From contig OZ240211.1 of the NCBI GenBank assembly GCA_965197525.1, positions 1,280,001 through 1,344,000 of the forward strand: a stretch of 64,000 nucleotides of DNA. Direction: 5' to 3'. Numbering within the stretch: position 1 is the first letter of the stretch; every line of letters begins with the position of its first letter. Below the pieces are notes generated by a model, which ran no database searches, was not told the origin of the DNA, and worked only from the letters and a program-made list of their open reading frames with translations. The DNA is from Nitrosopumilus sp. GTDB taxonomy: Archaea; Thermoproteota; Nitrososphaeria; Nitrososphaerales; Nitrosopumilaceae. A program made the translations under genes and the position numbers. Positions 1 through 64,000 of the stretch are shown here, piece after piece.

Positions 1-148
1 TATTTACCGATATTGAGATGCTGTCTTGCATAGTCTCAAGCTCAACTTGATTGCCTTTGTCTAAATTATTGATATCAATCCACTCCTTTGGTAGAGACAC
101 GAGTATGCTACTGCCAATTCTCTGTAGGCGTCTAACAAATTTAGTCAA
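1..148 (-). CDS. AbrB-domain/PhoU-type phosphate uptake regulator, N-terminal part (runs off window)
   Basis: Manual translation from TTG at 148: MTKFVRRLQRIGSSILVSLPKEWIDINNLDKGNQVELE, an AbrB/SpoVT swapped-hairpin signature. Not in the ORF track. Confidence 0.8.
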   Translation of the reverse strand, partial: MTKFVRRLQRIGSSILVSLPKEWIDINNLDKGNQVELETMQDSISISVN

Positions 149-213
149 TTTAAACCAATTTAATTAATTTAAGCCATATTCTTATATTTTGTGTTTAGTT
201 TAAATTAGAATTA

Positions 214-1134
214 ATGAAGGGAATGGCGTTTTGTCCTGCACACATCACAGGTTTCTTTAAAGCACATATGCCAGACAAACAAGATCATGGTGTTTTAGAT
301 AAAGCAGGATCAATCGGGGCCGGCTTTTCAATAAAGCAGGGAGTCACAACAAGAGTAAGAGTGGAGGAGAGGAAGAATAACCAGAAACGAAACTTTCAAA
401 TCAGAACATATGGATATCAGTCAGATAAAACCAACGTATCTAAACATGTTTTAAGTGAATTTTTAAAACTAGGAGAATTTTCAAATTTATTTTTTAACAT
501 TGAACATGTTGTGTTGGTTCCAGTAGGATATGGTTTAGGTTCTAGTAGTGCAGTTGCGTTATCATTGGCTTTTGCACTAGATCAAGCTCTCAAAACAAAA
601 CTGGAGAAGACAAAGATGGGAGAGATTGCCCATAATGCAGAAATAAAATGCAGAACAGGGTTGGGAGATGTTTTGGCATCATTTCATGGTGGTTTTGAAA
701 TTCGTCTCAAACCAGGAGCGCCAGGAATTGGCTCTGTTGAGAAGATCTCTGTTGAGAAGATCTCTGTGATCATGGCATGTTTTTCTCCAATATCTACAAA
801 TAAATTCATCAAAGAACACTTGTCTCAAATTAATGGATTAGGGGGAAGAATGGTAAATAGGCTGTTAGAATCCAAGAGTTATGAACATTTTCAAGATATG
901 TCTATCGAATTTGCAAGATATGTGGATATCATGACTCCAAGAATGAAGAAGATAGTTGATGAATTAGAAAGAAATAACATTAAATGCGGGGTAGCGTTGT
1001 TTGGTGAAACTATTTTCTCACTAGTACCGCATAAAGAAGAGCAGAAAGTTTTAGAGATTATACAAAAGTATCCAGATGGAATTATAATAAAATCAGAGAT
1101 AGATGAGGTAGGAGCAAGAGTTCTAAATAATTAA
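214..1134 (+). CDS. Pantoate kinase (GHMP kinase family)
   Basis: GHMP motif PVGYGLGSSSA, AHNAEIKCRTGLGDV; first gene of the PoK-PPS-panB-coaBC operon. Confidence 0.92.
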   Translation: MKGMAFCPAHITGFFKAHMPDKQDHGVLDKAGSIGAGFSIKQGVTTRVRVEERKNNQKRNFQIRTYGYQSDKTNVSKHVLSEFLKLGEFSNLFFNIEHVVLVPVGYGLGSSSAVALSLAFALDQALKTKLEKTKMGEIAHNAEIKCRTGLGDVLASFHGGFEIRLKPGAPGIGSVEKISVEKISVIMACFSPISTNKFIKEHLSQINGLGGRMVNRLLESKSYEHFQDMSIEFARYVDIMTPRMKKIVDELERNNIKCGVALFGETIFSLVPHKEEQKVLEIIQKYPDGIIIKSEIDEVGARVLNN

Positions 1135-1144
1135 TTGAAGATAC

Positions 1145-1912
1145 ATGATGACTGTTATTCCCAAATCTCATCCAAGAGCCAAATCGCTTTTAATTCGTGA
1201 AAAACTAGTAAAAGGATTTGAGGAAGGATTAGTCGCAAAAGAAGGGCTGTTAGCACAGGGCAGGGGAGAAGCTTTTGATTATCTGCTAGGTGAACAGACA
1301 AACAAGGCTGCAGTACATGCTATAAGGGCCGCAGCAGCGCAAATATTGCTAGCAGACAGGCCTTTAATCTCAGTTAACGGAAACATATCAGCACTAGTTC
1401 CAGAATCAATCGTAAAGCTATCCAATAAGAGCAATGGAAGATTAGAAGTAAACCTGTTTTATGCAGATAAACAAAGAAAACTGGCAATCATCAAAACTCT
1501 GCAAAAAAATGGAGCAGATGAAATTTTTGGCTCTAATGATAATTTGTCTAAAAAATTAGATGGGATTGATTCTGCAAGACAGCTTGTTGACAAAGATGGT
1601 ATTTTTGCAGCAGACGTTGTAGTTGTGCCACTAGAAGACGGAGATAGGACTATGGCATTAAGACGGATGGGAAAAATAGTAATTACGTTTGATCTAAATC
1701 CTTTGTCAAGAACAGCACAAACTGCTAATATTACAATTGTAGATAATGTAACAAGAGCAGTTGATCTATTAATTGATAAAGTAGAAGAACTGTCAAGAGA
1801 GAGTAAAAAAAATCTACAAGAGATTGTAGAGGATTTTGACAATAAAAAAAATCTACAGGAATGTGTAAAACAAATAAAAGATAATTTAGAAGAGAGGGCG
1901 GGAATTGCATAA
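1145..1912 (+). CDS. 4-phosphopantoate--beta-alanine ligase (phosphopantothenate synthetase)
   Basis: IPKSHPR, AQGRGEAFDYLLGE, VPLEDGDR, DLNPLSRT motifs; operon context. Confidence 0.93.
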   Translation: MMTVIPKSHPRAKSLLIREKLVKGFEEGLVAKEGLLAQGRGEAFDYLLGEQTNKAAVHAIRAAAAQILLADRPLISVNGNISALVPESIVKLSNKSNGRLEVNLFYADKQRKLAIIKTLQKNGADEIFGSNDNLSKKLDGIDSARQLVDKDGIFAADVVVVPLEDGDRTMALRRMGKIVITFDLNPLSRTAQTANITIVDNVTRAVDLLIDKVEELSRESKKNLQEIVEDFDNKKNLQECVKQIKDNLEERAGIA

Positions 1913-2741
1913 GACAGTCGAGAATATCATGCAAATGAAACAAAACCAAGAAAAAATTTCCGTAATTACAAGTTATGACTATACTTTGGCATCGTTATGT
2001 GATAGGGCAGGAATTGATGTAATACTAGTTGGTGATAGCGCTGGAATGGTGATGTTAGGATATGAGAATACAGTACAAGTAACAATGGAACATATGTGTA
2101 TGTTTACAAATGCGGTTAGTAAAGCAAGAAAGGATGCTTTGGTGGTAGCAGATTTACCATTTATGTCATATCAAACAAGCATTGAGAATGCTATCAGTAA
2201 TGCAGGAAAATTGATCAAAGCTGGTGCAGATGCAGTAAAACTTGAAGGAGGTAAGGAAATGGCTAAAACGGCTAGAGCGATAGCGGATGTAGGCATTCCT
2301 GTAATGGGTCATATTGGATTGCAACCACAGACCACTACACTACTACAAGGGTACAAGGTACAAGGAAGAACAAAGGAGGCTGCACTCAGGCTGATAAATG
2401 ATGCAAACGAGCTTCAGGAAGCAGGTGTGTTTAGCATTGTATTAGAGATGGTAAGTCATGAGGTTGCCCAGATTATCTCAGAGACTGTCAGCATTCCTAC
2501 AATAGGAATAGGTTCTGGGGTGAATTGTGATGGACAAGTGTTGGTAGCTCAAGATTTGTTGGGAATGTATGATCGAATTAAACCAAAATTTGTAAATAGA
2601 TACATGAATCTGTCTGAAGATATTACAAAATCGCTTGCTAATTATAAAAATGATGTTAGAGCAGGCATATTCCCATCAGAGGAGAATTGGTTTTTGATGA
2701 ATAAAGAAGAATTACAAAGATTACGTGATTATCTTGGGTGA
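1905..2741 (+). CDS. panB: 3-methyl-2-oxobutanoate hydroxymethyltransferase
   Basis: LVGDSAGMV, ADLPFMSY, KLEGG, GHIGLQPQ, IGIGSG motifs. Confidence 0.97.
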   Translation: MHKTVENIMQMKQNQEKISVITSYDYTLASLCDRAGIDVILVGDSAGMVMLGYENTVQVTMEHMCMFTNAVSKARKDALVVADLPFMSYQTSIENAISNAGKLIKAGADAVKLEGGKEMAKTARAIADVGIPVMGHIGLQPQTTTLLQGYKVQGRTKEAALRLINDANELQEAGVFSIVLEMVSHEVAQIISETVSIPTIGIGSGVNCDGQVLVAQDLLGMYDRIKPKFVNRYMNLSEDITKSLANYKNDVRAGIFPSEENWFLMNKEELQRLRDYLG

Positions 2742-3999
2742 TAAAAGACCTACAAAAGGACATCCATCCTTAGACATAGTTAGTTCACGTGGAGTTGAAT
2801 TAGTTGGGAAAAAGATTGTGCTTTGTATAGCAGGTAGTGTTGCAGCATACAAAGCAATTGAACTTGCAAGATTATTGATGCGACATGGAGCAGATGTAAG
2901 ATGTGTGACAAGTGATGCGGTTACAAAATTGATACGACCTGATTATTTCAAATGGGCTACAGGTAATCAAGTGGTTACAAAACTTACGGGAGAGCTAGAA
3001 CACATACAACTAGCAGACTACAAGCAGTCTGATTTGATAATAGTATATCCTGCAACCGCAAATACGTTAGGAAAGCTAGCAAACGGTATTGACGATACCC
3101 CGGTATCGACTGTGCTTACAGTGGGGTTTGGATCAAGAATTCCGATTTTAATGTGTCTTGCCATGCACGCATCAATGTATGATAATTCGGCTGTCAAGCG
3201 AAATATGGGATTTTTAAAAAAAAAGTTAACGTTTCTTGAACCTTCAATAGTTGAAGGTAAGGCAAAAGCTTCAGAACCAGAAGATGTTTTAGAGCATGTT
3301 TTAAAGAAATTTGGATTATCGTCAGTATTAAAAGACAAGCGAGTATTAATTACTGCGGGACCAACTGTAGAGCGTATAGATCAGATACGCGCGATTATAA
3401 ACCAGAGTTCAGGGAAAACCGGAGTTAGTCTAGCAACAGAGCTAGTTTCTGCAGGAGCCAAGGTTACATTCGTTTATGGTCCAGGCAGAGAGGAACCACC
3501 AAAGGGGGTAAAGGTGGTCAATGTCTCATCTAGTAAAGAGATGCATGATGCAGTAAAAAAAGCATTAAAGAAGAAATTTGATATTGTAATTATGGCAGCT
3601 GCAGTAGCTGACTATACGCCCACAGCCCAGAGTAAGACAAAGATTTCAAGCCTGGAGGTAAGATGTAGGATAGATCTTAAAAAAACTCCCAAGATTATTG
3701 ATTATATAAAGACATATCAGAAAGATGTCTTGTTAGTAGGCTTCAAAGCTGAGGTAGGTTTGACTGAGGCCCAATTGATCAAAGCAGCTAAAAGGAAGTT
3801 AAGCGAGTCGTCTGCAGATTTTATTGTAGCAAATGACGTTGGGTCTAGCAAATACAAGAAAAACTCTCAAAAAAATCAGGTATGGATTGTAGATTCTAAA
3901 AAGGCGGTTACTTCAGGTTGGGTAAATAAACAAAAAATTGCAAAAATTATCAGGAAGAAAATTGAAACAAAGATAAAACAAAGAAAACAAGAACTGTAA
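2725..3999 (+). CDS. coaBC: Bifunctional phosphopantothenoylcysteine decarboxylase/synthetase
   Basis: GSVAAYK, PATANTLGKLANGIDD, ITAGPT..NQSSGKTG, AAVADY, VGFKAE, VAND motifs. Confidence 0.96.
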   Translation: MIILGDKRPTKGHPSLDIVSSRGVELVGKKIVLCIAGSVAAYKAIELARLLMRHGADVRCVTSDAVTKLIRPDYFKWATGNQVVTKLTGELEHIQLADYKQSDLIIVYPATANTLGKLANGIDDTPVSTVLTVGFGSRIPILMCLAMHASMYDNSAVKRNMGFLKKKLTFLEPSIVEGKAKASEPEDVLEHVLKKFGLSSVLKDKRVLITAGPTVERIDQIRAIINQSSGKTGVSLATELVSAGAKVTFVYGPGREEPPKGVKVVNVSSSKEMHDAVKKALKKKFDIVIMAAAVADYTPTAQSKTKISSLEVRCRIDLKKTPKIIDYIKTYQKDVLLVGFKAEVGLTEAQLIKAAKRKLSESSADFIVANDVGSSKYKKNSQKNQVWIVDSKKAVTSGWVNKQKIAKIIRKKIETKIKQRKQEL

Positions 4000-4123
4000 A
4001 AGATCGGTTAATCTATACACCTTGACTAAAGATAAAAGTTCAGACGATGCAACGCGTATGATACAACAAAGACGCAAGTATATTCCACAAAATATATCAG
4101 ATGTAGATAATGCGATCATATAC

Positions 4124-4963
4124 ATGAGATTTGCCAATACGGAATATAAAAAACGAAATATGAAGATCTGGGATGAGATTGCCCCTCGGTATCATAAGAG
4201 ATGGGCAAATAAGGGAAGAGGGCCGTTTCAGAGTACGAAAAAATTAGTAGATTCTGTTGGAATTAAAAAGGATGATTCGGTGTTAGATGTAGCGTGCGGT
4301 ACAGGTGTAGTGATAAGAGAGATTCAGAGGAGGATTAAGAGATCAGGATATGTTATAGGTGTTGATACCTCAAGTACAGCAATTAAAATTGCAAAGAGGT
4401 GTAATAAGGAGACAAATGTGGATTTTGTGAATGCTGACGCCGAGAGATTCACTTTTACCAAAAAATTTGATATTGCTACATGCCAGTATGCATTATTCTT
4501 CTTTCCTAATGCACAAAAAACATTGAGAAATATCAGACGCAGTCTTAAAAAAACAGGTCGTATTGGGATTTCAGTTCACGGAAGGAGTGACAAGGTTCCG
4601 TTTTTTAGTAGCATTTTGGATGTTATTATAAGATATATTCCAGATTATGTCCCACCCGGGTCTCTAAATCTTGATAGGTTTGGTACAAAATCGTCTTTAT
4701 ACGCTGAGGTCAAAAAGGCTGGATTCTCAAAAATAGTAGTAAAAGAGTTTATTTTTTACCATAATCCAGGAAAGTTTGAAGATTATTGGAGAAATTACCT
4801 CAGATATATAGCAAAACCGGCAAAAGAGAAGATAACCGAGCTGAGCAATACGGGTAGAAGGGAGTTGAGGCGTTTAGTAAAGGAGAATACTATCCAGTAT
4901 ACCAATAAGGATGGAGATATTGTGTTTCCCTGGCAAGTTTTAATTCTAACAGCAGAATACTAG
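4124..4963 (+). CDS. Class I SAM-dependent methyltransferase (UbiE-like)
   Basis: VLDVACGTG motif I, GVDTS, ADAE. Start placed at ATG 4124; the ORF track extends to a TTG at 4022. Confidence 0.85.
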   Translation: MRFANTEYKKRNMKIWDEIAPRYHKRWANKGRGPFQSTKKLVDSVGIKKDDSVLDVACGTGVVIREIQRRIKRSGYVIGVDTSSTAIKIAKRCNKETNVDFVNADAERFTFTKKFDIATCQYALFFFPNAQKTLRNIRRSLKKTGRIGISVHGRSDKVPFFSSILDVIIRYIPDYVPPGSLNLDRFGTKSSLYAEVKKAGFSKIVVKEFIFYHNPGKFEDYWRNYLRYIAKPAKEKITELSNTGRRELRRLVKENTIQYTNKDGDIVFPWQVLILTAEY

Positions 4964-4979
4964 TGATCAAGGAGAAGAA

Positions 4980-5477
4980 GTGATAGTATTGAAAAAAGAT
5001 GACAAGAAGAATAGGGATAATGACAAGCCAAAAGAGAATAGTTTCAGATCATTTCTCAAGAAGAGAGCACCACTCTATCTTGCAGTGGTTGCTATAGTAG
5101 TGGTTTTTGTAATTCCTGAATTAACAAAAGGAACATTAGAAAATAGCTTGCCTGAACTGCCTGCTGCTGAACAAGAAATTGTGAATATTTTGATGGAATA
5201 TGACGGTCCTAATAAAGTTGGATTAACCGTAATGGATGCAATAAGCATCAAGATAGATGAAGAGTATCTTAATGAAAAAATTTACGATAATAAAAGAACG
5301 CAGATAGAGCTTGTGGTAACAGACGTAAGCGCAGAAGAATACCAGATAGTTTTGAATTTCAAATCACATAAAGGTGAGATGAATTACGATTGGAATGTAA
5401 ATACAAATTCTGAGGAGATTATATCAAATAATCAAGAATCAAAGCATATCATAAATCTGGTAGATTTTTACGATTAG
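4980..5477 (+). CDS. Hypothetical single-TM membrane protein
   Basis: 165 aa; basic N-terminus, then hydrophobic LYLAVVAIVVVFVIP and a soluble C-terminal domain. Confidence 0.75.
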   Translation: MIVLKKDDKKNRDNDKPKENSFRSFLKKRAPLYLAVVAIVVVFVIPELTKGTLENSLPELPAAEQEIVNILMEYDGPNKVGLTVMDAISIKIDEEYLNEKIYDNKRTQIELVVTDVSAEEYQIVLNFKSHKGEMNYDWNVNTNSEEIISNNQESKHIINLVDFYD

Positions 5478-5542
5478 TGTATTTTTATGAAAAAATGGAC
5501 ATTTAGACAAATTTTTATACAATGTATATTCATGTGTGTGTA

Positions 5543-5740
5543 ATGAACGTGAGACGAAATATCGTAATCGATAAAAAGTTGGAAGATATGTTTCGTAGGA
5601 GAATATCTGACACTCGAGGAGATCTCAAGAAAGGCGCAATAAGTGAAGCACACGCAGAAGCAATGAAATTGTGGATTAGTGCAAACCCAAAGAAGAAGAA
5701 GAAGAAAGGCGCAAAAGCAAAGAAGAGAACCAGAAAGTAA
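5543..5740 (+). CDS. Small ribbon-helix-helix-like DNA-binding protein with Lys-rich tail
   Basis: MNVRRNIVIDKKLEDMFRRRISDTRGDLKKGAISEAHAEAMKLWIS has a strand-helix-helix pattern; tail NPKKKKKKGAKAKKRTRK. Confidence 0.65.
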   Translation: MNVRRNIVIDKKLEDMFRRRISDTRGDLKKGAISEAHAEAMKLWISANPKKKKKKGAKAKKRTRK

Positions 5741-5986
5741 TAATAATAAATAATTAGAGTTATTTTCAAAACCCATTATTGGTTTTTATTTTAAAATCAT
5801 AACTGAAGATACCGCATGGTATTTTGGCCAAAATATCTACAAGATGTCTAAAATTAGGATATGGTGTTACCAAATAATAAAAAATCAGAATGCCTGTTTT
5901 TATCAGGATATAATAGCTGTGTTTTAGATCGTCAAATACTCAAATTTGACTTTTGGTTTTGTTTAACATGTAAAAGAAATAACATT

Positions 5987-7051
5987 TCATAGTACAAGCA
6001 GATCTTTTGTAAATTTGTGCATTATAATAGGTCGCTGCTTTACAATTAGTGAATCTTCTATTCGTATTCCAAATTTGTTTGGTATGTATACTCCAGGCTC
6101 TACAGTTATTGCCATATTCTCTTTTAATTTTGCGTTACTGTTGCAAGAAATATTTGGTAATTCATGCACTTCTAATCCAATTCCATGTCCTGTTGAGTGA
6201 ATAAAGTATTGGCCGTAGTTCTTTTCTGAAATATAGTCCCTGCATGCAGTATCTACATCTTTGCAATACACATTAGGTTTTACAGTTTTTAAACCAAGTT
6301 TTTGAGATTCTTTAACAATCTCATATGCTTGAGTGGCTTGGGATGAAATATTTCCAAGTGCAAATGTTCTTGTTGCGTCAGATACATATCCTTTGTATCT
6401 CAATGTAAGATCAATTACTATAAGATCACTCCTCTTAAATTTCCGTCTTGTCACTTGAGCATGAGGAAGTGCACCATTTGATCCTCCAGCAATAATCAAA
6501 GGATTGAGTGTTGATTTGTATCCTGTATCAAACATCTCTTGCTCCATTGCAAATGACATCAAGATTGTTTGTAGCTCGGACTCTGTTTGACCTACCTTGA
6601 TCTTTTTGGTACACATGTAAAACATCTCATCAATAATTTTTGAGGCTTTTTTCAGAATTTGAATCTCTTTGTCATCTTTGATGATACGAGAATCGTAAAA
6701 TGGTTCTGTGGATGACTTGATCTTTGGGAGAGATTTTTTCAAAGCCGTCACAATAGAATAATTCTGACAATCAGTGCATATGTGTTGATCTTGGACTTTG
6801 GTTATCAAAGAAGAGATTAGACCAGTTCCACGTTCTGCTACAACTATATCGCAATCCAGAGATTCGTCTCTAGCACGTTGCACCTCAAGTTCAGGAGCTA
6901 TGATTGTAGTTTTCCCCGTTTTTTCAAGCAGTCCTATGGCCTCACCCCAAAAACCAGTCATGTAAAACAGATTTTCAGGCTCAAATGTAACTAGTGTGTC
7001 ACAGTCGATTTTTTTAGCATTTTTTAACAGATTTTGTCTACGTTGTTTCAT
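5987..7051 (-). CDS. Xaa-Pro peptidase, M24 family
   Basis: ALPHA, IDLTLRYKGYVSDATRT, HSTGHGIGLEVHE, TVEPG, GIRIED metal-binding motifs. Confidence 0.95.
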   Translation of the reverse strand: MKQRRQNLLKNAKKIDCDTLVTFEPENLFYMTGFWGEAIGLLEKTGKTTIIAPELEVQRARDESLDCDIVVAERGTGLISSLITKVQDQHICTDCQNYSIVTALKKSLPKIKSSTEPFYDSRIIKDDKEIQILKKASKIIDEMFYMCTKKIKVGQTESELQTILMSFAMEQEMFDTGYKSTLNPLIIAGGSNGALPHAQVTRRKFKRSDLIVIDLTLRYKGYVSDATRTFALGNISSQATQAYEIVKESQKLGLKTVKPNVYCKDVDTACRDYISEKNYGQYFIHSTGHGIGLEVHELPNISCNSNAKLKENMAITVEPGVYIPNKFGIRIEDSLIVKQRPIIMHKFTKDLLVL

Positions 7052-7077
7052 ACAGATTACCTAGAATTCTCAAATTT

Positions 7078-8145
7078 ATGTATGATGCAAAGTTTGTATA
7101 TGGAAAATTTATGCATAACTCTGTGTCCGAAGATAAAGAAGAGAAGAGTAAGAAGAAAGTAGTTGCATTGCTATCAGGAGGTTTAGACAGCCAACTTGCA
7201 GTAAGAATGATGCAGAAACAAGGTTTTGAAGTTTCAGCAGTAGCAATTAAGACGCCTTTTTGTGATTTTGATTGTGGACGGGGGTGCGGATTTGAAATTA
7301 GGGAGAGAGCGGACGATCTCAATGTGAATTTAAAGACGGTATATCTTGGAGATGAATACATAGAGATGCTAAAACATCCAAAACATGGAGTGGGTGCGGG
7401 ATTTAATCCATGTGTAGATTGTAGAACTATGATGTTTGATGCTGCAAAAAAACACATGGAAGAGATTGGTGCAGAATTTGTTATCTCAGGCGAAGTTTTA
7501 GGACAGCGTCCAATGAGTCAGCACAGAAAAGCGTTGAGAACCATTGAAGAGGAATCAGGATTAGATGGAAAGATTGTAAGGCCGTTGTCAGCAGGATTAT
7601 TACCAAAAACAGCTCCTGAAAAAGAAGGTCTGATTAAAAGAGAGAATCTCGGGATGATAAAGGGGAGAACAAGAAGGCACCAACTACAAATGGCAAAAGA
7701 GTATGGAATAGATAATCCACCTAACGCTGGTGGCGGTTGTTTATTAACAGAACCGCAATTTGGAAGAAAGGCAAAAGATTTGTTTGATCATGTTGAGACT
7801 CCTTCAATAAATGAGATTGATCTATTAAAAATTGGAAGGCATTTCAGATTGGATGAGCAGACAAAATTTGTGGTGGGGCGAAACAAGGATGAAAATGATA
7901 TGATACAAGCATTGGCGTTGCCAGAAGATATTCTACTTGAAGCAAAAGATGCCTTGGGACCGATCTCAATTCTGCGTGGGAAGAGTGCAGCATCTCATAT
8001 AGAATTTGCAGCGTCGGTGACTTTGAGATACTCTGATGCACCAAGAGATCAACGCGGTGTTGTATCTGTGAAAAAGGGCCCTCTGACTGAAGAGATTAAT
8101 GTTCAGTGTGCAAAAGAAGAATCCTACATCAAATTTAGAATGTAG
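7078..8145 (+). CDS. ThiI-like PP-loop tRNA thiolation enzyme with C-terminal DUF814-like region
   Basis: LLSGGLDS PP-loop, CDFDCGRGC and PCVDCR Cys clusters, GEVLGQRPMSQ, GRHFR. Confidence 0.8.
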   Translation: MYDAKFVYGKFMHNSVSEDKEEKSKKKVVALLSGGLDSQLAVRMMQKQGFEVSAVAIKTPFCDFDCGRGCGFEIRERADDLNVNLKTVYLGDEYIEMLKHPKHGVGAGFNPCVDCRTMMFDAAKKHMEEIGAEFVISGEVLGQRPMSQHRKALRTIEEESGLDGKIVRPLSAGLLPKTAPEKEGLIKRENLGMIKGRTRRHQLQMAKEYGIDNPPNAGGGCLLTEPQFGRKAKDLFDHVETPSINEIDLLKIGRHFRLDEQTKFVVGRNKDENDMIQALALPEDILLEAKDALGPISILRGKSAASHIEFAASVTLRYSDAPRDQRGVVSVKKGPLTEEINVQCAKEESYIKFRM

Positions 8146-8218
8146 GCATGAAATTTGTCATGAATTGCCTGCAAATAAAGAAGAGTTTTTGAGGAAGTAT
8201 ATCTAATTTTTAGTAAGA

Positions 8219-8497
8219 ATGCAGAAACAAGAGAATCCAACATATCTGAAAGCCCTAACAATCAGAGATATCAGCGATGTTCATTCTATCAAGGAAGACA
8301 TTAAAAAAGATATGATCTTGATTTTACGGGTTACGCCACTAGCACAAAAAGACGTTGCAGAACTACGCAAGGTAGTAGAGACGTTATATTCTGTTGCAAA
8401 ATCAGAAAATGCAGAAATTGCAAGATTGGGAGAGGAGAGGATTATAGTAACGCCATCTGGTATAAAGATTTGGAAACCAGAATACGATCTAAAATAA
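8219..8497 (+). CDS. sepF: Cell division protein SepF family
   Basis: DIKKDMILILRVTPL...IARLGEERIIVTP. Confidence 0.8.
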   Translation: MQKQENPTYLKALTIRDISDVHSIKEDIKKDMILILRVTPLAQKDVAELRKVVETLYSVAKSENAEIARLGEERIIVTPSGIKIWKPEYDLK

Positions 8498-10468
8498 TTT
8501 TATGGCTTCTTGAATTTGTGGATAATGAGCTGAAAGTTTATACATTCGCCTAATGTTTGTGGCAAGGTTCTCAGATTTCTTGCGTTCACCGTGATTGACC
8601 AAAACGCGACGAAGTTTGGGTCTCAATCTCTGTACAAAAGACATTAACTGATTATAATCACTATGTCCACTAAAACCATCCAGTTTTTCAACACTGCAAT
8701 TAATAGAAACAATTTCTACTTTACCATCTTTGCCTAACATGGTGGCTTGTTTAGAGCCGTCAAGAACTCTTCTGCCCAAAGTTCCATTTACTTGATAAGA
8801 TACAAACAGTACTTTGTTCTTTTTGTCAGGTGCTATATTTTTAAAATACTCCAATACTGGTCCGCCTTCTAGCATACCAGATGTTGCCAAGATGATACAT
8901 GGAGAGTCATCTCTCATTGGTTCTTCTCTTGCATCTGCATGCTCAATGTTTGTAAAGTATTCAGAGTCAAATGGATTATCGTCTGTCTCTAAAATTTTTT
9001 GTTTAAGTTCCTTGGCCAGATATTCAGGATATGATTCATGTATTGCTGATGCTTCAGAGATCATTCCTTCAGTAAATACAGGCGCTTCTACCATCTCTCC
9101 TGACTTCATATAATGATCAATGACCATCATGATCTCTTGTGCACGTCCTACTGCAGGTATTGGAATTAAGACTTTGCCGCCATCTGCCAAAGTATTGTTT
9201 ACAGCATTAATGAATGCAGATTCTACCTCTTGTCTAGTTGGCTGAATATCTTCTTTGAGGCCATACGTGCTTTCAATTAATAATGTCTCTACTCTTGGAA
9301 AATTCCAGCTAGCAGCTTCAAAGAGAATACTCTTTCCAAATTTAATATCGCCAGAGTAAACAAAGTTGTGGTCCCCGTTTCCAATATGAAAATGACACAG
9401 TGCAGAGCCTAATATGTGACCAGCATTCATCAAAACCAGTTTGATGTCAGGGGAGATATCAGTTACAGTATCGTATGGCAGAGTTATTGTTTGCCGCATG
9501 ATCTGTTTTACATCCCGTTCAGAGTAAATCGGAGTTCTGCCTTGAGCGGCAGATACCTTGATGGCATCTAATTGAATCAAGTTCATCATAGGTAATGTTG
9601 GTTCAGTACAGTAGATGGGACCTTTGTAGCCATATTTACATAAAGCTGGCAGGAATCCAGTATGATCTAGATGAGCATGGCCAATAACTACGGCATCCAA
9701 TTCGTCCAGGGTGAGATTTAATGAATCTAATCTCGGAAATGCGTCGATAGGAGAGCGTGCACCGGGATTAATTCCACAGTCAATCAAGACTTTGCTTTCG
9801 GCAGTTGATAATAACAGCGAAGATCTCCCCACTTGGCCAAATCCTCCAAGAGTATAGACAGATACTTCGGTTCTTTGAGATAGTCTGGGTCTAAAGATAT
9901 CATCGCCTACTGTCCTGAGTTGTTTGCTTCTTTCTGCGGCTGATTGTTTCAGGGTTGCATTAATTGTTTGAATTGTGCGGGAGGGTATAGTGGTTGCTTT
10001 TCTAACACGCAGTCTCCAGCCTATCTTTTCAGTAATTTCTGCATGATTGAACTCTTTGGCATTTCTTTGTAGTAGCCATGGTCTCTTTGTTTCAACTGAT
10101 ACTTCACCAGTTGCCGTATCAAATATGGTTCCTTGCAAATTCGCCTCTTTTGGGACGCATTCTGTCAAAATTTTTCTAGCTTCTGTTTCGGATTTTCTAA
10201 TTGACTCGTCAGTTCTTACAACAATTCTTTTTTTAATTATGTTTACAAGACTTGAGATCTTGTCATTGTTCTCCATCAGATAACGGGGCGTGTTTGTATA
10301 AAGTGCGATTCGTGGTCCTTCGTACTCTATTTTTGTAACACCAGCTTCTTTGGGTATACTTTGCAGTATGGTTGCCATTATATTTTGGCTATTAGGAAAT
10401 AGTTCTTTTGATGTTTGTTTTCTTTGCATTAAATCACTATAATTCAATAACTGATTTCTTTTGTTCAT
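8489..10468 (-). CDS. aCPSF1/FttA beta-CASP ribonuclease with KH domains
   Basis: IEYEGPRIALY, HAHLDH, AGHILGS, SGD, FSGHSD, VNHGE motifs; lies after psmB. Confidence 0.95.
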   Translation of the reverse strand: MNKRNQLLNYSDLMQRKQTSKELFPNSQNIMATILQSIPKEAGVTKIEYEGPRIALYTNTPRYLMENNDKISSLVNIIKKRIVVRTDESIRKSETEARKILTECVPKEANLQGTIFDTATGEVSVETKRPWLLQRNAKEFNHAEITEKIGWRLRVRKATTIPSRTIQTINATLKQSAAERSKQLRTVGDDIFRPRLSQRTEVSVYTLGGFGQVGRSSLLLSTAESKVLIDCGINPGARSPIDAFPRLDSLNLTLDELDAVVIGHAHLDHTGFLPALCKYGYKGPIYCTEPTLPMMNLIQLDAIKVSAAQGRTPIYSERDVKQIMRQTITLPYDTVTDISPDIKLVLMNAGHILGSALCHFHIGNGDHNFVYSGDIKFGKSILFEAASWNFPRVETLLIESTYGLKEDIQPTRQEVESAFINAVNNTLADGGKVLIPIPAVGRAQEIMMVIDHYMKSGEMVEAPVFTEGMISEASAIHESYPEYLAKELKQKILETDDNPFDSEYFTNIEHADAREEPMRDDSPCIILATSGMLEGGPVLEYFKNIAPDKKNKVLFVSYQVNGTLGRRVLDGSKQATMLGKDGKVEIVSINCSVEKLDGFSGHSDYNQLMSFVQRLRPKLRRVLVNHGERKKSENLATNIRRMYKLSAHYPQIQEAIKLF

Positions 10469-11069
10469 CAGTTAAAAGACGGAAACCGTCTTTATCCATA
10501 ACCGCGATGTTAATTCCATCACCGGTACCAATATTTCGAACTATTGCAGCTTTGACAGCACGTAGAGCTATCTGTTTTGCTTCTTCTATTGTAAGATCTT
10601 CTTTATACTCTTCTTCTAGTAAACCATAAGCCACTGGTGAACCACTACCAGTTGTAACATATGGTTTCTCTTCGACTGAACCAAACATGTCAATGTTAAA
10701 TAGCTTAGGACCATTCCCATCGTATCCGCCTACTAGGATATCAGCCATAAATGGGTAGCCCCGGTTTTGATGAAATATTAGTGAACATAACCTAGCAAGT
10801 GAGTGAATTGATATTGGTTTCTGAGTTTCAACTCTATGAACATTGGAGTGGTAACGTAAAATATCGACAATGTTTTGTGCATCCGCAACGCCTCCTGCCA
10901 AAGTTAAGCCTGCGTGCAAGTCGATCTTTTGAATCTTCATGGTATTGTTGTTGGCAATGAAATAGCCTGCACTAGCCCTCATATCAGCGCATAAGACCAC
11001 ACCGTCTTTAGCTTTTATACCTACAGTGGTAGTCCCATGCAAAATTTTTTCTTCAACATTACTTGACAA
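10437..11069 (-). CDS. psmB: Proteasome beta subunit
   Basis: HGTTTVGIKAKDGVVLCADMRAS, TGSGS motif. Confidence 0.97.
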   Translation of the reverse strand: MSSNVEEKILHGTTTVGIKAKDGVVLCADMRASAGYFIANNNTMKIQKIDLHAGLTLAGGVADAQNIVDILRYHSNVHRVETQKPISIHSLARLCSLIFHQNRGYPFMADILVGGYDGNGPKLFNIDMFGSVEEKPYVTTGSGSPVAYGLLEEEYKEDLTIEEAKQIALRAVKAAIVRNIGTGDGINIAVMDKDGFRLLTDEQKKSVIEL

Positions 11070-11164
11070 AAATACACCTAAGTTAAAGTAAGTAATATGT
11101 TCCCTTTTAAATAACTTTTTGATCCATTGAAATCATAAATAATAACAAGAAATCAGAGTATTAT

Positions 11165-12208
11165 ATGCAATCACATACTATGGAACTGCCTAGACTTATT
11201 GAGATCGGTGAGAAGAACGTCAAGGATTTTGGAAAATTTCTAAACTCGCTGAATAGACCAAAAAAAGTATCACTAATAGCAGGTATTAACGTCCAAACGG
11301 TTTTAAGTAAAGAGATTGAAAAATCGTTAAAATTAGCAAAGATTCAGTATATTTGGCATACTTCAAAGGATAATCAAATAAATTTCATAAATAATATTCA
11401 AAAAGATGTAAAAAAAGATGGCTCCGATATGGTGGTTGGAATTGGTGGAGGTCGTTCAGTAGATACTGCCAAGTTAGTTTCATATAATTTAGACAAACCG
11501 TTTGTGAGTCTGCCGACTGCGGCATCTCATGATGGGATGGCAAGCCCATTTGTATCAATACAAAGTGATAAACCTCATTCAATTGTTGCAGTAGCGCCAA
11601 TGGGCGTCTTTGTAGATATTGACATTATTAAAAAAGCTCCCTTAAAATTACTGGCTAGCGGATGTGGTGATCTAATTGCAAATATTATAGCAGTAAAAGA
11701 TTGGCAACTAGGTCACAAAAAGACGGGAGAATACTATGGACGATACTCATCAAATTTGGCCATGATGAGCGCAAAGATAATCATGGAAAACTCTGCTGAG
11801 TTTGCAAAGAAAGGATTAGACGCGCGGGTAATTGTAGAGGGATTGATTAGTGCAGGAGTTGCGTCTTGTATTGCAGGAAGTAGCAGACCGTGTTCGGGTG
11901 CAGAGCATCTATTCTCGCATGCACTCGATAGACTTGCTCCAGGTGTGGGATTACATGGAGAAAAGTGTGGAATTGGTTCTATAATGATGGCAAAGTTACA
12001 AGGGCAGGATTGGGAAGGTATCATAAAGGCGCTAAAAAATGTGGGGGCACCAACTAGTGCAAAACAAATTGACTTAAAACCAGATATGGTAATTCAAGCT
12101 CTATGTATTGCACAAGAATTAAGACCGAAGAGATATACGATTCTAAAAGAGGTAAAAATGACTAAGAAGAAAGCAGAAAACCTTGCAAAGAGTACTAGAG
12201 TAATTTAA
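11165..12208 (+). CDS. egsA: sn-glycerol-1-phosphate dehydrogenase
   Basis: GIGGGRSVDTAK, PTAASHDG, SRPCSGAEHLFSHALD, LHGEKCG. Confidence 0.95.
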   Translation: MQSHTMELPRLIEIGEKNVKDFGKFLNSLNRPKKVSLIAGINVQTVLSKEIEKSLKLAKIQYIWHTSKDNQINFINNIQKDVKKDGSDMVVGIGGGRSVDTAKLVSYNLDKPFVSLPTAASHDGMASPFVSIQSDKPHSIVAVAPMGVFVDIDIIKKAPLKLLASGCGDLIANIIAVKDWQLGHKKTGEYYGRYSSNLAMMSAKIIMENSAEFAKKGLDARVIVEGLISAGVASCIAGSSRPCSGAEHLFSHALDRLAPGVGLHGEKCGIGSIMMAKLQGQDWEGIIKALKNVGAPTSAKQIDLKPDMVIQALCIAQELRPKRYTILKEVKMTKKKAENLAKSTRVI

Positions 12209-13011
12209 TCAGATTTTTCATTTGGAGCGGGTTCGGATGTTGTTGTAGTTGTAGTCGTTTTTGTTGTAGATGTCGTGGGTGTTGTATCATTAGGCGTGGA
12301 TTTGGATGTATCACTTGCAGGCGATGAATTTGTGTATGTTTCAATAAAATTTAGTGTATGTAGTGTTGGGACAAATTTGAAGATATTTTGCTGCATAAAA
12401 TGTTTTGTTATCTGCAAGTCTTCGGCACGGAAAACTTCTTCGGGAAGTATAATATCCAGAGTGTGGTCTTTTAAATTATAGTTAGTTTTCGCATCTTGTC
12501 CTCCAAATCTACTTGAAACAATTCCATTAATTCTACTATCTGGCGAATCTAGTGATTCTATAACATTGACGTCATAAAGAATTGTTTTTCCAGCGAATTT
12601 GTGGTTGTAATCTATGTGAACTCTGCCAGAGCCGATAAGACGGATGGTGCCTGTTTTATTATCAAGTGTGACTGTATCGCCGATTGTAACCTTGTCTGCA
12701 TCATCGCCTAACTTTCGAGTGGGAATTGCTCTAACTTTCTTAGGATCTCGCTGACCAAAAGCTTTGTCCGGTGGTACTTCGACTGTAAGTTTTTCTCCAA
12801 CAGATGTTTTTACAAGCGCTTCATCTAATCCCTGCAAGACAGAATAAGCAAAATCACCTAGTGAAACTAGTTTTGGTTGATATACGACATCTTCGCTGTA
12901 AATAGAATATTTCTCAGCATCTGCCTTAACAGTTGTGTCAAAAGCGTCGTCCGTACCTTTTATTCTAGCAGTGTAATCAATAAGGATTAAAGAACCTTTA
13001 TCAAAAGTCAA
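12205..13011 (-). CDS. FKBP-type peptidyl-prolyl isomerase (long archaeal type) with Thr-rich tail
   Basis: LIDYTARI..FDTT, GLDEAL, PPDKAFG.RDP, DYNHKFAGKTILY. Confidence 0.92.
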   Translation of the reverse strand: MTFDKGSLILIDYTARIKGTDDAFDTTVKADAEKYSIYSEDVVYQPKLVSLGDFAYSVLQGLDEALVKTSVGEKLTVEVPPDKAFGQRDPKKVRAIPTRKLGDDADKVTIGDTVTLDNKTGTIRLIGSGRVHIDYNHKFAGKTILYDVNVIESLDSPDSRINGIVSSRFGGQDAKTNYNLKDHTLDIILPEEVFRAEDLQITKHFMQQNIFKFVPTLHTLNFIETYTNSSPASDTSKSTPNDTTPTTSTTKTTTTTTTSEPAPNEKSD

Positions 13012-13187
13012 TGTGAATTGTTTTGAAATTCCTTATATTAAGTTAAACTTTGTCAGAGTAGACAATTTGGAGATTGACATTCAAGAAGATTGTTTTAAAA
13101 ATTCAATATAAAAAATGGTGTAGGCATAGAATATTATAAAATGAGAATAGAATTTTAGATTGTAAATAATGTGTATGCAGAAATAAT

Positions 13188-14342
13188 TTAGAGGCCTTTT
13201 AGTTTATCTTCTGCAGTTTTGAGTCCTGCAGCAGAATCTGTATCATATCCCATCATTGCCAATGTGGATGAAATTGCAGAGATGGTTCTCATAACGTGAT
13301 ATGGGCTAACCTCACCCATACAGCCAACTCGGAACACCTTGCCTTTGAGATCGCCGAATCCTCCTGCAACTAAAACTTTGAATTTATCAGCTAGTGTATT
13401 TCTGAAAGTTTTGTCCTCCAAACCTTCCAAATAGTTTAACGCAACAATCGAGATCGATCGATCTTCTTCTTTTGCAAATGGTGTTAGACCAATTGCGCTT
13501 AATCCAGAGTATAGTGCGTCAGAACAGATCTTATGACGTTTAAAGACATTTTCTAATCCCTCTTCTAACATTATTGAGAGTGCCTCTCGATATGCATAAA
13601 GTAACGGTAGTGCAGGAGTAAAAGGAGTGTGCTTTGATTCTTCATAGTAATGAAAGTATCTTGCAAGATTAAAGTACATGGTTGCGGGGGGATTCTCGAT
13701 CATGTATTTTTTAGCTTTAGGACTGACTGATATTGGTGAGATGCCGGGAGGTGCTGCAATTGCTTTTTGAGCACCAGTCATGCATACGTCAATATTCCAC
13801 TTGTCTACAGGAAGTTGAGCGCCGCCTAATAACGAAACAGAGTCTACGATGTAAAATGCATCGTTTCTAGATGTCAAATCAGATATTCGATCAAGATAGT
13901 TTACCATAGTTCCAGTTGATGTCTCATTATGAACTACGTAAAATGCTTTGACATCTTTGTTATTATCAAATGCTTCTTTAACTTGATCAAAAGTTGCATT
14001 CTCTCCAGGCGGAGTCTGGAGTTTTACCACATTTGCACCTTGATTCTGGATTAGTTGTGCTAGTCTGTTACTAAATTCGCCATTTACAGGAATTATAATT
14101 TTATCATCTTTCTTAACTAAATTTATGACACCGGCTTCTACTGCACCAGTTCCAGAACACGACAGAGCAACAATATCATTTTGTGTTTGAAATACTTTTT
14201 GGGTCTTTTCAACGACATCAGTGTACAGTTCTACAAAATCATAACTTCTATGATTAATTATGGGTGCAAGCATTGCTCTCATAACTCTATTAGGTACGTT
14301 AGTTGGACCTGGAAGCATTGATAAGTATTCCATCTGAATCAA
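13188..14342 (-). CDS. Class V PLP aminotransferase (serine/alanine-glyoxylate type)
   Basis: LPGPTNVP, VHNETSTG, DSVS, TGAQKA PLP-lysine, RVGCMG. Confidence 0.92.
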   Translation of the reverse strand: MIQMEYLSMLPGPTNVPNRVMRAMLAPIINHRSYDFVELYTDVVEKTQKVFQTQNDIVALSCSGTGAVEAGVINLVKKDDKIIIPVNGEFSNRLAQLIQNQGANVVKLQTPPGENATFDQVKEAFDNNKDVKAFYVVHNETSTGTMVNYLDRISDLTSRNDAFYIVDSVSLLGGAQLPVDKWNIDVCMTGAQKAIAAPPGISPISVSPKAKKYMIENPPATMYFNLARYFHYYEESKHTPFTPALPLLYAYREALSIMLEEGLENVFKRHKICSDALYSGLSAIGLTPFAKEEDRSISIVALNYLEGLEDKTFRNTLADKFKVLVAGGFGDLKGKVFRVGCMGEVSPYHVMRTISAISSTLAMMGYDTDSAAGLKTAEDKLKGL

Positions 14343-14365
14343 GATATTTTTGGGATTATTTATAA

Positions 14366-14860
14366 TTAGATATTTCTTAGATGTTTTTTAGCGTTAGTTG
14401 TTTTCAAAAAATCTCTAGTCCCCGAAGGTACTAGATCGACCCAAGATTTATCATTAGTTATAAGATCACGTATATTAGTTCCCGACAATTCAGATCTATT
14501 TAGAAACGGAATAGAGATAACTTGACAGGATCTATGTGAATACAAATGTTTAGTTAGTTCATCATTTGAAAAGACTAGATCAAATTTGGGAACGATGTTA
14601 GATATAGCTTCAATCCATTTGATATGATTGTCAAAATCAGGAATGGTGTAAATCGAGATTCTCTCTTTCATTTTGTCATTAATTGAGGACCATATCATGG
14701 TCTCACGTTGTTTGGCTGTGAAGGGATTGTCTTTTTGAGGAGGTTTGTTGGAACTGCCTAGACCAATAAACAGTTTATCAACTCTTGATAATGCAAATTC
14801 TAATGCATGAAGATGTCCTAAATGAAAAGGTTGGAATCTCCCAACTAGTAGTCCATTCAT
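14366..14860 (-). CDS. Nicotinamide-nucleotide adenylyltransferase
   Basis: GRFQPFHLGH (HxGH), NPFT, SGTNIR. Confidence 0.93.
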   Translation of the reverse strand: MNGLLVGRFQPFHLGHLHALEFALSRVDKLFIGLGSSNKPPQKDNPFTAKQRETMIWSSINDKMKERISIYTIPDFDNHIKWIEAISNIVPKFDLVFSNDELTKHLYSHRSCQVISIPFLNRSELSGTNIRDLITNDKSWVDLVPSGTRDFLKTTNAKKHLRNI

Positions 14861-14911
14861 ACAAGATATAGAAATTTTTCTTTTTTAAAAAACTATCATA
14901 AGGTGTGTTAA

Positions 14912-15961
14912 ATGATGGTAAACGTGGAGTTTTTAGATATAAATGGGGGTTATGGTGAAGGAGGTGGGCAGATTATCCGCACAGCAATTACTCTGTCATG
15001 TATTACAGGGCAACCAATTCGTATAGAGAATATAAGGAAAAATAGAAGTGTGCCGGGTTTAAAACCGCAGCATCTCACGGCAATTACAATTCTTCAAAAG
15101 ATAACAAATGCCAAAGTTGCTGGGGCAGAGATGGGCTCTACTGAACTAGAGTTTATTCCAGGAAATATTAAAAGTACGAAACTGATTGAAGATGTAAAAA
15201 CTGCAGGAAGTATTTCCTTAATTGTACAAGCCTTGATTCTTGTAGTTGCAGTCGCGGGGAAGAAGCTTGAACTAGAAATTAAAGGAGGAACCGATGTTCT
15301 TTGGAGTCCATCGATTAATTATACTCAATATGTTCTAAAAAATGCATACTCTAAGATGGGAATAAGATTTGAGATGCAGGTAGGAAAACCTGGTTACTAT
15401 CCAAAAGGTGGAGGTAAGATCAAACTAACAGTATATCCAAGTACTGTAAGAGCGTTAAGACTTTCAGAGAGAATAACGCATAATGCAAAATTGACATGTT
15501 CATTTTCAAAACTCTCAGGTAAAATAATAGCAGATAGCACTCAGGCAATTAAAAAGACGTTGATAGGTGCAAATTTCATTGTAGATTCGGAGATTGTAAT
15601 GCAGCAGGCGTTAGATTCAGGAGCGTCTTTGCTAGTTTATAGTGCTGATGAGAATTCTGTAATTGGTGTTGATGGATTGTTTGATCAAAACACACAGCAG
15701 TTTGGTTTGGATGTTAACAGATTTGTTGAAGGGTGTTCAGTTGATGAGAATTTAGCGGATATGTTAGTGGTTCCTGCAAGCTTGGCTGACGGAAAGACTA
15801 CATTTCGTGTCAGAAGAATAACAAGGCATTTGGAGACAAACTTGTTTGTCACATCGCAAATTACAGGCTGTAAATATGGAATTGGAAGGGTGAGTAGAGG
15901 GTTTGAAATAATCATAGAGGGAGTCTCATACTCCCGCATCAAGCAATGCTGCAAAAAGTAA
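14912..15961 (+). CDS. rtcA: RNA 3'-terminal phosphate cyclase
   Basis: GEGGGQIIR, PGLKPQHL, GGTDV, GYYPKGGG, HLETN. Confidence 0.93.
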   Translation: MMVNVEFLDINGGYGEGGGQIIRTAITLSCITGQPIRIENIRKNRSVPGLKPQHLTAITILQKITNAKVAGAEMGSTELEFIPGNIKSTKLIEDVKTAGSISLIVQALILVVAVAGKKLELEIKGGTDVLWSPSINYTQYVLKNAYSKMGIRFEMQVGKPGYYPKGGGKIKLTVYPSTVRALRLSERITHNAKLTCSFSKLSGKIIADSTQAIKKTLIGANFIVDSEIVMQQALDSGASLLVYSADENSVIGVDGLFDQNTQQFGLDVNRFVEGCSVDENLADMLVVPASLADGKTTFRVRRITRHLETNLFVTSQITGCKYGIGRVSRGFEIIIEGVSYSRIKQCCKK

Positions 15962-16423
15962 GATTGCAACAGATAAAACCACCGTAACTTCTCCAAGAAT
16001 AATTATCTTTTTTCGTAATTTTTGAAGCTCGGGTTCGGATATTTGATTTGACATGATCTTCTCTTCAACATCTTTGCGAATCACTCGTACATGAATCACA
16101 TATGTAATAATTAAAGCAATTACGAGAATTATTTTAATAATCAGAAATGTTCCATAACTTGATGCGATAAGAAGATCAGGTCGACCAAGTAAGATATGGG
16201 AGTTATACACGCCAGTTACTATTAGGATAATCAATGATGGGACAGCAATTTTGTTAAATCGTCTTCCCACACGAATCATTATCTGCATTCGTTCAGGGAC
16301 TGAGTCAGTAATCGTCTTTAAAAGCGGAGACAACACAAGTCCGATAGTTAATGAACCTCCAACCCAGATTGAAGCTCCGACAAGGTGAATCCAAGTAATA
16401 ATTGCCTGCTCTAGCGCTGCCAT
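15926..16423 (-). CDS. CopD-family four-TM membrane protein
   Basis: WIHLVGASIWVGG, TGVYN, SYG..LIIKIILV. Confidence 0.75.
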   Translation of the reverse strand: MAALEQAIITWIHLVGASIWVGGSLTIGLVLSPLLKTITDSVPERMQIMIRVGRRFNKIAVPSLIILIVTGVYNSHILLGRPDLLIASSYGTFLIIKIILVIALIITYVIHVRVIRKDVEEKIMSNQISEPELQKLRKKIIILGEVTVVLSVAILLFAALLDAGV

Positions 16424-16575
16424 GAATTGAAATATTTTGAAACAATATTATGTATTTGGATCAGCGGTTTTTGGGTTTGACAGTTTTTGGATCTTTTTGT
16501 TTATCAAATGATAGTTTGTAGCCACGCAAAATTTTTTAAAAATAATGTCAAAATATCAAGATCTGTTCATAAAAC

Positions 16576-17184
16576 TTGATTTTAGGCTTTGAAAAAGAAG
16601 TGTCAACTTGTATTTTTGAGACAAAAACACGGACACTTACAATCCTGTTGACAACCTTTTTTAGTTGTACAAAAATAATGATTGAGATGACACTGCAAAG
16701 TAAGACAACTGTTTATGCAGCTGTCGCAGGAGTCCTGGCTTTAATGATAGCAATCGTTGGATATGCAAGCCTCGATAACGAGGATCTCCAGCAAGTTGAG
16801 ATCGAGTTAGAAAGTGTAGAACTAAAAGAAGTAAATTCTGTTGCCAACCAAGTAAGACTGGATGTTACATTTCTAGTGAAGAATCCTAGTGATACGACAT
16901 TAACTATATCAATTATTGATTATCAACTGTACGCTGATGACGTATTATTAGGTCCTGGATTATATACTACAGCAGATATTGCGTTGCCAGGCAGGGCGTT
17001 GTTTTATTCAGGGGCAGAAATTCCTTTAAAAAATATATTTGTGCTAGATAGATCTGAGAGAAATTCGGAAGTTTTTGACTCCATAGCAAATAATGAGATC
17101 ACAAACTTTAGTGCTGTAGGCACAATAACTAGTCAAACATCATGGAGTGAGACGGATAAGGACTTTGAAACCAGTATTAATTAA
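16576..17184 (+). CDS. Membrane-anchored LEA_2-like protein (true start probably near 16687)
   Basis: TM segment VYAAVAGVLALMIAIVGYA, then VTFLVKNPSDTTLTISIIDYQLY, typical of LEA_2/WHy domains. Confidence 0.6.
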   Translation: MILGFEKEVSTCIFETKTRTLTILLTTFFSCTKIMIEMTLQSKTTVYAAVAGVLALMIAIVGYASLDNEDLQQVEIELESVELKEVNSVANQVRLDVTFLVKNPSDTTLTISIIDYQLYADDVLLGPGLYTTADIALPGRALFYSGAEIPLKNIFVLDRSERNSEVFDSIANNEITNFSAVGTITSQTSWSETDKDFETSIN

Positions 17185-17187
17185 AAG

Positions 17188-17261
17188 TGGGTCGAGTGAG
17201 ATTCGAACTCACGATCACCGCCGTGTCGAGGCGGTATCCTAACCAGCTAGACTACCGACCC
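17188..17261 (-). tRNA. tRNA-Val(GAC)
   Basis: Reverse complement folds as GGGTCGG/TCGACCC acceptor, CCGCC-TCGACAC-GGCGG anticodon arm, GTGAG-TTCGAAT-CTCAC T arm, A73. Position 33 is C. Confidence 0.93.
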
Positions 17262-17343
17262 ATTGAAGTAAAAGGAGAGAGAGTGACATTATTAACGTTT
17301 AAGAAGAGAAAGAGTGAATAAAAGCATAGAAGATGTAGTATAG

Positions 17344-18054
17344 GTGGCTGATAATTTTACTGAAGAAGAGAAGAGAGGCTTTTACAAAGCAATTTACTCA
17401 AGAAGAGATGTAAGATCACATTTTACATCAAGGCCAATAGGAGATAATGTATTGTCAAAGATTCTTCATGCTGCACATCATGCACCTTCAGTCGGATTTT
17501 CCCAACCGTGGAACTTTATTCTAATAAAAGATGGTAAGACCAAAAAGATGATCAAAGAATCATTTGATAAAGAAAGGGAACGATCATCGCAGTTAGTTAC
17601 AGAACCTAAGAGATCAAAGTACCTCTCGTTGAAATTGGAAGGAATATTGGAGTCGCCAGTAAATCTTTGTGTAACGTATGACCCCACAAAGTTTGGTCCA
17701 TTTGTAATTGGAAGATCAAGTATTCCAGAAGCGGGTTTATACAGTGTGTGTTGTGCGATTCAAAACTTGTGGCTAGCAGCCAGAACAGAGGGAGTGGGCC
17801 TTGGATGGGTAAGTATCCTATCAAATGAGGTACTAAAAGATGCTTTAGTGCTGCCTGAGCACATAGTTCCAGTTGCATATCTGTGCTTGGGATATGTCGA
17901 TGATTTTGCAGAAAAACCAGATCTTGAAACAGAAGGATGGCTACCACGCCTAGAATTAAAAGATGTGGTGTACTATGAACGATGGAACAATACGGAGAGT
18001 AAAGACTGGGATAACATTCAGAATATGATTAGAGATAATTTTGATTACGCTTAA
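17344..18054 (+). CDS. bluB: 5,6-dimethylbenzimidazole synthase
   Basis: RRDVR, AHHAPSVGFSQPWNF, LEGILESP, AIQNLWLAARTEGVGLGWVS. Confidence 0.95.
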   Translation: MADNFTEEEKRGFYKAIYSRRDVRSHFTSRPIGDNVLSKILHAAHHAPSVGFSQPWNFILIKDGKTKKMIKESFDKERERSSQLVTEPKRSKYLSLKLEGILESPVNLCVTYDPTKFGPFVIGRSSIPEAGLYSVCCAIQNLWLAARTEGVGLGWVSILSNEVLKDALVLPEHIVPVAYLCLGYVDDFAEKPDLETEGWLPRLELKDVVYYERWNNTESKDWDNIQNMIRDNFDYA

Positions 18055-18078
18055 ATAATTAGAAAAATGTTTTTGCTT

Positions 18079-18171
18079 GGGCTTGTGGCGCAGAGTCAAT
18101 TTGACGCGAAGTATGGATAGCGTGGTAGCCTCCTAAGTTACAGGTCGAGGGATCGAAGCCCTCCAAGCCCG
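18079..18171 (+). tRNA. tRNA-Arg(CCT) with an 18-nt intron in the D-loop (18094-18111)
   Basis: GGGCTTG/CAAGCCC acceptor and GTAGC-CTCCTAA-GTTAC anticodon arm. Removing AGTCAATTTGACGCGAAG gives a 75-nt cloverleaf with G18-G19-A20 and G73. Confidence 0.9.
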
Positions 18172-18336
18172 TTATTAATCATAGCTTTTAGTAAGAAGAT
18201 AGAACGGCAAGTCAGGTAAACGGTAACGGCATAAATGGAAAACTAACTGTAAATTAATAGAATCACTAAAATTTCAATACCTAGTTCGTAACTCAGACTT
18301 ACAGACATTTAAATATAAAATTGAATTACCGTAAAT

Positions 18337-18867
18337 ATGAAGATAGTCGTAATTTCGGGCAGTCCACGAAAAAATGCCAATACACAGATAATAATGAAGT
18401 ATGTGTTTGAATATACTAAATCAAAAAATGCCGATACAAAACTAATCAATCTCTCAGAACAAGATGTTCAATGTTATAAGGGACCTGATGTAGAATACAA
18501 TGATGCAACTCGTACTGCAGCACAAGATATTACTGATGCGGATGTGTGGTTAATCGGTTCGCCAATTTATAACTCATTTTTCAGCTCTGCGTTAAAAAAT
18601 CTGTTTGAATATATCAACTATAAAAAAACACCGGGAAAAGTTGCTGGAATGGCAATTTTAGCTGCTGGAAACATTGGTTTTATTGACGTCCAAACATTAA
18701 TCACGCAGCTGCTATCATATTTCAGAGTAATAGCAAATCCAAAGGCAGTGTTTTTAACTACAGAATGCATAGCTGGAAATGCTGTATCAGACGTAGATGC
18801 ACAAAATAGACTAAAAGAGATGGTAGATGAAACTTTGGAGCTTGCCTCCAAGATACATAACAATTGA
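18337..18867 (+). CDS. NADPH-dependent FMN reductase
   Basis: ISGSPRKNANT, GSPIYNSFFSSALKNLFE flavodoxin-like motifs. Confidence 0.9.
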   Translation: MKIVVISGSPRKNANTQIIMKYVFEYTKSKNADTKLINLSEQDVQCYKGPDVEYNDATRTAAQDITDADVWLIGSPIYNSFFSSALKNLFEYINYKKTPGKVAGMAILAAGNIGFIDVQTLITQLLSYFRVIANPKAVFLTTECIAGNAVSDVDAQNRLKEMVDETLELASKIHNN

Positions 18868-18933
18868 GTATCGTAATTAAATTTTTAAAAATACAAATAT
18901 TAAAAACAACAATAAAACTAACCTAAAAGTAGG

Positions 18934-19065
18934 ATGGATCCAACAGAATTATGTTCATGTAAATGTCATTATGGTGGTGCTGTTAGTTGTCCTAGTTGTA
19001 AGAATAGTCATAATAACAATAGTAACAGTAATGATGATACAATATGCTGTCATTGTAAAGATTAG
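18934..19065 (+). CDS. 43-aa Cys/His-rich metallothionein-like microprotein
   Basis: Manual translation MDPTELCSCKCHYGGAVSCPSCKNSHNNNSNSNDDTICCHCKD (8 Cys, 3 His); fills the gap between two genes; below the ORF-track cutoff. Confidence 0.7.
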   Translation: MDPTELCSCKCHYGGAVSCPSCKNSHNNNSNSNDDTICCHCKD

Positions 19066-19067
19066 AA

Positions 19068-19547
19068 TTATTTTGAATTCTTTCTTTTAGTCGATAACGT
19101 TTTGAGATTAGCCAGCTCAGTCTTTAATGACTCAATCTGGACACGGGTCTCTAGGTTGGCAATTTGTTGATTTAATCGTTCAATCTCATCATCTTTGAGT
19201 TTGACTGATTTCTTCAAATCGTTCAATTCAAGTGATAGTTCGTTTTGAATCTGCTTTATCTCTACTAGAGCAACTTGGTCTCCTTGAGTTGTAATTTTTA
19301 CAACCTGCATATCCTCCTGTGAGTGTCCAATTTCGTTGTGAGATGGGGTGGCATAACTATGCATATAATCAGTACTCTTTTGAGAGATCCAGCACGTAAA
19401 TGTTAGAAAAGCTGTAATTGGGATTGCCATTATGAATATAAAATTTAAAAGAGACGTCCATTCAAGAAACCAAAACCACGTTATAGCTAGTGCTACTGTA
19501 AAAACACCTGTTGCCAAAGTAGCCAACTGATTCCCCAAATACCCCAT
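19068..19547 (-). CDS. Hypothetical protein, two N-terminal TMs plus C-terminal coiled coil
   Basis: Hydrophobic N-terminus; heptad ELNDLKKSVKLKDDEIERLNQQIANLE. Confidence 0.7.
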   Translation of the reverse strand: MGYLGNQLATLATGVFTVALAITWFWFLEWTSLLNFIFIMAIPITAFLTFTCWISQKSTDYMHSYATPSHNEIGHSQEDMQVVKITTQGDQVALVEIKQIQNELSLELNDLKKSVKLKDDEIERLNQQIANLETRVQIESLKTELANLKTLSTKRKNSK

Positions 19548-19718
19548 TAGTTATTTTGAAAATTCATTATTTATAATAGTAATGCTGCTAAAAGGGATCG
19601 CGCGTATTTACGATAATGCCTAATAGAACAACGTTTTGTGCAGTTAGAAAATAAACACTGGGTTTGATCTAAACCTTCCTTACAAAAGACTATAAAGATG
19701 TGCTAGAAGATCAACTGT

Positions 19719-20195
19719 ATGGCTACAGTAAATATTGAAACCAATTTAGGGAAAATTTCATTCAAGTTATTGCCTGAATTAGCGCCAGAGACTGTAAGAA
19801 ACTTTGAAAAATTAGTAAAAGATGGATTTTATGATGGTACTTTATTCCACAGGATTATCCCCGGTTTCATGATCCAAGGCGGTGATCCCAACACAAAAAC
19901 CGATAACAAGGGATCATGGGGAATGGGAGGAGCGGGATACACCATAAACGCTGAATTTAGTTCAAGATCTCATCTAAGAGGTATAGTATCTATGGCTAGA
20001 GCACAAGACCCAAACAGTGCAGGTTCACAGTTTTTCATAGTAACAGCAGATAGTACATTCCTAGATAAGCAGTATACTGTATTTGGAGAGGTAACACAAG
20101 GAATGGATGTTGCAGACAAGATTGTAAAACAGGATAGAGACAATAATGACTGTCCGTTAGAAAAGATACAGATGACTCGTGTTAGTGTAGAATAA
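19719..20195 (+). CDS. Cyclophilin-type peptidyl-prolyl isomerase
   Basis: FHRIIPGFMIQGGDP, SMARAQDPNSAGSQFFI, YTVFG. Confidence 0.96.
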   Translation: MATVNIETNLGKISFKLLPELAPETVRNFEKLVKDGFYDGTLFHRIIPGFMIQGGDPNTKTDNKGSWGMGGAGYTINAEFSSRSHLRGIVSMARAQDPNSAGSQFFIVTADSTFLDKQYTVFGEVTQGMDVADKIVKQDRDNNDCPLEKIQMTRVSVE

Positions 20196-21118
20196 TGAAG
20201 TTAGTAATCGTGGTATTTATCGTAATATCAATAATTTTAGCAACTATACCTACAGTAGGTGCGCAGGAGATTAAAGTTGGATCAGATGCAAAACAGAAGC
20301 CCATAGACATTACCATAGATGTAGATGGTAATATCCATGTAACACATATCGTTCTCGCATCTAATGCACCTAGCCAATTAACATTGATAGATGGTACAGT
20401 AGAAAACCTCATAATGTCTGATGAGGCAGGCAGCACACAACCAGTAACAAAGATTTCCGGTAGTAATGATGTGTTGATTTTACCGTCTGGAAGTAATTCA
20501 GTTATAGAATATGATTTGAAAGATGTGTTATTGTTAAAAGATGGCATATGGACATGGGATTTTCTGTATCTTGAAACAACAAACTTTTTCCTGCCTAAAG
20601 AGGTAGAGTTATTTTTTGTAAACGAAAGAGGGGTATATCTAGGTGAGAAGAAGGGGTTTGCATGTCATGGTTGTCAAATGACTTTGGAATATTCATTGAA
20701 TCAACCAAGTAATATGCAGAAAGTCAGTTGGGAAGATCACGAATTTCTTGTAGAGATCCGAACCTTCAAAGAGATAGAGAGTTTCACATTTGACCAATCC
20801 GCAAAACAGATTGCATTTGATGTAATTGGTATGGATGACGAAGATGAAGATCGTAATAGTAAATTTCTCACCGCAGTAATACCATTGGAATTGCTGTGGG
20901 AACCATACGTGGTATTTCTTGATGAACAAAGAATACCCCATACTCAATACACCAATAATGGAACACATGCATGGGTTAACATGCATCCAGACGCAACAGG
21001 GGAAATTTCGATAATAGGCACTACTGTTATTCCAGAATTTCCAATTATTGCCCCACTAGCAATTGGATTTTTAATGATTTTGGTAATTCCGTGGATAAGA
21101 AGAGTTAATCTCCGCTAG
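20195..21118 (+). CDS. Secreted surface protein with PEF-CTERM-type sorting signal
   Basis: N-terminal signal peptide; C-terminal TTVIPEF followed by a TM segment and basic tail RRVNLR. Confidence 0.8.
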   Translation: MKLVIVVFIVISIILATIPTVGAQEIKVGSDAKQKPIDITIDVDGNIHVTHIVLASNAPSQLTLIDGTVENLIMSDEAGSTQPVTKISGSNDVLILPSGSNSVIEYDLKDVLLLKDGIWTWDFLYLETTNFFLPKEVELFFVNERGVYLGEKKGFACHGCQMTLEYSLNQPSNMQKVSWEDHEFLVEIRTFKEIESFTFDQSAKQIAFDVIGMDDEDEDRNSKFLTAVIPLELLWEPYVVFLDEQRIPHTQYTNNGTHAWVNMHPDATGEISIIGTTVIPEFPIIAPLAIGFLMILVIPWIRRVNLR

Positions 21119-21260
21119 AGCCGCAAGAACAAAAACCATATTCATCAACCCTCACATCACACACTGGACACTTTTCGCCATAATCTACCTCCCATGGTTC
21201 TTTCCCAAAGAGTTTAAAGTGATCATCAATCTCTAATGGAATTTCTCTTTTTTTGTCCAA
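21105..21260 (-). CDS. 51-aa zinc-finger-like microprotein
   Basis: Manual translation from TTG: MDKKREIPLEIDDHFKLFGKEPWEVDYGEKCPVCDVRVDEYGFCSCGSSGD. Not in the ORF track. Confidence 0.7.
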   Translation of the reverse strand: MDKKREIPLEIDDHFKLFGKEPWEVDYGEKCPVCDVRVDEYGFCSCGSSGD

Positions 21261-21306
21261 TAGTTTGTATAAGCATTACAACTATACATAGATTATCTGA
21301 GAAATT

Positions 21307-21507
21307 ATGGAAATCAACTGCGGGTGTCACTGTATAAGATGTAAAAGCGTTAATTTGGAATCAAATAGAGTAGGAGGGGTTGAAAAAGATGGATATTTTG
21401 ACATGCATCACACATGTAAAGAATGTAATGCACATTTTGATCATTTAGATGGTGAAGTTTTTTTAAATTGTAAAAGATGTAATTATTCATCAGAATCCAA
21501 AAGTTAG
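21307..21507 (+). CDS. 66-aa zinc-ribbon microprotein
   Basis: CxCxCxxC, HHTCKEC and CKRC Cys/His clusters. Confidence 0.7.
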   Translation: MEINCGCHCIRCKSVNLESNRVGGVEKDGYFDMHHTCKECNAHFDHLDGEVFLNCKRCNYSSESKS

Positions 21508-21764
21508 AGAAGAGTATTAACAACGGATTTGTATGAATATTTGTATGTATGATGTTTTAGTGTTTTAATTTAGTAATGTCGTTTTTATCTTTTTTGTCGT
21601 TGTTGACTCCGTGTTTCTTATCTTGTTAATGATTAACCAGCTGTTGTAATAGATATATTAGATAATTTATCATCTAGAGAAATCTCTAAGAAATTAGAAG
21701 ATAATAGATTATAAGATATATGGCTAGAGGAATTAATAGTCACAAATACATTATAAACAACTAG

Positions 21765-22505
21765 TTAACGTTCTTGTGTTGTGGGTCGTATTAAGATCTC
21801 ATTCACATTAACGTGTGGTGGAGAATCCACAGCATATAAAATTGCGTTTGCAATGTCATCTGCCTGTAATGATGTCATTTTTTTTGCGTTTTCCACAAAT
21901 CCTTGCAAAGACTCATCAGTTATTGCGTCATTAAGCTCCGTTGCTACAACTCCAGGTTCAATGCTTGTGACTCTAATGTTGGAACGGACACTAAATTCTT
22001 GACGTAATCCTTCACTGAGTGCTGCAACTGCGTGTTTTGTAGCACAATAAACACTGCCGGCAGGAAACACAATTCTTCCAGCAACCGATGAGAGATTGAC
22101 AATATGGCCTGATTTCTTCTCTTTCATGTGATTGATGACAGCTGCGGTGGAATACAAGACGCCCTTGATGTTGACATCGATCATTTTTTCCCACTCATCA
22201 ACTTTGAGATTTTTAAAAAAGCTCAAAGGCATCAGTCCAGCATTATTTACAAGAATATCCACTGTTCCCCATTTTTTTAACACCGCATTCACAAAATCGT
22301 CACAGTTAGATCTCTGTGTGACATCTAGTTTTTTATAAAATACTTGATTATCCTCAGATGTTATTATGCCTGCAAGAGATTCTAATCGATCGACCCTTCT
22401 TGCTCCTATTGCAACCTTTGCACCTGCTCGAGATAACGCTAAAGCAGTAGCATATCCAATACCACTACTTGCTCCTGTAATTATTGCAACTTTGTCTCTA
22501 ACCAT
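21765..22505 (-). CDS. Short-chain dehydrogenase/reductase
   Basis: TGASSGIG, NNAG, YCATK catalytic motif. Confidence 0.95.
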   Translation of the reverse strand: MVRDKVAIITGASSGIGYATALALSRAGAKVAIGARRVDRLESLAGIITSEDNQVFYKKLDVTQRSNCDDFVNAVLKKWGTVDILVNNAGLMPLSFFKNLKVDEWEKMIDVNIKGVLYSTAAVINHMKEKKSGHIVNLSSVAGRIVFPAGSVYCATKHAVAALSEGLRQEFSVRSNIRVTSIEPGVVATELNDAITDESLQGFVENAKKMTSLQADDIANAILYAVDSPPHVNVNEILIRPTTQER

Positions 22506-22608
22506 TCAAGCTCAAATGATCCAAATGAAATCATTGTAAAAATGTTTAGACATTCAATAAAAGATTATCACTAACACCTTTATTAAAAGAATAACAGCTA
22601 CTACAACT

Positions 22609-22830
22609 ATGGAAGCAGAGAACTGTGCATATTGTGGTGAATTAACAGTTATGCCATTTCAATGCAATTATTGTAAAGATCCGTTTTGTGCAGAACACAG
22701 ACTTCCAGAAGAACATAGGTGTGTAAAACTTACACAAATAAGAGCACAGAGATTTGGTGAAAAAAAAGTAATACGGGATGGAGGACGTAACAAGCCAAAC
22801 ATTTTCAAACGAATTTTTGGACGATTTTAA
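22609..22830 (+). CDS. AN1-type zinc finger protein
   Basis: CAYC...PFQCNYCKDPFCAEHRLPEEHRC. Confidence 0.9.
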   Translation: MEAENCAYCGELTVMPFQCNYCKDPFCAEHRLPEEHRCVKLTQIRAQRFGEKKVIRDGGRNKPNIFKRIFGRF

Positions 22831-22832
22831 AA

Positions 22833-23117
22833 TCAGTATGGGCTTTTATCAGGAGAAATTTTTGCGCGTCGTCCCTGATAGAGTAAAGCAACGGCAAGTG
22901 CAAACATTACCATAGCAGTTAATGGAAAATTTTGAGGTGCGGGTAAGATAAACCAATAATAAATTCCGAAACCAATAGAGACTACTGCTTGAGTCCACAA
23001 CTTTGCCCATTTTGGAGCCCGAAGTAATCTACTTAAGATTTCAACTAAAAAAATTCCAATTACAGGATAAATGGTATAGAATAAAAAATCAATTACATCA
23101 ACGCCCGTATGAGACAT
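22833..23117 (-). CDS. Small hypothetical membrane protein (3 TM)
   Basis: 94 aa with three hydrophobic segments. Confidence 0.7.
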   Translation of the reverse strand: MSHTGVDVIDFLFYTIYPVIGIFLVEILSRLLRAPKWAKLWTQAVVSIGFGIYYWFILPAPQNFPLTAMVMFALAVALLYQGRRAKISPDKSPY

Positions 23118-23172
23118 ACATCAACACCTAAACAAAATATACATCATGCTCAATAAAAATTATAATTTTTGT

Positions 23173-23730
23173 TTAATCCTTCCAACTAACTCGCTTTGCA
23201 ATATTCTTAGTAATTAATGCTTGAGCATTTTCGTATGGAATAGTGGCGACATCTTCAATTTTGAAAGGACCATAAATTTCAAGATCAGCTCCGGTTAAGA
23301 CATCCGCGTCTTTAAGAAAACGAACTACAACTTTCTTAGTTTTATGATCATTGGCTAATGACTCTAGAAATTTGGATTTGCCATTAATAGTTGCTGAAAT
23401 AATCATGTCTATCTTTCCTTTTTTATCGTCTTGCGAATCTAGAATAAATTTCTCCTCATCTAAAAGAAGACCAATCTCAAAGTTGCCAGTCTGTAAAATT
23501 TTATCAAGCCTAACCTGTATTAATAATGAAGTAAGTTCTGTGACCATCTCTACCATAGTATTTTTAATCTGATTTTCGACACCCTCAAACTCTTGTTTGC
23601 TTAGGTTTCCAATAAAATCGGCAAGGTTGCGGTAAAAGCTTGAGTCTATCTCCAAAATAGAATCGTTTTCTATCTCACGTAAAACTGTGTGATGTAAAGT
23701 GTTGATGTTAATCTCTTCGGATTCGGACAT
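23173..23730 (-). CDS. GINS complex subunit (Gins51 type)
   Basis: Helical A domain plus C-terminal B domain VVRFLKD..GADLEIYGPFKIEDVATIPYENAQALI. Confidence 0.85.
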   Translation of the reverse strand: MSESEEININTLHHTVLREIENDSILEIDSSFYRNLADFIGNLSKQEFEGVENQIKNTMVEMVTELTSLLIQVRLDKILQTGNFEIGLLLDEEKFILDSQDDKKGKIDMIISATINGKSKFLESLANDHKTKKVVVRFLKDADVLTGADLEIYGPFKIEDVATIPYENAQALITKNIAKRVSWKD

Positions 23731-23782
23731 TTCCTACCTAATCCTTAAATGACTGTTGTATTTGTGTTTGATCGAGTAGAAC

Positions 23783-25243
23783 TTGCCATATAAAGTAAGC
23801 CACGGTAAAGCAATTCAAGTAAAATTCTCAGCTGATGAAGTGTTCTCACGAATTCAACATGAAGGAATTCAGTTCATCGATCTGCAATTTACAGGTTTGA
23901 CAGGCCACTTTCATCACACCACAATCTCAGCAGATACCTTCACGCATGAACAGATGAGGGATGGGTTGCCAAAGTTAGATGGTTCGTCGATTGTCGGCTT
24001 TACAAGCATTGATGACTCAGATCTGCTCTTAAAACCAGATCCAAACACGTTTGCAATAATTCCTTGGATGACAGAAAATAAAACGGCGAGAATGCTATGC
24101 GATGTTTATTGGGGAGAGGACAGGGGGAGACTAGCACGAGATCCTAGAGGAATCTCTCAAAAAGCTGAAGAGTATATTCAATCGCAGGGGTTTGATTTTA
24201 GTAATTGGGGACCAGAAGTTGAATTTTTTGTCTTCGATAAAGTGCATTGGGATGTTCTAACACCATACAAAGGACAATCCTATTCAATAGAATCAAAGGA
24301 AGCGCCATGGAGTCAGTCAGGAGACGGATATCCAATGGGATTACAAGAAGGATACTATCCAAGTACGCCGTCAGATACTTTAACTCCGTATAGGAATGAA
24401 TGTGTTAATATTCTCAAAAATAATTTTGGGATTTTGTGTGATAACCACCATCACGAAGTCGCAACAGCTGGACAGTGTGAGATCGATATAAAGTATGATC
24501 ATATGACAAATGCTGCAGATGCTGCACAGACTTACAAGTATGTGATTAGAAATGTTGCACAAAAATATGGGAAGGTGGCAACCATGATGCCAAAACCGAT
24601 TGCAATGGATTCAGGTTCTGGCATGCATGTCAATGTTAGTTTATGGAAAGGAAAGGAAAACGCATTTTATGATCCAGATAATGAATTTGAATTAAGCCAG
24701 ACTGCAAGATATTTTTGTGGTGGGATAGTTAACCATGCAAAAGCATTATCGGCAATTTGTAATCCTACTACTAACTCATACCATAGACTAGTTCCAGGAT
24801 ATGAAGCTCCAGCATACATTGCATGGAGTTCTGGAAATCGTTCTGCAATTGTGAGAGTTCCAAAACACCTTAGAGGTAAACGATACTCAAACCTAAAGAG
24901 GTTGGAGTTTAGAGCTCCTGACCCTTCATCAAACCCATATCTTGTGTTTGCAGCAGTGACAGCTGCCGGAATGGATGGAATAAAAAAGAAGACGGATCCC
25001 GGTGAACAAGTACGTGATGATATCTTCAAAATGACTAAATCAGATAGGGCAAAGAAGAAAATAGGTGTTTTGCCAAAAAGTTTAGGAGAGGCATTAGACG
25101 AATTAGAAAGTGATAGAAAGTTCCTGAACACGATTTTTGTTAATGATGTTATTGATAAGATTATAGAATTAGAGAGAAGAGATCAGCGCGAGATATCTAT
25201 TAGGCCCCACCCACATGAATTTTATCTATACTTTGATATCTAA
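23783..25243 (+). CDS. glnA: Glutamine synthetase type I
   Basis: DGSSI, GPEVEFFVF, HHEVATAGQCEID, MPKP..GSGMHVNVSL, RLVPGYEAP, NRSA, EFRAPDP. Confidence 0.98.
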   Translation: MPYKVSHGKAIQVKFSADEVFSRIQHEGIQFIDLQFTGLTGHFHHTTISADTFTHEQMRDGLPKLDGSSIVGFTSIDDSDLLLKPDPNTFAIIPWMTENKTARMLCDVYWGEDRGRLARDPRGISQKAEEYIQSQGFDFSNWGPEVEFFVFDKVHWDVLTPYKGQSYSIESKEAPWSQSGDGYPMGLQEGYYPSTPSDTLTPYRNECVNILKNNFGILCDNHHHEVATAGQCEIDIKYDHMTNAADAAQTYKYVIRNVAQKYGKVATMMPKPIAMDSGSGMHVNVSLWKGKENAFYDPDNEFELSQTARYFCGGIVNHAKALSAICNPTTNSYHRLVPGYEAPAYIAWSSGNRSAIVRVPKHLRGKRYSNLKRLEFRAPDPSSNPYLVFAAVTAAGMDGIKKKTDPGEQVRDDIFKMTKSDRAKKKIGVLPKSLGEALDELESDRKFLNTIFVNDVIDKIIELERRDQREISIRPHPHEFYLYFDI

Positions 25244-25387
25244 ACTGTTAAGATAAAAATAATTGTTCGCGCCTTTTTTAGATTTGTGCCTGAGAACGTA
25301 TTATGGAGGTGGTTGATGTGATTTAGGTGTATTAGAACAATCACAAGTATAGTAAAACAACATTGGTAATTCAATATGGATTCCGAA

Positions 25388-25666
25388 TCAAGTTCTTCCA
25401 GTTAGATTAAAAACTAAAAACAAGGATAATCCAAGTAAAGCAAATCCAGATCCGAGAAATATAGTTCTTTTATTGTAAGATGTGGCAGCCTTGTATAACA
25501 GAATGCCTCCTACAAGACCGAGAAGTAGCACTAGAACACCAGATACTGTATCGGTATAAGGGGTCATTGTGATGAGTGGATAAAAGACTCCTGCAAGTAG
25601 TGTAAAAAAGATAATCAAATAGATGTACTTAAAACTAGTCAGTAGTGTAGATATAGTCTTATTCAA
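25388..25666 (-). CDS. Small hypothetical membrane protein
   Basis: 92 aa with three hydrophobic segments. Confidence 0.7.
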   Translation of the reverse strand: MNKTISTLLTSFKYIYLIIFFTLLAGVFYPLITMTPYTDTVSGVLVLLLGLVGGILLYKAATSYNKRTIFLGSGFALLGLSLFLVFNLTGRT

Positions 25667-25712
25667 TATGATTCGTAAATATGGTAGACAATTAAAGTTT
25701 TAAAAACAAAAA

Positions 25713-27458
25713 CTACATCATTCCGCCCATGTCAGGCATTCCACCCATACCGGGCATGCCTCCCATACCAGGCATTCCACCCATACCGGGCATGCCTCCT
25801 TCACCACCACCAGGTGGTCCACCAGCAGATTTTTGAGTTGCTATTACATCATCAATTCGAAGAATCATGCAAGCAGCTTCTGCTGCTGACGATACAATCT
25901 GTAGTTTGACTGCAAGTGGTTCAATAATATCACTTGATTTCATATCAACAATTTCGGCCTTCATAACATCAATTCCTGTCCATTTTTCACCTTTTTGTTG
26001 TTTTGAGCGAAGCAGTGTTAAAGTATCAATTGGATCCATTCCAGCATTTTCAGCAAGTGTAATGGGGATCTCCTCTAATGCATCAGCAAATTTTTCAGCT
26101 GCGAGTTGCTCTCTACCTTGTAGAGATTTTGCCCAGTTTCTAAGCATTGTTGCGGCATATGTTTCTGGTGCACCGCCGCCTGCGACAACTTGAGGTTTTA
26201 GTATAACGTCTTTTACAACCATCAGTGCATCATTAACAGAACGTTCAACTTCATCTACAACCCTCTGAGAACCTCCACGAAGAAGTAAGGTCACCGATTT
26301 TGGATGTTTGCAACCTTCAATAAAGACCCATTTGTCTTCTTCGATCTTCTTCTCTTCAACCACATTGGCTATGCCAAGATCTTTCTCAGAGAGATCATCT
26401 AAAGTTGTTATTATTCTGCCTCCGGTTGCTTTTGCAAGTTTGGAAAGATCGCTCTCCTTGATTCTTCGGACAGCAATAATGCCTGCTTTAGCTAGATAAT
26501 GTTGAGCCATGTCATCTAATCCTTTCTGGCATAGCACCACATTTGCACCAGAGTTAATGACTTTGTCAACCATTGTTTTCAACATTTTGTTTTCTTCATC
26601 AAGAAAAGCTTTTAGTTGCTGAGGATCTGAAATGTTGATCTTTGCATCGGTCTCTGTTTTGTTGATCTCCAATGCAACGTTGATTAACGCAATCTTTGCA
26701 TCAGTAACTCTCCTAGGCATACCTCCGTGAACGATCTCTTTATCGAGAACGATGCCTTGGATAATGGTAGAATCTTTAATTGAGCCCCCTGCCTTTTTCT
26801 CTACTTTAATATCATCAATATCTACATCAAATGCTGCGCCATCTTGTTCAGTAACAGCGAGTACTGATTTTACAATTATGTCTGCTAATTGAGTGGAGTC
26901 TTTTCTAACGAGTTTGGTCTGCATTGCTGTCTTGGCAATTTTACTTAGAATGCTACTGTCGTTAGCAGAAACTGCCTCTGCGATATCCTCAAGATACTCT
27001 TTGGCTTTCTTTGCAGACTTTCTATACCCATCAACAATAATTGTTGGATGGACGTCTTGGTCAATTAATGATTCGGCCTCTGAGAGCAAAGAACCTGCAA
27101 AGACAACAGCGGATGTTGTGCCGTCCCCAACTTCGTTATCTGTGGTTTTAGAGATCTCAACGAGCATCTTTGCTGCCGGATGTTGGACATCAATCTCTTT
27201 AAGGATAGTTGCACCGTCATTTGTAATTGTAACGTCACCTAATGAATCAACCAACATCTTATCCATGCCTCTTGGACCAAGACTGCTGTGAACAATTTCA
27301 GCAATAATTTTTGCTGCTGCAATGTTGTTTTTTTGAGCGTCTCGTCCTTTAGTCTCAGAACCGCCTTCCTTTAGTAATACAACAGGCATGTTTCCTTTTG
27401 ATGTAGCTTGCATGCTCATGGATTTCAAAACATAAAATTCCCCTTTTATATCTTGCAT
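25713..27458 (-). CDS. Thermosome (group II chaperonin) subunit; start probably near MSMQATSK
   Basis: LGPRGMDKML, TNDGATIL, GDGTTS, GGGAPE; C-terminal GGM repeats. Confidence 0.97.
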   Translation of the reverse strand: MQDIKGEFYVLKSMSMQATSKGNMPVVLLKEGGSETKGRDAQKNNIAAAKIIAEIVHSSLGPRGMDKMLVDSLGDVTITNDGATILKEIDVQHPAAKMLVEISKTTDNEVGDGTTSAVVFAGSLLSEAESLIDQDVHPTIIVDGYRKSAKKAKEYLEDIAEAVSANDSSILSKIAKTAMQTKLVRKDSTQLADIIVKSVLAVTEQDGAAFDVDIDDIKVEKKAGGSIKDSTIIQGIVLDKEIVHGGMPRRVTDAKIALINVALEINKTETDAKINISDPQQLKAFLDEENKMLKTMVDKVINSGANVVLCQKGLDDMAQHYLAKAGIIAVRRIKESDLSKLAKATGGRIITTLDDLSEKDLGIANVVEEKKIEEDKWVFIEGCKHPKSVTLLLRGGSQRVVDEVERSVNDALMVVKDVILKPQVVAGGGAPETYAATMLRNWAKSLQGREQLAAEKFADALEEIPITLAENAGMDPIDTLTLLRSKQQKGEKWTGIDVMKAEIVDMKSSDIIEPLAVKLQIVSSAAEAACMILRIDDVIATQKSAGGPPGGGEGGMPGMGGMPGMGGMPGMGGMPDMGGMM

Positions 27459-27565
27459 TTATGACAGGCTCTATCTTATACGCCGTCACCTTAGTTGCCA
27501 CCATTATTATCATAAAACATTGCTGTATCGGTGTTTTTAAATTGGGAAATTATTTGTAAGGAAAT

Positions 27566-28888
27566 ATGACTAAATCAGAAAACAAGAGATCGTATGATAA
27601 GATTTTCACTAAATTAAAAGAGCACCACAAATTCTTTAATAGCTCGATTCCATTAATTGCAAGTGAGAATATACCTAGTCCTGCAGTTAGGGAAGCGACG
27701 GCTTCAGATTTTGCAAATAGATACGCTGAAGGATGGCCAGGCGAACGAGTTTATGCTGGTTGCCGTTACATCGACGATGTTGAGTTTGAATGCATGGATT
27801 TGGCTAAAAAATTATACAAGGCAGAGTTTGTTGATGTGAGACCAATTTCAGGAGTTGTGGCAAACTTGGCAGTGTATTCAGCTTTTACTAATCCTAGAGA
27901 CGTAATGCTTGCACCGTCAATTCCTGCAGGGGGACACATATCACATGGTAAAAAAGAACACTCTGGTACTGCAGGTTTAGTACATGGGTTAGAGATAGAG
28001 TTCTATCCATTTAATGCAGAAGAAATGACCATAGATGTAGAAAAGACAAAACAAAAGATAAAAGATCTTAAAAAAGCTAAACGTCTCCCAAAGATGGCAA
28101 TGTTTGGCGGTTCATTATTCTTATTCCCACACCCCCTCAAAGAATTATCAGATTTTCTTAAGAGTTATGATATGCATGTTAATTATGATGGAGCACATGT
28201 GGCAGGATTGATTGCTGGTGGAAAGTTCCAAGATCCTCTTCGAGAAGGTGCGGACACAATGACCATGAGTACTCATAAAACTCTGTTTGGGCCACAAGGT
28301 GGTATTATTCTAGGCTCTAAAGAGTATGAGGAGGTAATTAAAAAATCAGTCTTTCCAGGTATGACAAGTAGCCATCATATTCATCATGTGGCGGGAAAAG
28401 CAGTGGCGTTTGCAGAAGCCTTAGAATTTGGGCAAGATTATGCAACTCAAGTAATAAAAAATGCTAAAGTTCTTGCAGAAGCTCTAAGTAATGTAGGATT
28501 CAAAGTACTAGGAGAAAAGAAAGGATTTACCCAATCACACCAGATAGCCGTTAATGTATTGGATTATTCTAACGGGGGACAGGTGGAGTTAGATTTGGAG
28601 AAGGCGAACATAATTGTGAATAGACAACTCATTCCGGGGGACATCAAGGCGGGAAGAAATTATTTCCACCCGGGTGGAATTAGATTGGGTGTTTCGGAGA
28701 TCACACGTCTCGGAATGAATAGAGATGAGATAGTAGAGATTGCAACATTTATGAAACAGGTTGTAATTGAGAAGAAAGATCCAAAGAGAGTACTGGCAAA
28801 AGTTAAAGCTTTGAGAAAAAGTCACCAAAAAGTAAAGTTTTGTTTTGATAAAAAATTAGGCGCATATGAATATGTCAAACTGCGCTAG
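27566..28888 (+). CDS. glyA: Serine hydroxymethyltransferase
   Basis: LIASEN, YAEGWPGERVYAGC, GGHISHG, DGAHVAG, STHKTLFGPQGG. Confidence 0.97.
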   Translation: MTKSENKRSYDKIFTKLKEHHKFFNSSIPLIASENIPSPAVREATASDFANRYAEGWPGERVYAGCRYIDDVEFECMDLAKKLYKAEFVDVRPISGVVANLAVYSAFTNPRDVMLAPSIPAGGHISHGKKEHSGTAGLVHGLEIEFYPFNAEEMTIDVEKTKQKIKDLKKAKRLPKMAMFGGSLFLFPHPLKELSDFLKSYDMHVNYDGAHVAGLIAGGKFQDPLREGADTMTMSTHKTLFGPQGGIILGSKEYEEVIKKSVFPGMTSSHHIHHVAGKAVAFAEALEFGQDYATQVIKNAKVLAEALSNVGFKVLGEKKGFTQSHQIAVNVLDYSNGGQVELDLEKANIIVNRQLIPGDIKAGRNYFHPGGIRLGVSEITRLGMNRDEIVEIATFMKQVVIEKKDPKRVLAKVKALRKSHQKVKFCFDKKLGAYEYVKLR

Positions 28889-28890
28889 AG

Positions 28891-31800
28891 TCATGCATAA
28901 TCTGTAAGGAGAGATTGGTCTCCTTGATTTTTTCCAAATAAAAGATCTATCTCGTCAGATAGAGCATTGATTCTTCCCCTCTGATATGGACTCACATCAT
29001 ACTTGTCAACTAACCGCTTTGCCATTTTTAGATATTTTTCAACAGAGCCTCTTGTGATTGTGGGAATTAACTTATTTCCACAAGCGCATCTTTGGTTTAG
29101 AGGCACTCTACGATAGGATCTTTCACATTTTGTGCATCTAAAACTTTGACTGGCATACGCTCGGAGATTTCCCATAATATCCGGTACGAGGTGTGTTGTA
29201 ATGATGTTAGCTACAATCTCTGCCGGATTAACTGATTCAATTAATGTGGCGTTTTTAATCTGCATATCAAGTTTTTCATGCATCGAACCGAGCGTAGAGT
29301 AAGCACTGCGTGATTTTGAGGTTGTTAAAGAAGAAGTGCCGTGTGTATAAAAATAGTCATAAAATTGCTTCTCGGTTCCTAAGCGAGATTCAATAATTTC
29401 TACCGATTTAACTTTTGAGGTCTTTATTCGTTGGAATGTGGATTGGAAAAATTCCAAAGGAAGGGTCTTGATAACTTCAAGATTATGTGCTTGTGGCTGC
29501 GACTCGTGTGGTAAAACGTTGGGCTGAACAAGTAATGGCGCATCCATTAATCCGCCTATCCCATCTGACAGGAACTTGAGTGAAAAGTTGAGAAAACAAT
29601 CCATCAAAAGCATGATGGAATCAGCATCGCCGTCGGCGTCTCGTCTTTTAGCAGAATGCCAGTTGGGTGTTCCATAACAAACATGCGTCTCAGTATATCC
29701 AATAATCCGCCCAACTACCCCAACTGATGTATGAGGTGCTAAACCAATTATCAGATTTCCAATCAACTTTTCTAATGTGCCAACATTATATAATGCAGGC
29801 TTGTGATAAAATCTGGTTAAGAGTAAATCAACATACTTGCATGTTTTAATTAAATATTTTCCAGTATTATATGGAATAATCACGTCTTGAAGACGTAGTT
29901 CTACTATCTGGTCCGAGTTTTCAAGTGGTTTGTTGTTAATATCGTGTGTATAACCAAGTTTTTTTAACATATCAACTGACGTTCCAATCCAAGATGGTTT
30001 AAACTGAGTTAAGGGTGCGTTTGTAGCATCAGAACGCGTGGTACCATCTTTGAAAATGCTCAGCTCAAAGTTTTGACGAGCAAGTCCCTTTTCAAGAGGC
30101 TCGCATATCTTATTCTGGCTGATTAATCCTTTCACTCCTTTAAAAGGAGATTTTGCACGAATGCGCATATTTTCTTGTGCCAGGACTAACCGTGATTTTA
30201 ATGGAAATTCTTTATGTGAATTGGCAGATACCTTACGCTTACATTTTCTGCAAAATTGTTCATCAAGAACAGCACCGCAGTTAAAACATTTGAAATTAAT
30301 GGATGTATCTGTACCACAAACAATACATCGTATGCTCAAAGATGGTTGATTACATTTATGACAGTGTCTGTTTGAAATGTTTGCGAAAAAATGATTCTGT
30401 TTGATGGATTTGATTAGATCTCTAGTTGGGCCTCCGGTGTCGCCTACAGGAAATAATATGTGTGTGGGAGGTTGCATTACTCTGATGGCTGCTTTTTCTG
30501 GTCTCCCTATCCTGACTCCAATAGAAGTTGAGAATTTATTGTTAATTGGAATTCCTGATGCGTTTGTTAAGATTTCTGGAACTGTTGAATTATCAATTAA
30601 CGGTTTTTTATCAAATAGTAGATTAAAGAAAAGTTTAGTCTCATCACCTTGCAACACTATTGTATCATTCTCGATTTTATGAGGTGTGCCTAGATTTTCA
30701 AGTGTTTTTTTATTAGAAATTGGATATATAATGTGTGTAGAAGTCATTTTAACTGGTTCTAAAAGTTTACTGAGTTCGGTGGGAGATATTTTGTCCCAAA
30801 AATACAAGTAGCGTGGATAGAGTGGGACTTGAAAATTTAGAGATATATTTAATGCCTCATCTAGTGTTGGGGCTCTATTCAGAAATTGAATAAGATGTTG
30901 GGTATTAGACTCGTTTTTTTGTATTATTTGTTTTAGATCTTCTAACCAAAATTCTTCAACATATCCTGAAGGTATAAGCTGTGCGTTATTTTCAAGAAAG
31001 TCCCCGAATGAGATGAGGATGTCCCCTAAATGAAGAATTGAGTTTATCTCGTTTTTGATTTGAATGCCGTGTTTAACATCTTTAATCTTTATCACATCGC
31101 CATTGTGCAATCGGACGGTAGGGGTATCAATGGAATCAACAAATGCTACGGTTGCTCCTTTTCCAGGAAGATCGATTTTCAATTGAGTCCCCACAGCTAT
31201 CACATGATCAAGAATTTCAGCTACGGCCGGATGAATTCCCACTGTGGCAAATCCGGTATTGCAAGCTCTTCCATACCTTAATCGGAACCCCCCTAGCTTG
31301 TTTGGTATTGATAGAACTGATCGGCCTACAATTACTTCGCGCATTCGTTTAGCAGCAGCGTCCTCTTGATCATCACCTGTTTTAACGGCTCCTTTAAGAT
31401 CATTGAGCCATTCCCAACCGTCTAATTCATATAATTCAATTCTTTTAAGTAGTTTTTTTGATCTTCCAATTAATCCGTCGTTTAGTACACGCAAAGCTCC
31501 CCCCCTGACCCGATCAGTTTTGATACGAGTCATGGATTTGTGATTTACAACTTCAAATGGATCTGTATCCACCCCTGCCAACTCAACTGGAAGGTTGGAG
31601 ATTACGTGTCCGATGTCTTCATCTAATATATGAAATTGAAAGTTGGACACTTCTCGTTCATAAATTCGTAGTTCTTCAATGAATCTGCCTGTCTCGTCAT
31701 CAAAAGAGTTAGCTTGAAACTTGGAAAGCTGTCCAATTTTTCGGACATAATCTGCAATTATCATAGTTATGGCAGATTCTGTGCCGCCTGCAGAGCGCAT

Positions 31801-32268
31801 CGGTCCTGCAATTGAGACTGAAAGATAGTTAGTGCTGTCTTTGTTTTGTTTAATTTTAACTTCATGAATACCTTGAAGTGAGGCAATAGTCACGCCTTCG
31901 GTAACAATAGCTAGACCTACGCGTATCGCCAGATCTAATTTTTCTTCCAAAGTCGTATCAGGTGGTGAATGCTTACCCAACGCAATATCTCTTGCAAGGT
32001 ATAGTGCGGCTATCTCCTTTTTGTTGATTTTAAGTAAATCTCGTAGTGGTTGGGCAATATCAATATCGTGCATTTTAGCGACCCGATCTGCTAAATCATA
32101 CACTATCTTGGTTTCTACGATATTTGAAGAATCTGCATTGGTTGATTTTGCTTCTTGAGCAAGTTCAAAGATACGAGTTGTCTCATTTGCAAGTTCGTTG
32201 TAATAGTTATGATAGTAGTCGGGCATTGGAATGTTGGCGGTGCGAAAAGAGTTATTATCTTCAAGCAT
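28891..32268 (-). CDS. polC: DNA polymerase D large subunit DP2
   Basis: AGPMRSAGGT, GGFRLRYGR, RIGRPEK, KRRDADGDADS catalytic motif, C-terminal Zn fingers; no intein-sized insert. Confidence 0.97.
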   Translation of the reverse strand: MLEDNNSFRTANIPMPDYYHNYYNELANETTRIFELAQEAKSTNADSSNIVETKIVYDLADRVAKMHDIDIAQPLRDLLKINKKEIAALYLARDIALGKHSPPDTTLEEKLDLAIRVGLAIVTEGVTIASLQGIHEVKIKQNKDSTNYLSVSIAGPMRSAGGTESAITMIIADYVRKIGQLSKFQANSFDDETGRFIEELRIYEREVSNFQFHILDEDIGHVISNLPVELAGVDTDPFEVVNHKSMTRIKTDRVRGGALRVLNDGLIGRSKKLLKRIELYELDGWEWLNDLKGAVKTGDDQEDAAAKRMREVIVGRSVLSIPNKLGGFRLRYGRACNTGFATVGIHPAVAEILDHVIAVGTQLKIDLPGKGATVAFVDSIDTPTVRLHNGDVIKIKDVKHGIQIKNEINSILHLGDILISFGDFLENNAQLIPSGYVEEFWLEDLKQIIQKNESNTQHLIQFLNRAPTLDEALNISLNFQVPLYPRYLYFWDKISPTELSKLLEPVKMTSTHIIYPISNKKTLENLGTPHKIENDTIVLQGDETKLFFNLLFDKKPLIDNSTVPEILTNASGIPINNKFSTSIGVRIGRPEKAAIRVMQPPTHILFPVGDTGGPTRDLIKSIKQNHFFANISNRHCHKCNQPSLSIRCIVCGTDTSINFKCFNCGAVLDEQFCRKCKRKVSANSHKEFPLKSRLVLAQENMRIRAKSPFKGVKGLISQNKICEPLEKGLARQNFELSIFKDGTTRSDATNAPLTQFKPSWIGTSVDMLKKLGYTHDINNKPLENSDQIVELRLQDVIIPYNTGKYLIKTCKYVDLLLTRFYHKPALYNVGTLEKLIGNLIIGLAPHTSVGVVGRIIGYTETHVCYGTPNWHSAKRRDADGDADSIMLLMDCFLNFSLKFLSDGIGGLMDAPLLVQPNVLPHESQPQAHNLEVIKTLPLEFFQSTFQRIKTSKVKSVEIIESRLGTEKQFYDYFYTHGTSSLTTSKSRSAYSTLGSMHEKLDMQIKNATLIESVNPAEIVANIITTHLVPDIMGNLRAYASQSFRCTKCERSYRRVPLNQRCACGNKLIPTITRGSVEKYLKMAKRLVDKYDVSPYQRGRINALSDEIDLLFGKNQGDQSLLTDYA

Positions 32269-32272
32269 GATA

Positions 32273-33052
32273 CTATGTCTTTGCTCTTTGAATCGCCGTT
32301 GTTATGTCTTGAAGTTTTTCGAGGTTTCCGCCCTTTTCAAGGAACGTGCCAATAACTAGGGCGTCGGCGCCAGCTTTGACTAAATTCTCAGCAGTTTCAA
32401 CGTCCTTGATTCCGCCTCCCACAATTAAAAATCCATTAAATGTATGTCTAACGGTTTTTACCATTTCAGGTGTAACGTTGGTTTTCGCACCAGAGCCAGC
32501 TTCCAAGTATACAAAACGCATACCTAAAAACTGAGCTGCTAGTGCATATGCTGCAGCAATCTTTGGCTTGTCAAATGGAATTCCACGCGCTGATCCAACA
32601 AACCAAGCAGATGTTCCATCACCTATTACCAAATACGCCGTTGGAAGTGGCTCTAACCCAAACTGAGAAACACTTGGTGCTGCTAAAGCTTGTGCTTGTG
32701 TAATAAAATATGGGTTTTCTGAATTCAAAAGCGAGCTAAATAAAATTGCGTCAGCACCGGGTGCAACACCTGTAGTATTGCCCGGAAATAGTATTACAGG
32801 AATGTTAAGATTGTTCTTAATTCCTTTTACTATTTCTGCCATCTCAATTTGGTTAGTTGCAGATGAACCGCCCACTAAAATTGCAGAGGCGCCTATCTTT
32901 TCAACGTCTTGGGCAAGTTTACTTGACACCTCTAAATTTGAAACTTCTGAGTCAATTAATACAAATAATAATGCATTCTTTGTTTTTAATTCTGATTTGA
33001 GATAGGTTTCGGTTTTTCCTTCGGTCATGATATAGGTTTGAAAGTATCTCAT
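32273..33052 (-). CDS. Geranylgeranylglyceryl phosphate synthase
   Basis: ILVGGS, PVILFPG, YLEAGSGA, VGGGI. Confidence 0.93.
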   Translation of the reverse strand: MRYFQTYIMTEGKTETYLKSELKTKNALLFVLIDSEVSNLEVSSKLAQDVEKIGASAILVGGSSATNQIEMAEIVKGIKNNLNIPVILFPGNTTGVAPGADAILFSSLLNSENPYFITQAQALAAPSVSQFGLEPLPTAYLVIGDGTSAWFVGSARGIPFDKPKIAAAYALAAQFLGMRFVYLEAGSGAKTNVTPEMVKTVRHTFNGFLIVGGGIKDVETAENLVKAGADALVIGTFLEKGGNLEKLQDITTAIQRAKT

Positions 33053-33062
33053 TAAAGTTTAA

Positions 33063-33455
33063 TTGGAATATAATATACAGATCTGTATAGCTATGGACAA
33101 GTTAGAAAAATCTAATTTTAATAATATTATACGTAAAATTATCAAAAAATCATTGTTTACAGAGAGACAAATTGAAATTATTTTAAATCAACGAGGTCTT
33201 CTCCAATCGGACTTTTTCATTACTAAGGGTGCGTATTATAGGCAAGTTAGGCAGTCAAAAGACAAACTTATGAGTCTGTTCTATACTATTGTGCTTTTTC
33301 GGGGTTTGGGCATACTTTTACCAGATGATATTGATGTGATATCAAAACTCTCTGAACAGGTAGATGTGATTAATCAGAGTGATATTGATCCTACTAAAGA
33401 AGATGATGTGATTAATTTGATTGATAGGCTCATTAATCAAGCGTGTAATCTATAA
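33063..33455 (+). CDS. Hypothetical HTH-like protein
   Basis: SLFTERQIEII...ITKGAYYRQVRQ, a sigma-region-4-like HTH pattern. Confidence 0.6.
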   Translation: MEYNIQICIAMDKLEKSNFNNIIRKIIKKSLFTERQIEIILNQRGLLQSDFFITKGAYYRQVRQSKDKLMSLFYTIVLFRGLGILLPDDIDVISKLSEQVDVINQSDIDPTKEDDVINLIDRLINQACNL

Positions 33456-33573
33456 TCGCTGTGATTGTGGTGTAATATTATAAAATTTATTGTGATATAT
33501 GGGTGAGTTTCTTAAGCTAAGTGTAAAATAATGTTGCTTAGTTACAATAAATCACGATAGATCTGTAAAAATA

Positions 33574-34185
33574 GTGATGTTAGTAGAGATTCCAGACACC
33601 GTTGTGATTATAGGTGTGATTATAGCATTTGTTGTGGGCGTGGTTGGTGTGTATGCTTATCATAGAATATCGCAGGCAACAAAGCCAAACAGTGATGTTT
33701 TGGATGCAGGCCAGAATGGGAGGCTGGAGTATTATGAAAGGCAGTTAATAGATATAAAAATACGCCTAGATGCCATGGAAATGCAGGATACAGAGCATGA
33801 GGCGGCGGATAAGGATGTGAATTTGAGGCATTTTATAGAAGAATTAGTAAAAAACAAAGAGTTGGAGGATGGTGGCGATAAAACAGGTAGTGCCAAAACG
33901 GAGCCTAAAAAAATAGTTGCTGAACCTAATATCGAACGGCTAAATACAATGGATTATGTGTTGCATTTAATCACACAACATGATATGACATCACGTGATA
34001 TAAAAATCACGTTAAATAAGAGTAGAGAGCATACTGCAAGGTTGATGAAGGAGTTGTTTGAGGAAGGTTATGTAGAACGTCGTGCAGGAACCAAACCGTT
34101 TGTCTATTCAATCACGGAAAAGGGTAAAGAAAGAGTAAAGCAGCAAAGAAAAATTAATTCATCAACAGCACAGAAAGATGTATGA
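33574..34185 (+). CDS. Membrane-anchored MarR-like winged-helix protein
   Basis: N-terminal TM, coiled coil, C-terminal MTSRDIKITLNKSREHTARLMKELFEEGYVER..YSITEKG. Confidence 0.8.
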   Translation: MMLVEIPDTVVIIGVIIAFVVGVVGVYAYHRISQATKPNSDVLDAGQNGRLEYYERQLIDIKIRLDAMEMQDTEHEAADKDVNLRHFIEELVKNKELEDGGDKTGSAKTEPKKIVAEPNIERLNTMDYVLHLITQHDMTSRDIKITLNKSREHTARLMKELFEEGYVERRAGTKPFVYSITEKGKERVKQQRKINSSTAQKDV

Positions 34186-35028
34186 GTAATCTTCCTGCTT
34201 TAACCGGATATATACTACCAACATGTTTGGATAAAGAAAACATTGTCGAATAAATTTGTAAGAGTTGTGTGGAGATATAATAAATGTGTGTTTGTTCTTT
34301 GTAAGTAATAGAATTATGCTTAATTGTTCATGAATTTAAAGTTATAATTGGAGCATTGTGTGTTTGATAAATTCTATTTAATAATATAAGGATATAATTT
34401 TGAGATATGGCAGTTTTGAATAATATGTAGTTATTAATTATTTGGTGAGTATTAAGCGATTATGTGGATGTAATTAATAAAAAATTTGTTTGTGTGTAAT
34501 TGTATAAAATTGAAGTTGTTGGAAACTGGTTCCTATAAGATATGTAGTTTTAGATATCAAAAAATATAGATGTCTTTTCTTTGTTTGCTCATTGATCTAA
34601 GAGGTCCTATAACTAGTTGAAGGCGTGTGTTTTTGATGGTTTGTCTGTCATAAAAAATCAATGGTGATATATCTAGTGATGGTTTTTGTGGTTGGTAGAA
34701 TGGTGTAGTTTATTATAATAATTTTAGTGCTGTACAATGTCTTGCATCCAGCACATGAACTTGCCGCATCCGCCGATGCGGTTTTGGTACGTGTTTACGT
34801 CGTGCCTAGAAAAATAATCAATGCCGCCAAAGCATGCTAAATTTGTGCCTAAATCGGAGGATTTTCCCAAACTGCGTGAACAGATACCAAAAATAATCTT
34901 GGAGGGTTTGCAACAGACTGCCTGAAGGCGTCCAGATCAGACGGCATGATACTGTCCTTATGAAAACCTCAGGAACTCTGATGACTTCGTGGAGGTTAAA
35001 TGTAATGTAAATCTAGCCAACACAACAC

Positions 35029-35691
35029 ATGATCCCTGAAATTCATGATGCCAACCCAAAGACATGGCTAACTCCGTTCCGCAGCAACAGTATATTTTAC
35101 ATCTTCAAGATGGGTCTGTTCTACCATGGATTGGGCCTGCTTTTGTGGTATGCGGGATCTTTTTTTGCCACAAGCGCCATTCCAGGCTACGAGGCACCCC
35201 ATTTTCCAGTGTCCGTATCCCTTGCGCTAAGCTCTGGGTTGCTGGAAGAGGCGGTGTTTTTTGGAATTCCATACTACATGCTGGCCGGCAACCCACTTCT
35301 GCTTCTAGGTTCAGGGGCAATCTGGTCGGTGTTGCACCTGTACGGTTCCGGAGCACTCTCAATTGAATCGCTGTCCTACGGCGGATTCTTTTTTGCAGTT
35401 CCGCATGTGTTTTTCAGCATAAGAACGTGGATAAGCCGCAAGGGGTGGTTTGCAATTTTGTTTCACTCCGCATGGAACACCGCGTTTCTGATGTCCTACT
35501 GTGCGTGGGGATTTCGCCAGTGCGGCGCGTTTAACAGCGTGATGGATGTCGCAAACGTGGTTGTGGCGGTGTCGGTAGGTGTCATCCTGTATATTACACA
35601 CAAAAATAAAGAGAGGAGAATCAACAGGTTTTTCTATCTTGTGCCTGTAGTAGTTATAATAGCCACCATAGCATATACATTTTCGATATAA
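35029..35691 (+). CDS. CPBP-family (CAAX-like) intramembrane glutamic protease
   Basis: GLLEEAVF (EE motif), WSVLH, HSAWN, multiple TM segments. Confidence 0.8.
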   Translation: MIPEIHDANPKTWLTPFRSNSIFYIFKMGLFYHGLGLLLWYAGSFFATSAIPGYEAPHFPVSVSLALSSGLLEEAVFFGIPYYMLAGNPLLLLGSGAIWSVLHLYGSGALSIESLSYGGFFFAVPHVFFSIRTWISRKGWFAILFHSAWNTAFLMSYCAWGFRQCGAFNSVMDVANVVVAVSVGVILYITHKNKERRINRFFYLVPVVVIIATIAYTFSI

Positions 35692-35692
35692 G

Positions 35693-36364
<672 letters not shown>

Positions 36365-36419
36365 ACTACACGTATTTGATAATAATGAATATATTTATTT
36401 TTATAGATATATTAGTTGT

Positions 36420-37580
36420 ATGAGATGTGTTGTCCTTGTAATGTTTGTTTGTATGTCAATGAGCGTGCCATTTGCAACTGCAGCACAGCTTAATGCTGTA
36501 GTGCTGGCGGACGGGGACGTGATAAGACCGTCATTTCAATTTTTAAAGATAGTATATATCCAGTATCCTGACGGCGGAGAGATCTCAGAAATGCTGCAAG
36601 ATGTAGAGCGCGCCCTATCGTTTACAACGGATAGTAGTTTGGATGCAGATAGTAGGGTTGTAGAGCAGATAAACCAGAATCTAAAGAATGTGTCAAGCAA
36701 CGCAGTTGCCACCGGCGTAGCAATCAGCTACCAAAGCACGCTGCATGGAAATGAGAAATATGCGGTAATAGAGTACAAGATAAACGTAGAGCCTGTCATT
36801 ACGGATTACGTTGTTGCAAGATCCTTTGAAAAAAGCACAGTTGATGCGAACTGGCGTGGAATTTCAATTGATGGGCCGGTCATCATTCAGACGGCCTACG
36901 GGCCGTTTAATGTGAACAGCCCAAAAGCGGCCCTTGATGTGATGGTGCCCGAAGTTTCAGAGAGGCTCGGGAATGTGGCGATGTTGGAACTGCCCATAAT
37001 TGATGCCGGTGGAATATTGGAACTGCCGTTGAAGGAGTGGCATTCGCTGTTTGATAATACGGCAATAATTTCAGATGCTAAAGCATACAACTATACTGGA
37101 AAGTATGTTGTCACGCATTACACAATGGGTACATGCGACATATTCCGCGGACTGTGTGGTGCGGACAACCAGGATGTTGTTGAGGAGGTCAGTCTTGATA
37201 AGACATACACCATAAAGACGGTCAGGTCAGATGATGATGCAAGTATTGCATTTGAGGGGTATGTAAATACTGCAAGGGATGCGCGGGGTCAGGAGGTATT
37301 TCACACAAGCTTAAGATCACTTGTCGAGCAGGAACCTGATACCGGCGAATTTCCTGCAATCATAATGTACGGAATGGCTGGAATGGCTGTTGTTGGAGGA
37401 GTGCTGTTGTTTGCAATAAGCAGTCGAAAACTAAAAAACGACAGTCTTAACGGTGGCCAGACAGGGATTGACCCGACACATCTTGCGTCGTGTGAGAGCA
37501 ACAGTTCTGCTGCAAGCTACAAGACAAACAGGGGGGAATCCCATCTGATAACGTACAGGGGATCAAAGATGCCGATCTAA
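36420..37580 (+). CDS. Hypothetical exported protein with C-terminal TM anchor
   Basis: Signal peptide MRCVVLVMFVCMSMSVPFATA; TM AIIMYGMAGMAVVGGVLLFAI near the C-terminus. Confidence 0.75.
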   Translation: MRCVVLVMFVCMSMSVPFATAAQLNAVVLADGDVIRPSFQFLKIVYIQYPDGGEISEMLQDVERALSFTTDSSLDADSRVVEQINQNLKNVSSNAVATGVAISYQSTLHGNEKYAVIEYKINVEPVITDYVVARSFEKSTVDANWRGISIDGPVIIQTAYGPFNVNSPKAALDVMVPEVSERLGNVAMLELPIIDAGGILELPLKEWHSLFDNTAIISDAKAYNYTGKYVVTHYTMGTCDIFRGLCGADNQDVVEEVSLDKTYTIKTVRSDDDASIAFEGYVNTARDARGQEVFHTSLRSLVEQEPDTGEFPAIIMYGMAGMAVVGGVLLFAISSRKLKNDSLNGGQTGIDPTHLASCESNSSAASYKTNRGESHLITYRGSKMPI

Positions 37581-37765
37581 GGAACTGCTGATTGGTAGAA
37601 CGTGTTTGTATAAGACGGTAGAGCTTTTTAAAATGTGTGCGGTGCTCGTCAAGACGGTGTTTTTCTAAAGACGATATGTAATGGTTTGAAAACACCGTTG
37701 GTTTTAAGATCCTGTTAGACTCGCGTCAGACTAGGCGATCCGATAGAATGAGGTGTGGGGATTAT

Positions 37766-38167
37766 TTAGGATGGTTTGTGTTGTTGGTGTTTTGGTTCTA
37801 ATGGTATGGTTTGATACATCCATTCACGGCCTGCTCTAGCTCTACGTGTTCTGCCTTTGGTTGAAAATCGTGACAAATAAGTCGATATTACGCTTAGTTT
37901 TACAGGTTCGTTGTACTCGTCTTCATATTTTTCTAAAATATTAGTAGAGGTAAATTTGCCTAATGGATAGAATTTGTCAACAATATGCCATATTTTAGCA
38001 CCAAGAGAGTCTAAATTTGTAAATTCTTGAGGGTTCTCAATATCTACTAAATCCATCACTTCAAATAATTTTAGAACCTTATCCCGAGTAACATTTCCAT
38101 TTAATTTAATATCATAACTGGCACCAGTTGAGTCTTCAATATTTATTCTAATTTGTTTTTTGGTCAT
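37766..38167 (-). CDS. Hypothetical origin-adjacent protein, possible winged helix
   Basis: 133 aa, divergent from cdc6; SVISTYLSRF..GR..R..AGREWMY resembles a wHTH. Confidence 0.7.
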   Translation of the reverse strand: MTKKQIRINIEDSTGASYDIKLNGNVTRDKVLKLFEVMDLVDIENPQEFTNLDSLGAKIWHIVDKFYPLGKFTSTNILEKYEDEYNEPVKLSVISTYLSRFSTKGRTRRARAGREWMYQTIPLEPKHQQHKPS

Positions 38168-38321
38168 TATTAGGATTTATACTAGCAAACATTAACAATT
38201 CAAAGCTTCATAAAATATTTGTTAACTAATTGAATTGTTAAGTTTGACTGTATGGGTTGTGCGTAGGTAGTTTTTTAATATTAACAATAATTTTATTAAA
38301 ATAAAGGAGTTTTATGGGTGG

Positions 38322-38500
38322 TTATGCCTAGAGTGGAAATGAAGGGGTTGAAATGGTATGGTTAACAGTGTTAATAATGGTTTTTATGCCTAGAGTGGAA
38401 ATGAAGGGGTTGAAATGTGGTTTTTCTTCAATATCTTAACAAGATAATAACAATTTGTTAATGAATTGGTGTTGGAACCCACACACCAGTATTTCCACTC
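38322..38500. other. Replication origin with ORB elements
   Basis: Two identical 34-bp copies of TTATGCCTAGAGTGGAAATGAAGGGGTTGAAATG (38322-38355, 38384-38417) and an inverted core ATTTCCACTC (38491-38500), in an AT-rich region directly upstream of cdc6. Confidence 0.85.
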
Positions 38501-38647
38501 TTATTTTCTTTATTTTTTTTGAGAAAATTAATTTATATAAAAATAATTAATTACAAACTAAATTACAATTGTTACTTTACTCTTTACTTTATTATTTCAA
38601 CTATAATATACTAATAATGAAATCTAATGGAAATATAGGTGTGTGGG

Positions 38648-39850
38648 ATGTCTGACCCAATAGATAGGTTACTTGATGCAGCTGAATCTGGGAAACTAAT
38701 TATAAAAAATCGTGAAACCCTTCAATTTACATACATACCAACAACAATCTTACATAGGGATACGGAACAAGAAAAAATAACACAATCCCTCTTACCAATT
38801 TTAAAACAATCACGACCATCAAACCTTCTTGTATATGGTAAACCTGGAACTGGAAAAACTTTAGTGGTAAAAAAAATCCTTTTTAAAATTCAAGAACGGG
38901 TAGAAAAATCCAAGTTCCCAATTAAACTCATCTATTCTAATTCAAAAGACGAAACAACATTATATGGATTATTAGTTAGTATAGGTCGGCAACTTGATTT
39001 AAACGAAAAAACCTTACCATCAACAGGTCTAGCAACAAGTGAAGTCTTTAAGAGACTGCTAAATAGAATAACTGCTGATAACCTTAATGTGATTTTAGTA
39101 ATTGATGAAATTGATTATCTTACACAACTAGTAATTAAAACTGGCAGAGATATTTTATATCAACTTACACGCGCAAATGAGAGATTGCAACAGGGCTCGC
39201 TAACAATAGTTGGTATTTCAAACGATTTAACATTTAAAGAAAAATTAGATCCAAGAGTAATTAGTAGTTTAGGCGAGGAAGAGATTGTATTTACAAACTA
39301 TAATGTAGAACAGATTAGAAAAATTCTTGAAGAAAGAGTTAATGAATCTTTTATAGAGAACGCAGTTGATGATGCAGCTTTAAACCTCTGTGCTGCTCTT
39401 GCAGGAGCAGAACACGGTGACGCACGCAGAGCAATTGACCTAATCCGTGTAGCCGGAGAGATCGCAGAACGCCAACAATCAAACCACGTTACAGCCATCC
39501 ACATACGAGAAGCAACTCAAAAAATAGAAGAAAACAAAGAAGAGATCACGTTACGATCGTATACCCTACAAGAAAAACTAGTTCTTCTCGCTATTATGAA
39601 AGCAAACGGATCATCTACTGGTGAGGTTTACATTTCTTACAAAAACCTCTGTAAAACAGTCAATCAAGACGCATTAACCCAGAGACGCGTTACACAAATA
39701 CTCAATGAAATTGAATTATCTGGGCTGATCACCGGACGAGTCGTTCATCAGGGCATCCATGGAAGAACAAAGAAATACAAATCCACAATCTCTTCTGAAA
39801 TAATTAAAAAAACATTTCATGACGATTTAGTTTTACAAGACATTATCTGA
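38648..39850 (+). CDS. cdc6: Orc1/Cdc6 replication initiator
   Basis: YGKPGTGKT Walker A, VIDEID Walker B, GDARRAIDL, C-terminal wHTH. Confidence 0.97.
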   Translation: MSDPIDRLLDAAESGKLIIKNRETLQFTYIPTTILHRDTEQEKITQSLLPILKQSRPSNLLVYGKPGTGKTLVVKKILFKIQERVEKSKFPIKLIYSNSKDETTLYGLLVSIGRQLDLNEKTLPSTGLATSEVFKRLLNRITADNLNVILVIDEIDYLTQLVIKTGRDILYQLTRANERLQQGSLTIVGISNDLTFKEKLDPRVISSLGEEEIVFTNYNVEQIRKILEERVNESFIENAVDDAALNLCAALAGAEHGDARRAIDLIRVAGEIAERQQSNHVTAIHIREATQKIEENKEEITLRSYTLQEKLVLLAIMKANGSSTGEVYISYKNLCKTVNQDALTQRRVTQILNEIELSGLITGRVVHQGIHGRTKKYKSTISSEIIKKTFHDDLVLQDII

Positions 39851-41284
39851 TGTCATATTGTAATTTTGATAGACAGGTTTGCCAGTTTTCAAATTCACCA
39901 TAATTGCAATACCCGGATTTGGAATCATTCCAACACTTGCTTGGAAAGGCGTTTGTTTTTGCCACGAACCTGAATTTATTAATAAAACCCCCCTGTAATT
40001 TGCTATTTGTGCTCTATGAACGTGACCTACATGAAAAATATCTGGAACGTCTTCAATTACCAATAAATCCTCACTTTCAGGCGCAGTTGGTGTTCGACTA
40101 CCATAAATCGGGTTGAGATGTCTTGCTTTTAGCAGATGTTTCATTACATCGGCTGGTTTGTCATAACTTAACCCCGGGGTTGTCTTTACAATGTCATCAA
40201 TACTCTGACCGTGAAACATTGTTACTTTAACACCATTCAAGGAGACAACTGCAGGATTACCTACCATAAAGACATTATCCCGTTCCCACAAACCAGAGTT
40301 GTATTTTTTTGGTATGGCAGGCTGTGGTAGCGCTCGTCTTCCAGGATCGTGATTTCCAGGCATTATAACAATCTGTATGTTTCTAGGAACCTTGTTGATT
40401 AACTCCTCTGCTTTTTGTAACTGTTGTTCTATTGTTTGACAGACCAGCTCCTTATCTTGGTTAGGATATATCCCAACCCCATCTACTAAATCTCCTGCTA
40501 TTAGGATAAAGCGAACTTTTCTTGCAATTGGATCTGGACTAGACATCCACAAAACAAATCGTAGGAACTCCTCCTCCATAAAATACTTACTTCCTATATG
40601 TAAATCAGAAAGAAACACCGCATATACCTCCGACCCCGATCTGTTCTTCTCCTCTTGTGGTACGTCTGGAAAGATTATATCATTAATAACAAAAGCTAGT
40701 TTTTTACCCAACGTTGTTTTTATTATTACAAACTGATCAACTAAGAGCGTACCTGCAACCTTTTGCAACTCTGAATCAAAGACGACGCCTTCAAACACGC
40801 CTGTTGAATCCTCTATCTCCACCTTTGTAACACTTCTTTCGGCCTCTCTCTTATTAACAAGCCCACATACATACATACTATCATTCGACTTTGTACTTTT
40901 TACTGATGCAATTGTTTTAATCATCTTAGATTCCGGTCTCTCCAACACAATTTGCCTTAGTTTATGAAAACGGTTAGCAAACAACGCATTATATCCATCA
41001 ACCCCTTCTCCAGTAGCTATCTTATTAGTGGGTTCTGATACCACCCTCACTTCATTTTCTAATGTTAGATCTTCTTTTATCCCAAGATACGTCTCTAAGT
41101 CATCTTGATCAATTTGAAATATTTTCTGCTTGGTCTTTTTCATCACTAAATCTTTTATGATCTTCTCTGACGCTTTTATCTCTAAACTTCCTAACAACTC
41201 TAAAGCCCTTGGATTAATTTGAACACCTTTCTTTAACGCATAGTTTAGTACAGGGATCATCTCTTTTTTCATACTCATAAACAC
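39833..41284 (-). CDS. polB: DNA polymerase D small subunit DP1
   Basis: FLSDLHIGS, AGDLVDGVGIYP, PGNHD, FHGQS, HVGHVH phosphoesterase motifs. Confidence 0.95.
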   Translation of the reverse strand: MFMSMKKEMIPVLNYALKKGVQINPRALELLGSLEIKASEKIIKDLVMKKTKQKIFQIDQDDLETYLGIKEDLTLENEVRVVSEPTNKIATGEGVDGYNALFANRFHKLRQIVLERPESKMIKTIASVKSTKSNDSMYVCGLVNKREAERSVTKVEIEDSTGVFEGVVFDSELQKVAGTLLVDQFVIIKTTLGKKLAFVINDIIFPDVPQEEKNRSGSEVYAVFLSDLHIGSKYFMEEEFLRFVLWMSSPDPIARKVRFILIAGDLVDGVGIYPNQDKELVCQTIEQQLQKAEELINKVPRNIQIVIMPGNHDPGRRALPQPAIPKKYNSGLWERDNVFMVGNPAVVSLNGVKVTMFHGQSIDDIVKTTPGLSYDKPADVMKHLLKARHLNPIYGSRTPTAPESEDLLVIEDVPDIFHVGHVHRAQIANYRGVLLINSGSWQKQTPFQASVGMIPNPGIAIMVNLKTGKPVYQNYNMTSDNVL

Positions 41285-41325
41285 GGTTTGGTTTAATTAA
41301 ATCTGCTTACAACAACTCTCAAATA

Positions 41326-41871
41326 TTGTCAAATATCAACTGCAATGTGAATAAATCAAGAATAATAATATTTTTTATATTTATGTGGCTATTTGCAGCA
41401 ATCTTTCAACTCGGATCCATGTCCTCCGTTAGCGACGAAGACGCAATGATCTTTATGGAAGAATTCGAAGAGCTCGTTCTTAACATTGATGCATTTGGAA
41501 TATTTTTACATAATACAACTATTGCACTACCAATGTTTATTCCCGGAGCTGGCGTTGCTTGGGGTCTTTTTTCTGCTTGGTCCACAGGATTTGCTTTTGC
41601 AGCAATTGTTACTACAACGCCTGAACTGTCACACATTCAACCACTAACAATTATCTTCTTATCACCGTTCGGATTAATGGAGATCGTTTCATACTCTTTG
41701 GGCATTTCTAGAAGTTTTATCTTAATTAGGGCGATTGGTAAAAAAATGGATTTAATACCTTTCATCAAGCCAACATTGATTGAAATCGGGATTGTTGTAG
41801 GTCTTCTCTTAGCTGGCGGGTATCTAGAATTTTACATGTTAGAACTAGCTCGAGACGCCACACCAATCTAA
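41326..41871 (+). CDS. SpoIIM-family membrane protein
   Basis: IFLHNTTIAL, PFGLMEI, LAGGYLEF. Confidence 0.8.
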   Translation: MSNINCNVNKSRIIIFFIFMWLFAAIFQLGSMSSVSDEDAMIFMEEFEELVLNIDAFGIFLHNTTIALPMFIPGAGVAWGLFSAWSTGFAFAAIVTTTPELSHIQPLTIIFLSPFGLMEIVSYSLGISRSFILIRAIGKKMDLIPFIKPTLIEIGIVVGLLLAGGYLEFYMLELARDATPI

Positions 41872-41920
41872 TTAACTAAATATTCCATCTATTGGCCGAT
41901 CAAGTATAACCTTTATGCAG

Positions 41921-42637
41921 CTAGACTTCCCACTGCCATCTGTAATTTATATACGAGTCTAACTTGTTTTGGTGAAACACCATTACCGACATGTCAGAGA
42001 ATTCTTTATCTTCCAACTCTTTTACCATACCCATAAACTGTGTTTCATTTTTTGTTGTTACCGCCTCAAACACGTGAACTTTCATCTTGACAGTATCAAA
42101 CCCACGTTCTTTAAGGTACTTGGCAACCTCTGATGGCATAAAATGTTTGTCTGGTCGTTTTGGCCATGGTCTGGGAACTAATACCACATTATACCCATCA
42201 ATTATTGCTTTCTGTAATTCTAGTTTTTTATCTTCAATCGACGCAGTTACATGCATTGTGATTACTTTGGACTTGTCAAGTGGAACTTGTGCCTTTGCTG
42301 CAGCAACCTGAACCGAACTAATACCTGGAATAATTTCCACCCGTCCAAAAATCTCTGTCAGCCTGTCAACAACCTCCGACTCTGAAAAATTTACATCACC
42401 GGTAAATGGAACTACCAAGATTTTCTCATCCGTTCCCAAGAGAATTTTTTGATAAGTTTCCTCCTGATCGCTCATTGTAATCTCATGAATCTCTTTCCCT
42501 TTCGTCCACTCCTCTATCGTACTCAAGGTGTATTTATAACCAATAACAATATCGCAACTCTGAATAATCTCCTTTACAACCCCCGTTACATATTTTGGAG
42601 AACCAGGACCAACACCTACCGCAAAAACTTTTCTCAA
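41921..42637 (-). CDS. cbiE: Precorrin-6Y/cobalt-precorrin-7 methyltransferase
   Basis: VGVGPG, TGDVNFS, IIPGISSVQVAAAK tetrapyrrole methylase motifs. Confidence 0.8.
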   Translation of the reverse strand: MRKVFAVGVGPGSPKYVTGVVKEIIQSCDIVIGYKYTLSTIEEWTKGKEIHEITMSDQEETYQKILLGTDEKILVVPFTGDVNFSESEVVDRLTEIFGRVEIIPGISSVQVAAAKAQVPLDKSKVITMHVTASIEDKKLELQKAIIDGYNVVLVPRPWPKRPDKHFMPSEVAKYLKERGFDTVKMKVHVFEAVTTKNETQFMGMVKELEDKEFSDMSVMVFHQNKLDSYINYRWQWEV

Positions 42638-42639
42638 TC

Positions 42640-43179
42640 TTATTTTACAAAACTTTGTCTGTCTTTAATATATTGCACAAAAGATGCCCAATCAACCTTC
42701 ATGTATTTTGTTGGCTCTTTTGCAGGATATTTTACCCAATCTTGAGCTATTGAGTATTGATGCTTCTCTTTTTGGCCATCCTTTTCATACTCAAGCTGTA
42801 ATGAACTGCCCCAATCCTTCTCCGTATAACCAATACTAGTAATATCATCAAAACCTAACTCAACATTTCGTTCATCCTCTAAATCATTCATAAGATCTTC
42901 TTCATTATACCCATCATGCCGAATCATCACATTTCTTGACCTTATGAAAGTAATCACCTGTCTCTGCGTGATTGCCTTCCACCAATTTATCTTTGACTCT
43001 GTCTTATGCACGAACATGAGGTGCTTATCTGTTAGTATCAACATACCTTCCCTTCCCCCGATTGACAGAAACTTTTTAGACTCTCTCCAAACCGAAACTA
43101 TATGAGCTTGGATCTTCTCATCAGATAGCACACTATTAATCCATTTGACTTTATTAAAAACTAATACGGTCTTATTCAA
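42640..43179 (-). CDS. Hypothetical protein
   Basis: 179-aa ORF; EGMLILTDKHLMFV suggests a PH-like beta fold. Confidence 0.7.
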   Translation of the reverse strand: MNKTVLVFNKVKWINSVLSDEKIQAHIVSVWRESKKFLSIGGREGMLILTDKHLMFVHKTESKINWWKAITQRQVITFIRSRNVMIRHDGYNEEDLMNDLEDERNVELGFDDITSIGYTEKDWGSSLQLEYEKDGQKEKHQYSIAQDWVKYPAKEPTKYMKVDWASFVQYIKDRQSFVK

Positions 43180-43350
43180 ATTTTATTTTTTATCTCTTGT
43201 AGATTCTTCCTTACAGGCAACACGTGCGCACACTCTGTTACCATATTTTATTTATTAAACAATACAAGATCGTGATCTCTTGACTTGTATAATTTTTAGT
43301 TTAAAATTTAGACAGCACTAAAATACAATTAGCTTTTAAAGAAGTGTTTA

Positions 43351-44910
43351 TTGATGAAATTATTGAATAAAATATTCCTTATTATTGCAGTCTCGCTATT
43401 TGCAATTGGTTTTACCAACCACGCCTTTGCTCAGTATGACGACAAACTAGTTGTGTTGAACACAAACCATGGAAGCATCATAATTGATTTTTTCCCAGAC
43501 GATGCCCCAAACCATGTAGAGAATTTTATCAAATTAACTGAATCTGGTTATTATGATGACGTGTTATTTCATAGAATTATTCCCGACTTTATGATTCAAG
43601 GCGGTGATCCAAACACAATTGATGGCGATCCGAGTACTTGGGGAACCGGCGGCCCTGCAACAAATCTGGATGCAGAGTTTAATAACATCAAACACAATCG
43701 TGGCATAGTCTCAATGGCTAGGGCTCAAGATCCAAACAGTGCAGGATCACAGTTTTTCATAGTACATAAAGATGCTAACTTTCTTGATGGTCAATATACC
43801 GTGTTTGGCAGAATAGCAACTGAAGAGAGCTTTGCAACTCTTGACAAAATTGCCGCAGTAGAAACAAACGACAGAGACGCTCCCTTGGATCCTCAATACG
43901 CCAGAATTCTATCCGTACTTGTGCTTGATGAAGCTAATGTTCCCGATCTTCTTGAACTAGATGAGCCGCAACGCATTGACACCTTCTCCAACCCCAATAC
44001 ATCTATTCCTCCCCCTGTAGGGGATACAACGTTTGAAAGTGTTGAGCATGATATTAAATTTGATATACCTGAAGGTTGGCTTTTACAAGAATTAGATAAC
44101 ACAGATCCGAACGCTCCTGACATGGTTGCGTTAGGTCCTACAATAGGAAACTTCCCTGCGGCCATATCCTTATCTGTGGAGCAAACTAATGGACAAACAT
44201 TAGATGAGATCGTGGCTGCCGATTTTGAGATTCTAAAAGAAGCTATTGAAGGGAAAATCTTGACAATAATTTCACAAGAGGACACCACCATCATTGACAA
44301 CGAGTCACACAGTGTTGTTGCAGAGAGTGTTTTTGACCTTGGCGGCCAGCCTACTTATATAAAATTCGAGAAAACCATAATCTATGATGAGGAAAAATAT
44401 TATGTATTTACCTATTTTGATGACAAGGACGATTTTGATACACATTTACCACAATTTACGAAACTAATTAACTCTATTGAAATAATATCCGAGCCTACTG
44501 CTTCTACTGACGCCGGCGACATTGACACCGGATCCTCTGATGAAAATGGCGGCTGTTTGATTGCTACTGCAACATTTGGTTCTGAATTGGCACCCCAAGT
44601 ACAACAACTAAGAGAACTCAGAGACAACACCATCTTATCAACGGAATCTGGAACTGCTTTTATGAATGGATTTAACCAGTTTTACTACTCTTTTTCACCA
44701 ATGATTGCTGATCTAGAACGCGAAAACCCACTGTTCAAAGAAATAGTCAGACTCTCAATTACTCCAATGCTAACTACCCTCTCAATCCTTAATCATGTCG
44801 AAGTTAACTCTGAAGCTGAGATGATATCAGTGGGTCTATCAATTATTATGTTGAATGTTGGAATGTATTTTGTAGCACCTGCCGCAATAATTTACAAGAT
44901 CAGACGATAA
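43351..44910 (+). CDS. Secreted cyclophilin + PsbP-like domain + CFI-box-CTERM protein
   Basis: Signal peptide; FHRIIPDFMIQGGDP; KFDIPEGW; C-terminal GGCLIATATFGSELAPQVQQLRELRD. Confidence 0.88.
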   Translation: MMKLLNKIFLIIAVSLFAIGFTNHAFAQYDDKLVVLNTNHGSIIIDFFPDDAPNHVENFIKLTESGYYDDVLFHRIIPDFMIQGGDPNTIDGDPSTWGTGGPATNLDAEFNNIKHNRGIVSMARAQDPNSAGSQFFIVHKDANFLDGQYTVFGRIATEESFATLDKIAAVETNDRDAPLDPQYARILSVLVLDEANVPDLLELDEPQRIDTFSNPNTSIPPPVGDTTFESVEHDIKFDIPEGWLLQELDNTDPNAPDMVALGPTIGNFPAAISLSVEQTNGQTLDEIVAADFEILKEAIEGKILTIISQEDTTIIDNESHSVVAESVFDLGGQPTYIKFEKTIIYDEEKYYVFTYFDDKDDFDTHLPQFTKLINSIEIISEPTASTDAGDIDTGSSDENGGCLIATATFGSELAPQVQQLRELRDNTILSTESGTAFMNGFNQFYYSFSPMIADLERENPLFKEIVRLSITPMLTTLSILNHVEVNSEAEMISVGLSIIMLNVGMYFVAPAAIIYKIRR

Positions 44911-44974
44911 CAATAACAGCCACACCAAATCTACAAAATCAACAAGTTTTATTGAAAGTATGATGGTATGGTAA

Positions 44975-46339
44975 TTACCACACATCATCTACTTCATCGA
45001 GTGGCTTGTATTCTTTTTGCGCCTTTACATTTAATATTTTTAATCTTGCAATATCCCTATCAAAGAACAGATCTATTATCCAATCAAGAAGTACCCTAGT
45101 TCTTTTGTCGATTGTTGAAATTTTTGAAAGATATACATTCCTCCAAAGCAACCACGCCCAAAATCCTGAAATATTCATTCCAAAGAACGAAGCAATTCCT
45201 GTCCTTTTTCCAATAATTGCCATTTGTCCTTTGCTACGATACACAAATTTTTTTTTAGCAGTATTTGTGATCAACGCTATCAAGTTTTTTGCAGCGATCT
45301 CTGCTTGTGATTCAGCAATTTGTGCAGTAGGAGGCAACGGCCGTTTTGTCTTAGGCTCTATAAATAATGCTGAATCACCAATTGCAAAGATTCCTGGAAA
45401 TTCTGGAACCTCTAGATATTCATTAACTACAATCTTCCCTCTCTCCGTTTTAAACATTGATCTCTTAATTGTGTTTACTGGAGTGACTCCTGCAGTCCAA
45501 ACTAAAGTTTTAGTAATTATTGAATTAATTTCTGGCCCATCTGACGACTCGTTATCCAACGACTTTATCATGACTTCATCTCCATCAAATGAAGTTACTG
45601 CAGTTTTTAATTTTATTTCAATCCCTCTCTCTGTCATTTTTTCTTTAGCAAAATTTGCTAATTTTTCATTAAATCCAGGCAAAATTATTTCCAGTGCTTC
45701 TAACACGATTACTCTGATATCTTCTTTAAGAATAGTAGGGTAATGCTTACGCGCATCTAATAACAAATCCATTAACTCACCGGCAGTCTCAATTCCAGCA
45801 AAGCCTCCGCCCACTACCACAAAAGTCAAAAACTTTTTACGACGAATAGTATCAGTTTCATTTACCGCTTGTTCTAACATATCAATTACCCGACCTCTTA
45901 ACATGAGTGCGTCATTCAATGTCTTCATAGTATATGCATTCACTTCAACATCTGGCATTCCAAAGAAGTTAGTCTCACTACCAAGTGCAAGTACCAAAAA
46001 ATCATAATGAATCGATAGACTCCTCTTATCTCTGGTTCCCCATAAAGTTACTATTTTTCCATATGGATCAATGTTTTTGATACGGCCCTCATAAAATTTT
46101 GTTTTTTTACATATGGTTCTAATAGGCAAAACAATATGTCTTGCTTCAATCATTGCAGACGCAACCTGTGGTAACATTGGTGTAAACAATAGGAAATTAT
46201 CTTCACTTACAATTACCAATTCTACCTCAGGATCGTCACCAAACTGTGATTCTAACTTTCTGGCACATTTTATTCCAGCAAAGCCTCCGCCTAAAATTAC
46301 AATTTTTTTCTTATTTTTAGCCAAATATGTCCTTCTCAT
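44975..46339 (-). CDS. Type II NADH dehydrogenase-family flavoprotein
   Basis: Two Rossmann motifs (ILGGGFAG, VVGGGFAGIETAGE), LVWTAGV, FAIGD, PPTAQIA. Confidence 0.93.
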   Translation of the reverse strand: MRRTYLAKNKKKIVILGGGFAGIKCARKLESQFGDDPEVELVIVSEDNFLLFTPMLPQVASAMIEARHIVLPIRTICKKTKFYEGRIKNIDPYGKIVTLWGTRDKRSLSIHYDFLVLALGSETNFFGMPDVEVNAYTMKTLNDALMLRGRVIDMLEQAVNETDTIRRKKFLTFVVVGGGFAGIETAGELMDLLLDARKHYPTILKEDIRVIVLEALEIILPGFNEKLANFAKEKMTERGIEIKLKTAVTSFDGDEVMIKSLDNESSDGPEINSIITKTLVWTAGVTPVNTIKRSMFKTERGKIVVNEYLEVPEFPGIFAIGDSALFIEPKTKRPLPPTAQIAESQAEIAAKNLIALITNTAKKKFVYRSKGQMAIIGKRTGIASFFGMNISGFWAWLLWRNVYLSKISTIDKRTRVLLDWIIDLFFDRDIARLKILNVKAQKEYKPLDEVDDVW

Positions 46340-47037
46340 AGTTTAGAAGAATATATGCTATAAACAATTAATTGTTAAATATTTTATTTTATTTTTTGAA
46401 CTATTATTGAGATTTATTATACTATTATGCTTGTTTTTTTACAAATTATTGTATTTAATTCTAATAATAAACAATAATAACAAAGGCACATTATTGATCA
46501 TTTAATTGAAACAGAATAACCACCAACGATTGTTTCATTTTAGCAAACTATGACGCACCAAAACAACACTACACACACATTATATTATCTGGACGACGCC
46601 TCCGTCCAAAATTTATGAAATTTCCTAATTGTAACTAAGTTGACTGTTTAACAAATACAACAAACGATTGTAAATCTGCTTAGATGTATCACAAACTCAG
46701 CTAAACTATACTTATTATATACATCAGTCATTACAATATTATTTTACTTGACGGTTGTAATTCATCAAAAGTATGATTACATAAGATAATACAGTAATAA
46801 TATAGATATAACTGAACAATATACCGAATATGTGTAGTTAAATGAAGACTAATAAGTTGAATCTTGATGCATGAAAATTACTCAAAAATAATTCTGATGG
46901 ATTTATTATATTTGTATTAGTATGATAGGTATGAAATCCGATTATATCGAAAAACAAATCTACACACAAAAAATAGCCAAAGCATAGGAACATCCAGTTG
47001 TACTTTGTGACTCAGATAACAAGACGGAGGTAATACG

Positions 47038-47187
47038 TTGAGCTCTGACATTAAACGCCTTGCTGACTATCTTGGCCTTACCGTTGAACAAGCTGAGAGA
47101 GAGGCAGATCGTAATATGAATCCCATGAAGTATGTTGATTCTACTTGGTCGAAACCCAAACTAGATGAACAAAACAACCAAGATTAG
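47038..47187 (+). CDS. Putative 49-aa microprotein
   Basis: TTG start 6 nt after GGAGGT; MSSDIKRLADYLGLTVEQAEREADRNMNPMKYVDSTWSKPKLDEQNNQD. Confidence 0.5.
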   Translation: MSSDIKRLADYLGLTVEQAEREADRNMNPMKYVDSTWSKPKLDEQNNQD

Positions 47188-47535
47188 ATGATCACGAGGT
47201 TCTCAAACCAATTAATTAATTCCTCCAAATGGCAGATCTGTTACTACCAAATACACATTACACATTTTCTAAAATCAGAAAAATATAACACACAACATAG
47301 TAATTAATCTCACTTTCAATCATATTTCTCAAATGTTTTTTATTATTCAATTAACCACAAATTTGTAACATATAACACCGATTACAGACAGTTCTTAATT
47401 TGTTAATTAATTTAACAGTTAGATCAAACATTCTTTAAACACAGACCATATTCAATATCAAAACAAGTGCACATTATCAATAACTATTGTTAAGATTTTA
47501 AATAATAAAAAGAGGTTAAAATTGATTGAGTTAAT

Positions 47536-47835
47536 CTAGTCGATTAATTCAGTCCAACCTTTGACGAAGACGGAGTTCTTGTAGAGTGGAACTGGTTGTC
47601 CAACTGTAAAGTCCATTGGTCTCATCCAAAAGATCGCTTTTGTTGGGCATACACCGATGCATGCACCATCAGAAATACATCTCTCTGGATAAAATACAAA
47701 TGCTTTACCTCTTTTCCAGCCTTCAACTGGTTTTACTCTAAGGACATCTGGACCTAATGTAGTACAGATTTCTACGCATAGTGCGCATCCGATACACATC
47801 TGTTCACTGATGTCTGGAATAATTCCTACTGGCAT
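47536..47835 (-). CDS. 4Fe-4S dicluster ferredoxin
   Basis: CIGCALCVEIC and CISDGACIGVCP. Confidence 0.93.
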   Translation of the reverse strand: MPVGIIPDISEQMCIGCALCVEICTTLGPDVLRVKPVEGWKRGKAFVFYPERCISDGACIGVCPTKAIFWMRPMDFTVGQPVPLYKNSVFVKGWTELID

Positions 47836-47889
47836 TATGAAATTAAATCTTGAATCATCATTAATATAATTTACCTAAAATTATCATGC

Positions 47890-47926
47890 TATAACGGCGT
47901 TTGTTGTTTTATAACGGCGTTATAAA
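47890..47926. promoter_or_regulatory. Tandem palindromic operator upstream of the ferredoxin gene
   Basis: TTTATAACG-G-CGTTATAAA (47908-47926) plus a partial copy TATAACGGCGTT starting exactly 20 bp to the left. Confidence 0.65.
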
Positions 47927-47964
47927 TCATTATAATAGTGCTTGAGACATTATTTTACAACCTT

Positions 47965-48576
47965 TCAAAGTGGCAAGATTGTAAGGCCGTCTATATTTTT
48001 TTGAAGAAGGTAATTTTTTGTGTTCTTGGACTGTAAGATATAACGTCCTCCTGGGGATAAAAGCCACCTATCATTCTCTGACTTTCTTACCATACCGGTT
48101 ATAACTACCGAGGACTTGGGCTGCCTCACAAAGGATGTTAGTAGCATGATACATGAGTGAACAAATTGTGCATGCTTTTGACTGCCCAATAAATTGTAAA
48201 CTCCATTTAAGGAATCAATGATCACCAAAGACTTCTCTTTTGACGCCTTGGATATCACTCTAGACAGCTTATCTCCCCAATCTCTCTTATTTGGTGTGAG
48301 AATTGATACACCCTCCCTTTTTTGAATCATGCCTGATCTAATATATCCTGTATAAAGCAAGTCAAGATCAATAAAGATGACAGATTCATTTCTTGAATTA
48401 ATTAACCTATCAAGAAACTCTATTTTATGAAAAGGTTCTAAACAAGAAACAATATTTGGATTATACTGATCAAACTCGTTTTGAATCCACTCTAAACTAT
48501 TTTCTACGACGCGTTCAAGGTTTTTATCCAATATCCCTTTAGCGTCGTGTAGATATAATAATGAATATAGTATCAA
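47965..48576 (-). CDS. Hypothetical protein, degenerate RecA/KaiC-like fold
   Basis: LVIIDSLNGVY Walker-B-like segment; no intact Walker A seen. Confidence 0.55.
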   Translation of the reverse strand: MILYSLLYLHDAKGILDKNLERVVENSLEWIQNEFDQYNPNIVSCLEPFHKIEFLDRLINSRNESVIFIDLDLLYTGYIRSGMIQKREGVSILTPNKRDWGDKLSRVISKASKEKSLVIIDSLNGVYNLLGSQKHAQFVHSCIMLLTSFVRQPKSSVVITGMVRKSENDRWLLSPGGRYILQSKNTKNYLLQKNIDGLTILPL

Positions 48577-49724
48577 AAGACGTCTCTGACGACTTTCCTA
48601 AATCTGAGAAGATCTATCTAAACAACGCGTCTGTTTCCCTTATGCCTCTGAAAAGTATTGAAGCCATGAACGAATTTCTAATGACGTATAATTCGTTAGG
48701 TCCTGACTCAAAGGATGCAGGACCGTTCATCAATGAAAAACTACAAAATGTCAGAAGGATCATCTCCAAGATCATCTCCTGTCAGCCAGACGAGGTAGTT
48801 CTTACTCAAAGCACAACTGACGGAATTAACTTTGTAGCAAATGGATTATCCTTTGATAGCAATTCTAGTATTATTATTCGTGGAATGGCACATGAACACC
48901 ATTCTAATTTCTATCCCTGGATTAAATTAAAGGAAAAACAGATTTCCATAAAAAACTTAACGATTGACGATAATGGTTTTTTCAATTTAGATGATCTAAA
49001 ATCATATGTTAGTAATAATTCTAGTACAAAACTAGTTGCATTAAGTCATGCACTGTATAACACTGGCGCTTTGTTACCTGTCAATACAATAGGTGAAATT
49101 CTTCAAGAACACCACGTACCCTTCTTTCTTGATAGTGCACAAACTGTAGGATGTATAGACGATGCAAGCACATCAAAAATACAATGTGATTTTATGTCTT
49201 TTAACGGCTCCAAATGGCTTTGTGGTCCAATGGGTACAGGATTATTTTATTGTAGGAGAGAATCAAGTCACTTACTCCAACCAACAACGATTGGTGGTGA
49301 ATCTGGAATGGTTTACGACGATACCAAGATTGCATTTAAAGATCTGCCTGATAAATTTCAAACTGGTTTTAGAAATTATGTAGGAATTGTTGGATTAGAG
49401 TCATCTGCTAACTATTTAGTGAATTTTGGTATAAACAACATTCAGCAAAAAAACCAGCACCTCTCCAACCTTCTTAGAGAAGAGTTGATAAAAATTCCAA
49501 ATGTTACACTATATGGCCCAAAAGACAAAGATGACAGGACTAGCATTGTCTCCTTTAACATTAGAGGAGTCAGCTCCCAAGAAGTTGTAGATAGACTTGA
49601 AAAACAGAATATTATTCTAGCTGTAAGAGAGATCTTTGATCAAAAGATCGTACGTGCATCTCCGCACTTCTTCAACACAGAATCTCAAATACAAAAAACA
49701 GTTGATGCAATAAAACAACTATAG
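48561..49724 (+). CDS. Cysteine desulfurase-like class V aminotransferase
   Basis: YLNNAS, HEHHSN, LDSAQ, FNGSKWLCGP, RASPHFFN. Confidence 0.9.
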   Translation: MNIVSKDVSDDFPKSEKIYLNNASVSLMPLKSIEAMNEFLMTYNSLGPDSKDAGPFINEKLQNVRRIISKIISCQPDEVVLTQSTTDGINFVANGLSFDSNSSIIIRGMAHEHHSNFYPWIKLKEKQISIKNLTIDDNGFFNLDDLKSYVSNNSSTKLVALSHALYNTGALLPVNTIGEILQEHHVPFFLDSAQTVGCIDDASTSKIQCDFMSFNGSKWLCGPMGTGLFYCRRESSHLLQPTTIGGESGMVYDDTKIAFKDLPDKFQTGFRNYVGIVGLESSANYLVNFGINNIQQKNQHLSNLLREELIKIPNVTLYGPKDKDDRTSIVSFNIRGVSSQEVVDRLEKQNIILAVREIFDQKIVRASPHFFNTESQIQKTVDAIKQL

Positions 49725-49976
49725 ATCTTCTTGCTCTTCAATTACCATCATAGTCAAGGTTGACTGGACTTTGTTAATTCTTCTGATCTTATTTGTAATT
49801 ATTGCACGAAGATTCTCTCCGTTCTCTGAAGATATTTTTATAATAATATCGTATATGCCGTATATTCCCTGAATCTCAAACTGCACGTCCTCTTCTGAGA
49901 GAATCTGTTTTAATTCACTGATAATTGACTGGTCTGATCCCAAATCTGAATTTACTAATACATACGCAGTCGACAT
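49719..49976 (-). CDS. Stand-alone Lrp/AsnC ligand-binding (RAM) domain protein
   Basis: AYVLVN..GIYGIYDIIIKI..IRRINKVQSTLTM. Confidence 0.88.
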   Translation of the reverse strand: MSTAYVLVNSDLGSDQSIISELKQILSEEDVQFEIQGIYGIYDIIIKISSENGENLRAIITNKIRRINKVQSTLTMMVIEEQEDL

Positions 49977-50009
49977 CTAACAACCACATTTAATGACATT
50001 ATTTAATCC

Positions 50010-50017
50010 TTGATTAC
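50010..50017. repeat. 8-bp target-site duplication TTGATTAC (second copy at 52961-52968)
   Basis: Exact direct repeat abutting both TIRs. Confidence 0.85.
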
Positions 50018-51426
50018 GGGACTTAAATACCTAGGTTACATTTCTGCACCAGAGTTTTTTTCTGACAGTCCAACAAATCATTCACAGCTTGGTTCTTGCC
50101 GTCTTTTTTAGAAACAACATGGTGTAAGCCATGTCTTGATTCTTTTGTCTTATGACGATAATCCCTACCGCCACTAATAACACTGACACTATTAGATGTG
50201 CCATTTTTATTAGCTAAAATAATATTTTCCATGCTGTCACACCTGTAGTTTCCATATCTGTCTACAAGCGGGAGCCTTCGTATGCACGGAAGTCCGTAAT
50301 GTCTGATGTTTGCGCCGGCGTTACCGTCTGCATCGCACAAAAATCCACAGCATACGCATTGAAACACATCCCTGGTGGTTCTAGAGTTACAGTTGATCAT
50401 ATTACACTTACTACACGTTATGCTGGTGTAGTGCGGAACAATCTCAAGTGTTTTGGTTCCATGGTTTTCGGCAGTCATTTTTATTCTATCCCCCATTCTT
50501 CCCATACCTGCCCCGTAAATCTCCCTGTTAAGACCGCTTTTCCACTTTTCATTTTTTGCAGTTATATTGCCAATGTTTAGTTTTTCCATGACTATCACTC
50601 CTGTTCTCATCACAATCTGTTTGGCAAGGAAATTATTGTGCTCTGTTCTTCTGTTGTTGAGTGTTTTTTTCATCCTCTTCAATTTGCGATCATTTTTTTC
50701 CATCTGTTACTATGCAGTTTGTGATCATCTCTTTTTGACTGTTGTTTTGAGATCACATCATCTTTTTTTCTCCTACAGGTATAAGGTGTCCTGTAAAAAT
50801 CGGCGTTTATTCCGTCATGAACTACTAGGGATCTCTTAACTCCCATGTCTATTCCGCATACGACTGTACAATTCATATTTTTAGGTCTCCGTATTTTTAG
50901 TGTCAGATGGATCTCAAACGTGCGGTTCGAATCGTTTGTATTGGCAGTGATTTTTTTGGTGTTCTCTACAAGCCTGTATGATACAATGTTGGTCTGATAG
51001 AATTTGCTAGTGCTGTTTTTGTCTCTTTCACATACCAGCTGCTTTGGAAGACTCTTCAAAGACGACAACAGCTCCACCTGGCCTATACTAGGCAGGTTCA
51101 TGTACAGTTTTTTCCACTTTCTCATCCTTAGCGAGGGATTCTGACCGTTTACTGTTATGGATGCATGCTTTGCATTTTTGGAGTTTCTGAACAAACTGTT
51201 TCTGTCAATCCATTTGTTTGGTTTGAGATTTTTAAATGACATGTGCCAGTTGTGGTTCTTACCCCCAGTCTTTTTTGCCCAATTTCGTACTCTACGTTTT
51301 TTTGCGCAGGATTTCAAATGTTTGTCTGCCGTATCATGCCCCTGTTGGAACGCAGTCGTTGCCACATTGGTGTGGTATCTGTTGCTCCATGGTATGGTGT
51401 GATGTATATTAGTAATGGCACGACTT

Positions 51427-52726
51427 CAGTAGTCGGAAATGTACTCCCTAAATCAACCAACAGACGTTCTCAATTATGTTAACATTCTTCGAACATACTG
51501 ATCTATTACCTACAGTGCCCTTACCCACCTTAGTGTTAACGCAAAAAGGTGGGCAGGTACACCACAATAAGATTGGAGAAAGGATACTTAATACCTTGTC
51601 AGGAATACTAGAGTCTGCACCCATAGGATTCTCTACGAGGAACAATGCCCAATACGGGGTAAGCGAGTTTGCAGCCATACTGATGAAGATGTCTGAATCC
51701 AACATAGCTTCTGAGGAGGCAATCCGGCTGCTCAAGCACGCCAAAAAGAGGATGCCGTCGCCCAAGTGGTTTCGCAACATGATAAACTCGCTGGAATCAG
51801 ACAGTGCAGACGAGCTCTGCACGGATATGATCACACGCACCGCAAGGCTTGCCAAGAATACGTGCCGGTACAAGGGGGGCGTACTAGTAGCAATAGATAA
51901 ACACCTGATACCAAGGCACGACAAGGACAACATGTCACATCTGACAAGATCCAAACCAAAGGGCGGTACAAGCAAGTTCGAGTGTTACGCAACAATGCAT
52001 GTGGTAGCAGAACAGGTTCCGGCCATTTTGGAGTGCATGCAGGTCACGCGCAGCGTGGATGACGCCGACTTTGTGCGTAAATTCGTCCAAAAACTCGTGG
52101 ATTACAGGATACGGGCCCGGTTGCTGCTGATGGACCGCGAGTTTTACTCGACTGAGATAATCAAACTTATATCAGAACACGGACGCAAGTTCCTGATGCC
52201 TGCAGTCAAGAACACGGGGATAAAGAGGATGATACAAGAGCATCACGATAAATTACGCAAGGCAGTCTCGCAGTACACCGTCAGAAACGCAGCAGGCCAG
52301 TCTGTCACATTCACATTGATAATCACACCCTCAAAAAAGATAGACGATCCTGATGTCAATACCACGGAAAGATATCATGTCTTTGCCACCAATCTTTCTC
52401 CTACCAAGGCACTAGACGAGATTGAGACGCTTCCGGAGGAGTACCGGAGAAGGTGGGGGATAGAGACAGGATACAAGCAAGTCGAGCAGGTACGCCCGAG
52501 GACAACAAGCCGCAATGCGTCGTTTAGGGTAATCATGTTTTACGTCTCGCTGTTCATGTACAACGCGTGGGCAGTGGAGCAGTATCGTGCAGATTCGAGT
52601 TATGATCGTGTGACTTTGGCACTTGTCGTATATGCTACAGCAATGGTTGCATTGGAATTATGTAGGATGGTGGGTCAACCGTATGATGTCGGAAAACCTG
52701 CCTAATGGGTACATTTCCGACTACTG
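51427..52726 (+). mobile_element. ISH3-family (IS4-like DDE) insertion sequence, 1300 bp
   Basis: Perfect 18-bp TIR CAGTAGTCGGAAATGTAC (51427-51444; complement at 52709-52726); 5-bp TSD GACTT (51422-51426, 52727-52731). Confidence 0.93.
51476..52705 (+). CDS. DDE transposase (ISH3/IS4 type), intact
   Basis: VAIDKH, LLMDREFYS, YHVFATN, YRRRWGIETGYK (YREK signature). Confidence 0.93.
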   Translation: MLTFFEHTDLLPTVPLPTLVLTQKGGQVHHNKIGERILNTLSGILESAPIGFSTRNNAQYGVSEFAAILMKMSESNIASEEAIRLLKHAKKRMPSPKWFRNMINSLESDSADELCTDMITRTARLAKNTCRYKGGVLVAIDKHLIPRHDKDNMSHLTRSKPKGGTSKFECYATMHVVAEQVPAILECMQVTRSVDDADFVRKFVQKLVDYRIRARLLLMDREFYSTEIIKLISEHGRKFLMPAVKNTGIKRMIQEHHDKLRKAVSQYTVRNAAGQSVTFTLIITPSKKIDDPDVNTTERYHVFATNLSPTKALDEIETLPEEYRRRWGIETGYKQVEQVRPRTTSRNASFRVIMFYVSLFMYNAWAVEQYRADSSYDRVTLALVVYATAMVALELCRMVGQPYDVGKPA

Positions 52727-53014
52727 GACTTGTCTTGATTTTGTCATATTTTTCAACCAGTCCTGTCTCTACTCCCATGTTGAAAAAATACGTCTGAAAA
52801 TTTGCAATCTTGCGTGCCTTTAATGACAATTCTTTTGTCTGCCTTGGTTTTACAATCACTGTTCTATAAATAAAATCTTCTATTTCTTTTTTCATCTAGT
52901 TAATAGTCTGTGTATTATATATAAGCGACGTGTATAATGTAATCCAAGTATGTAATTCCCTTGATTACCTTAAAATTGATTAAATACCACTTATTTTTCT
53001 ATACGTACATCAGC

Positions 53015-53659
53015 ATGCATCCACTAGATCTCTCCCTTACCATAACAAAATCAATTCCAACCTTTCCAGGTTCGCCACAACCGCAATTTATCCGATGGGC
53101 AGACATCCAAAAAGACGGATATAACCTTGAATTATTGTTCCTCAGCTCGCATACTGGTACACATATCGATGCACCATATCATTTTGTCAAGGACGGCCTC
53201 AAGATTCACCAAATCTCACTAGCTAGACTAGTTGGCAAGGCCATTCTAATCAAACTTCCCAAAACCAGCTCCAACAACGTTATAACAAAGTCCGATATTA
53301 TAGCATTTGAAAAAATCAATGGAAAGATTCCAAACAACTCTTCGATCTTCTTTTTTACGTCATGGCAAAAAAATCTGAAAAAAGAGAACTATTTTACTGA
53401 AAACCCCGGTCTTGATGCATCCTCTGCTAAATATCTAGCATCAAAAAAGATCAATCTAGTTGGCATAGATTCTCCAAGCATAGATGTTGGGCAAGATACC
53501 TCATACCACGCACACCACACTCTCTCTCGACATAATATTTTGATAGTAGAGAATCTAACGAATTTGGACAAGATATCTTCCATAAACTTTGATTTTGCAA
53601 TTCTTCCATTAAAACTCCAAGATGCAACCGGCTCTCCTGTGCGTGCTATTGCACTATAA
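53015..53659 (+). CDS. Cyclase family / kynurenine formamidase-like hydrolase
   Basis: HTGTHIDAPYHF, VGIDSPS, IVENL, GSPVRA. Start placed at ATG 53015 (MHPLDLS). Confidence 0.92.
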   Translation: MHPLDLSLTITKSIPTFPGSPQPQFIRWADIQKDGYNLELLFLSSHTGTHIDAPYHFVKDGLKIHQISLARLVGKAILIKLPKTSSNNVITKSDIIAFEKINGKIPNNSSIFFFTSWQKNLKKENYFTENPGLDASSAKYLASKKINLVGIDSPSIDVGQDTSYHAHHTLSRHNILIVENLTNLDKISSINFDFAILPLKLQDATGSPVRAIAL

Positions 53660-53715
53660 TTTATTAAAAGACATATTTCCAATACTAAAAATATACAATC
53701 TAATTATCATTCTGT

Positions 53716-54213
53716 ATGAGCAGACCCGGAAATTTTTATAGAAAGATTCACGGAAGAATCACAAAAAAACCCACTAATTTTTCTTGGCTAATTGAGAAGA
53801 GATTAGCAGGTTCAGGCATACCTACAAGTTCTGATGAATTTAACTGGGTTTTGAGCCAAGGTGTAAAATCAATCGTAACTATGACTGAGAATGCTTTACC
53901 TGCCACGTGGGTAAAAGACATTGACTATCTACACGTACCAACTCCTGATTTAACAGCTCCTGATATAGACAGAATAGACGCCGCAGTGGATTTTATTCAA
54001 GAAAAAATCAAAAATGATATACCTGTGATGGTTCATTGTGCTGCAGGCATGGGGAGAGCAGGTACTATACTTGCATGTTATTTTATCAAATACAAAAAAT
54101 TCTCAGCGGATAAAGCAATTGAAAAGATTCGACATGAACGACCAGGTTCTATTCAATCTCAGGTGCAAGAGACTGCGATTGAATTTTATGAAAAACATGT
54201 AAAAATTAGTTAA
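53716..54213 (+). CDS. Dual-specificity protein phosphatase
   Basis: VHCAAGMGRAG (CX5R), RHERPGSI. Confidence 0.93.
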   Translation: MSRPGNFYRKIHGRITKKPTNFSWLIEKRLAGSGIPTSSDEFNWVLSQGVKSIVTMTENALPATWVKDIDYLHVPTPDLTAPDIDRIDAAVDFIQEKIKNDIPVMVHCAAGMGRAGTILACYFIKYKKFSADKAIEKIRHERPGSIQSQVQETAIEFYEKHVKIS

Positions 54214-54356
54214 ATAAATTCTGAAACTAATTTCCCATCCACAATTTTTATCTTCAAAGTCTTATTCTCTTGAAAGACCAACGTTATACCGCCATCCTCA
54301 TCAGGATCTTCAACCTTGACTAGCTCTAACATTTTGATTGAATCAAATTTCGTCAT
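54210..54356 (-). CDS. 48-aa microprotein, paralogue of the upstream 50-aa ORF
   Basis: MTKFDSIKMLELVKVEDPDEDGGITLVFQENKTLKIKIVDGKLVSEFI (manual translation). Confidence 0.75.
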   Translation of the reverse strand: MTKFDSIKMLELVKVEDPDEDGGITLVFQENKTLKIKIVDGKLVSEFI

Positions 54357-54367
54357 TCATTATTCAC

Positions 54368-54520
54368 CTACTCTGGAATTGATACCGCCTCAATCTTTCC
54401 ATCAACTGCTTTTATGAACAAAAATCTATTATCTTTAAAGATAAAAGTAATTCCACCCTCCTTGTCCGGATCTTCTACTTCAAGTACTGGTTGTCCTAGC
54501 AGACCGTCGTATTTTGCCAT
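54368..54520 (-). CDS. 50-aa microprotein
   Basis: MAKYDGLLGQPVLEVEDPDKEGGITFIFKDNRFLFIKAVDGKIEAVSIPE (manual translation). Confidence 0.75.
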   Translation of the reverse strand: MAKYDGLLGQPVLEVEDPDKEGGITFIFKDNRFLFIKAVDGKIEAVSIPE

Positions 54521-54679
54521 ATAGAATTACAGCAAAAAGTTCCTTATATCCCTAATTATGTTATTTTTTCTATCCGTCTATCTTTTCACAATTGTTCAGA
54601 TCCGACTACAATCATATCTATTTAGTGTGACGTCATTAAGTCTTTGCAATTTACCGAGACATCGAAACGGCTATAGCTG

Positions 54680-54950
54680 GGAACGTTTACCATTGTCAAA
54701 ACTAGGTGGATTACTTCCCGTCACTTGGAAGTTGTAGCATCTTACCTTACCACAGTCCAGATCTGTAGGACAGGGAGAAACGCAGACACATGGTACGAGG
54801 GATCATATCTTGGTTGTTTTTGGGATTCTGACACTATCAGCTTTTCTGTGATGGGAATTGGGTCATGGAGAGTATCCAGCGGGATCCTTGTTTAGCTATA
54901 AATTTGTCAGGAAAAGAACATACCGATATTTTTGCATGCCTCACCCATGA
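54680..54950 (-). pseudogene. Degraded Excalibur-like calcium-binding domain gene fragment
   Basis: RYDPSY in one frame continues after a frameshift as CVSPCPTDLDCGKVRCYNFQVTGSNPPSFD; stops upstream. Confidence 0.5.
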
Positions 54951-55065
54951 CAGACCGGATTAGTTGTGGTAGAATAACTAGTAAGGATTTAATTTAATCC
55001 AAGTGTTTATCTTATTGATGTTTGGTTTCTGGTATGTTAGGTAGAACATTACTTCAGGATTGGAT

Positions 55066-55296
55066 CTAGCCAGACGGTAAACCATCATTAATGATTTTTT
55101 CCAACACGTCCTTTCTATGGTAAAATGCAAGCGGGTCAGTATCAAAAATACGGTATAGTTTTTTTATTGCCCATAAAGGCACATCAAGCCCTGAAGAGAC
55201 GTTGCATTTGTCACAGACGCCGGTGGTGTCAAATGGTTTTCCCCCATCGTACTCTTTCTGGCAGATGGGGCACACGGGTTTGCCTGACGACATCAT
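55066..55296 (-). CDS. Small zinc-ribbon protein
   Basis: CPIC...CDKC; start placed at MMSSGKP. Confidence 0.6.
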   Translation of the reverse strand: MMSSGKPVCPICQKEYDGGKPFDTTGVCDKCNVSSGLDVPLWAIKKLYRIFDTDPLAFYHRKDVLEKIINDGLPSG

Positions 55297-55360
55297 GTAT
55301 ACCTGTCTTGTAGTCAGGCGAATGGATAAAAAAAATGGATAGGTTTTATTGGTCAGCATG

Positions 55361-56062
55361 TCACAGCACGAGGTATCTGTCTCTCTCTATGTTCCACATT
55401 GAATAATGCGCGATTGTGGTAAATTTGACTAGGTCTCCGTCATGCATGATCCTGTCCGTACAGGTTTGCTGGAATGTGGCGTTGTTGTCTACGATGTTGT
55501 TGCTTGCACATAGCCAACCCTGAGTGAAGTTGTGAACTATCACTTCATACGTGTAAAATGAGGTTCCCCAGCATGCTGGATATACACCAATAGATAGGGG
55601 ATCGGTGTATATGATTGCCCAGTATGATGTGTCTGTTGGCGTGTTGATGGTTGCTCTGGCATTATATGTCTGGCTTGAATTATTGCATCCAATCTGTGCG
55701 TCATCCACTATCACATAATGGCCTGACGATGACCGTGGCATTCTGTCTACCTTGTTTGTCTGGCCTTCGTATGTGTCAGAAATCGGGGATAACCGTTGAA
55801 TTTTCTCATCTATTGCTGACAGCCTTTCATTAAGGTTTGCGATGTTCTCAAGATGCGTGTTTCGTTGCTCTTCTGTCTGAGATGCTGCTGCAAGCTTCTC
55901 CTCTTCTATGATTTCATCTTGGATTGTATTTGCTTGTGCAAACAACTCAATCAGCCGCTCTCTTATGTCACTGACCTTTTCTGTTGCAGAGGATTGTTCA
56001 ATTCCCATGGGAATCACCAATGCCAAAGCAAGCATAGACATCAAGAAAATAACTTTCTTCAT
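55361..56062 (-). CDS. Secreted protein: signal peptide, helical hairpin, Cys-containing C-terminal domain
   Basis: MKKVIFLMSMLALALVIPMGIEQSSA signal peptide; four Cys in a beta-rich C-terminal domain. Confidence 0.75.
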   Translation of the reverse strand: MKKVIFLMSMLALALVIPMGIEQSSATEKVSDIRERLIELFAQANTIQDEIIEEEKLAAASQTEEQRNTHLENIANLNERLSAIDEKIQRLSPISDTYEGQTNKVDRMPRSSSGHYVIVDDAQIGCNNSSQTYNARATINTPTDTSYWAIIYTDPLSIGVYPACWGTSFYTYEVIVHNFTQGWLCASNNIVDNNATFQQTCTDRIMHDGDLVKFTTIAHYSMWNIERDRYLVL

Positions 56063-56830
56063 TGCAGAATCGAAGAAATATAAAGTTAATAGGGTTTGAT
56101 TAAAAATATTTTGAACCAACAAAGTCATTAGCTCCTACATTGAGCGCGCAAGTAATTATGTGTTTCTGAGGAATTTTACCGAATAAAATAAAACATGATT
56201 TTTAGAAAGTTAGGATAATTTCAGTTCGTCTGTCAAGCGTAGTTTTCTCCAAACTCCTAGAGATGGTCTTTGAATAAATTAGCCAACCACATCACCAGAA
56301 TGACCAGAATTCCTCAGATAAGCCAGATCTAATAAATTCATCAGAAACCATAAGAATGATTTCTATTAATATGAGAAGCCAAGTCTTGAAAAACATCTCA
56401 TTTTCCAAAATCAATGCCAAAAACTAGGCACAAAAGATCCGTTAACAGCAGGAAACTACGTGGAACAATAACTAATTCGCGCTCGTATTACTGAAAGTGG
56501 TCATTTCACCACTGAGCTGATTGTTTTGAATCCATTCTATGGTACTCTCCTTTTGTTCCATCTTGTCCTGTAGGAAGGCAATTCTTTCGTGGATTGTCGT
56601 CATGTTTTCACGCAAAACATCCTCCCTAAAAACACATGTCCCGCTTTAATCTTAATTACCAGTATGTTTTCCTATGAAATTCAAAATCCCCGCACTTGGT
56701 GTGTGTTTGTGCGCCTTTATAATCAAGCGAGTTGTTTGCCAATACTTTGTCCCTGATAAATTAACACGTCATGGCAATAATGTTTACTTCAATATTTTTT
56801 GAATCAAATCCTATTAACATAACATCTTAA

Positions 56831-58078
56831 ATGTGGGTAATGACTACAAAAACTACAAAGACAACACTGATTGTAGCAATTGCCGCAGCGATGATCCTGT
56901 CCGTAACAGGCATGGATTATGTGTCAGGGCAAGAGTCTACCACCAGCAGGATCGCCGAACCACAGGACTCACCTGCAAAGATAGCCATTCAGGAAAGAGC
57001 AGACACGCTGTTTGCAGAGCAGGAACTCGTATATGCTGAAGGCGCACCGCTCAAGTCAAAGTATGACAAACGCGGAATGGACGCAATGACGGAACAGGAA
57101 GTCAGGAACATGAAGCGAATAGCCAAACAGTTGGAAAACATAAAGCTGAAAATTGACAGGCTTAATACTGAATCCAAGGCCTTGGTCACCATTTCAGACA
57201 ATGACAAGAATGTACTACGCAACGCAATGGATGCGATTGTGGATGCAGAGATCCCCTTCACTGGAATGTCTTCTGACTGGAACAACGAAGCGTTAGCTAT
57301 AGGGTTTGAGACTCAGGAGCTTGCAGACCAGTATGCGCCACAGATTGACGAACTGACTGACGTGACGTTCTATACGCGCGTTCACGGTTATCCAGTATTG
57401 GACGCGTGTGCATCACTGACGTCCAACTGTGACCCGTTACTGGGAGGAGTGAAAATCGCTATCGATTTTGCCCCCGATAACCCAGTGGGATGCTCGTATT
57501 CCACGGCAGCAGACAGGGATGTGTTCTGGTGGACAGACTATGGGTTCCTTACTGCAGCGCACTGCTTCCCGCATAATGCATCTGGTACTGACGTTTGGCA
57601 GCCAGATGAGAACGGCGGAAAGATAGGCGACTTGAATATCTGGAAGTGGGACACAAACAGTGCTGATTGTGACTGTGCCTTTGTCAAAAAGGCAGGTAAT
57701 GAGATGCACTGGAAAGCCGCATATGAAGGCTCACACGACTCGATCTCATTCGGCGGATTTTCAGATCCCTCAGTAGGTGAATACGTGACAATTGTAGGCC
57801 AGAACGGAATACGCCACAACCTGCAAGTTGATTCGTTGGAATACACAGCAAGGACAACTTCACATGACAATCCTCCCGTCCGGCATCTCATGGTAGACAT
57901 GATTGAGCTGGACAACTGGGGAACGTCATCAGGTGACAGCGGAGGCACCGTTTATGGAGCAGGTTCCAACCCGCACTACCACGGCATAATCCAAGGTCAC
58001 ATTGGTTCCACCGGGTCATCTGGCAAGACGATAGTCAGCGCATGGACAAACATAGACACACACTTTGGACTTAACTAG
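56831..58078 (+). CDS. Secreted S1 (chymotrypsin-clan) serine protease with propeptide
   Basis: Signal peptide; catalytic triad motifs FLTAAHC, DCDCAFV, SGDSGG. Confidence 0.9.
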   Translation: MWVMTTKTTKTTLIVAIAAAMILSVTGMDYVSGQESTTSRIAEPQDSPAKIAIQERADTLFAEQELVYAEGAPLKSKYDKRGMDAMTEQEVRNMKRIAKQLENIKLKIDRLNTESKALVTISDNDKNVLRNAMDAIVDAEIPFTGMSSDWNNEALAIGFETQELADQYAPQIDELTDVTFYTRVHGYPVLDACASLTSNCDPLLGGVKIAIDFAPDNPVGCSYSTAADRDVFWWTDYGFLTAAHCFPHNASGTDVWQPDENGGKIGDLNIWKWDTNSADCDCAFVKKAGNEMHWKAAYEGSHDSISFGGFSDPSVGEYVTIVGQNGIRHNLQVDSLEYTARTTSHDNPPVRHLMVDMIELDNWGTSSGDSGGTVYGAGSNPHYHGIIQGHIGSTGSSGKTIVSAWTNIDTHFGLN

Positions 58079-58715
58079 TCCATTTTTTTCTTTTCTCAAA
58101 CCGATTAGAAAGAACACGTTCCAAAAGTATTCCCGTTGTAACCACCATTGCCGGAACAATCAGTGAAATCGCGATAGACTCGATAGAATATGCTCCTGTC
58201 AACGTATCTGTCACATGGGAAAAGACACCGTCAAGAATTACTGTGGCGTCGGGATCTATTTTATCTTCTGGTTTGGAAGGAACTTGGTACTTCCTGACTG
58301 CAAACCATGACACAACCCCTGCAATGCCTACTCCAGCAAACCTCATAACACGTATCAGTGCGTTTGATAGAGATTTGCTTTTTCTGGCTTTCTCTGCCGC
58401 CTTTTCGGGCAGTATCAGTATGCCAGGCTTTGCAGCATAGTATTTCATTGTTCTGTTTTTGCTGTTGAATTTTGTCTTGGAAACCACTACTACACCAGCA
58501 CACATCATGATGTTGAGATGATGTATTACCAGTGACAGTGACAGTTCAGTCTTCTTTGAAATCTCCTGTGCGGTAAGCTCCTCGTTCCACAAAAACTGTA
58601 GGATAACCTTGCTGTTTTTGCTGTTCAGAGTCTTTCCAAGAGGCTTGAGTTTTTCATCCTTGTTGGAAAATATCATTACATCTTCAAACGGTTCGTCTTT
58701 GGAAGCGTCTACCAT
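58071..58715 (-). CDS. ArsR-like winged-helix regulator with two C-terminal TM segments
   Basis: ELTAQEISKKTELSLSLVIHHLNIM..MKYY; TMs FAGVGIAGVVSWFAV and IAISLIVPAMVVTTGILL. Confidence 0.8.
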   Translation of the reverse strand: MVDASKDEPFEDVMIFSNKDEKLKPLGKTLNSKNSKVILQFLWNEELTAQEISKKTELSLSLVIHHLNIMMCAGVVVVSKTKFNSKNRTMKYYAAKPGILILPEKAAEKARKSKSLSNALIRVMRFAGVGIAGVVSWFAVRKYQVPSKPEDKIDPDATVILDGVFSHVTDTLTGAYSIESIAISLIVPAMVVTTGILLERVLSNRFEKRKKWTS

Positions 58716-58873
58716 TTAAAAAAACGACAGCTCTTCATATTAAAAAGATTTGTTTGATCAGGTTACCTACCGACAACTTCCCAGTCCGTTATAGATCTAT
58801 ATGTGGAAACAATCAATCATTAATATCCATCAAGATCTGAATATTACAATACTATAACAATATCTCTGGCATC

Positions 58874-59410
58874 CTAACCAACTGCGACTTCGATCTCATT
58901 GGCGTGGTTCTTAATATTTCCAGTTTCAGTATAATCGTGCTTTTGCCATGACGCAAAGACCTCCGCACTAATCTTATGCTTACCTATGCCTAAATCTGAT
59001 GCCTTGAACACAAATCTTTCATCAAAATCAAATAATTCTTTCCTTACATCTTCCTCCGTTAATCTGATAAACGGCTCAAAATTTTTGGCCACCTGCACCC
59101 AAATTCTTTTATCTTTCATTGGATTGACGAGTTTTGGGTTTCTTGTCCAAAAGATAGATGCTTTTCTATAGGTATCAACCGTTCGTCCTAACTCCTTCTT
59201 CCTGAATCCTCCAGATGTTAGTTTTACACCGTATTTTATCTTAAATGAAACATCATTGTTGTTGTATGCCTTGGTCCAGTTACTCTCATTAAAATCATCT
59301 CTTAAACCTCCCCGTACAGAAAACTGCACGTTTATCTGAATATTTTCATTGAGTGCGTATGCATCCTTTTGACTTGTCAATTTTATCTCTGAGATTCGAC
59401 TTTCACCCAT
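58874..59410 (-). CDS. Hypothetical protein (Ig-like beta-rich)
   Basis: 178-aa ORF with normal composition; no recognised motif. Confidence 0.7.
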   Translation of the reverse strand: MGESRISEIKLTSQKDAYALNENIQINVQFSVRGGLRDDFNESNWTKAYNNNDVSFKIKYGVKLTSGGFRKKELGRTVDTYRKASIFWTRNPKLVNPMKDKRIWVQVAKNFEPFIRLTEEDVRKELFDFDERFVFKASDLGIGKHKISAEVFASWQKHDYTETGNIKNHANEIEVAVG

Positions 59411-59457
59411 TTACTACATAATGATTTATATCCGCAATATGTGCTTTTTCTGAATAC

Positions 59458-59736
59458 ATGAACGCGCAAGTGATAAGTTCCAAGCCTAAAGAGATCAATC
59501 TTTCAATCACCCAAACCGATGTAGGGATTTTATACATCATTCAGCATGAGCTTTTACAAGCATCAAACGTTGATTTTGCAGGAGTTATTGTAAAACACCC
59601 TCTTACCAACGAATGCTGGATGAGAATTAACTCTACTACAAAGCCGTTAGGGGTGATTAAACGTGCAACAGGATCTGCAACAACCATGGCAAACGAACTC
59701 AAAGAACTATTCAAATCTGAACTAAAGGTAAGCTAA
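59458..59736 (+). CDS. rpoL: RNA polymerase subunit Rpo11/RpoL
   Basis: ILYIIQHELL..VDFAGVIVKHPL; adjacent to TFS. Confidence 0.82.
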   Translation: MNAQVISSKPKEINLSITQTDVGILYIIQHELLQASNVDFAGVIVKHPLTNECWMRINSTTKPLGVIKRATGSATTMANELKELFKSELKVS

Positions 59737-59737
59737 A

Positions 59738-60055
59738 TTGAAATTTTGCCCAGACTGTGGAGTTAAATTAAAAAATAGCGATTCCGGTCTTCAATGCCCC
59801 AAATGTGGTCACATTGAAGGATCAAAGATAAAACCCAAAAAACAGATTGTTGAAGATCAAGAACCCACCAAAGATTTTACTGTTTTTGAAGCAGATGAAG
59901 GTGATGAGATGCTACCTACAATTGAGATAGAATGTGAAAAATGCGGTCATAATCTGGCTGTTTGGTGGATGTTTCAAACTCGAAGTGCTGATGAACCAAC
60001 TACCCAATTTTACCGATGCCAAAAATGTAAATATACCTGGCGTAATTATGCATGA
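59738..60055 (+). CDS. tfs: Transcription elongation factor TFS
   Basis: MKFCPDCG...CEKCG...QTRSADEPTTQFYRCQKC. Confidence 0.93.
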   Translation: MKFCPDCGVKLKNSDSGLQCPKCGHIEGSKIKPKKQIVEDQEPTKDFTVFEADEGDEMLPTIEIECEKCGHNLAVWWMFQTRSADEPTTQFYRCQKCKYTWRNYA

Positions 60056-60660
60056 TTTTTTATTTCCAAGCAAGATATAGATTTTAATTTTTTAATTATT
60101 CAATCTACACACAATAACCATATCCAATCTTGATCCCAAAAACTGATCTATCAAATCGCAAACTCTAATAATAATTTCTCATCTATAGTATTATGATAAG
60201 CCAATTCTATTATTATTGTTTTGAAATTAACGATCATGTGTATAAAATAAAAAATATATTTGGAGATGGAAAACAACGACTGGCATCAAGACACCATACT
60301 TTAATTCAACACAATAATATCAAACTGTTTCAATTCCCAAATAATGATTTTTACTAGTTTTTGGTCGCAAAGTACAAATCTGTAGTCTTGGTTCTATTAC
60401 CACAATCATCATCATCTCAATAATGTGATTAATAATCATTGATGGTCATTACAACCATTCACTTTCCACGAAAGTTTTACGCCGTACTTCAAATTAAAAA
60501 ACAGATTGATTTACGCCTAAAATTAACTACATCGCACATAGTAAAACTACAGATAAGAAAGCCATTCTGTCTAACATAATACTACGATTATCTAAACATC
60601 AAACATATTGGTTTAAGAGGATAGTATTTTTGTATCAGTTTATAAAATTTATAAAATAGG

Positions 60661-60751
60661 TAGTGTGTTTCATAACCCTCTTAGTTATGCCCAGACGGTT
60701 GCTAGGTGGCAGGTATTTCGCGCATATGATTTAGAGTTATGAAACACACTA
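60661..60751. mobile_element. 91-bp MITE
   Basis: Perfect 16-bp TIR TAGTGTGTTTCATAAC / GTTATGAAACACACTA; direct repeat AAAATAGG at 60653-60660 and 60752-60759. Confidence 0.85.
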
Positions 60752-60791
60752 AAAATAGGATAATTTTTATCACAGCGTTTAGTTCGAAATA

Positions 60792-61544
60792 TTGAATTTG
60801 ACTTTTGAAGCAAAAACAAACGGCTCAGATGATCTAAAAGCTATCATATCTGCCATATCTACCCTAGTTGAAGAAGCCACCTTTGTTGCAACATCTGAAG
60901 GAATTACGTTTAGAGGCATGGATCCATCTCATGTTGCCTTGATTGATATATCATGGCCTAATTCGGCATTTGAAAAGTATCAATGTGACAGTGATGTTCA
61001 ATTTGGAGTACGAATAGATGAATTTTCAAAACTTATCAAACGCGCAGATAAAAAAGACAGTATTGAGATCAGCATCTCTGATGACAATTTGTTGCTTGTA
61101 TCAGTTGGAAAGAATAAAAAATACAAGATACGGTTAATTGAAAGCAGTGCAACTGACACTCCATTACCAAAAATCTCCTACGAGTCTAAAATTGTTTTAT
61201 CACCAGCAAAATTTGATAAAATTCTAGGTGATGTTCAAGTCGTATCTGAATATCTTACCATTAATACCGTTAAATCAAACGGTAGTTTTTCAGGAAAAGG
61301 TGACTTTGGTGAAGTCACAATTGATCTAGAAAAAGATGATAAGGATATTGACGAGATCTCTTCAAAAGAAGACAGCACTGGCACCTACAGCCTTGAATAT
61401 CTAAACCCAGTCGTCAAAGCAGTAGGATCAAAGGCAGGTTTTGTCACATGCGAATTTTCAGATGCAAAACCTCTCAGAGTTGAATTTAAAGTCGCAAATA
61501 TTGGCAGAATTCACTTTTACCTTGCTCCGCGTGTCGAAAGTTAA
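60792..61544 (+). CDS. pcn: PCNA sliding clamp
   Basis: FRGMDPSHVALIDI, YSLEYL, PLRVEF, FYLAPRVE. Confidence 0.97.
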   Translation: MNLTFEAKTNGSDDLKAIISAISTLVEEATFVATSEGITFRGMDPSHVALIDISWPNSAFEKYQCDSDVQFGVRIDEFSKLIKRADKKDSIEISISDDNLLLVSVGKNKKYKIRLIESSATDTPLPKISYESKIVLSPAKFDKILGDVQVVSEYLTINTVKSNGSFSGKGDFGEVTIDLEKDDKDIDEISSKEDSTGTYSLEYLNPVVKAVGSKAGFVTCEFSDAKPLRVEFKVANIGRIHFYLAPRVES

Positions 61545-61579
61545 AGTATTTAACGATTGATTAATTTAGTTGATCTGAA

Positions 61580-62986
61580 GTGAGACTTGTAATTAAATAT
61601 GGTGGAACGTCAGTCTCTTCTACAAAGGACATTCATGCCATTACAAAATACATTTACCTATTATCCAAAAAAAATCAAATTCTAGTTGTGTGTTCTGCTA
61701 TAACTGAAACAACAGATGATCTCTTAGCAATTTCAGATTCTATTAAGAATGAAGATAAAGCGAAAACCAAACTACTCACATCAAGGATTATTGCAAAACA
61801 CAAACTATTAGCAAAAAAAACCATCAAAAAACCAAGCATGCTAAAAAAATTACTAGTACAACTAGATCGAGATTTTACTGAATTAGTTGCTTTAATTGAC
61901 GGCATGATCTTACTTGGTGAAGTTACGTCAAGATCAATGGATTATCTACTATCGTTTGGGGAACGGCTATCGACCAAATTAGTTTCAGCAGCAATTAATG
62001 ATTTAGGTAAGAAATCAATCTCTCTTACTGGCAAGGACGTAGGAATTATTACTGATTCTAATTTTGGACGAGCTCAACCCCTACTTGATACAACAAAACT
62101 GAGGGTATCAAAAGTTGTTAATGATTTATTTTCAAAGAAAATAATTCCTGTTGTTGGCGGCTTTGCAGGCTCTGATCAACACGGTCATGTAACTACATTT
62201 GGCAGAGGCGGCTCTGATTATTCTGCCTCAATTATTGGTTCTTGTATTAAAGCAAACGAGATCTGGCTGATGAGTGATGTCGACGGTCTAATGACTGCTG
62301 ATCCAAATATCGTAAAAAACGCAAAGCTACTTCCAGAAGTTTCGTATGTTGAGGCAATTGAAATGGCATTATTTGGAGCCAAACAGATACACCCACGAAC
62401 GTTTGAGCCACTACTTGAAAAAAAGATTCCTATGAGAATTAGAAGTTCATTTAACACAGACAATGAAGGAACACTAGTTACTGAATCTACATCATCTAAC
62501 TCTATTAAAAATCCTGTAAAATGTGTAAGTAGTATTCAAAATAATGGGTTAATTGACATTAGGGGTGGAAGTATGGTGGGAACTCCTGGCACTGCTGCCA
62601 AGATATTTGCCACATTAGCAAGAGCTGGAATTAATGTGATGATGATCTCCCAGAATCCTTCTGAATCAAGTATTACCATTGTAGTCAAGAATAATGATCT
62701 TGACAACGCAATTACAGCATTAGAGTTGGAATTGTTAGGCAAGATCATTAAAAAACTAGAGGTTACGACAAATGTTGCAGTTATTGCATTGATTGGTTCA
62801 GGAATGCGTGGGACAGTAGGCGTTGCCTCAAAAGTATTTAGCGCAATTGAGAAACATCACGTTAATGTCTCAATGATTACTCAAGGTTCTTCTGAACTTA
62901 ATCTGGCATTTATAGTCAAAAACACTGACACAATTGCTTCTGTAAAAGCACTACATAACGCATTTGATCTTGATAAAATCAATTAA
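61580..62986 (+). CDS. lysC: Aspartate kinase
   Basis: KYGGTS, FGERLS, TFGRGGSDYSA, SDVDGLMTADP, two ACT domains. Confidence 0.96.
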   Translation: MRLVIKYGGTSVSSTKDIHAITKYIYLLSKKNQILVVCSAITETTDDLLAISDSIKNEDKAKTKLLTSRIIAKHKLLAKKTIKKPSMLKKLLVQLDRDFTELVALIDGMILLGEVTSRSMDYLLSFGERLSTKLVSAAINDLGKKSISLTGKDVGIITDSNFGRAQPLLDTTKLRVSKVVNDLFSKKIIPVVGGFAGSDQHGHVTTFGRGGSDYSASIIGSCIKANEIWLMSDVDGLMTADPNIVKNAKLLPEVSYVEAIEMALFGAKQIHPRTFEPLLEKKIPMRIRSSFNTDNEGTLVTESTSSNSIKNPVKCVSSIQNNGLIDIRGGSMVGTPGTAAKIFATLARAGINVMMISQNPSESSITIVVKNNDLDNAITALELELLGKIIKKLEVTTNVAVIALIGSGMRGTVGVASKVFSAIEKHHVNVSMITQGSSELNLAFIVKNTDTIASVKALHNAFDLDKIN

Positions 62987-63026
62987 AACAAATGATTTAA
63001 AGGCAAAAAAATTTTACGTATCTGCA

Positions 63027-64000
63027 ATGAAGAAATTCTTAGCTGTTTTAGTTGGCATATCTATTATAACTAGTCTACTTTACGTGTCAACAACATCCGA
63101 TCAATTCGTTAATGCTGGTTCAACAAAAAAGTTCCATTTTACAGATACTGTTACATCTACCTTTGATCCGGGACAAGGACACGAGAGTCACCAAATTGCA
63201 TTTATCCTATCCCCAAACGAGGGAACCATCTATGACGGTTCTATAACATTTGCTTCAAGCAAACCGATTCAAATTGCCGTTTTCCATGAAATTCTTCCGA
63301 ACGAGAGAATCGGTCAACCCACATGGAGTGTGGATGGGGAAACTATTTACGGATTTTCCTTGATTGATTTACAACAGCGTGCAGGTTCTCTGGAATTTAC
63401 TGGAGCTGCACTTGCGTTACATGTTGCTAATTCCGATGAGTTTACTGCGACTGTAAGTGTTGATGGTTGGATTCGTGGCCAACCTGCTGACATAATATTA
63501 CAAAAAACCGAGCATCAAATTGAAGAACCCTCTTTTGCACTATCTAGAACCAGCATTCCAGTTACAATTCCGATGCATAAGGGGGTTTATGAAAGTGGGC
63601 AAATTTTGTATATTATAACTGATGGGAGTGATGCAGACTATGCAAAAACTTTATCAGAAAAACAACAATGGAACGTAGAGACATCAACCGTACTTGCAGA
63701 CGTGCCAGAGGACATACTCGGACAAATGTTTGTTTTTACAAATGGGATTAGAGGCGATGGAATCTATGGATTCCAAGACGAAGTGTTTTCCAGCACTCCA
63801 TCACAAGAGTCTGAATACAGTGCACTTCATTCCGTAATTGAAGTTTCATGGAAGACGGGTCAAAGAGAGAGTGTCTTTGAATCGGCAGCTGATATAATTG
63901 CTGCAGAAGAGTCTGGCAGAATTAATTTTAATCAAACTGGGGTTATTCTTAACACACCTCAAATCATTTGGCCGGATAGCCAAATGATGGTACGTGAAGA
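63027..64000 (+). CDS. Secreted hypothetical protein (partial, runs off window)
   Basis: ATG 63027 MKKFLAVLVGISIITSLLYV signal peptide; open to the window end; later IPMHKGVY..LYIITDGSD..FVFTNGI..YSAL. Missing from the ORF track because there is no stop. Confidence 0.8.
   Translation, partial: MKKFLAVLVGISIITSLLYVSTTSDQFVNAGSTKKFHFTDTVTSTFDPGQGHESHQIAFILSPNEGTIYDGSITFASSKPIQIAVFHEILPNERIGQPTWSVDGETIYGFSLIDLQQRAGSLEFTGAALALHVANSDEFTATVSVDGWIRGQPADIILQKTEHQIEEPSFALSRTSIPVTIPMHKGVYESGQILYIITDGSDADYAKTLSEKQQWNVETSTVLADVPEDILGQMFVFTNGIRGDGIYGFQDEVFSSTPSQESEYSALHSVIEVSWKTGQRESVFESAADIIAAEESGRINFNQTGVILNTPQIIWPDSQMMVRE

What the first reader, a model, noticed from the sequence alone, without database searches (positions are those of the whole stretch)
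50010..52968. TnpB nuclease carried by an element with terminal inverted repeats and an 8-bp TSD rather than IS200/IS605 ends
Seen: the element starts GGGACTTAAATACCTAGGTTACATT and ends in the complement of GGGAATTACATACTTGGATTACATT (20/25 match), with TTGATTAC duplicated directly outside. Without the nested IS it is 1638 bp: 65 bp of end plus TATA box (TTATATAT, 52917-52924), then tnpB, whose stop codon lies inside the far TIR. There is no transposase of its own. Known: prokaryotic TnpB normally travels with Y1 (IS200/IS605) or serine (IS607) TnpA elements, which have no TIRs and make no TSD; TIR/TSD carriers are typical of eukaryotic Fanzors. GG/GGG ends with 8-bp repeats fit Mutator-like IS256/ISKra4, IS6, IS1595 or ISL3 DDE families. 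Inference: an archaeal TnpB captured by a DDE-type MITE and mobilised in trans, a prokaryotic parallel to Fanzor capture, possibly using RNA-guided cutting of empty alleles for homing.
Basis: partly seen in the sequence, partly recalled or inferred. Interest (0 to 1): 0.92.

Follow-up and report, generated by a model that had tools for sequence, protein, structure and literature searches.

The report
Decayed TnpB cassette with IS1595-type ends
This is a broken copy of a small archaeal jumping gene whose only cargo is the RNA-guided nuclease TnpB but whose ends and 8-bp footprint belong to IS1595-family DDE transposons, so a transposase encoded elsewhere most likely moved it; the general arrangement was published in 2023, but I found no report of this partner family.

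Summary
The element spans 50018-52960, with 25-bp inverted ends (20/25) and a duplicated TTGATTAC. Without the nested ISH3-like IS it is 1638 bp.

It is one of about 7 copies in this ammonia-oxidising archaeon. Six further copies each have a different 8-bp duplication. Seven congeners show the uninterrupted site with one octamer and no trace of the ends.

The genome has no Y1 or serine transposase. The ends start GGGAATTAT, as do IS1595-family insertion sequences with 8-bp duplications in related genomes.

In one relative, two insertions carry an IS1595 transposase and a TnpB together inside one pair of ends and one 8-bp duplication. This genome has one intact IS1595 transposase gene, 65% identical to such a transposase. 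All TnpBs with these ends formed one clade in my tree.

The premise is dated: DDE-associated prokaryotic TnpBs and solo TnpBs with matching ends were described in 2023 (PMC10691335).

The homing idea is untested, and this clade shows no motif beside the duplication. The window copy is dead (nested IS plus a frameshift). This scan has reached the same reading before, including on another copy in this genome.

The parts
50010..50017 (.). Target-site duplication, left copy (TTGATTAC)
   Evidence: The same octamer occurs once in the uninterrupted site of 7 congeners, as TTCATTAC-like variants.
50018..50042 (.). Terminal inverted repeat at the tnpB 3' end (GGGACTTAAATACCTAGGTTACATT)
   Evidence: The consensus in sister copies is GGGAATTATATACCTAGGTTAC. 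The terminus GGGAATTAT is shared with IS1595-family ISs of relatives.
50023..51426 (-). tnpB, 3' part (about codons 56-522). It holds the RuvC and zinc-ribbon (TNB) domains, is frameshifted by a 1-nt deletion in an A-run near 50697, and its stop codon lies inside the TIR.
   Evidence: Pfam PF07282/PF01385. The intact sister copy scores 116.9 bits on NF040570 guided_TnpB. The frameshift was located.
51422..51426 (.). 5-bp duplication (GACTT) made by the nested IS, left copy; the right copy is at 52727-52731
51427..52726 (+). Nested 1300-bp ISH3/IS4-type insertion sequence with 18-bp TIRs (CAGTAGTCGGAAATGTAC) and a 409-aa transposase ORF at 51476-52705
   Evidence: PF01609 at 54.5 bits. Best NCBIfam hit is transpos_ISH3 at 158.5 bits, below its cut-off of 225. 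Four further full copies are in the genome.
52732..52895 (-). tnpB, 5' part (start codon at 52895)
52917..52924 (-). TATA-like box (TTATATAT on the minus strand), 22 nt upstream of the tnpB ATG
   Evidence: Read from the sequence. Promoter function is inferred, not tested.
52936..52960 (.). Terminal inverted repeat at the tnpB 5' end (complement of GGGAATTACATACTTGGATTACATT)
52961..52968 (.). Target-site duplication, right copy (TTGATTAC)
49719..49976 (-). Flanking Lrp/AsnC-family gene. The insertion lies 33 nt upstream of its ATG.
   Evidence: PF01037. It sits next to the cyclase gene in 7 congeners.
53015..53659 (+). Flanking putative cyclase gene. The insertion lies 46 nt upstream of its ATG.
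   Evidence: PF04199 at 113.5 bits. The start codon was placed by alignment with congeners.

Best explanation
The feature is a decayed copy of a non-autonomous transposon of the IS1595 family (DDE transposase, ISNwi1-like ends). Its only gene is the RNA-guided nuclease TnpB.

Shown:
- It inserted into the Lrp-cyclase intergenic region and duplicated 8 bp of target.
- It belongs to a family of about 7 copies in this genome, each with the same 22-25-bp inverted ends and a different 8-bp duplication.
- It was later hit by an ISH3-like IS and a frameshift.

Inferred:
- An IS1595-family transposase supplied in trans binds the GGGAATTAT... ends. It makes cuts in the target staggered by 8 bp and moves the cassette.
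- In this genome the candidate enzyme is the single intact gene at genome position 615175-616176.
- TnpB is cargo, not the transposase. Its gene runs to within 5 nt of one end, so an omega-RNA transcribed from its 3' region would take its guide from the duplicated octamer plus the flank. This is the geometry needed to recognise the unoccupied site.
- Whether it does that is untested.
For: 1. TIR plus variable 8-bp TSD in 7 copies here and in more than 20 elements of relatives and metagenomes.

2. Empty site: 7 congeners have the intergenic region colinear with the flanks, with one octamer and no TIR remnant.

3. The complete genome has no Y1 (PF01797) or serine recombinase (PF00239) gene.

4. 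IS1595-family ISs (NF033547 at 154-176 bits, cut-off 75) in related genomes end in GGGAATTATCG... or GGGAATTATAGTGATGG... Where the flanks could be read they make 8-bp TSDs: CAATGGGG, CCCGGCCG, AAAATTAT and AAAAAAAT.

5. Two insertions in genome G145 carry an IS1595 transposase and a TnpB in one unit. The unit is bounded by these ends and one 8-bp TSD: L101:1806-4367 with CCGGTATC and L103:1420-4020 with TACCGCGA.

6. This genome encodes an intact IS1595 transposase. It is 65% identical to the TIR-bounded one of G100 and 55-57% identical to those of G125 and G145. An orphan end, GGGGATTATATACATGGGTATAC, lies 1 kb upstream of it.

7. A metagenomic TnpB 80% identical to this family has an IS1595 transposase fragment 500 bp upstream on the same strand.

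8. All 25 TnpBs with these ends formed one clade (support 95/91), apart from 13 typical TnpBs.

9. The TnpB looks functional in sister copies. It has an intact 522-aa ORF and scores 116.9 bits on guided_TnpB. The RuvC D/E/D residues and the CxxC...CxxC motif align to ISDra2 TnpB. Substitutions between copies are biased to third codon positions, 45:27:15.
Against: - No autonomous IS1595 element with both of these ends exists in this genome. The candidate transposase gene has one orphan end 1 kb away and no matching second end.
- The congener G110 has TnpB cassettes up to 99.5% identical to each other but only a truncated IS1595 transposase that lacks the second half of the DDE domain. Recent movement there would need an enzyme that has since been lost, came from outside, or is something else.
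- Family copies here differ by 2-6%, so activity is not very recent.
- No transposition assay exists.
- The ISNwi1-group end consensus 'ggnnatTAT' is recalled from ISfinder and was not checked here.
Confidence: 0.8

Rival explanations
1. A DDE transposase of another family that also makes 8-bp duplications moves the cassette. Candidates are the IS6-like genes present in about 10 copies here, or IS256/ISL3-type enzymes.
For: The genome has about 10 DDE_Tnp_IS240 (IS6-like) hits. A second, roughly 37-copy TnpB-only family has IS6-like ends, GGTTCTGTGAAATTATAG. G110 lacks an intact IS1595 transposase.
Against: The ends of this family (GGGAATTATATAC...) do not resemble GGTTCTG. None of 13 multi-copy IS families surveyed here shares them. 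The same terminus is found on bona fide IS1595 elements and on two-gene IS1595+TnpB units.
Confidence: 0.07
2. The TnpB-like protein itself (RuvC fold, D/E/D) acts as the transposase of these one-gene elements, possibly together with host factors.
For: Across two genera most carriers of these ends encode only TnpB. G110 has near-identical copies without an intact partner. The protein has conserved N- and C-terminal extensions, giving 520-560 aa against about 400 for typical TnpBs.
Against: IS1595 elements without any TnpB have the same terminus and the same duplication length, and two-gene units exist. Internal-deletion and MITE derivatives with the same ends lack TnpB altogether (386 bp and 165 bp). 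[quoted passage not shown]
Confidence: 0.04
3. It is an ordinary IS200/IS605 (IS1341-type) element moved by peel-and-paste. The inverted ends and flanking octamer would then be coincidental, because TTGATTAC contains the TTGAT and TTAC target motifs of ISDra2 and IS608.
For: The octamer at this copy contains TTGAT and TTAC. Four of seven duplications in the family contain TCAA/TTGA.
Against: The duplications differ between copies and are always 8 bp. The empty site holds one copy of the octamer. The genome has no Y1 transposase. The ends are symmetrical.
Confidence: 0.01

Closest known systems
DDE-transposase-associated TnpB branches (DDE-1 to DDE-6) and solo TnpBs with matching ends; Altae-Tran et al. 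2023, PNAS (PMC10691335)
   Same: A prokaryotic TnpB sits inside a transposon with inverted terminal repeats. The TnpB 3' end lies next to a transposon end. Solo TnpB copies have ends like those of transposase-bearing copies, implying mobilisation in trans.
   Different: The main text names IS630 as a partner family. The 2026 review (PMC13565253) names ISL2, IS630 and IS1031. IS1595 occurs in neither main text, and no paper in the searchable library links TnpB to IS1595 as a carrier. The supplementary tables were not available, so I cannot exclude that one DDE branch is this clade.
IS1595 family insertion sequences (ISNwi1-like group, including forms with passenger genes)
   Same: 8-bp target duplication. 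Ends beginning GGGAATTAT. Transposases of relatives and of this genome pass NF033547 and PF12762.
   Different: This element carries no transposase. Its cargo is a TnpB that fills the whole element. Assignment to the ISNwi1 subgroup rests on a consensus recalled from ISfinder.
IS1341-type (TnpB-only) members of IS200/IS605
   Same: A one-gene element encoding a TnpB-family protein (NF040570 above cut-off).
   Different: IS200/IS605 elements have no TIRs, make no duplication, insert beside a fixed tetra- or pentanucleotide and depend on a Y1 TnpA. All four features fail here.
Fanzor-carrying eukaryotic DNA transposons
   Same: A TnpB-family nuclease rides as passenger in TIR/TSD transposons moved by DDE enzymes.
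   Different: This host is prokaryotic. The review lists Mariner, Sola2, MuDR, Harbinger, hAT, EnSpm, piggyBac, Helitron and Crypton as Fanzor carriers. Merlin, the eukaryotic relative of IS1595, is not on that list. No phylogeny against Fanzors was made here.

Membership tests
TnpB (RNA-guided endonuclease family) | Sequence membership above a curated cut-off | tested here: met
   The intact sister copy L002:1329-2894 scores 116.9 bits on NF040570 (cut-off 100). PF01385 and PF07282 are above their cut-offs. The window copy's fragments hit PF07282.
TnpB (RNA-guided endonuclease family) | RuvC catalytic D/E/D and a zinc ribbon between RuvC-II and RuvC-III | tested here: met
   The alignment to ISDra2 TnpB (8bf8/8exa) places GIDMG, VMEKLN and DADDNA at D191, E278 and D361. 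CxxC...CxxC is present. These residues are invariant in 9 homologues. The window copy itself is frameshifted.
TnpB (RNA-guided endonuclease family) | Omega-RNA encoded at the 3' end, with the guide taken from the flank | tested here: inconclusive
   There is no Rfam match. The last 283 nt fold with z = -3.35, but a control stretch of coding sequence gives z = -3.23. The last 270 nt vary less between copies (2.9% against 6.7%) and show no third-position bias, but that rests on only 8 sites. The tail is also conserved as protein, with in-frame indels.
IS200/IS605 (IS1341 group) | No TIRs, no TSD, fixed target motif 5' of the left end, Y1 TnpA available | tested here: not met
   TIRs and variable 8-bp TSDs. 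The empty site has one octamer. No PF01797 hit in a 99% complete single-contig genome.
IS607 | Serine recombinase TnpA, no TIR or TSD | tested here: not met
   No PF00239 hit. TIRs and TSDs are present.
IS1595 family (as a non-autonomous derivative) | 8-bp target-site duplication | tested here: met
   Seven of 7 readable copies here, and relatives.
IS1595 family (as a non-autonomous derivative) | Ends matching those of elements that encode an IS1595 transposase | tested here: met
   GGGAATTAT is shared with L080/L094, L091/L100 and L078. Further positions (ATGGGTA) are shared between the G100 IS and this genome's orphan end and 165-bp MITE. Two-gene units are bounded by such ends. Identity beyond the first 9-12 nt is partial.
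IS1595 family (as a non-autonomous derivative) | A cognate transposase present in the same genome and able to act on these ends | tested here: inconclusive
   One intact gene of the right clade is present, but it is not inside a recognisable element. Activity cannot be tested with these tools.

The most novel reading that the evidence does not exclude
A whole clade of archaeal TnpBs has co-evolved with IS1595-type DDE transposons. It uses a guide read from the duplicated octamer plus flank to cut the unoccupied or excised site, and so biases retention of a cut-and-paste transposon.

In sister subclades (G110 and genus g18), 10 of 12 insertions have a G immediately 5' of the duplication, on the tnpB-5' side only. 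That is where a TAM would lie. In the clade of the window element the base is G in only 2 of 10. There the TAM would have to be different or relaxed, or the nuclease would serve another purpose.
Probability: 0.25. Interest if true: 0.65.

Novelty: new variant of a known kind. Interest (0 to 1): 0.45.

Why it matters
TnpB is the ancestor of Cas12 and a compact genome-editing nuclease. Its biology has been worked out almost wholly in IS200/IS605 and IS607 elements, which excise without scars.

Here a whole TnpB clade lives in transposons of a different chemistry (DDE, 8-bp staggered cuts). It occurs in ammonia-oxidising archaea in three natural forms side by side: transposase+TnpB, TnpB alone, and MITE.

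That makes one question testable: does guide-RNA homing help a DDE transposon? The 2026 review (PMC13565253) leaves this open, arguing that DDE excision already makes a break. The system is also a prokaryotic counterpart to Fanzor carriage, in a superfamily (IS1595/Merlin) not listed among Fanzor carriers.

The general principle is already published, and the window copy itself is dead.

Tried and rejected
- **Partner search in this genome.** I looked for both 22-nt ends with up to 5 mismatches, and for the 12-nt terminus. Only TnpB cassettes, a 386-bp deletion derivative, a 165-bp MITE and orphan ends turned up.
- **Multi-copy IS survey.** I clustered all repeated ORFs and read the ends of 13 IS families (IS5, IS630, IS4, IS3, IS481-like, ISH3-like and others). 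None shares these ends.
- **IS6-like gene at 2002343-2003476.** Its repeat unit ends in a tRNA-like sequence and has no TIRs. I rejected it as the partner.
- **Second IS1595 gene at 338464-339318.** It is only 25% identical to the relevant clade, and its 5' side is cut by an IS5.
- **Right end for the 615-kb transposase gene.** I found none. The best candidate, at 617177, matches only about 9 of 12 positions and has no duplication.
- **RNA evidence.** Rfam gave nothing. Folding energy does not separate the 3' tail from coding sequence.
- **TAM-like motif beside the duplication in this clade.** None in 10 sites. Three of 6 sites here end in TAA[GT], which I treat as post hoc.
- **Supplement of PMC10691335.** It is not held.
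- **The search for related loci in genome contigs.** It returned only an irrelevant weak hit.
- **First TIR-finding script.** It used the wrong search windows, so I repeated it.
- **Flank comparison.** My first cyclase translation was out of frame. The DNA alignment is what counts.
Full report
**1. What is in the window**

The finding's coordinates are exact.
- TTGATTAC lies at 50010-50017 and again at 52961-52968.
- Between them the element (50018-52960) begins GGGACTTAAATACCTAGGTTACATT and ends with the complement of GGGAATTACATACTTGGATTACATT. This 20/25 match is the longest inverted repeat in the region.
- Inside sits a 1300-bp IS (51427-52726) with 18-bp TIRs, a 5-bp duplication GACTT and a 409-aa DDE_Tnp_1 / ISH3-like transposase. 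Four further full copies of it are in the genome.
- Without this IS the element is 1638 bp.

tnpB lies on the minus strand.
- Its ATG is at 52895, 65 bp from the end. A TTATATAT box lies 22 nt upstream of the ATG.
- Its stop codon is at 50023-50025, inside the TIR.
- The window copy is broken twice: by the nested IS, and by a 1-nt deletion in an A-run near 50697.

**2. It is a transposon family with variable 8-bp duplications**

The window is part of a complete 2.21-Mb genome (one contig, 99% complete) that encodes archaeal AmoA. It is therefore an ammonia-oxidising archaeon.

The genome holds four intact 1637-bp copies, each with a 522-aa ORF. It also holds:
- one copy split by a 16.8-kb insert;
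- one degenerate copy;
- one 386-bp internal-deletion derivative.

Full-length copies are 93-95% identical to the window copy over the aligned stretch. The flanking octamers are different at each site and are duplicated at each: ATTGAATT, AATTGATT, TGATTTAG, TTTTTTTA, TTCAGTAG, GTTAACAT and TTGATTAC.

In seven congeners the Lrp and cyclase genes are neighbours. Their intergenic sequence aligns colinearly with the window's flanks joined through a single octamer (TTCATTAC-like), and no part of the TIR is present.

The genome has no Y1 transposase and no serine recombinase. IS200/IS605 and IS607 mechanisms are excluded.

**3. The cargo is a real TnpB**
- The intact protein passes NF040570 (116.9 bits, cut-off 100), PF01385 and PF07282.
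- It aligns to ISDra2 TnpB across the RuvC D, E and D residues and the zinc ribbon.
- Between copies, substitutions in codons 1-431 favour third positions (45:27:15). That points to purifying selection on the protein.
- It is longer than typical TnpBs. Homologues of 41-81% identity from metagenomes are 514-564 aa and share the C-terminal tail, with in-frame indels.
- The ORF ends 5 nt from the element's end. Any omega-RNA must therefore lie inside coding sequence and read out through the TIR.
- Direct RNA evidence is inconclusive.

**4. Whose ends are these?**

None of 13 multi-copy IS families in this genome has these ends. Several other elements do share the terminus GGGRATTATATA and an 8-bp duplication:
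- a second TnpB family here, 29% identical, in a 1350-bp element;
- a 165-bp MITE;
- at least three TnpB lineages in the congener G110, some with perfect 27-bp TIRs;
- many cassettes in a second genus, which has GC-rich genomes;
- metagenomic relatives of the window family.

Searching 150 genomes of the family for PF12762 showed where these ends come from. Bona fide IS1595 insertion sequences end in GGGAATTATCG... or GGGAATTATAGTGATGG... The G125 and G100 copies, whose flanks could be read, make 8-bp duplications. Their transposases score 170-176 bits on NF033547.

The strongest evidence comes from genome G145, where two separate insertions carry both genes in one unit.
- The layout is outer TIR, TnpB (441 aa), an internal TIR, an IS1595 transposase (320 aa), then outer TIR.
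- One 8-bp duplication flanks each whole unit: CCGGTATC at L101:1806-4367 and TACCGCGA at L103:1420-4020.
- The TnpB 3' end abuts the outer TIR, as it does in the solo cassettes.

A metagenomic TnpB 80% identical to the window family has an IS1595 transposase fragment 500 bp upstream on the same strand.

**5. A candidate enzyme in this genome**

There are two PF12762 genes.
- The gene at 615175-616176 is intact (333 aa; 154 bits on NF033547). It is 65% identical to the TIR-bounded transposase of G100 and 55-57% identical to those of G125 and G145.
- It lies beside a tRNA-Leu gene. An orphan end, GGGGATTATATACATGGGTATAC, sits 1 kb upstream, but I found no matching second end.
- The other gene, at 338464-339318, is only 25% identical.

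**6. Age of the association**

I built a tree of 39 TnpBs. The 25 with IS1595-type ends form one clade (UFBoot/SH-aLRT 95/91). They separate from 13 typical TnpBs and from this genome's IS6-ended family.

The outgroup is small and some branches are long, so this is indicative only. Still, ends conserved across proteins about 30% identical argue for an old, stable partnership rather than a recent capture by a MITE.

**7. Weak points**
- G110 has cassettes up to 99.5% identical to each other. Its only IS1595 transposase loses all similarity after about residue 180, so it lacks the second half of the DDE domain. The enzyme there was lost recently, came from outside, or is not what I think.
- I looked for a one-sided motif where a TAM would lie, immediately 5' of the duplication on the tnpB-5' side. 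It is G in 10 of 12 insertions of the sister subclades, but in only 2 of 10 in the window's clade. For this element the homing idea therefore has no support from the flanks.

**8. Comparison with what is known**
- Altae-Tran et al. 2023 (PMC10691335) report six DDE-associated TnpB branches with inverted terminal repeats. They also report solo TnpBs whose ends nearly match those of transposase-bearing copies.
- A 2026 review names the DDE partners as ISL2, IS630 and IS1031 (PMC13565253).
- IS1595 occurs in neither main text, and no paper in the library links TnpB to IS1595 as its carrier. The supplement was not available.
- I therefore class this as a new variant of a known kind.

This scan has reached the same reading many times on other DNA, and once on another copy of this family in this genome. 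I re-derived it independently. I added the empty site for this copy, the two-gene units with their duplications, the tree, and the negative flank result.

**9. Verdict**

The mechanism (DDE carrier, mobilised in trans) is supported, and the partner is identified as IS1595. The Fanzor-parallel framing is correct but already published in general form. Homing is untested. The copy in the window is a pseudogene. Interest is moderate.

Noticed in passing
genome position 226216-227521 and about 36 other sites (outside the window): A second TnpB-only family (412 aa, about 37 copies in several subfamilies) has different, IS6-like ends (GGTTCTGTGAAATTATAG). At 226216 it has an 8-bp duplication, CGTTGCTA. 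Earlier notes of this scan cover it.
   Followed up: partly
L091:266-2396 and L100:266-2396 (genome G100): A 2131-bp IS1595-family element carries a tRNA-Leu(CAA) gene tail-to-tail with its transposase. The two identical copies have different 8-bp duplications (AAAATTAT and AAAAAAAT). In the window's genome the related transposase gene lies just downstream of tRNA-Leu(CAG), and an IS6-like gene lies beside tRNA-Leu(TAA).
   Followed up: partly
genome position 33774-50590 (outside the window): A 16.8-kb insert splits another copy of this TnpB element. The insert ends in inverted CAGTTAACCC sequences that belong to an IS4-type IS (for example 48871-50592), with an apparent 6-bp overlap GTTAAT. 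It may be a compound transposon built of repeated sequence.
   Followed up: no
genome position 891809-891973 (outside the window): A 165-bp MITE with ends GGGGATTATATAGATGGGTTAC / GGGGATTATATATTTTAGTTAC and duplication TTTCATAT. Its ends resemble the G100 IS1595 ends more closely than the TnpB cassettes do.
   Followed up: partly
window 50010-50017 and 52961-53015: The element sits in the short divergent promoter region between the Lrp/AsnC and cyclase genes, 33 and 46 nt from their start codons. It now separates them by 2.9 kb. Each TIR contains a TATA-like TTATATA that could read outward.
   Followed up: no
L112:946-2070 (genome G110): An IS1595-type transposase gene is 74% identical to this genome's over its first 180 residues. 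After that it continues in frame into unrelated sequence with a terminase-like HTH hit. It is either a chimeric or a disrupted gene.
   Followed up: partly
genome position 338250-338450 (outside the window): A small inverted-repeat element of about 150 bp, with ends GGGTTCTGCGGAGTTATCGAGGGATCAAT, lies just downstream of the second IS1595-type gene. An IS5 copy abuts that gene's 5' side.
   Followed up: no

Follow-up and report, generated by a model that had tools for sequence, protein, structure and literature searches.

A disrupted tnpB gene of Nitrosopumilus lies between inverted repeats with 8-bp target duplications and overlaps a conserved structured RNA, a candidate omega-RNA scaffold

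The window analysed here, a stretch of 64,000 nucleotides (positions 1,280,001 to 1,344,000) from contig OZ240211.1 of a Nitrosopumilus sp. genome (GCA_965197525.1), contains a broken gene which had been interpreted from its letters alone as a repairable TnpB nuclease with its guide RNA encoded at the junction of a terminal inverted repeat. This raises the question of what kind of element the gene belongs to, whether a guide RNA is read from its end, and which enzyme moves it. Cas12 descends from TnpB–omega-RNA systems, which also serve as compact genome editors. We consider it probable that the locus is a dead copy of a recently active, non-autonomous transposon with DDE-type ends, which carries TnpB together with an omega-RNA scaffold and is mobilised in trans by an IS1595-type transposase. 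The source genome, that of an ammonia-oxidising archaeon, is a single contig of 2.21 Mb, 99%-complete, in which archaeal amoA is present. A sponge metatranscriptome was among the matches of the run search, which hints at a sponge habitat for the organism. The element and its gene are laid out in the window as follows.

50018..52960, minus strand: whole TnpB-only element, with its right end (gene 3' side) at 50018 and its left end at 52960
50018..50043: right terminal inverted repeat, with the stop codon of tnpB (TAA) at 5 nt from the element end
52935..52960: left terminal inverted repeat, GGGAATTACATACTTGGATTACATT on the minus strand
50010..50017: 8-bp target-site duplication beside the right end, TTGATTAC on the plus strand
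52961..52968: 8-bp target-site duplication beside the left end, TTGATTAC on the plus strand
52895 to 50023, minus strand: tnpB pseudogene, full span of 2873 nt with two lesions
52732..52895, minus strand: tnpB N-terminal piece, about codons 1-55
50704..51426, minus strand: tnpB middle piece, WED/REC region and RuvC-I (GIDMG)
50023..50703, minus strand: tnpB C-terminal piece with RuvC-II (VMEKL), zinc finger, RuvC-III (DADGN) and a tail of ~100 codons, from Pfam (PF07282 and PF01385) and alignment
51427..52726, plus strand: nested insertion sequence (IS) of 1300 bp with perfect 18-bp inverted ends
51476-52705, plus strand: gene for the 409-aa DDE_Tnp_1 transposase of the nested IS
51422-26 and 52727-31: 5-bp duplication GACTT flanking the nested IS
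50694..50700, minus strand: frameshift, one base lost from an A-run relative to all intact copies, from alignment

The tnpB copy of the window is inactivated by the insertion of the IS and by the 1-nt frameshift. The nested IS interrupts the gene after about codon 56, and copies lacking it show in public contigs as 1305-bp skips; at the A-run (about 50694-50700) the intact copies read AAAAAAGAG, and the additional base is likewise present in some public contigs. It had been proposed that the gene could be rebuilt by deleting the IS with one GACTT and adding one A, and the arithmetic is right: 2873 - 1305 + 1 gives 1569 nt, that is 522 codons and a stop, matching the length of the intact paralogues. 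Such a reconstruction is nevertheless unnecessary, because five paralogues with open 522-aa frames, 93-96% identical to the C-terminal piece in the window, sit in the same genome, one of them at genome position 874750-876318. Further copies there comprise two 5'-truncated elements, one 386-bp derivative with an internal deletion, and one solo left end.

The gene is a TnpB with a complete RuvC triad and a zinc finger, its family membership being given by sequence, with which the predicted fold is consistent. The intact paralogue P0001 matches PF01385 with 47.4 bits (cut-off 30.5) and PF07282 with 47.8 bits (cut-off 26.3), while the C-terminal piece of the window copy matches PF07282 with 46 bits. 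The motifs GIDMG, VMEKL and DADGN are all present in the window copy, and the intact triad that had been read from them (D248, E336, D422) is borne out, being invariant in 17 family members together with the zinc-finger cysteines C393/C396/C412/C415. These residues align with the RuvC and zinc-finger part of ISDra2 TnpB, its catalytic region, and of Cas12f, and a profile built from the 17 members recovers over this core ISDra2 TnpB (E 2e-16), several Cas12f proteins (Cas12f at 1e-17) and one Fanzor2. The N-terminal 230 aa had no Pfam match. An AF2 model of the protein (mean pLDDT 54.5) is too poor to support conclusions on single domains. Foldseek places only TnpB and Cas12f among its top hits, over 440-460 columns and with TM-scores of only 0.32-0.45; the order of elements in this model (one strand, a helical bundle, a strand block, RuvC) and the hits themselves are consistent with a TnpB fold. 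After RuvC-III the frame runs on for about 100 codons up to the element end, much as had been noticed from the sequence. The resemblance to Cas12f in size is superficial, since these last ~100 residues are predicted by AF2 to be disordered (pLDDT 21-32; 21-48 over residues 416-522), and they look like the read-through translation of the RNA gene.

The family is small, with about 18 proteins of 453-564 aa that are 41-96% identical, and the next-best matches beyond it are ordinary TnpBs (E 1e-19). It is present in one of the 67 genera sampled in the class, and pattern scans of contigs from GTDB genomes and JGI metagenomes found no close relative; the relatives from ENA that could be used at the DNA level were L023, L025 and L026.

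The ends of the element are of a kind made by staggered cutting. All complete copies are bounded by inverted repeats of 26-30 bp, one end reading GGGAATTACATACTTGGATTACATT and the other GGGAATTATATACCTAGGTTACGTT; in the window the repeat arms extend over 50013-50042 and 52936-52965, and the ends start with GGGAATTAYATAC. Without the nested IS the element is 1638 bp long (1.64 kb), its boundaries are identical in seven other copies or fragments of the genome, and all six complete copies of the genome have an 8-bp duplication of their own. The same end architecture is found in the relative L025 (55% protein identity, duplication TTTTATTT), in a second TnpB lineage of this genome, in TnpB-only elements of two other species of the genus whose proteins are 33-35% identical, and in a 165-bp MITE that has no gene. 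The elements of G076 and G280 have 8-bp duplications and matching ends. Membership of IS200/IS605 (including the IS1341 group) was considered and rejected: a search for a Y1 transposase (PF01797) gave no match in the 99%-complete genome, and the inverted ends with an 8-bp target duplication are not those of an IS200/IS605-like element.

The family has moved recently, as filled and empty alleles are both found among public contigs. The empty site that had been deduced for the window is borne out by a 15-kb public contig of a related organism, which joins 50007 to 52959 with a single copy of the duplication and 10 ambiguous bases. In one public sample of the organism to which the window is itself assigned the filled junctions are present, and in another a contig crosses the site without the element, with TCT replacing C next to the duplication. 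The related organism also has a copy without the nested IS at a different place, with its own 8-bp duplication. The sequence-only reading had further proposed that the far junction of the filled allele might be spared from self-cutting since it matches only 10 nt of the guide. This match consists of the 8-bp duplication, as in every copy, plus the terminal CC, two bases that agree by chance; a partial match of this sort comes with any element that makes a duplication and does not amount to a safeguard.

That an RNA scaffold overlaps the 3' end of the gene had been predicted as well, and the presence of a structured RNA there is upheld by a structure scan, by constraint on synonymous sites, by covariation and by a covariance model, all of which converge on a conserved sense-strand RNA ending exactly at the element terminus. 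Its parts are these.

50018..50177, minus strand: conserved structured RNA of 160 nt, candidate omega-RNA scaffold, overlapping the last ~52 codons and the right inverted repeat
50154..50172, minus strand: hairpin P1, GGCGGUAG-GGA-UUAUCGUC
50054..50064, minus strand: single-stranded linker CAGAAAAAAAC from the long stem to the terminal hairpin
50018..50021, minus strand: terminal UCCC

Three diverged relatives, at 76%, 72% and 55% protein identity, served for comparison with the element of this genome. At positions with a shared amino acid, the codon too is identical in a fraction of 0.64-0.85 over the last 50 codons, as against 0.43-0.58 in the gene body (P per pair 4e-5 to 0.04, the pairs not being independent of each other). 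When the RNAalifold structure conservation index was followed along the whole element in a 150-nt sliding window, it reached 0.96-0.97 over the last ~200 nt versus 0.02-0.42 in the other 29 windows, whereas mean identity there is only slightly higher (0.72-0.77 versus 0.55-0.73); on the antisense strand the index is 0.65-0.75, below that of the sense strand. The consensus fold begins with P1 (GGCGG..GGGA..UCGUC), which is followed by a long composite stem closed by GACAG/CUGUC, by the CAGAAAAAAAC linker, by a terminal hairpin with its 3' arm inside the inverted repeat, and by the last 11-12 nt. In P1 three pairs covary and five are the same in all 14 sequences, and its GGGA loop (50162-50165) is unchanged in the inspected sequences from each lineage. 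The linker is kept at the right ends of TnpB lineages that are only 33% identical and is absent from their left ends.

Covariation was counted in two alignments, which for the close family rest on only four diverged lineages. Of the cells in the six-sequence alignment A2, 94.8% are paired; changes on both sides occur in 12 pairs, against 5.6 ± 1.6 in shuffled and 1-2 in slid controls, the structure having been derived from the same alignment, which favours it. In the 14 sequences of alignment A4, 93.7% of cells are paired and there are 69 double-change cells, against 26 shuffled and 5-15 slid, in an alignment which was fitted to the covariance model R1 and so leans towards structure; several G-U pairs are invariant there. 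R1 was built from the last 160 nt, a covariance model of homologous ends having been suggested earlier as a check on the scaffold. It scores 180 bits at 50018..50177 of the window and finds full-length matches at the 3' ends of distant TnpBs (33% identical), at 32-55 bits with E 1e-5 to 7e-11, each ending at the last base of its element. The same RNA motif closes the terminus of at least five divergent TnpB lineages. Within a sample of 71 genomes of the genus, R1 matches were confined to this genome (G000, 8 sites) and to G076 (10 sites). The scaffold of the window copy has three private substitutions, one of which breaks a pair of the long-range stem. Of the two hairpins that had been singled out in the tail, the one at 50117-50134 is real, two double changes in relatives keeping its pairing, but that at 50174-50195 falls beyond the conserved 160 nt, in an indel stretch. 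An Rfam scan of 49900-50500 returned chance-level matches only, with no matching family. The structured RNA is best read as an omega-RNA scaffold.

If so, the guide would be taken from the DNA that adjoins the element terminus, where the following features lie.

49998..50017, minus strand: predicted guide, made up of the duplication and flank (GUAAUCAAGGAUUAAAUAAU), by analogy with TnpB systems
49719..49976, minus strand: host gene of Lrp/AsnC type that begins 41 nt beyond the right end and has the same orientation

Reasoning from such systems, we place the guide in the first 16-20 flanking bases past the terminus, and the target sequence so predicted is present in the empty allele of the related organism. 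In ISDra2 omega-RNA, -5U..-3C (UCC) pair with -105G..-103A and form a pseudoknot beside the guide (PMC10097598). The terminal UCCC of the present RNA could pair in the same manner with the GGGA of the P1 loop as a guide-adjacent pseudoknot, and neither of the two varies among the sequences seen. The proposal that TTTTAAG, the sequence 5' of the empty site, serves as the TAM finds no support among nine insertion sites, each of which has different bases 5' of the duplication (TTAAG, CGGTA, CATGC, GTAAG, TTAAT, ACTGT, TAGGT, TGCTA and TTTGT). Because no motif is conserved across these nine sites, a fixed TAM encoded in the flank, in register with a guide that begins at the first flanking base, is not evident. 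As to transcription, contigs of the sponge metatranscriptome cover 50018-50203 best, at a depth of 13.9 versus 2-5 elsewhere in the gene, which is a weak hint that the region is transcribed; these RNA-library contigs cover only parts of the gene and a flank and cannot show where RNAs end. The sole such contig over the element end continues 251 nt into the flank, with no stop after ~20 nt, and could be a read-through transcript or contaminating DNA. A TATA-like sequence, TTAAATAA (49999-50006), lies inside the predicted guide; a TATA box 11 nt downstream of the element is seen for this copy and, roughly, for three more of the eight copies compared.

With regard to the enzyme that moves the element, the ends point to the IS1595 family, members of which usually make 8-bp duplications and have GG termini (PMC8101967). 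The element shares both features, an 8-bp target duplication and inverted repeats beginning with GG, and within the same genus IS1595-family elements have 8-bp duplications and termini that read GGTGATT or GGTAATA. A candidate IS1595-type transposase, with a Zn ribbon and a DDE domain, is encoded at genome position 615163-616173, 1 kb downstream of a GGGGATTATATAC terminus, and a truncated second locus in the genome repeats this arrangement of terminus and transposase. The close homologues of the candidate are confined to G076 (72% identity), G323 and G105; similar termini adjoin the transposase fragments of G323 and G105, and the G076 homologue retains only half of its DDE domain. No second matching end was found for the candidate transposase, the region between the terminus and its gene is not conserved between the two loci, and most IS1595-family loci of the genus have other termini. 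A search for an autonomous element with GGGRATTATATAC at both ends gave none in G000 or G076. On balance, we lean slightly towards this candidate as the transposase that mobilises the element in trans.

Each part of this picture can be read otherwise. The conserved 3' region might not be a guide scaffold at all and might instead represent subterminal DNA bound by the transposase, or a C-terminal tail with a function in the protein, which we regard as quite unlikely. It is true that the inverted repeat, which has to be read by the transposase, forms part of the region, and that the peptide islands GGRDxR and DCQKK are kept across the family, with the same frame giving GGREGR in the G076 lineage. 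However, the conservation continues for about 130 nt past the inverted repeat, nothing comparable is seen at the left end, and synonymous sites are under constraint. The pairing, moreover, outlives changes of amino acid, H-H becoming Y-R (H to Y and H to R) in the hairpin 50117-50134 and Y becoming G in P1, and the tail that is encoded there is predicted to be disordered; for these reasons a sense-strand RNA is favoured over constraint on either protein or duplex DNA. The invariant G-U pairs likewise fit RNA rather than duplex DNA, and the higher index of the sense strand points the same way. An RNA could also be real and take no guide from the flank, acting in cis in transposition or as an antisense or regulatory RNA on a host promoter, or finding its guide elsewhere. 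The lack of a conserved TAM beside the duplication at the nine sites would suit this alternative, as would the RNA-library contig that extends far into the flank and the position of about half of the copies, which are followed at 41-54 nt by a host gene of the same orientation and have an AT-rich box about 10-19 nt from the end. Against it, the invariant RuvC triad and zinc finger form the pattern expected of active nucleases, in each lineage the scaffold stops precisely at the terminus, and the terminal UCCC with the GGGA loop mirrors the guide-adjacent pseudoknot of ISDra2 omega-RNA, so that we judge it unlikely.

It might be asked, finally, whether a separate DDE transposase is needed, given that the element encodes nothing besides TnpB: TnpB alone, or TnpB with its RNA, would then move the element. 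This could explain why no autonomous element with both matching ends was met in G000 or G076, and why G129 and G280 carry such TnpB elements in genomes without any IS1595-family match. To our knowledge, no TnpB transposes DNA. Inverted ends with a fixed 8-bp duplication are, in contrast, the signature of DDE transposition by staggered cuts, and near-identical termini are common to TnpBs only 33% identical and to the gene-less 165-bp MITE, which points to a common external enzyme. Movement by TnpB itself appears to us highly improbable.

We therefore return to a TnpB-only transposon that is moved in trans as the preferred reading of the locus, and suggest that it might work in the following way. 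A 522-aa TnpB and a 160-nt RNA at the 3' end of its gene would be carried together between DDE-type ends. Transcription would read from the scaffold into the flank, so that the guide would consist of the duplication and flank, and the terminal UCCC would pair with the GGGA loop, as in the guide-adjacent pseudoknot of ISDra2. The RNA of the dead copy might be loaded in trans by the intact paralogous TnpBs, and the IS1595-family DDE transposase encoded at 615163-616173 of the genome would move the element in trans. It is conceivable, and we offer it only as a rather doubtful extension, that the terminal 12 nt are read twice, as DNA by the IS1595-type transposase and as RNA in a guide-adjacent part of the scaffold held by UCCC:GGGA; a shared module of RNA and end might then let unrelated TnpB lineages ride one DDE transposon, with the dead copy guiding the paralogues.

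The family provides material for studying the role of TnpB in DDE cut-and-paste transposons, as it offers intact 522-aa genes, a 160-nt scaffold defined by covariation, empty and filled alleles, and a candidate partner transposase. The copy in the window being a pseudogene, the intact paralogues are the ones to clone.

Among known systems, the element resembles the IS1595 family and eukaryotic Merlin in its 8-bp duplication and in inverted repeats that start with GG (PMC8101967), and differs from the IS1595 family in having no transposase gene inside it, its cargo being TnpB. With the IS200/IS605 element ISDra2 (TnpB structures PDB 8H1J, 8EXA and 8BF8) it has in common the RuvC–zinc finger–RuvC core, which aligns at E 2e-16, an RNA overlapping the gene at its 3' end, and a possible UCC:GGA pairing next to the guide. 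Unlike ISDra2, it has no Y1 TnpA and no subterminal hairpin ends, in place of which there are inverted repeats and a duplication; the protein is of 522 aa as against 408, and the 160-nt scaffold differs from ISDra2 omega-RNA in its helix layout and in that no conserved TAM is visible. Fanzor1 is a TnpB homologue which travels as a passenger of eukaryotic cut-and-paste transposons with TIRs and TSDs and has its guide RNA at the transposon end. In contrast to the Fanzor1 elements, the present one has a prokaryotic host, encodes a distant relative of the protein, and is far smaller and without a transposase.

The nearest comparison is with the TnpB branches DDE-1 to DDE-6, which, according to the main text of Altae-Tran et al. 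(2023, PNAS, PMC10691335), are associated with DDE transposases and lie within inverted terminal repeats. As described there, the 3' end of TnpB in these branches is near the transposon end, which implies an omega-RNA that reads the flank, and for solo TnpBs flanked by the same ends mobilisation in trans is presumed. IS630 is named as the DDE partner of one branch, and the main text of that article mentions neither IS1595 nor ammonia-oxidising archaea; our literature search, which took in this article by its main text, found no paper that ties TnpB to IS1595-type ends. The element of Nitrosopumilus agrees with these branches in having a TnpB inside an inverted-repeat element and in how near the 3' end of its gene comes to the transposon end; compared with the main-text account, it differs in its IS1595-type ends, in the absence of a transposase from every copy, and in a scaffold that includes the inverted repeat. 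As far as that account extends, the family described here is a further example of the TnpBs of DDE transposons published in 2023 (PMC10691335).

TnpB cassettes crowd this genome. Distinct from the element of the window, a TnpB-only element of 1.33 kb that encodes a 373-aa TnpB lies outside the window at genome positions 616697-618028; its ends begin GGGGTTCTGTTGGGTTAAC, and some 35 copies or more, with 76-98% identity, are present in the genome. A terminus of 25-27 nt, GGGGATTATATACATGGGTATACTTGG, is found at genome positions 614150-614176 and again at 1395907-1395933, and in both loci the motif that marks the ends of the other TnpB family, GGTTCTGT, follows it without a gap. This abutment in both loci suggests that nested or composite insertions have occurred near the gene for the IS1595-type transposase, the candidate mobilizer in trans.

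The window's insertion site also exists without the element. In the public run X3, which comes from a different sample carrying the same organism label, a contig spans window positions 50017/52970 and lacks the element, with TCT replacing the C that stands beside the duplication in the window; this difference may be a small scar or may reflect variation between strains. Downstream of the element's right end, at a distance of 41 nt, there is an Lrp/AsnC-type gene (window 49719-49976) in the same orientation, and a TATA-like TTAAATAA (window 49999-50006) is located 11 nt from that end. Besides the window copy, three of the eight copies have a host gene starting 42-54 nt downstream, and the remaining four do not.

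Short elements were observed as well. A MITE of 165 bp (genome 891809-891973; L031:2810-2974) has termini GGGGATTATATA and an 8-bp duplication, TTTCATAT; its ends are of the type seen in the TnpB cassettes, but it carries no gene. At genome 562158-562543, an internal-deletion derivative of the window's element, 386 bp long, retains both ends and is flanked by the duplication ATGTTAAC; directly adjoining it is another copy of the IS that interrupts tnpB in the window. This derivative retains most of the RNA motif, scoring 65 bits with R1, the covariance model of the candidate omega-RNA scaffold. When G076, another genome of the same genus, was searched with R1, ten sites were found, four of which are 463-aa TnpB elements, and the other six include 1859466-1859686 and 762481-762704.
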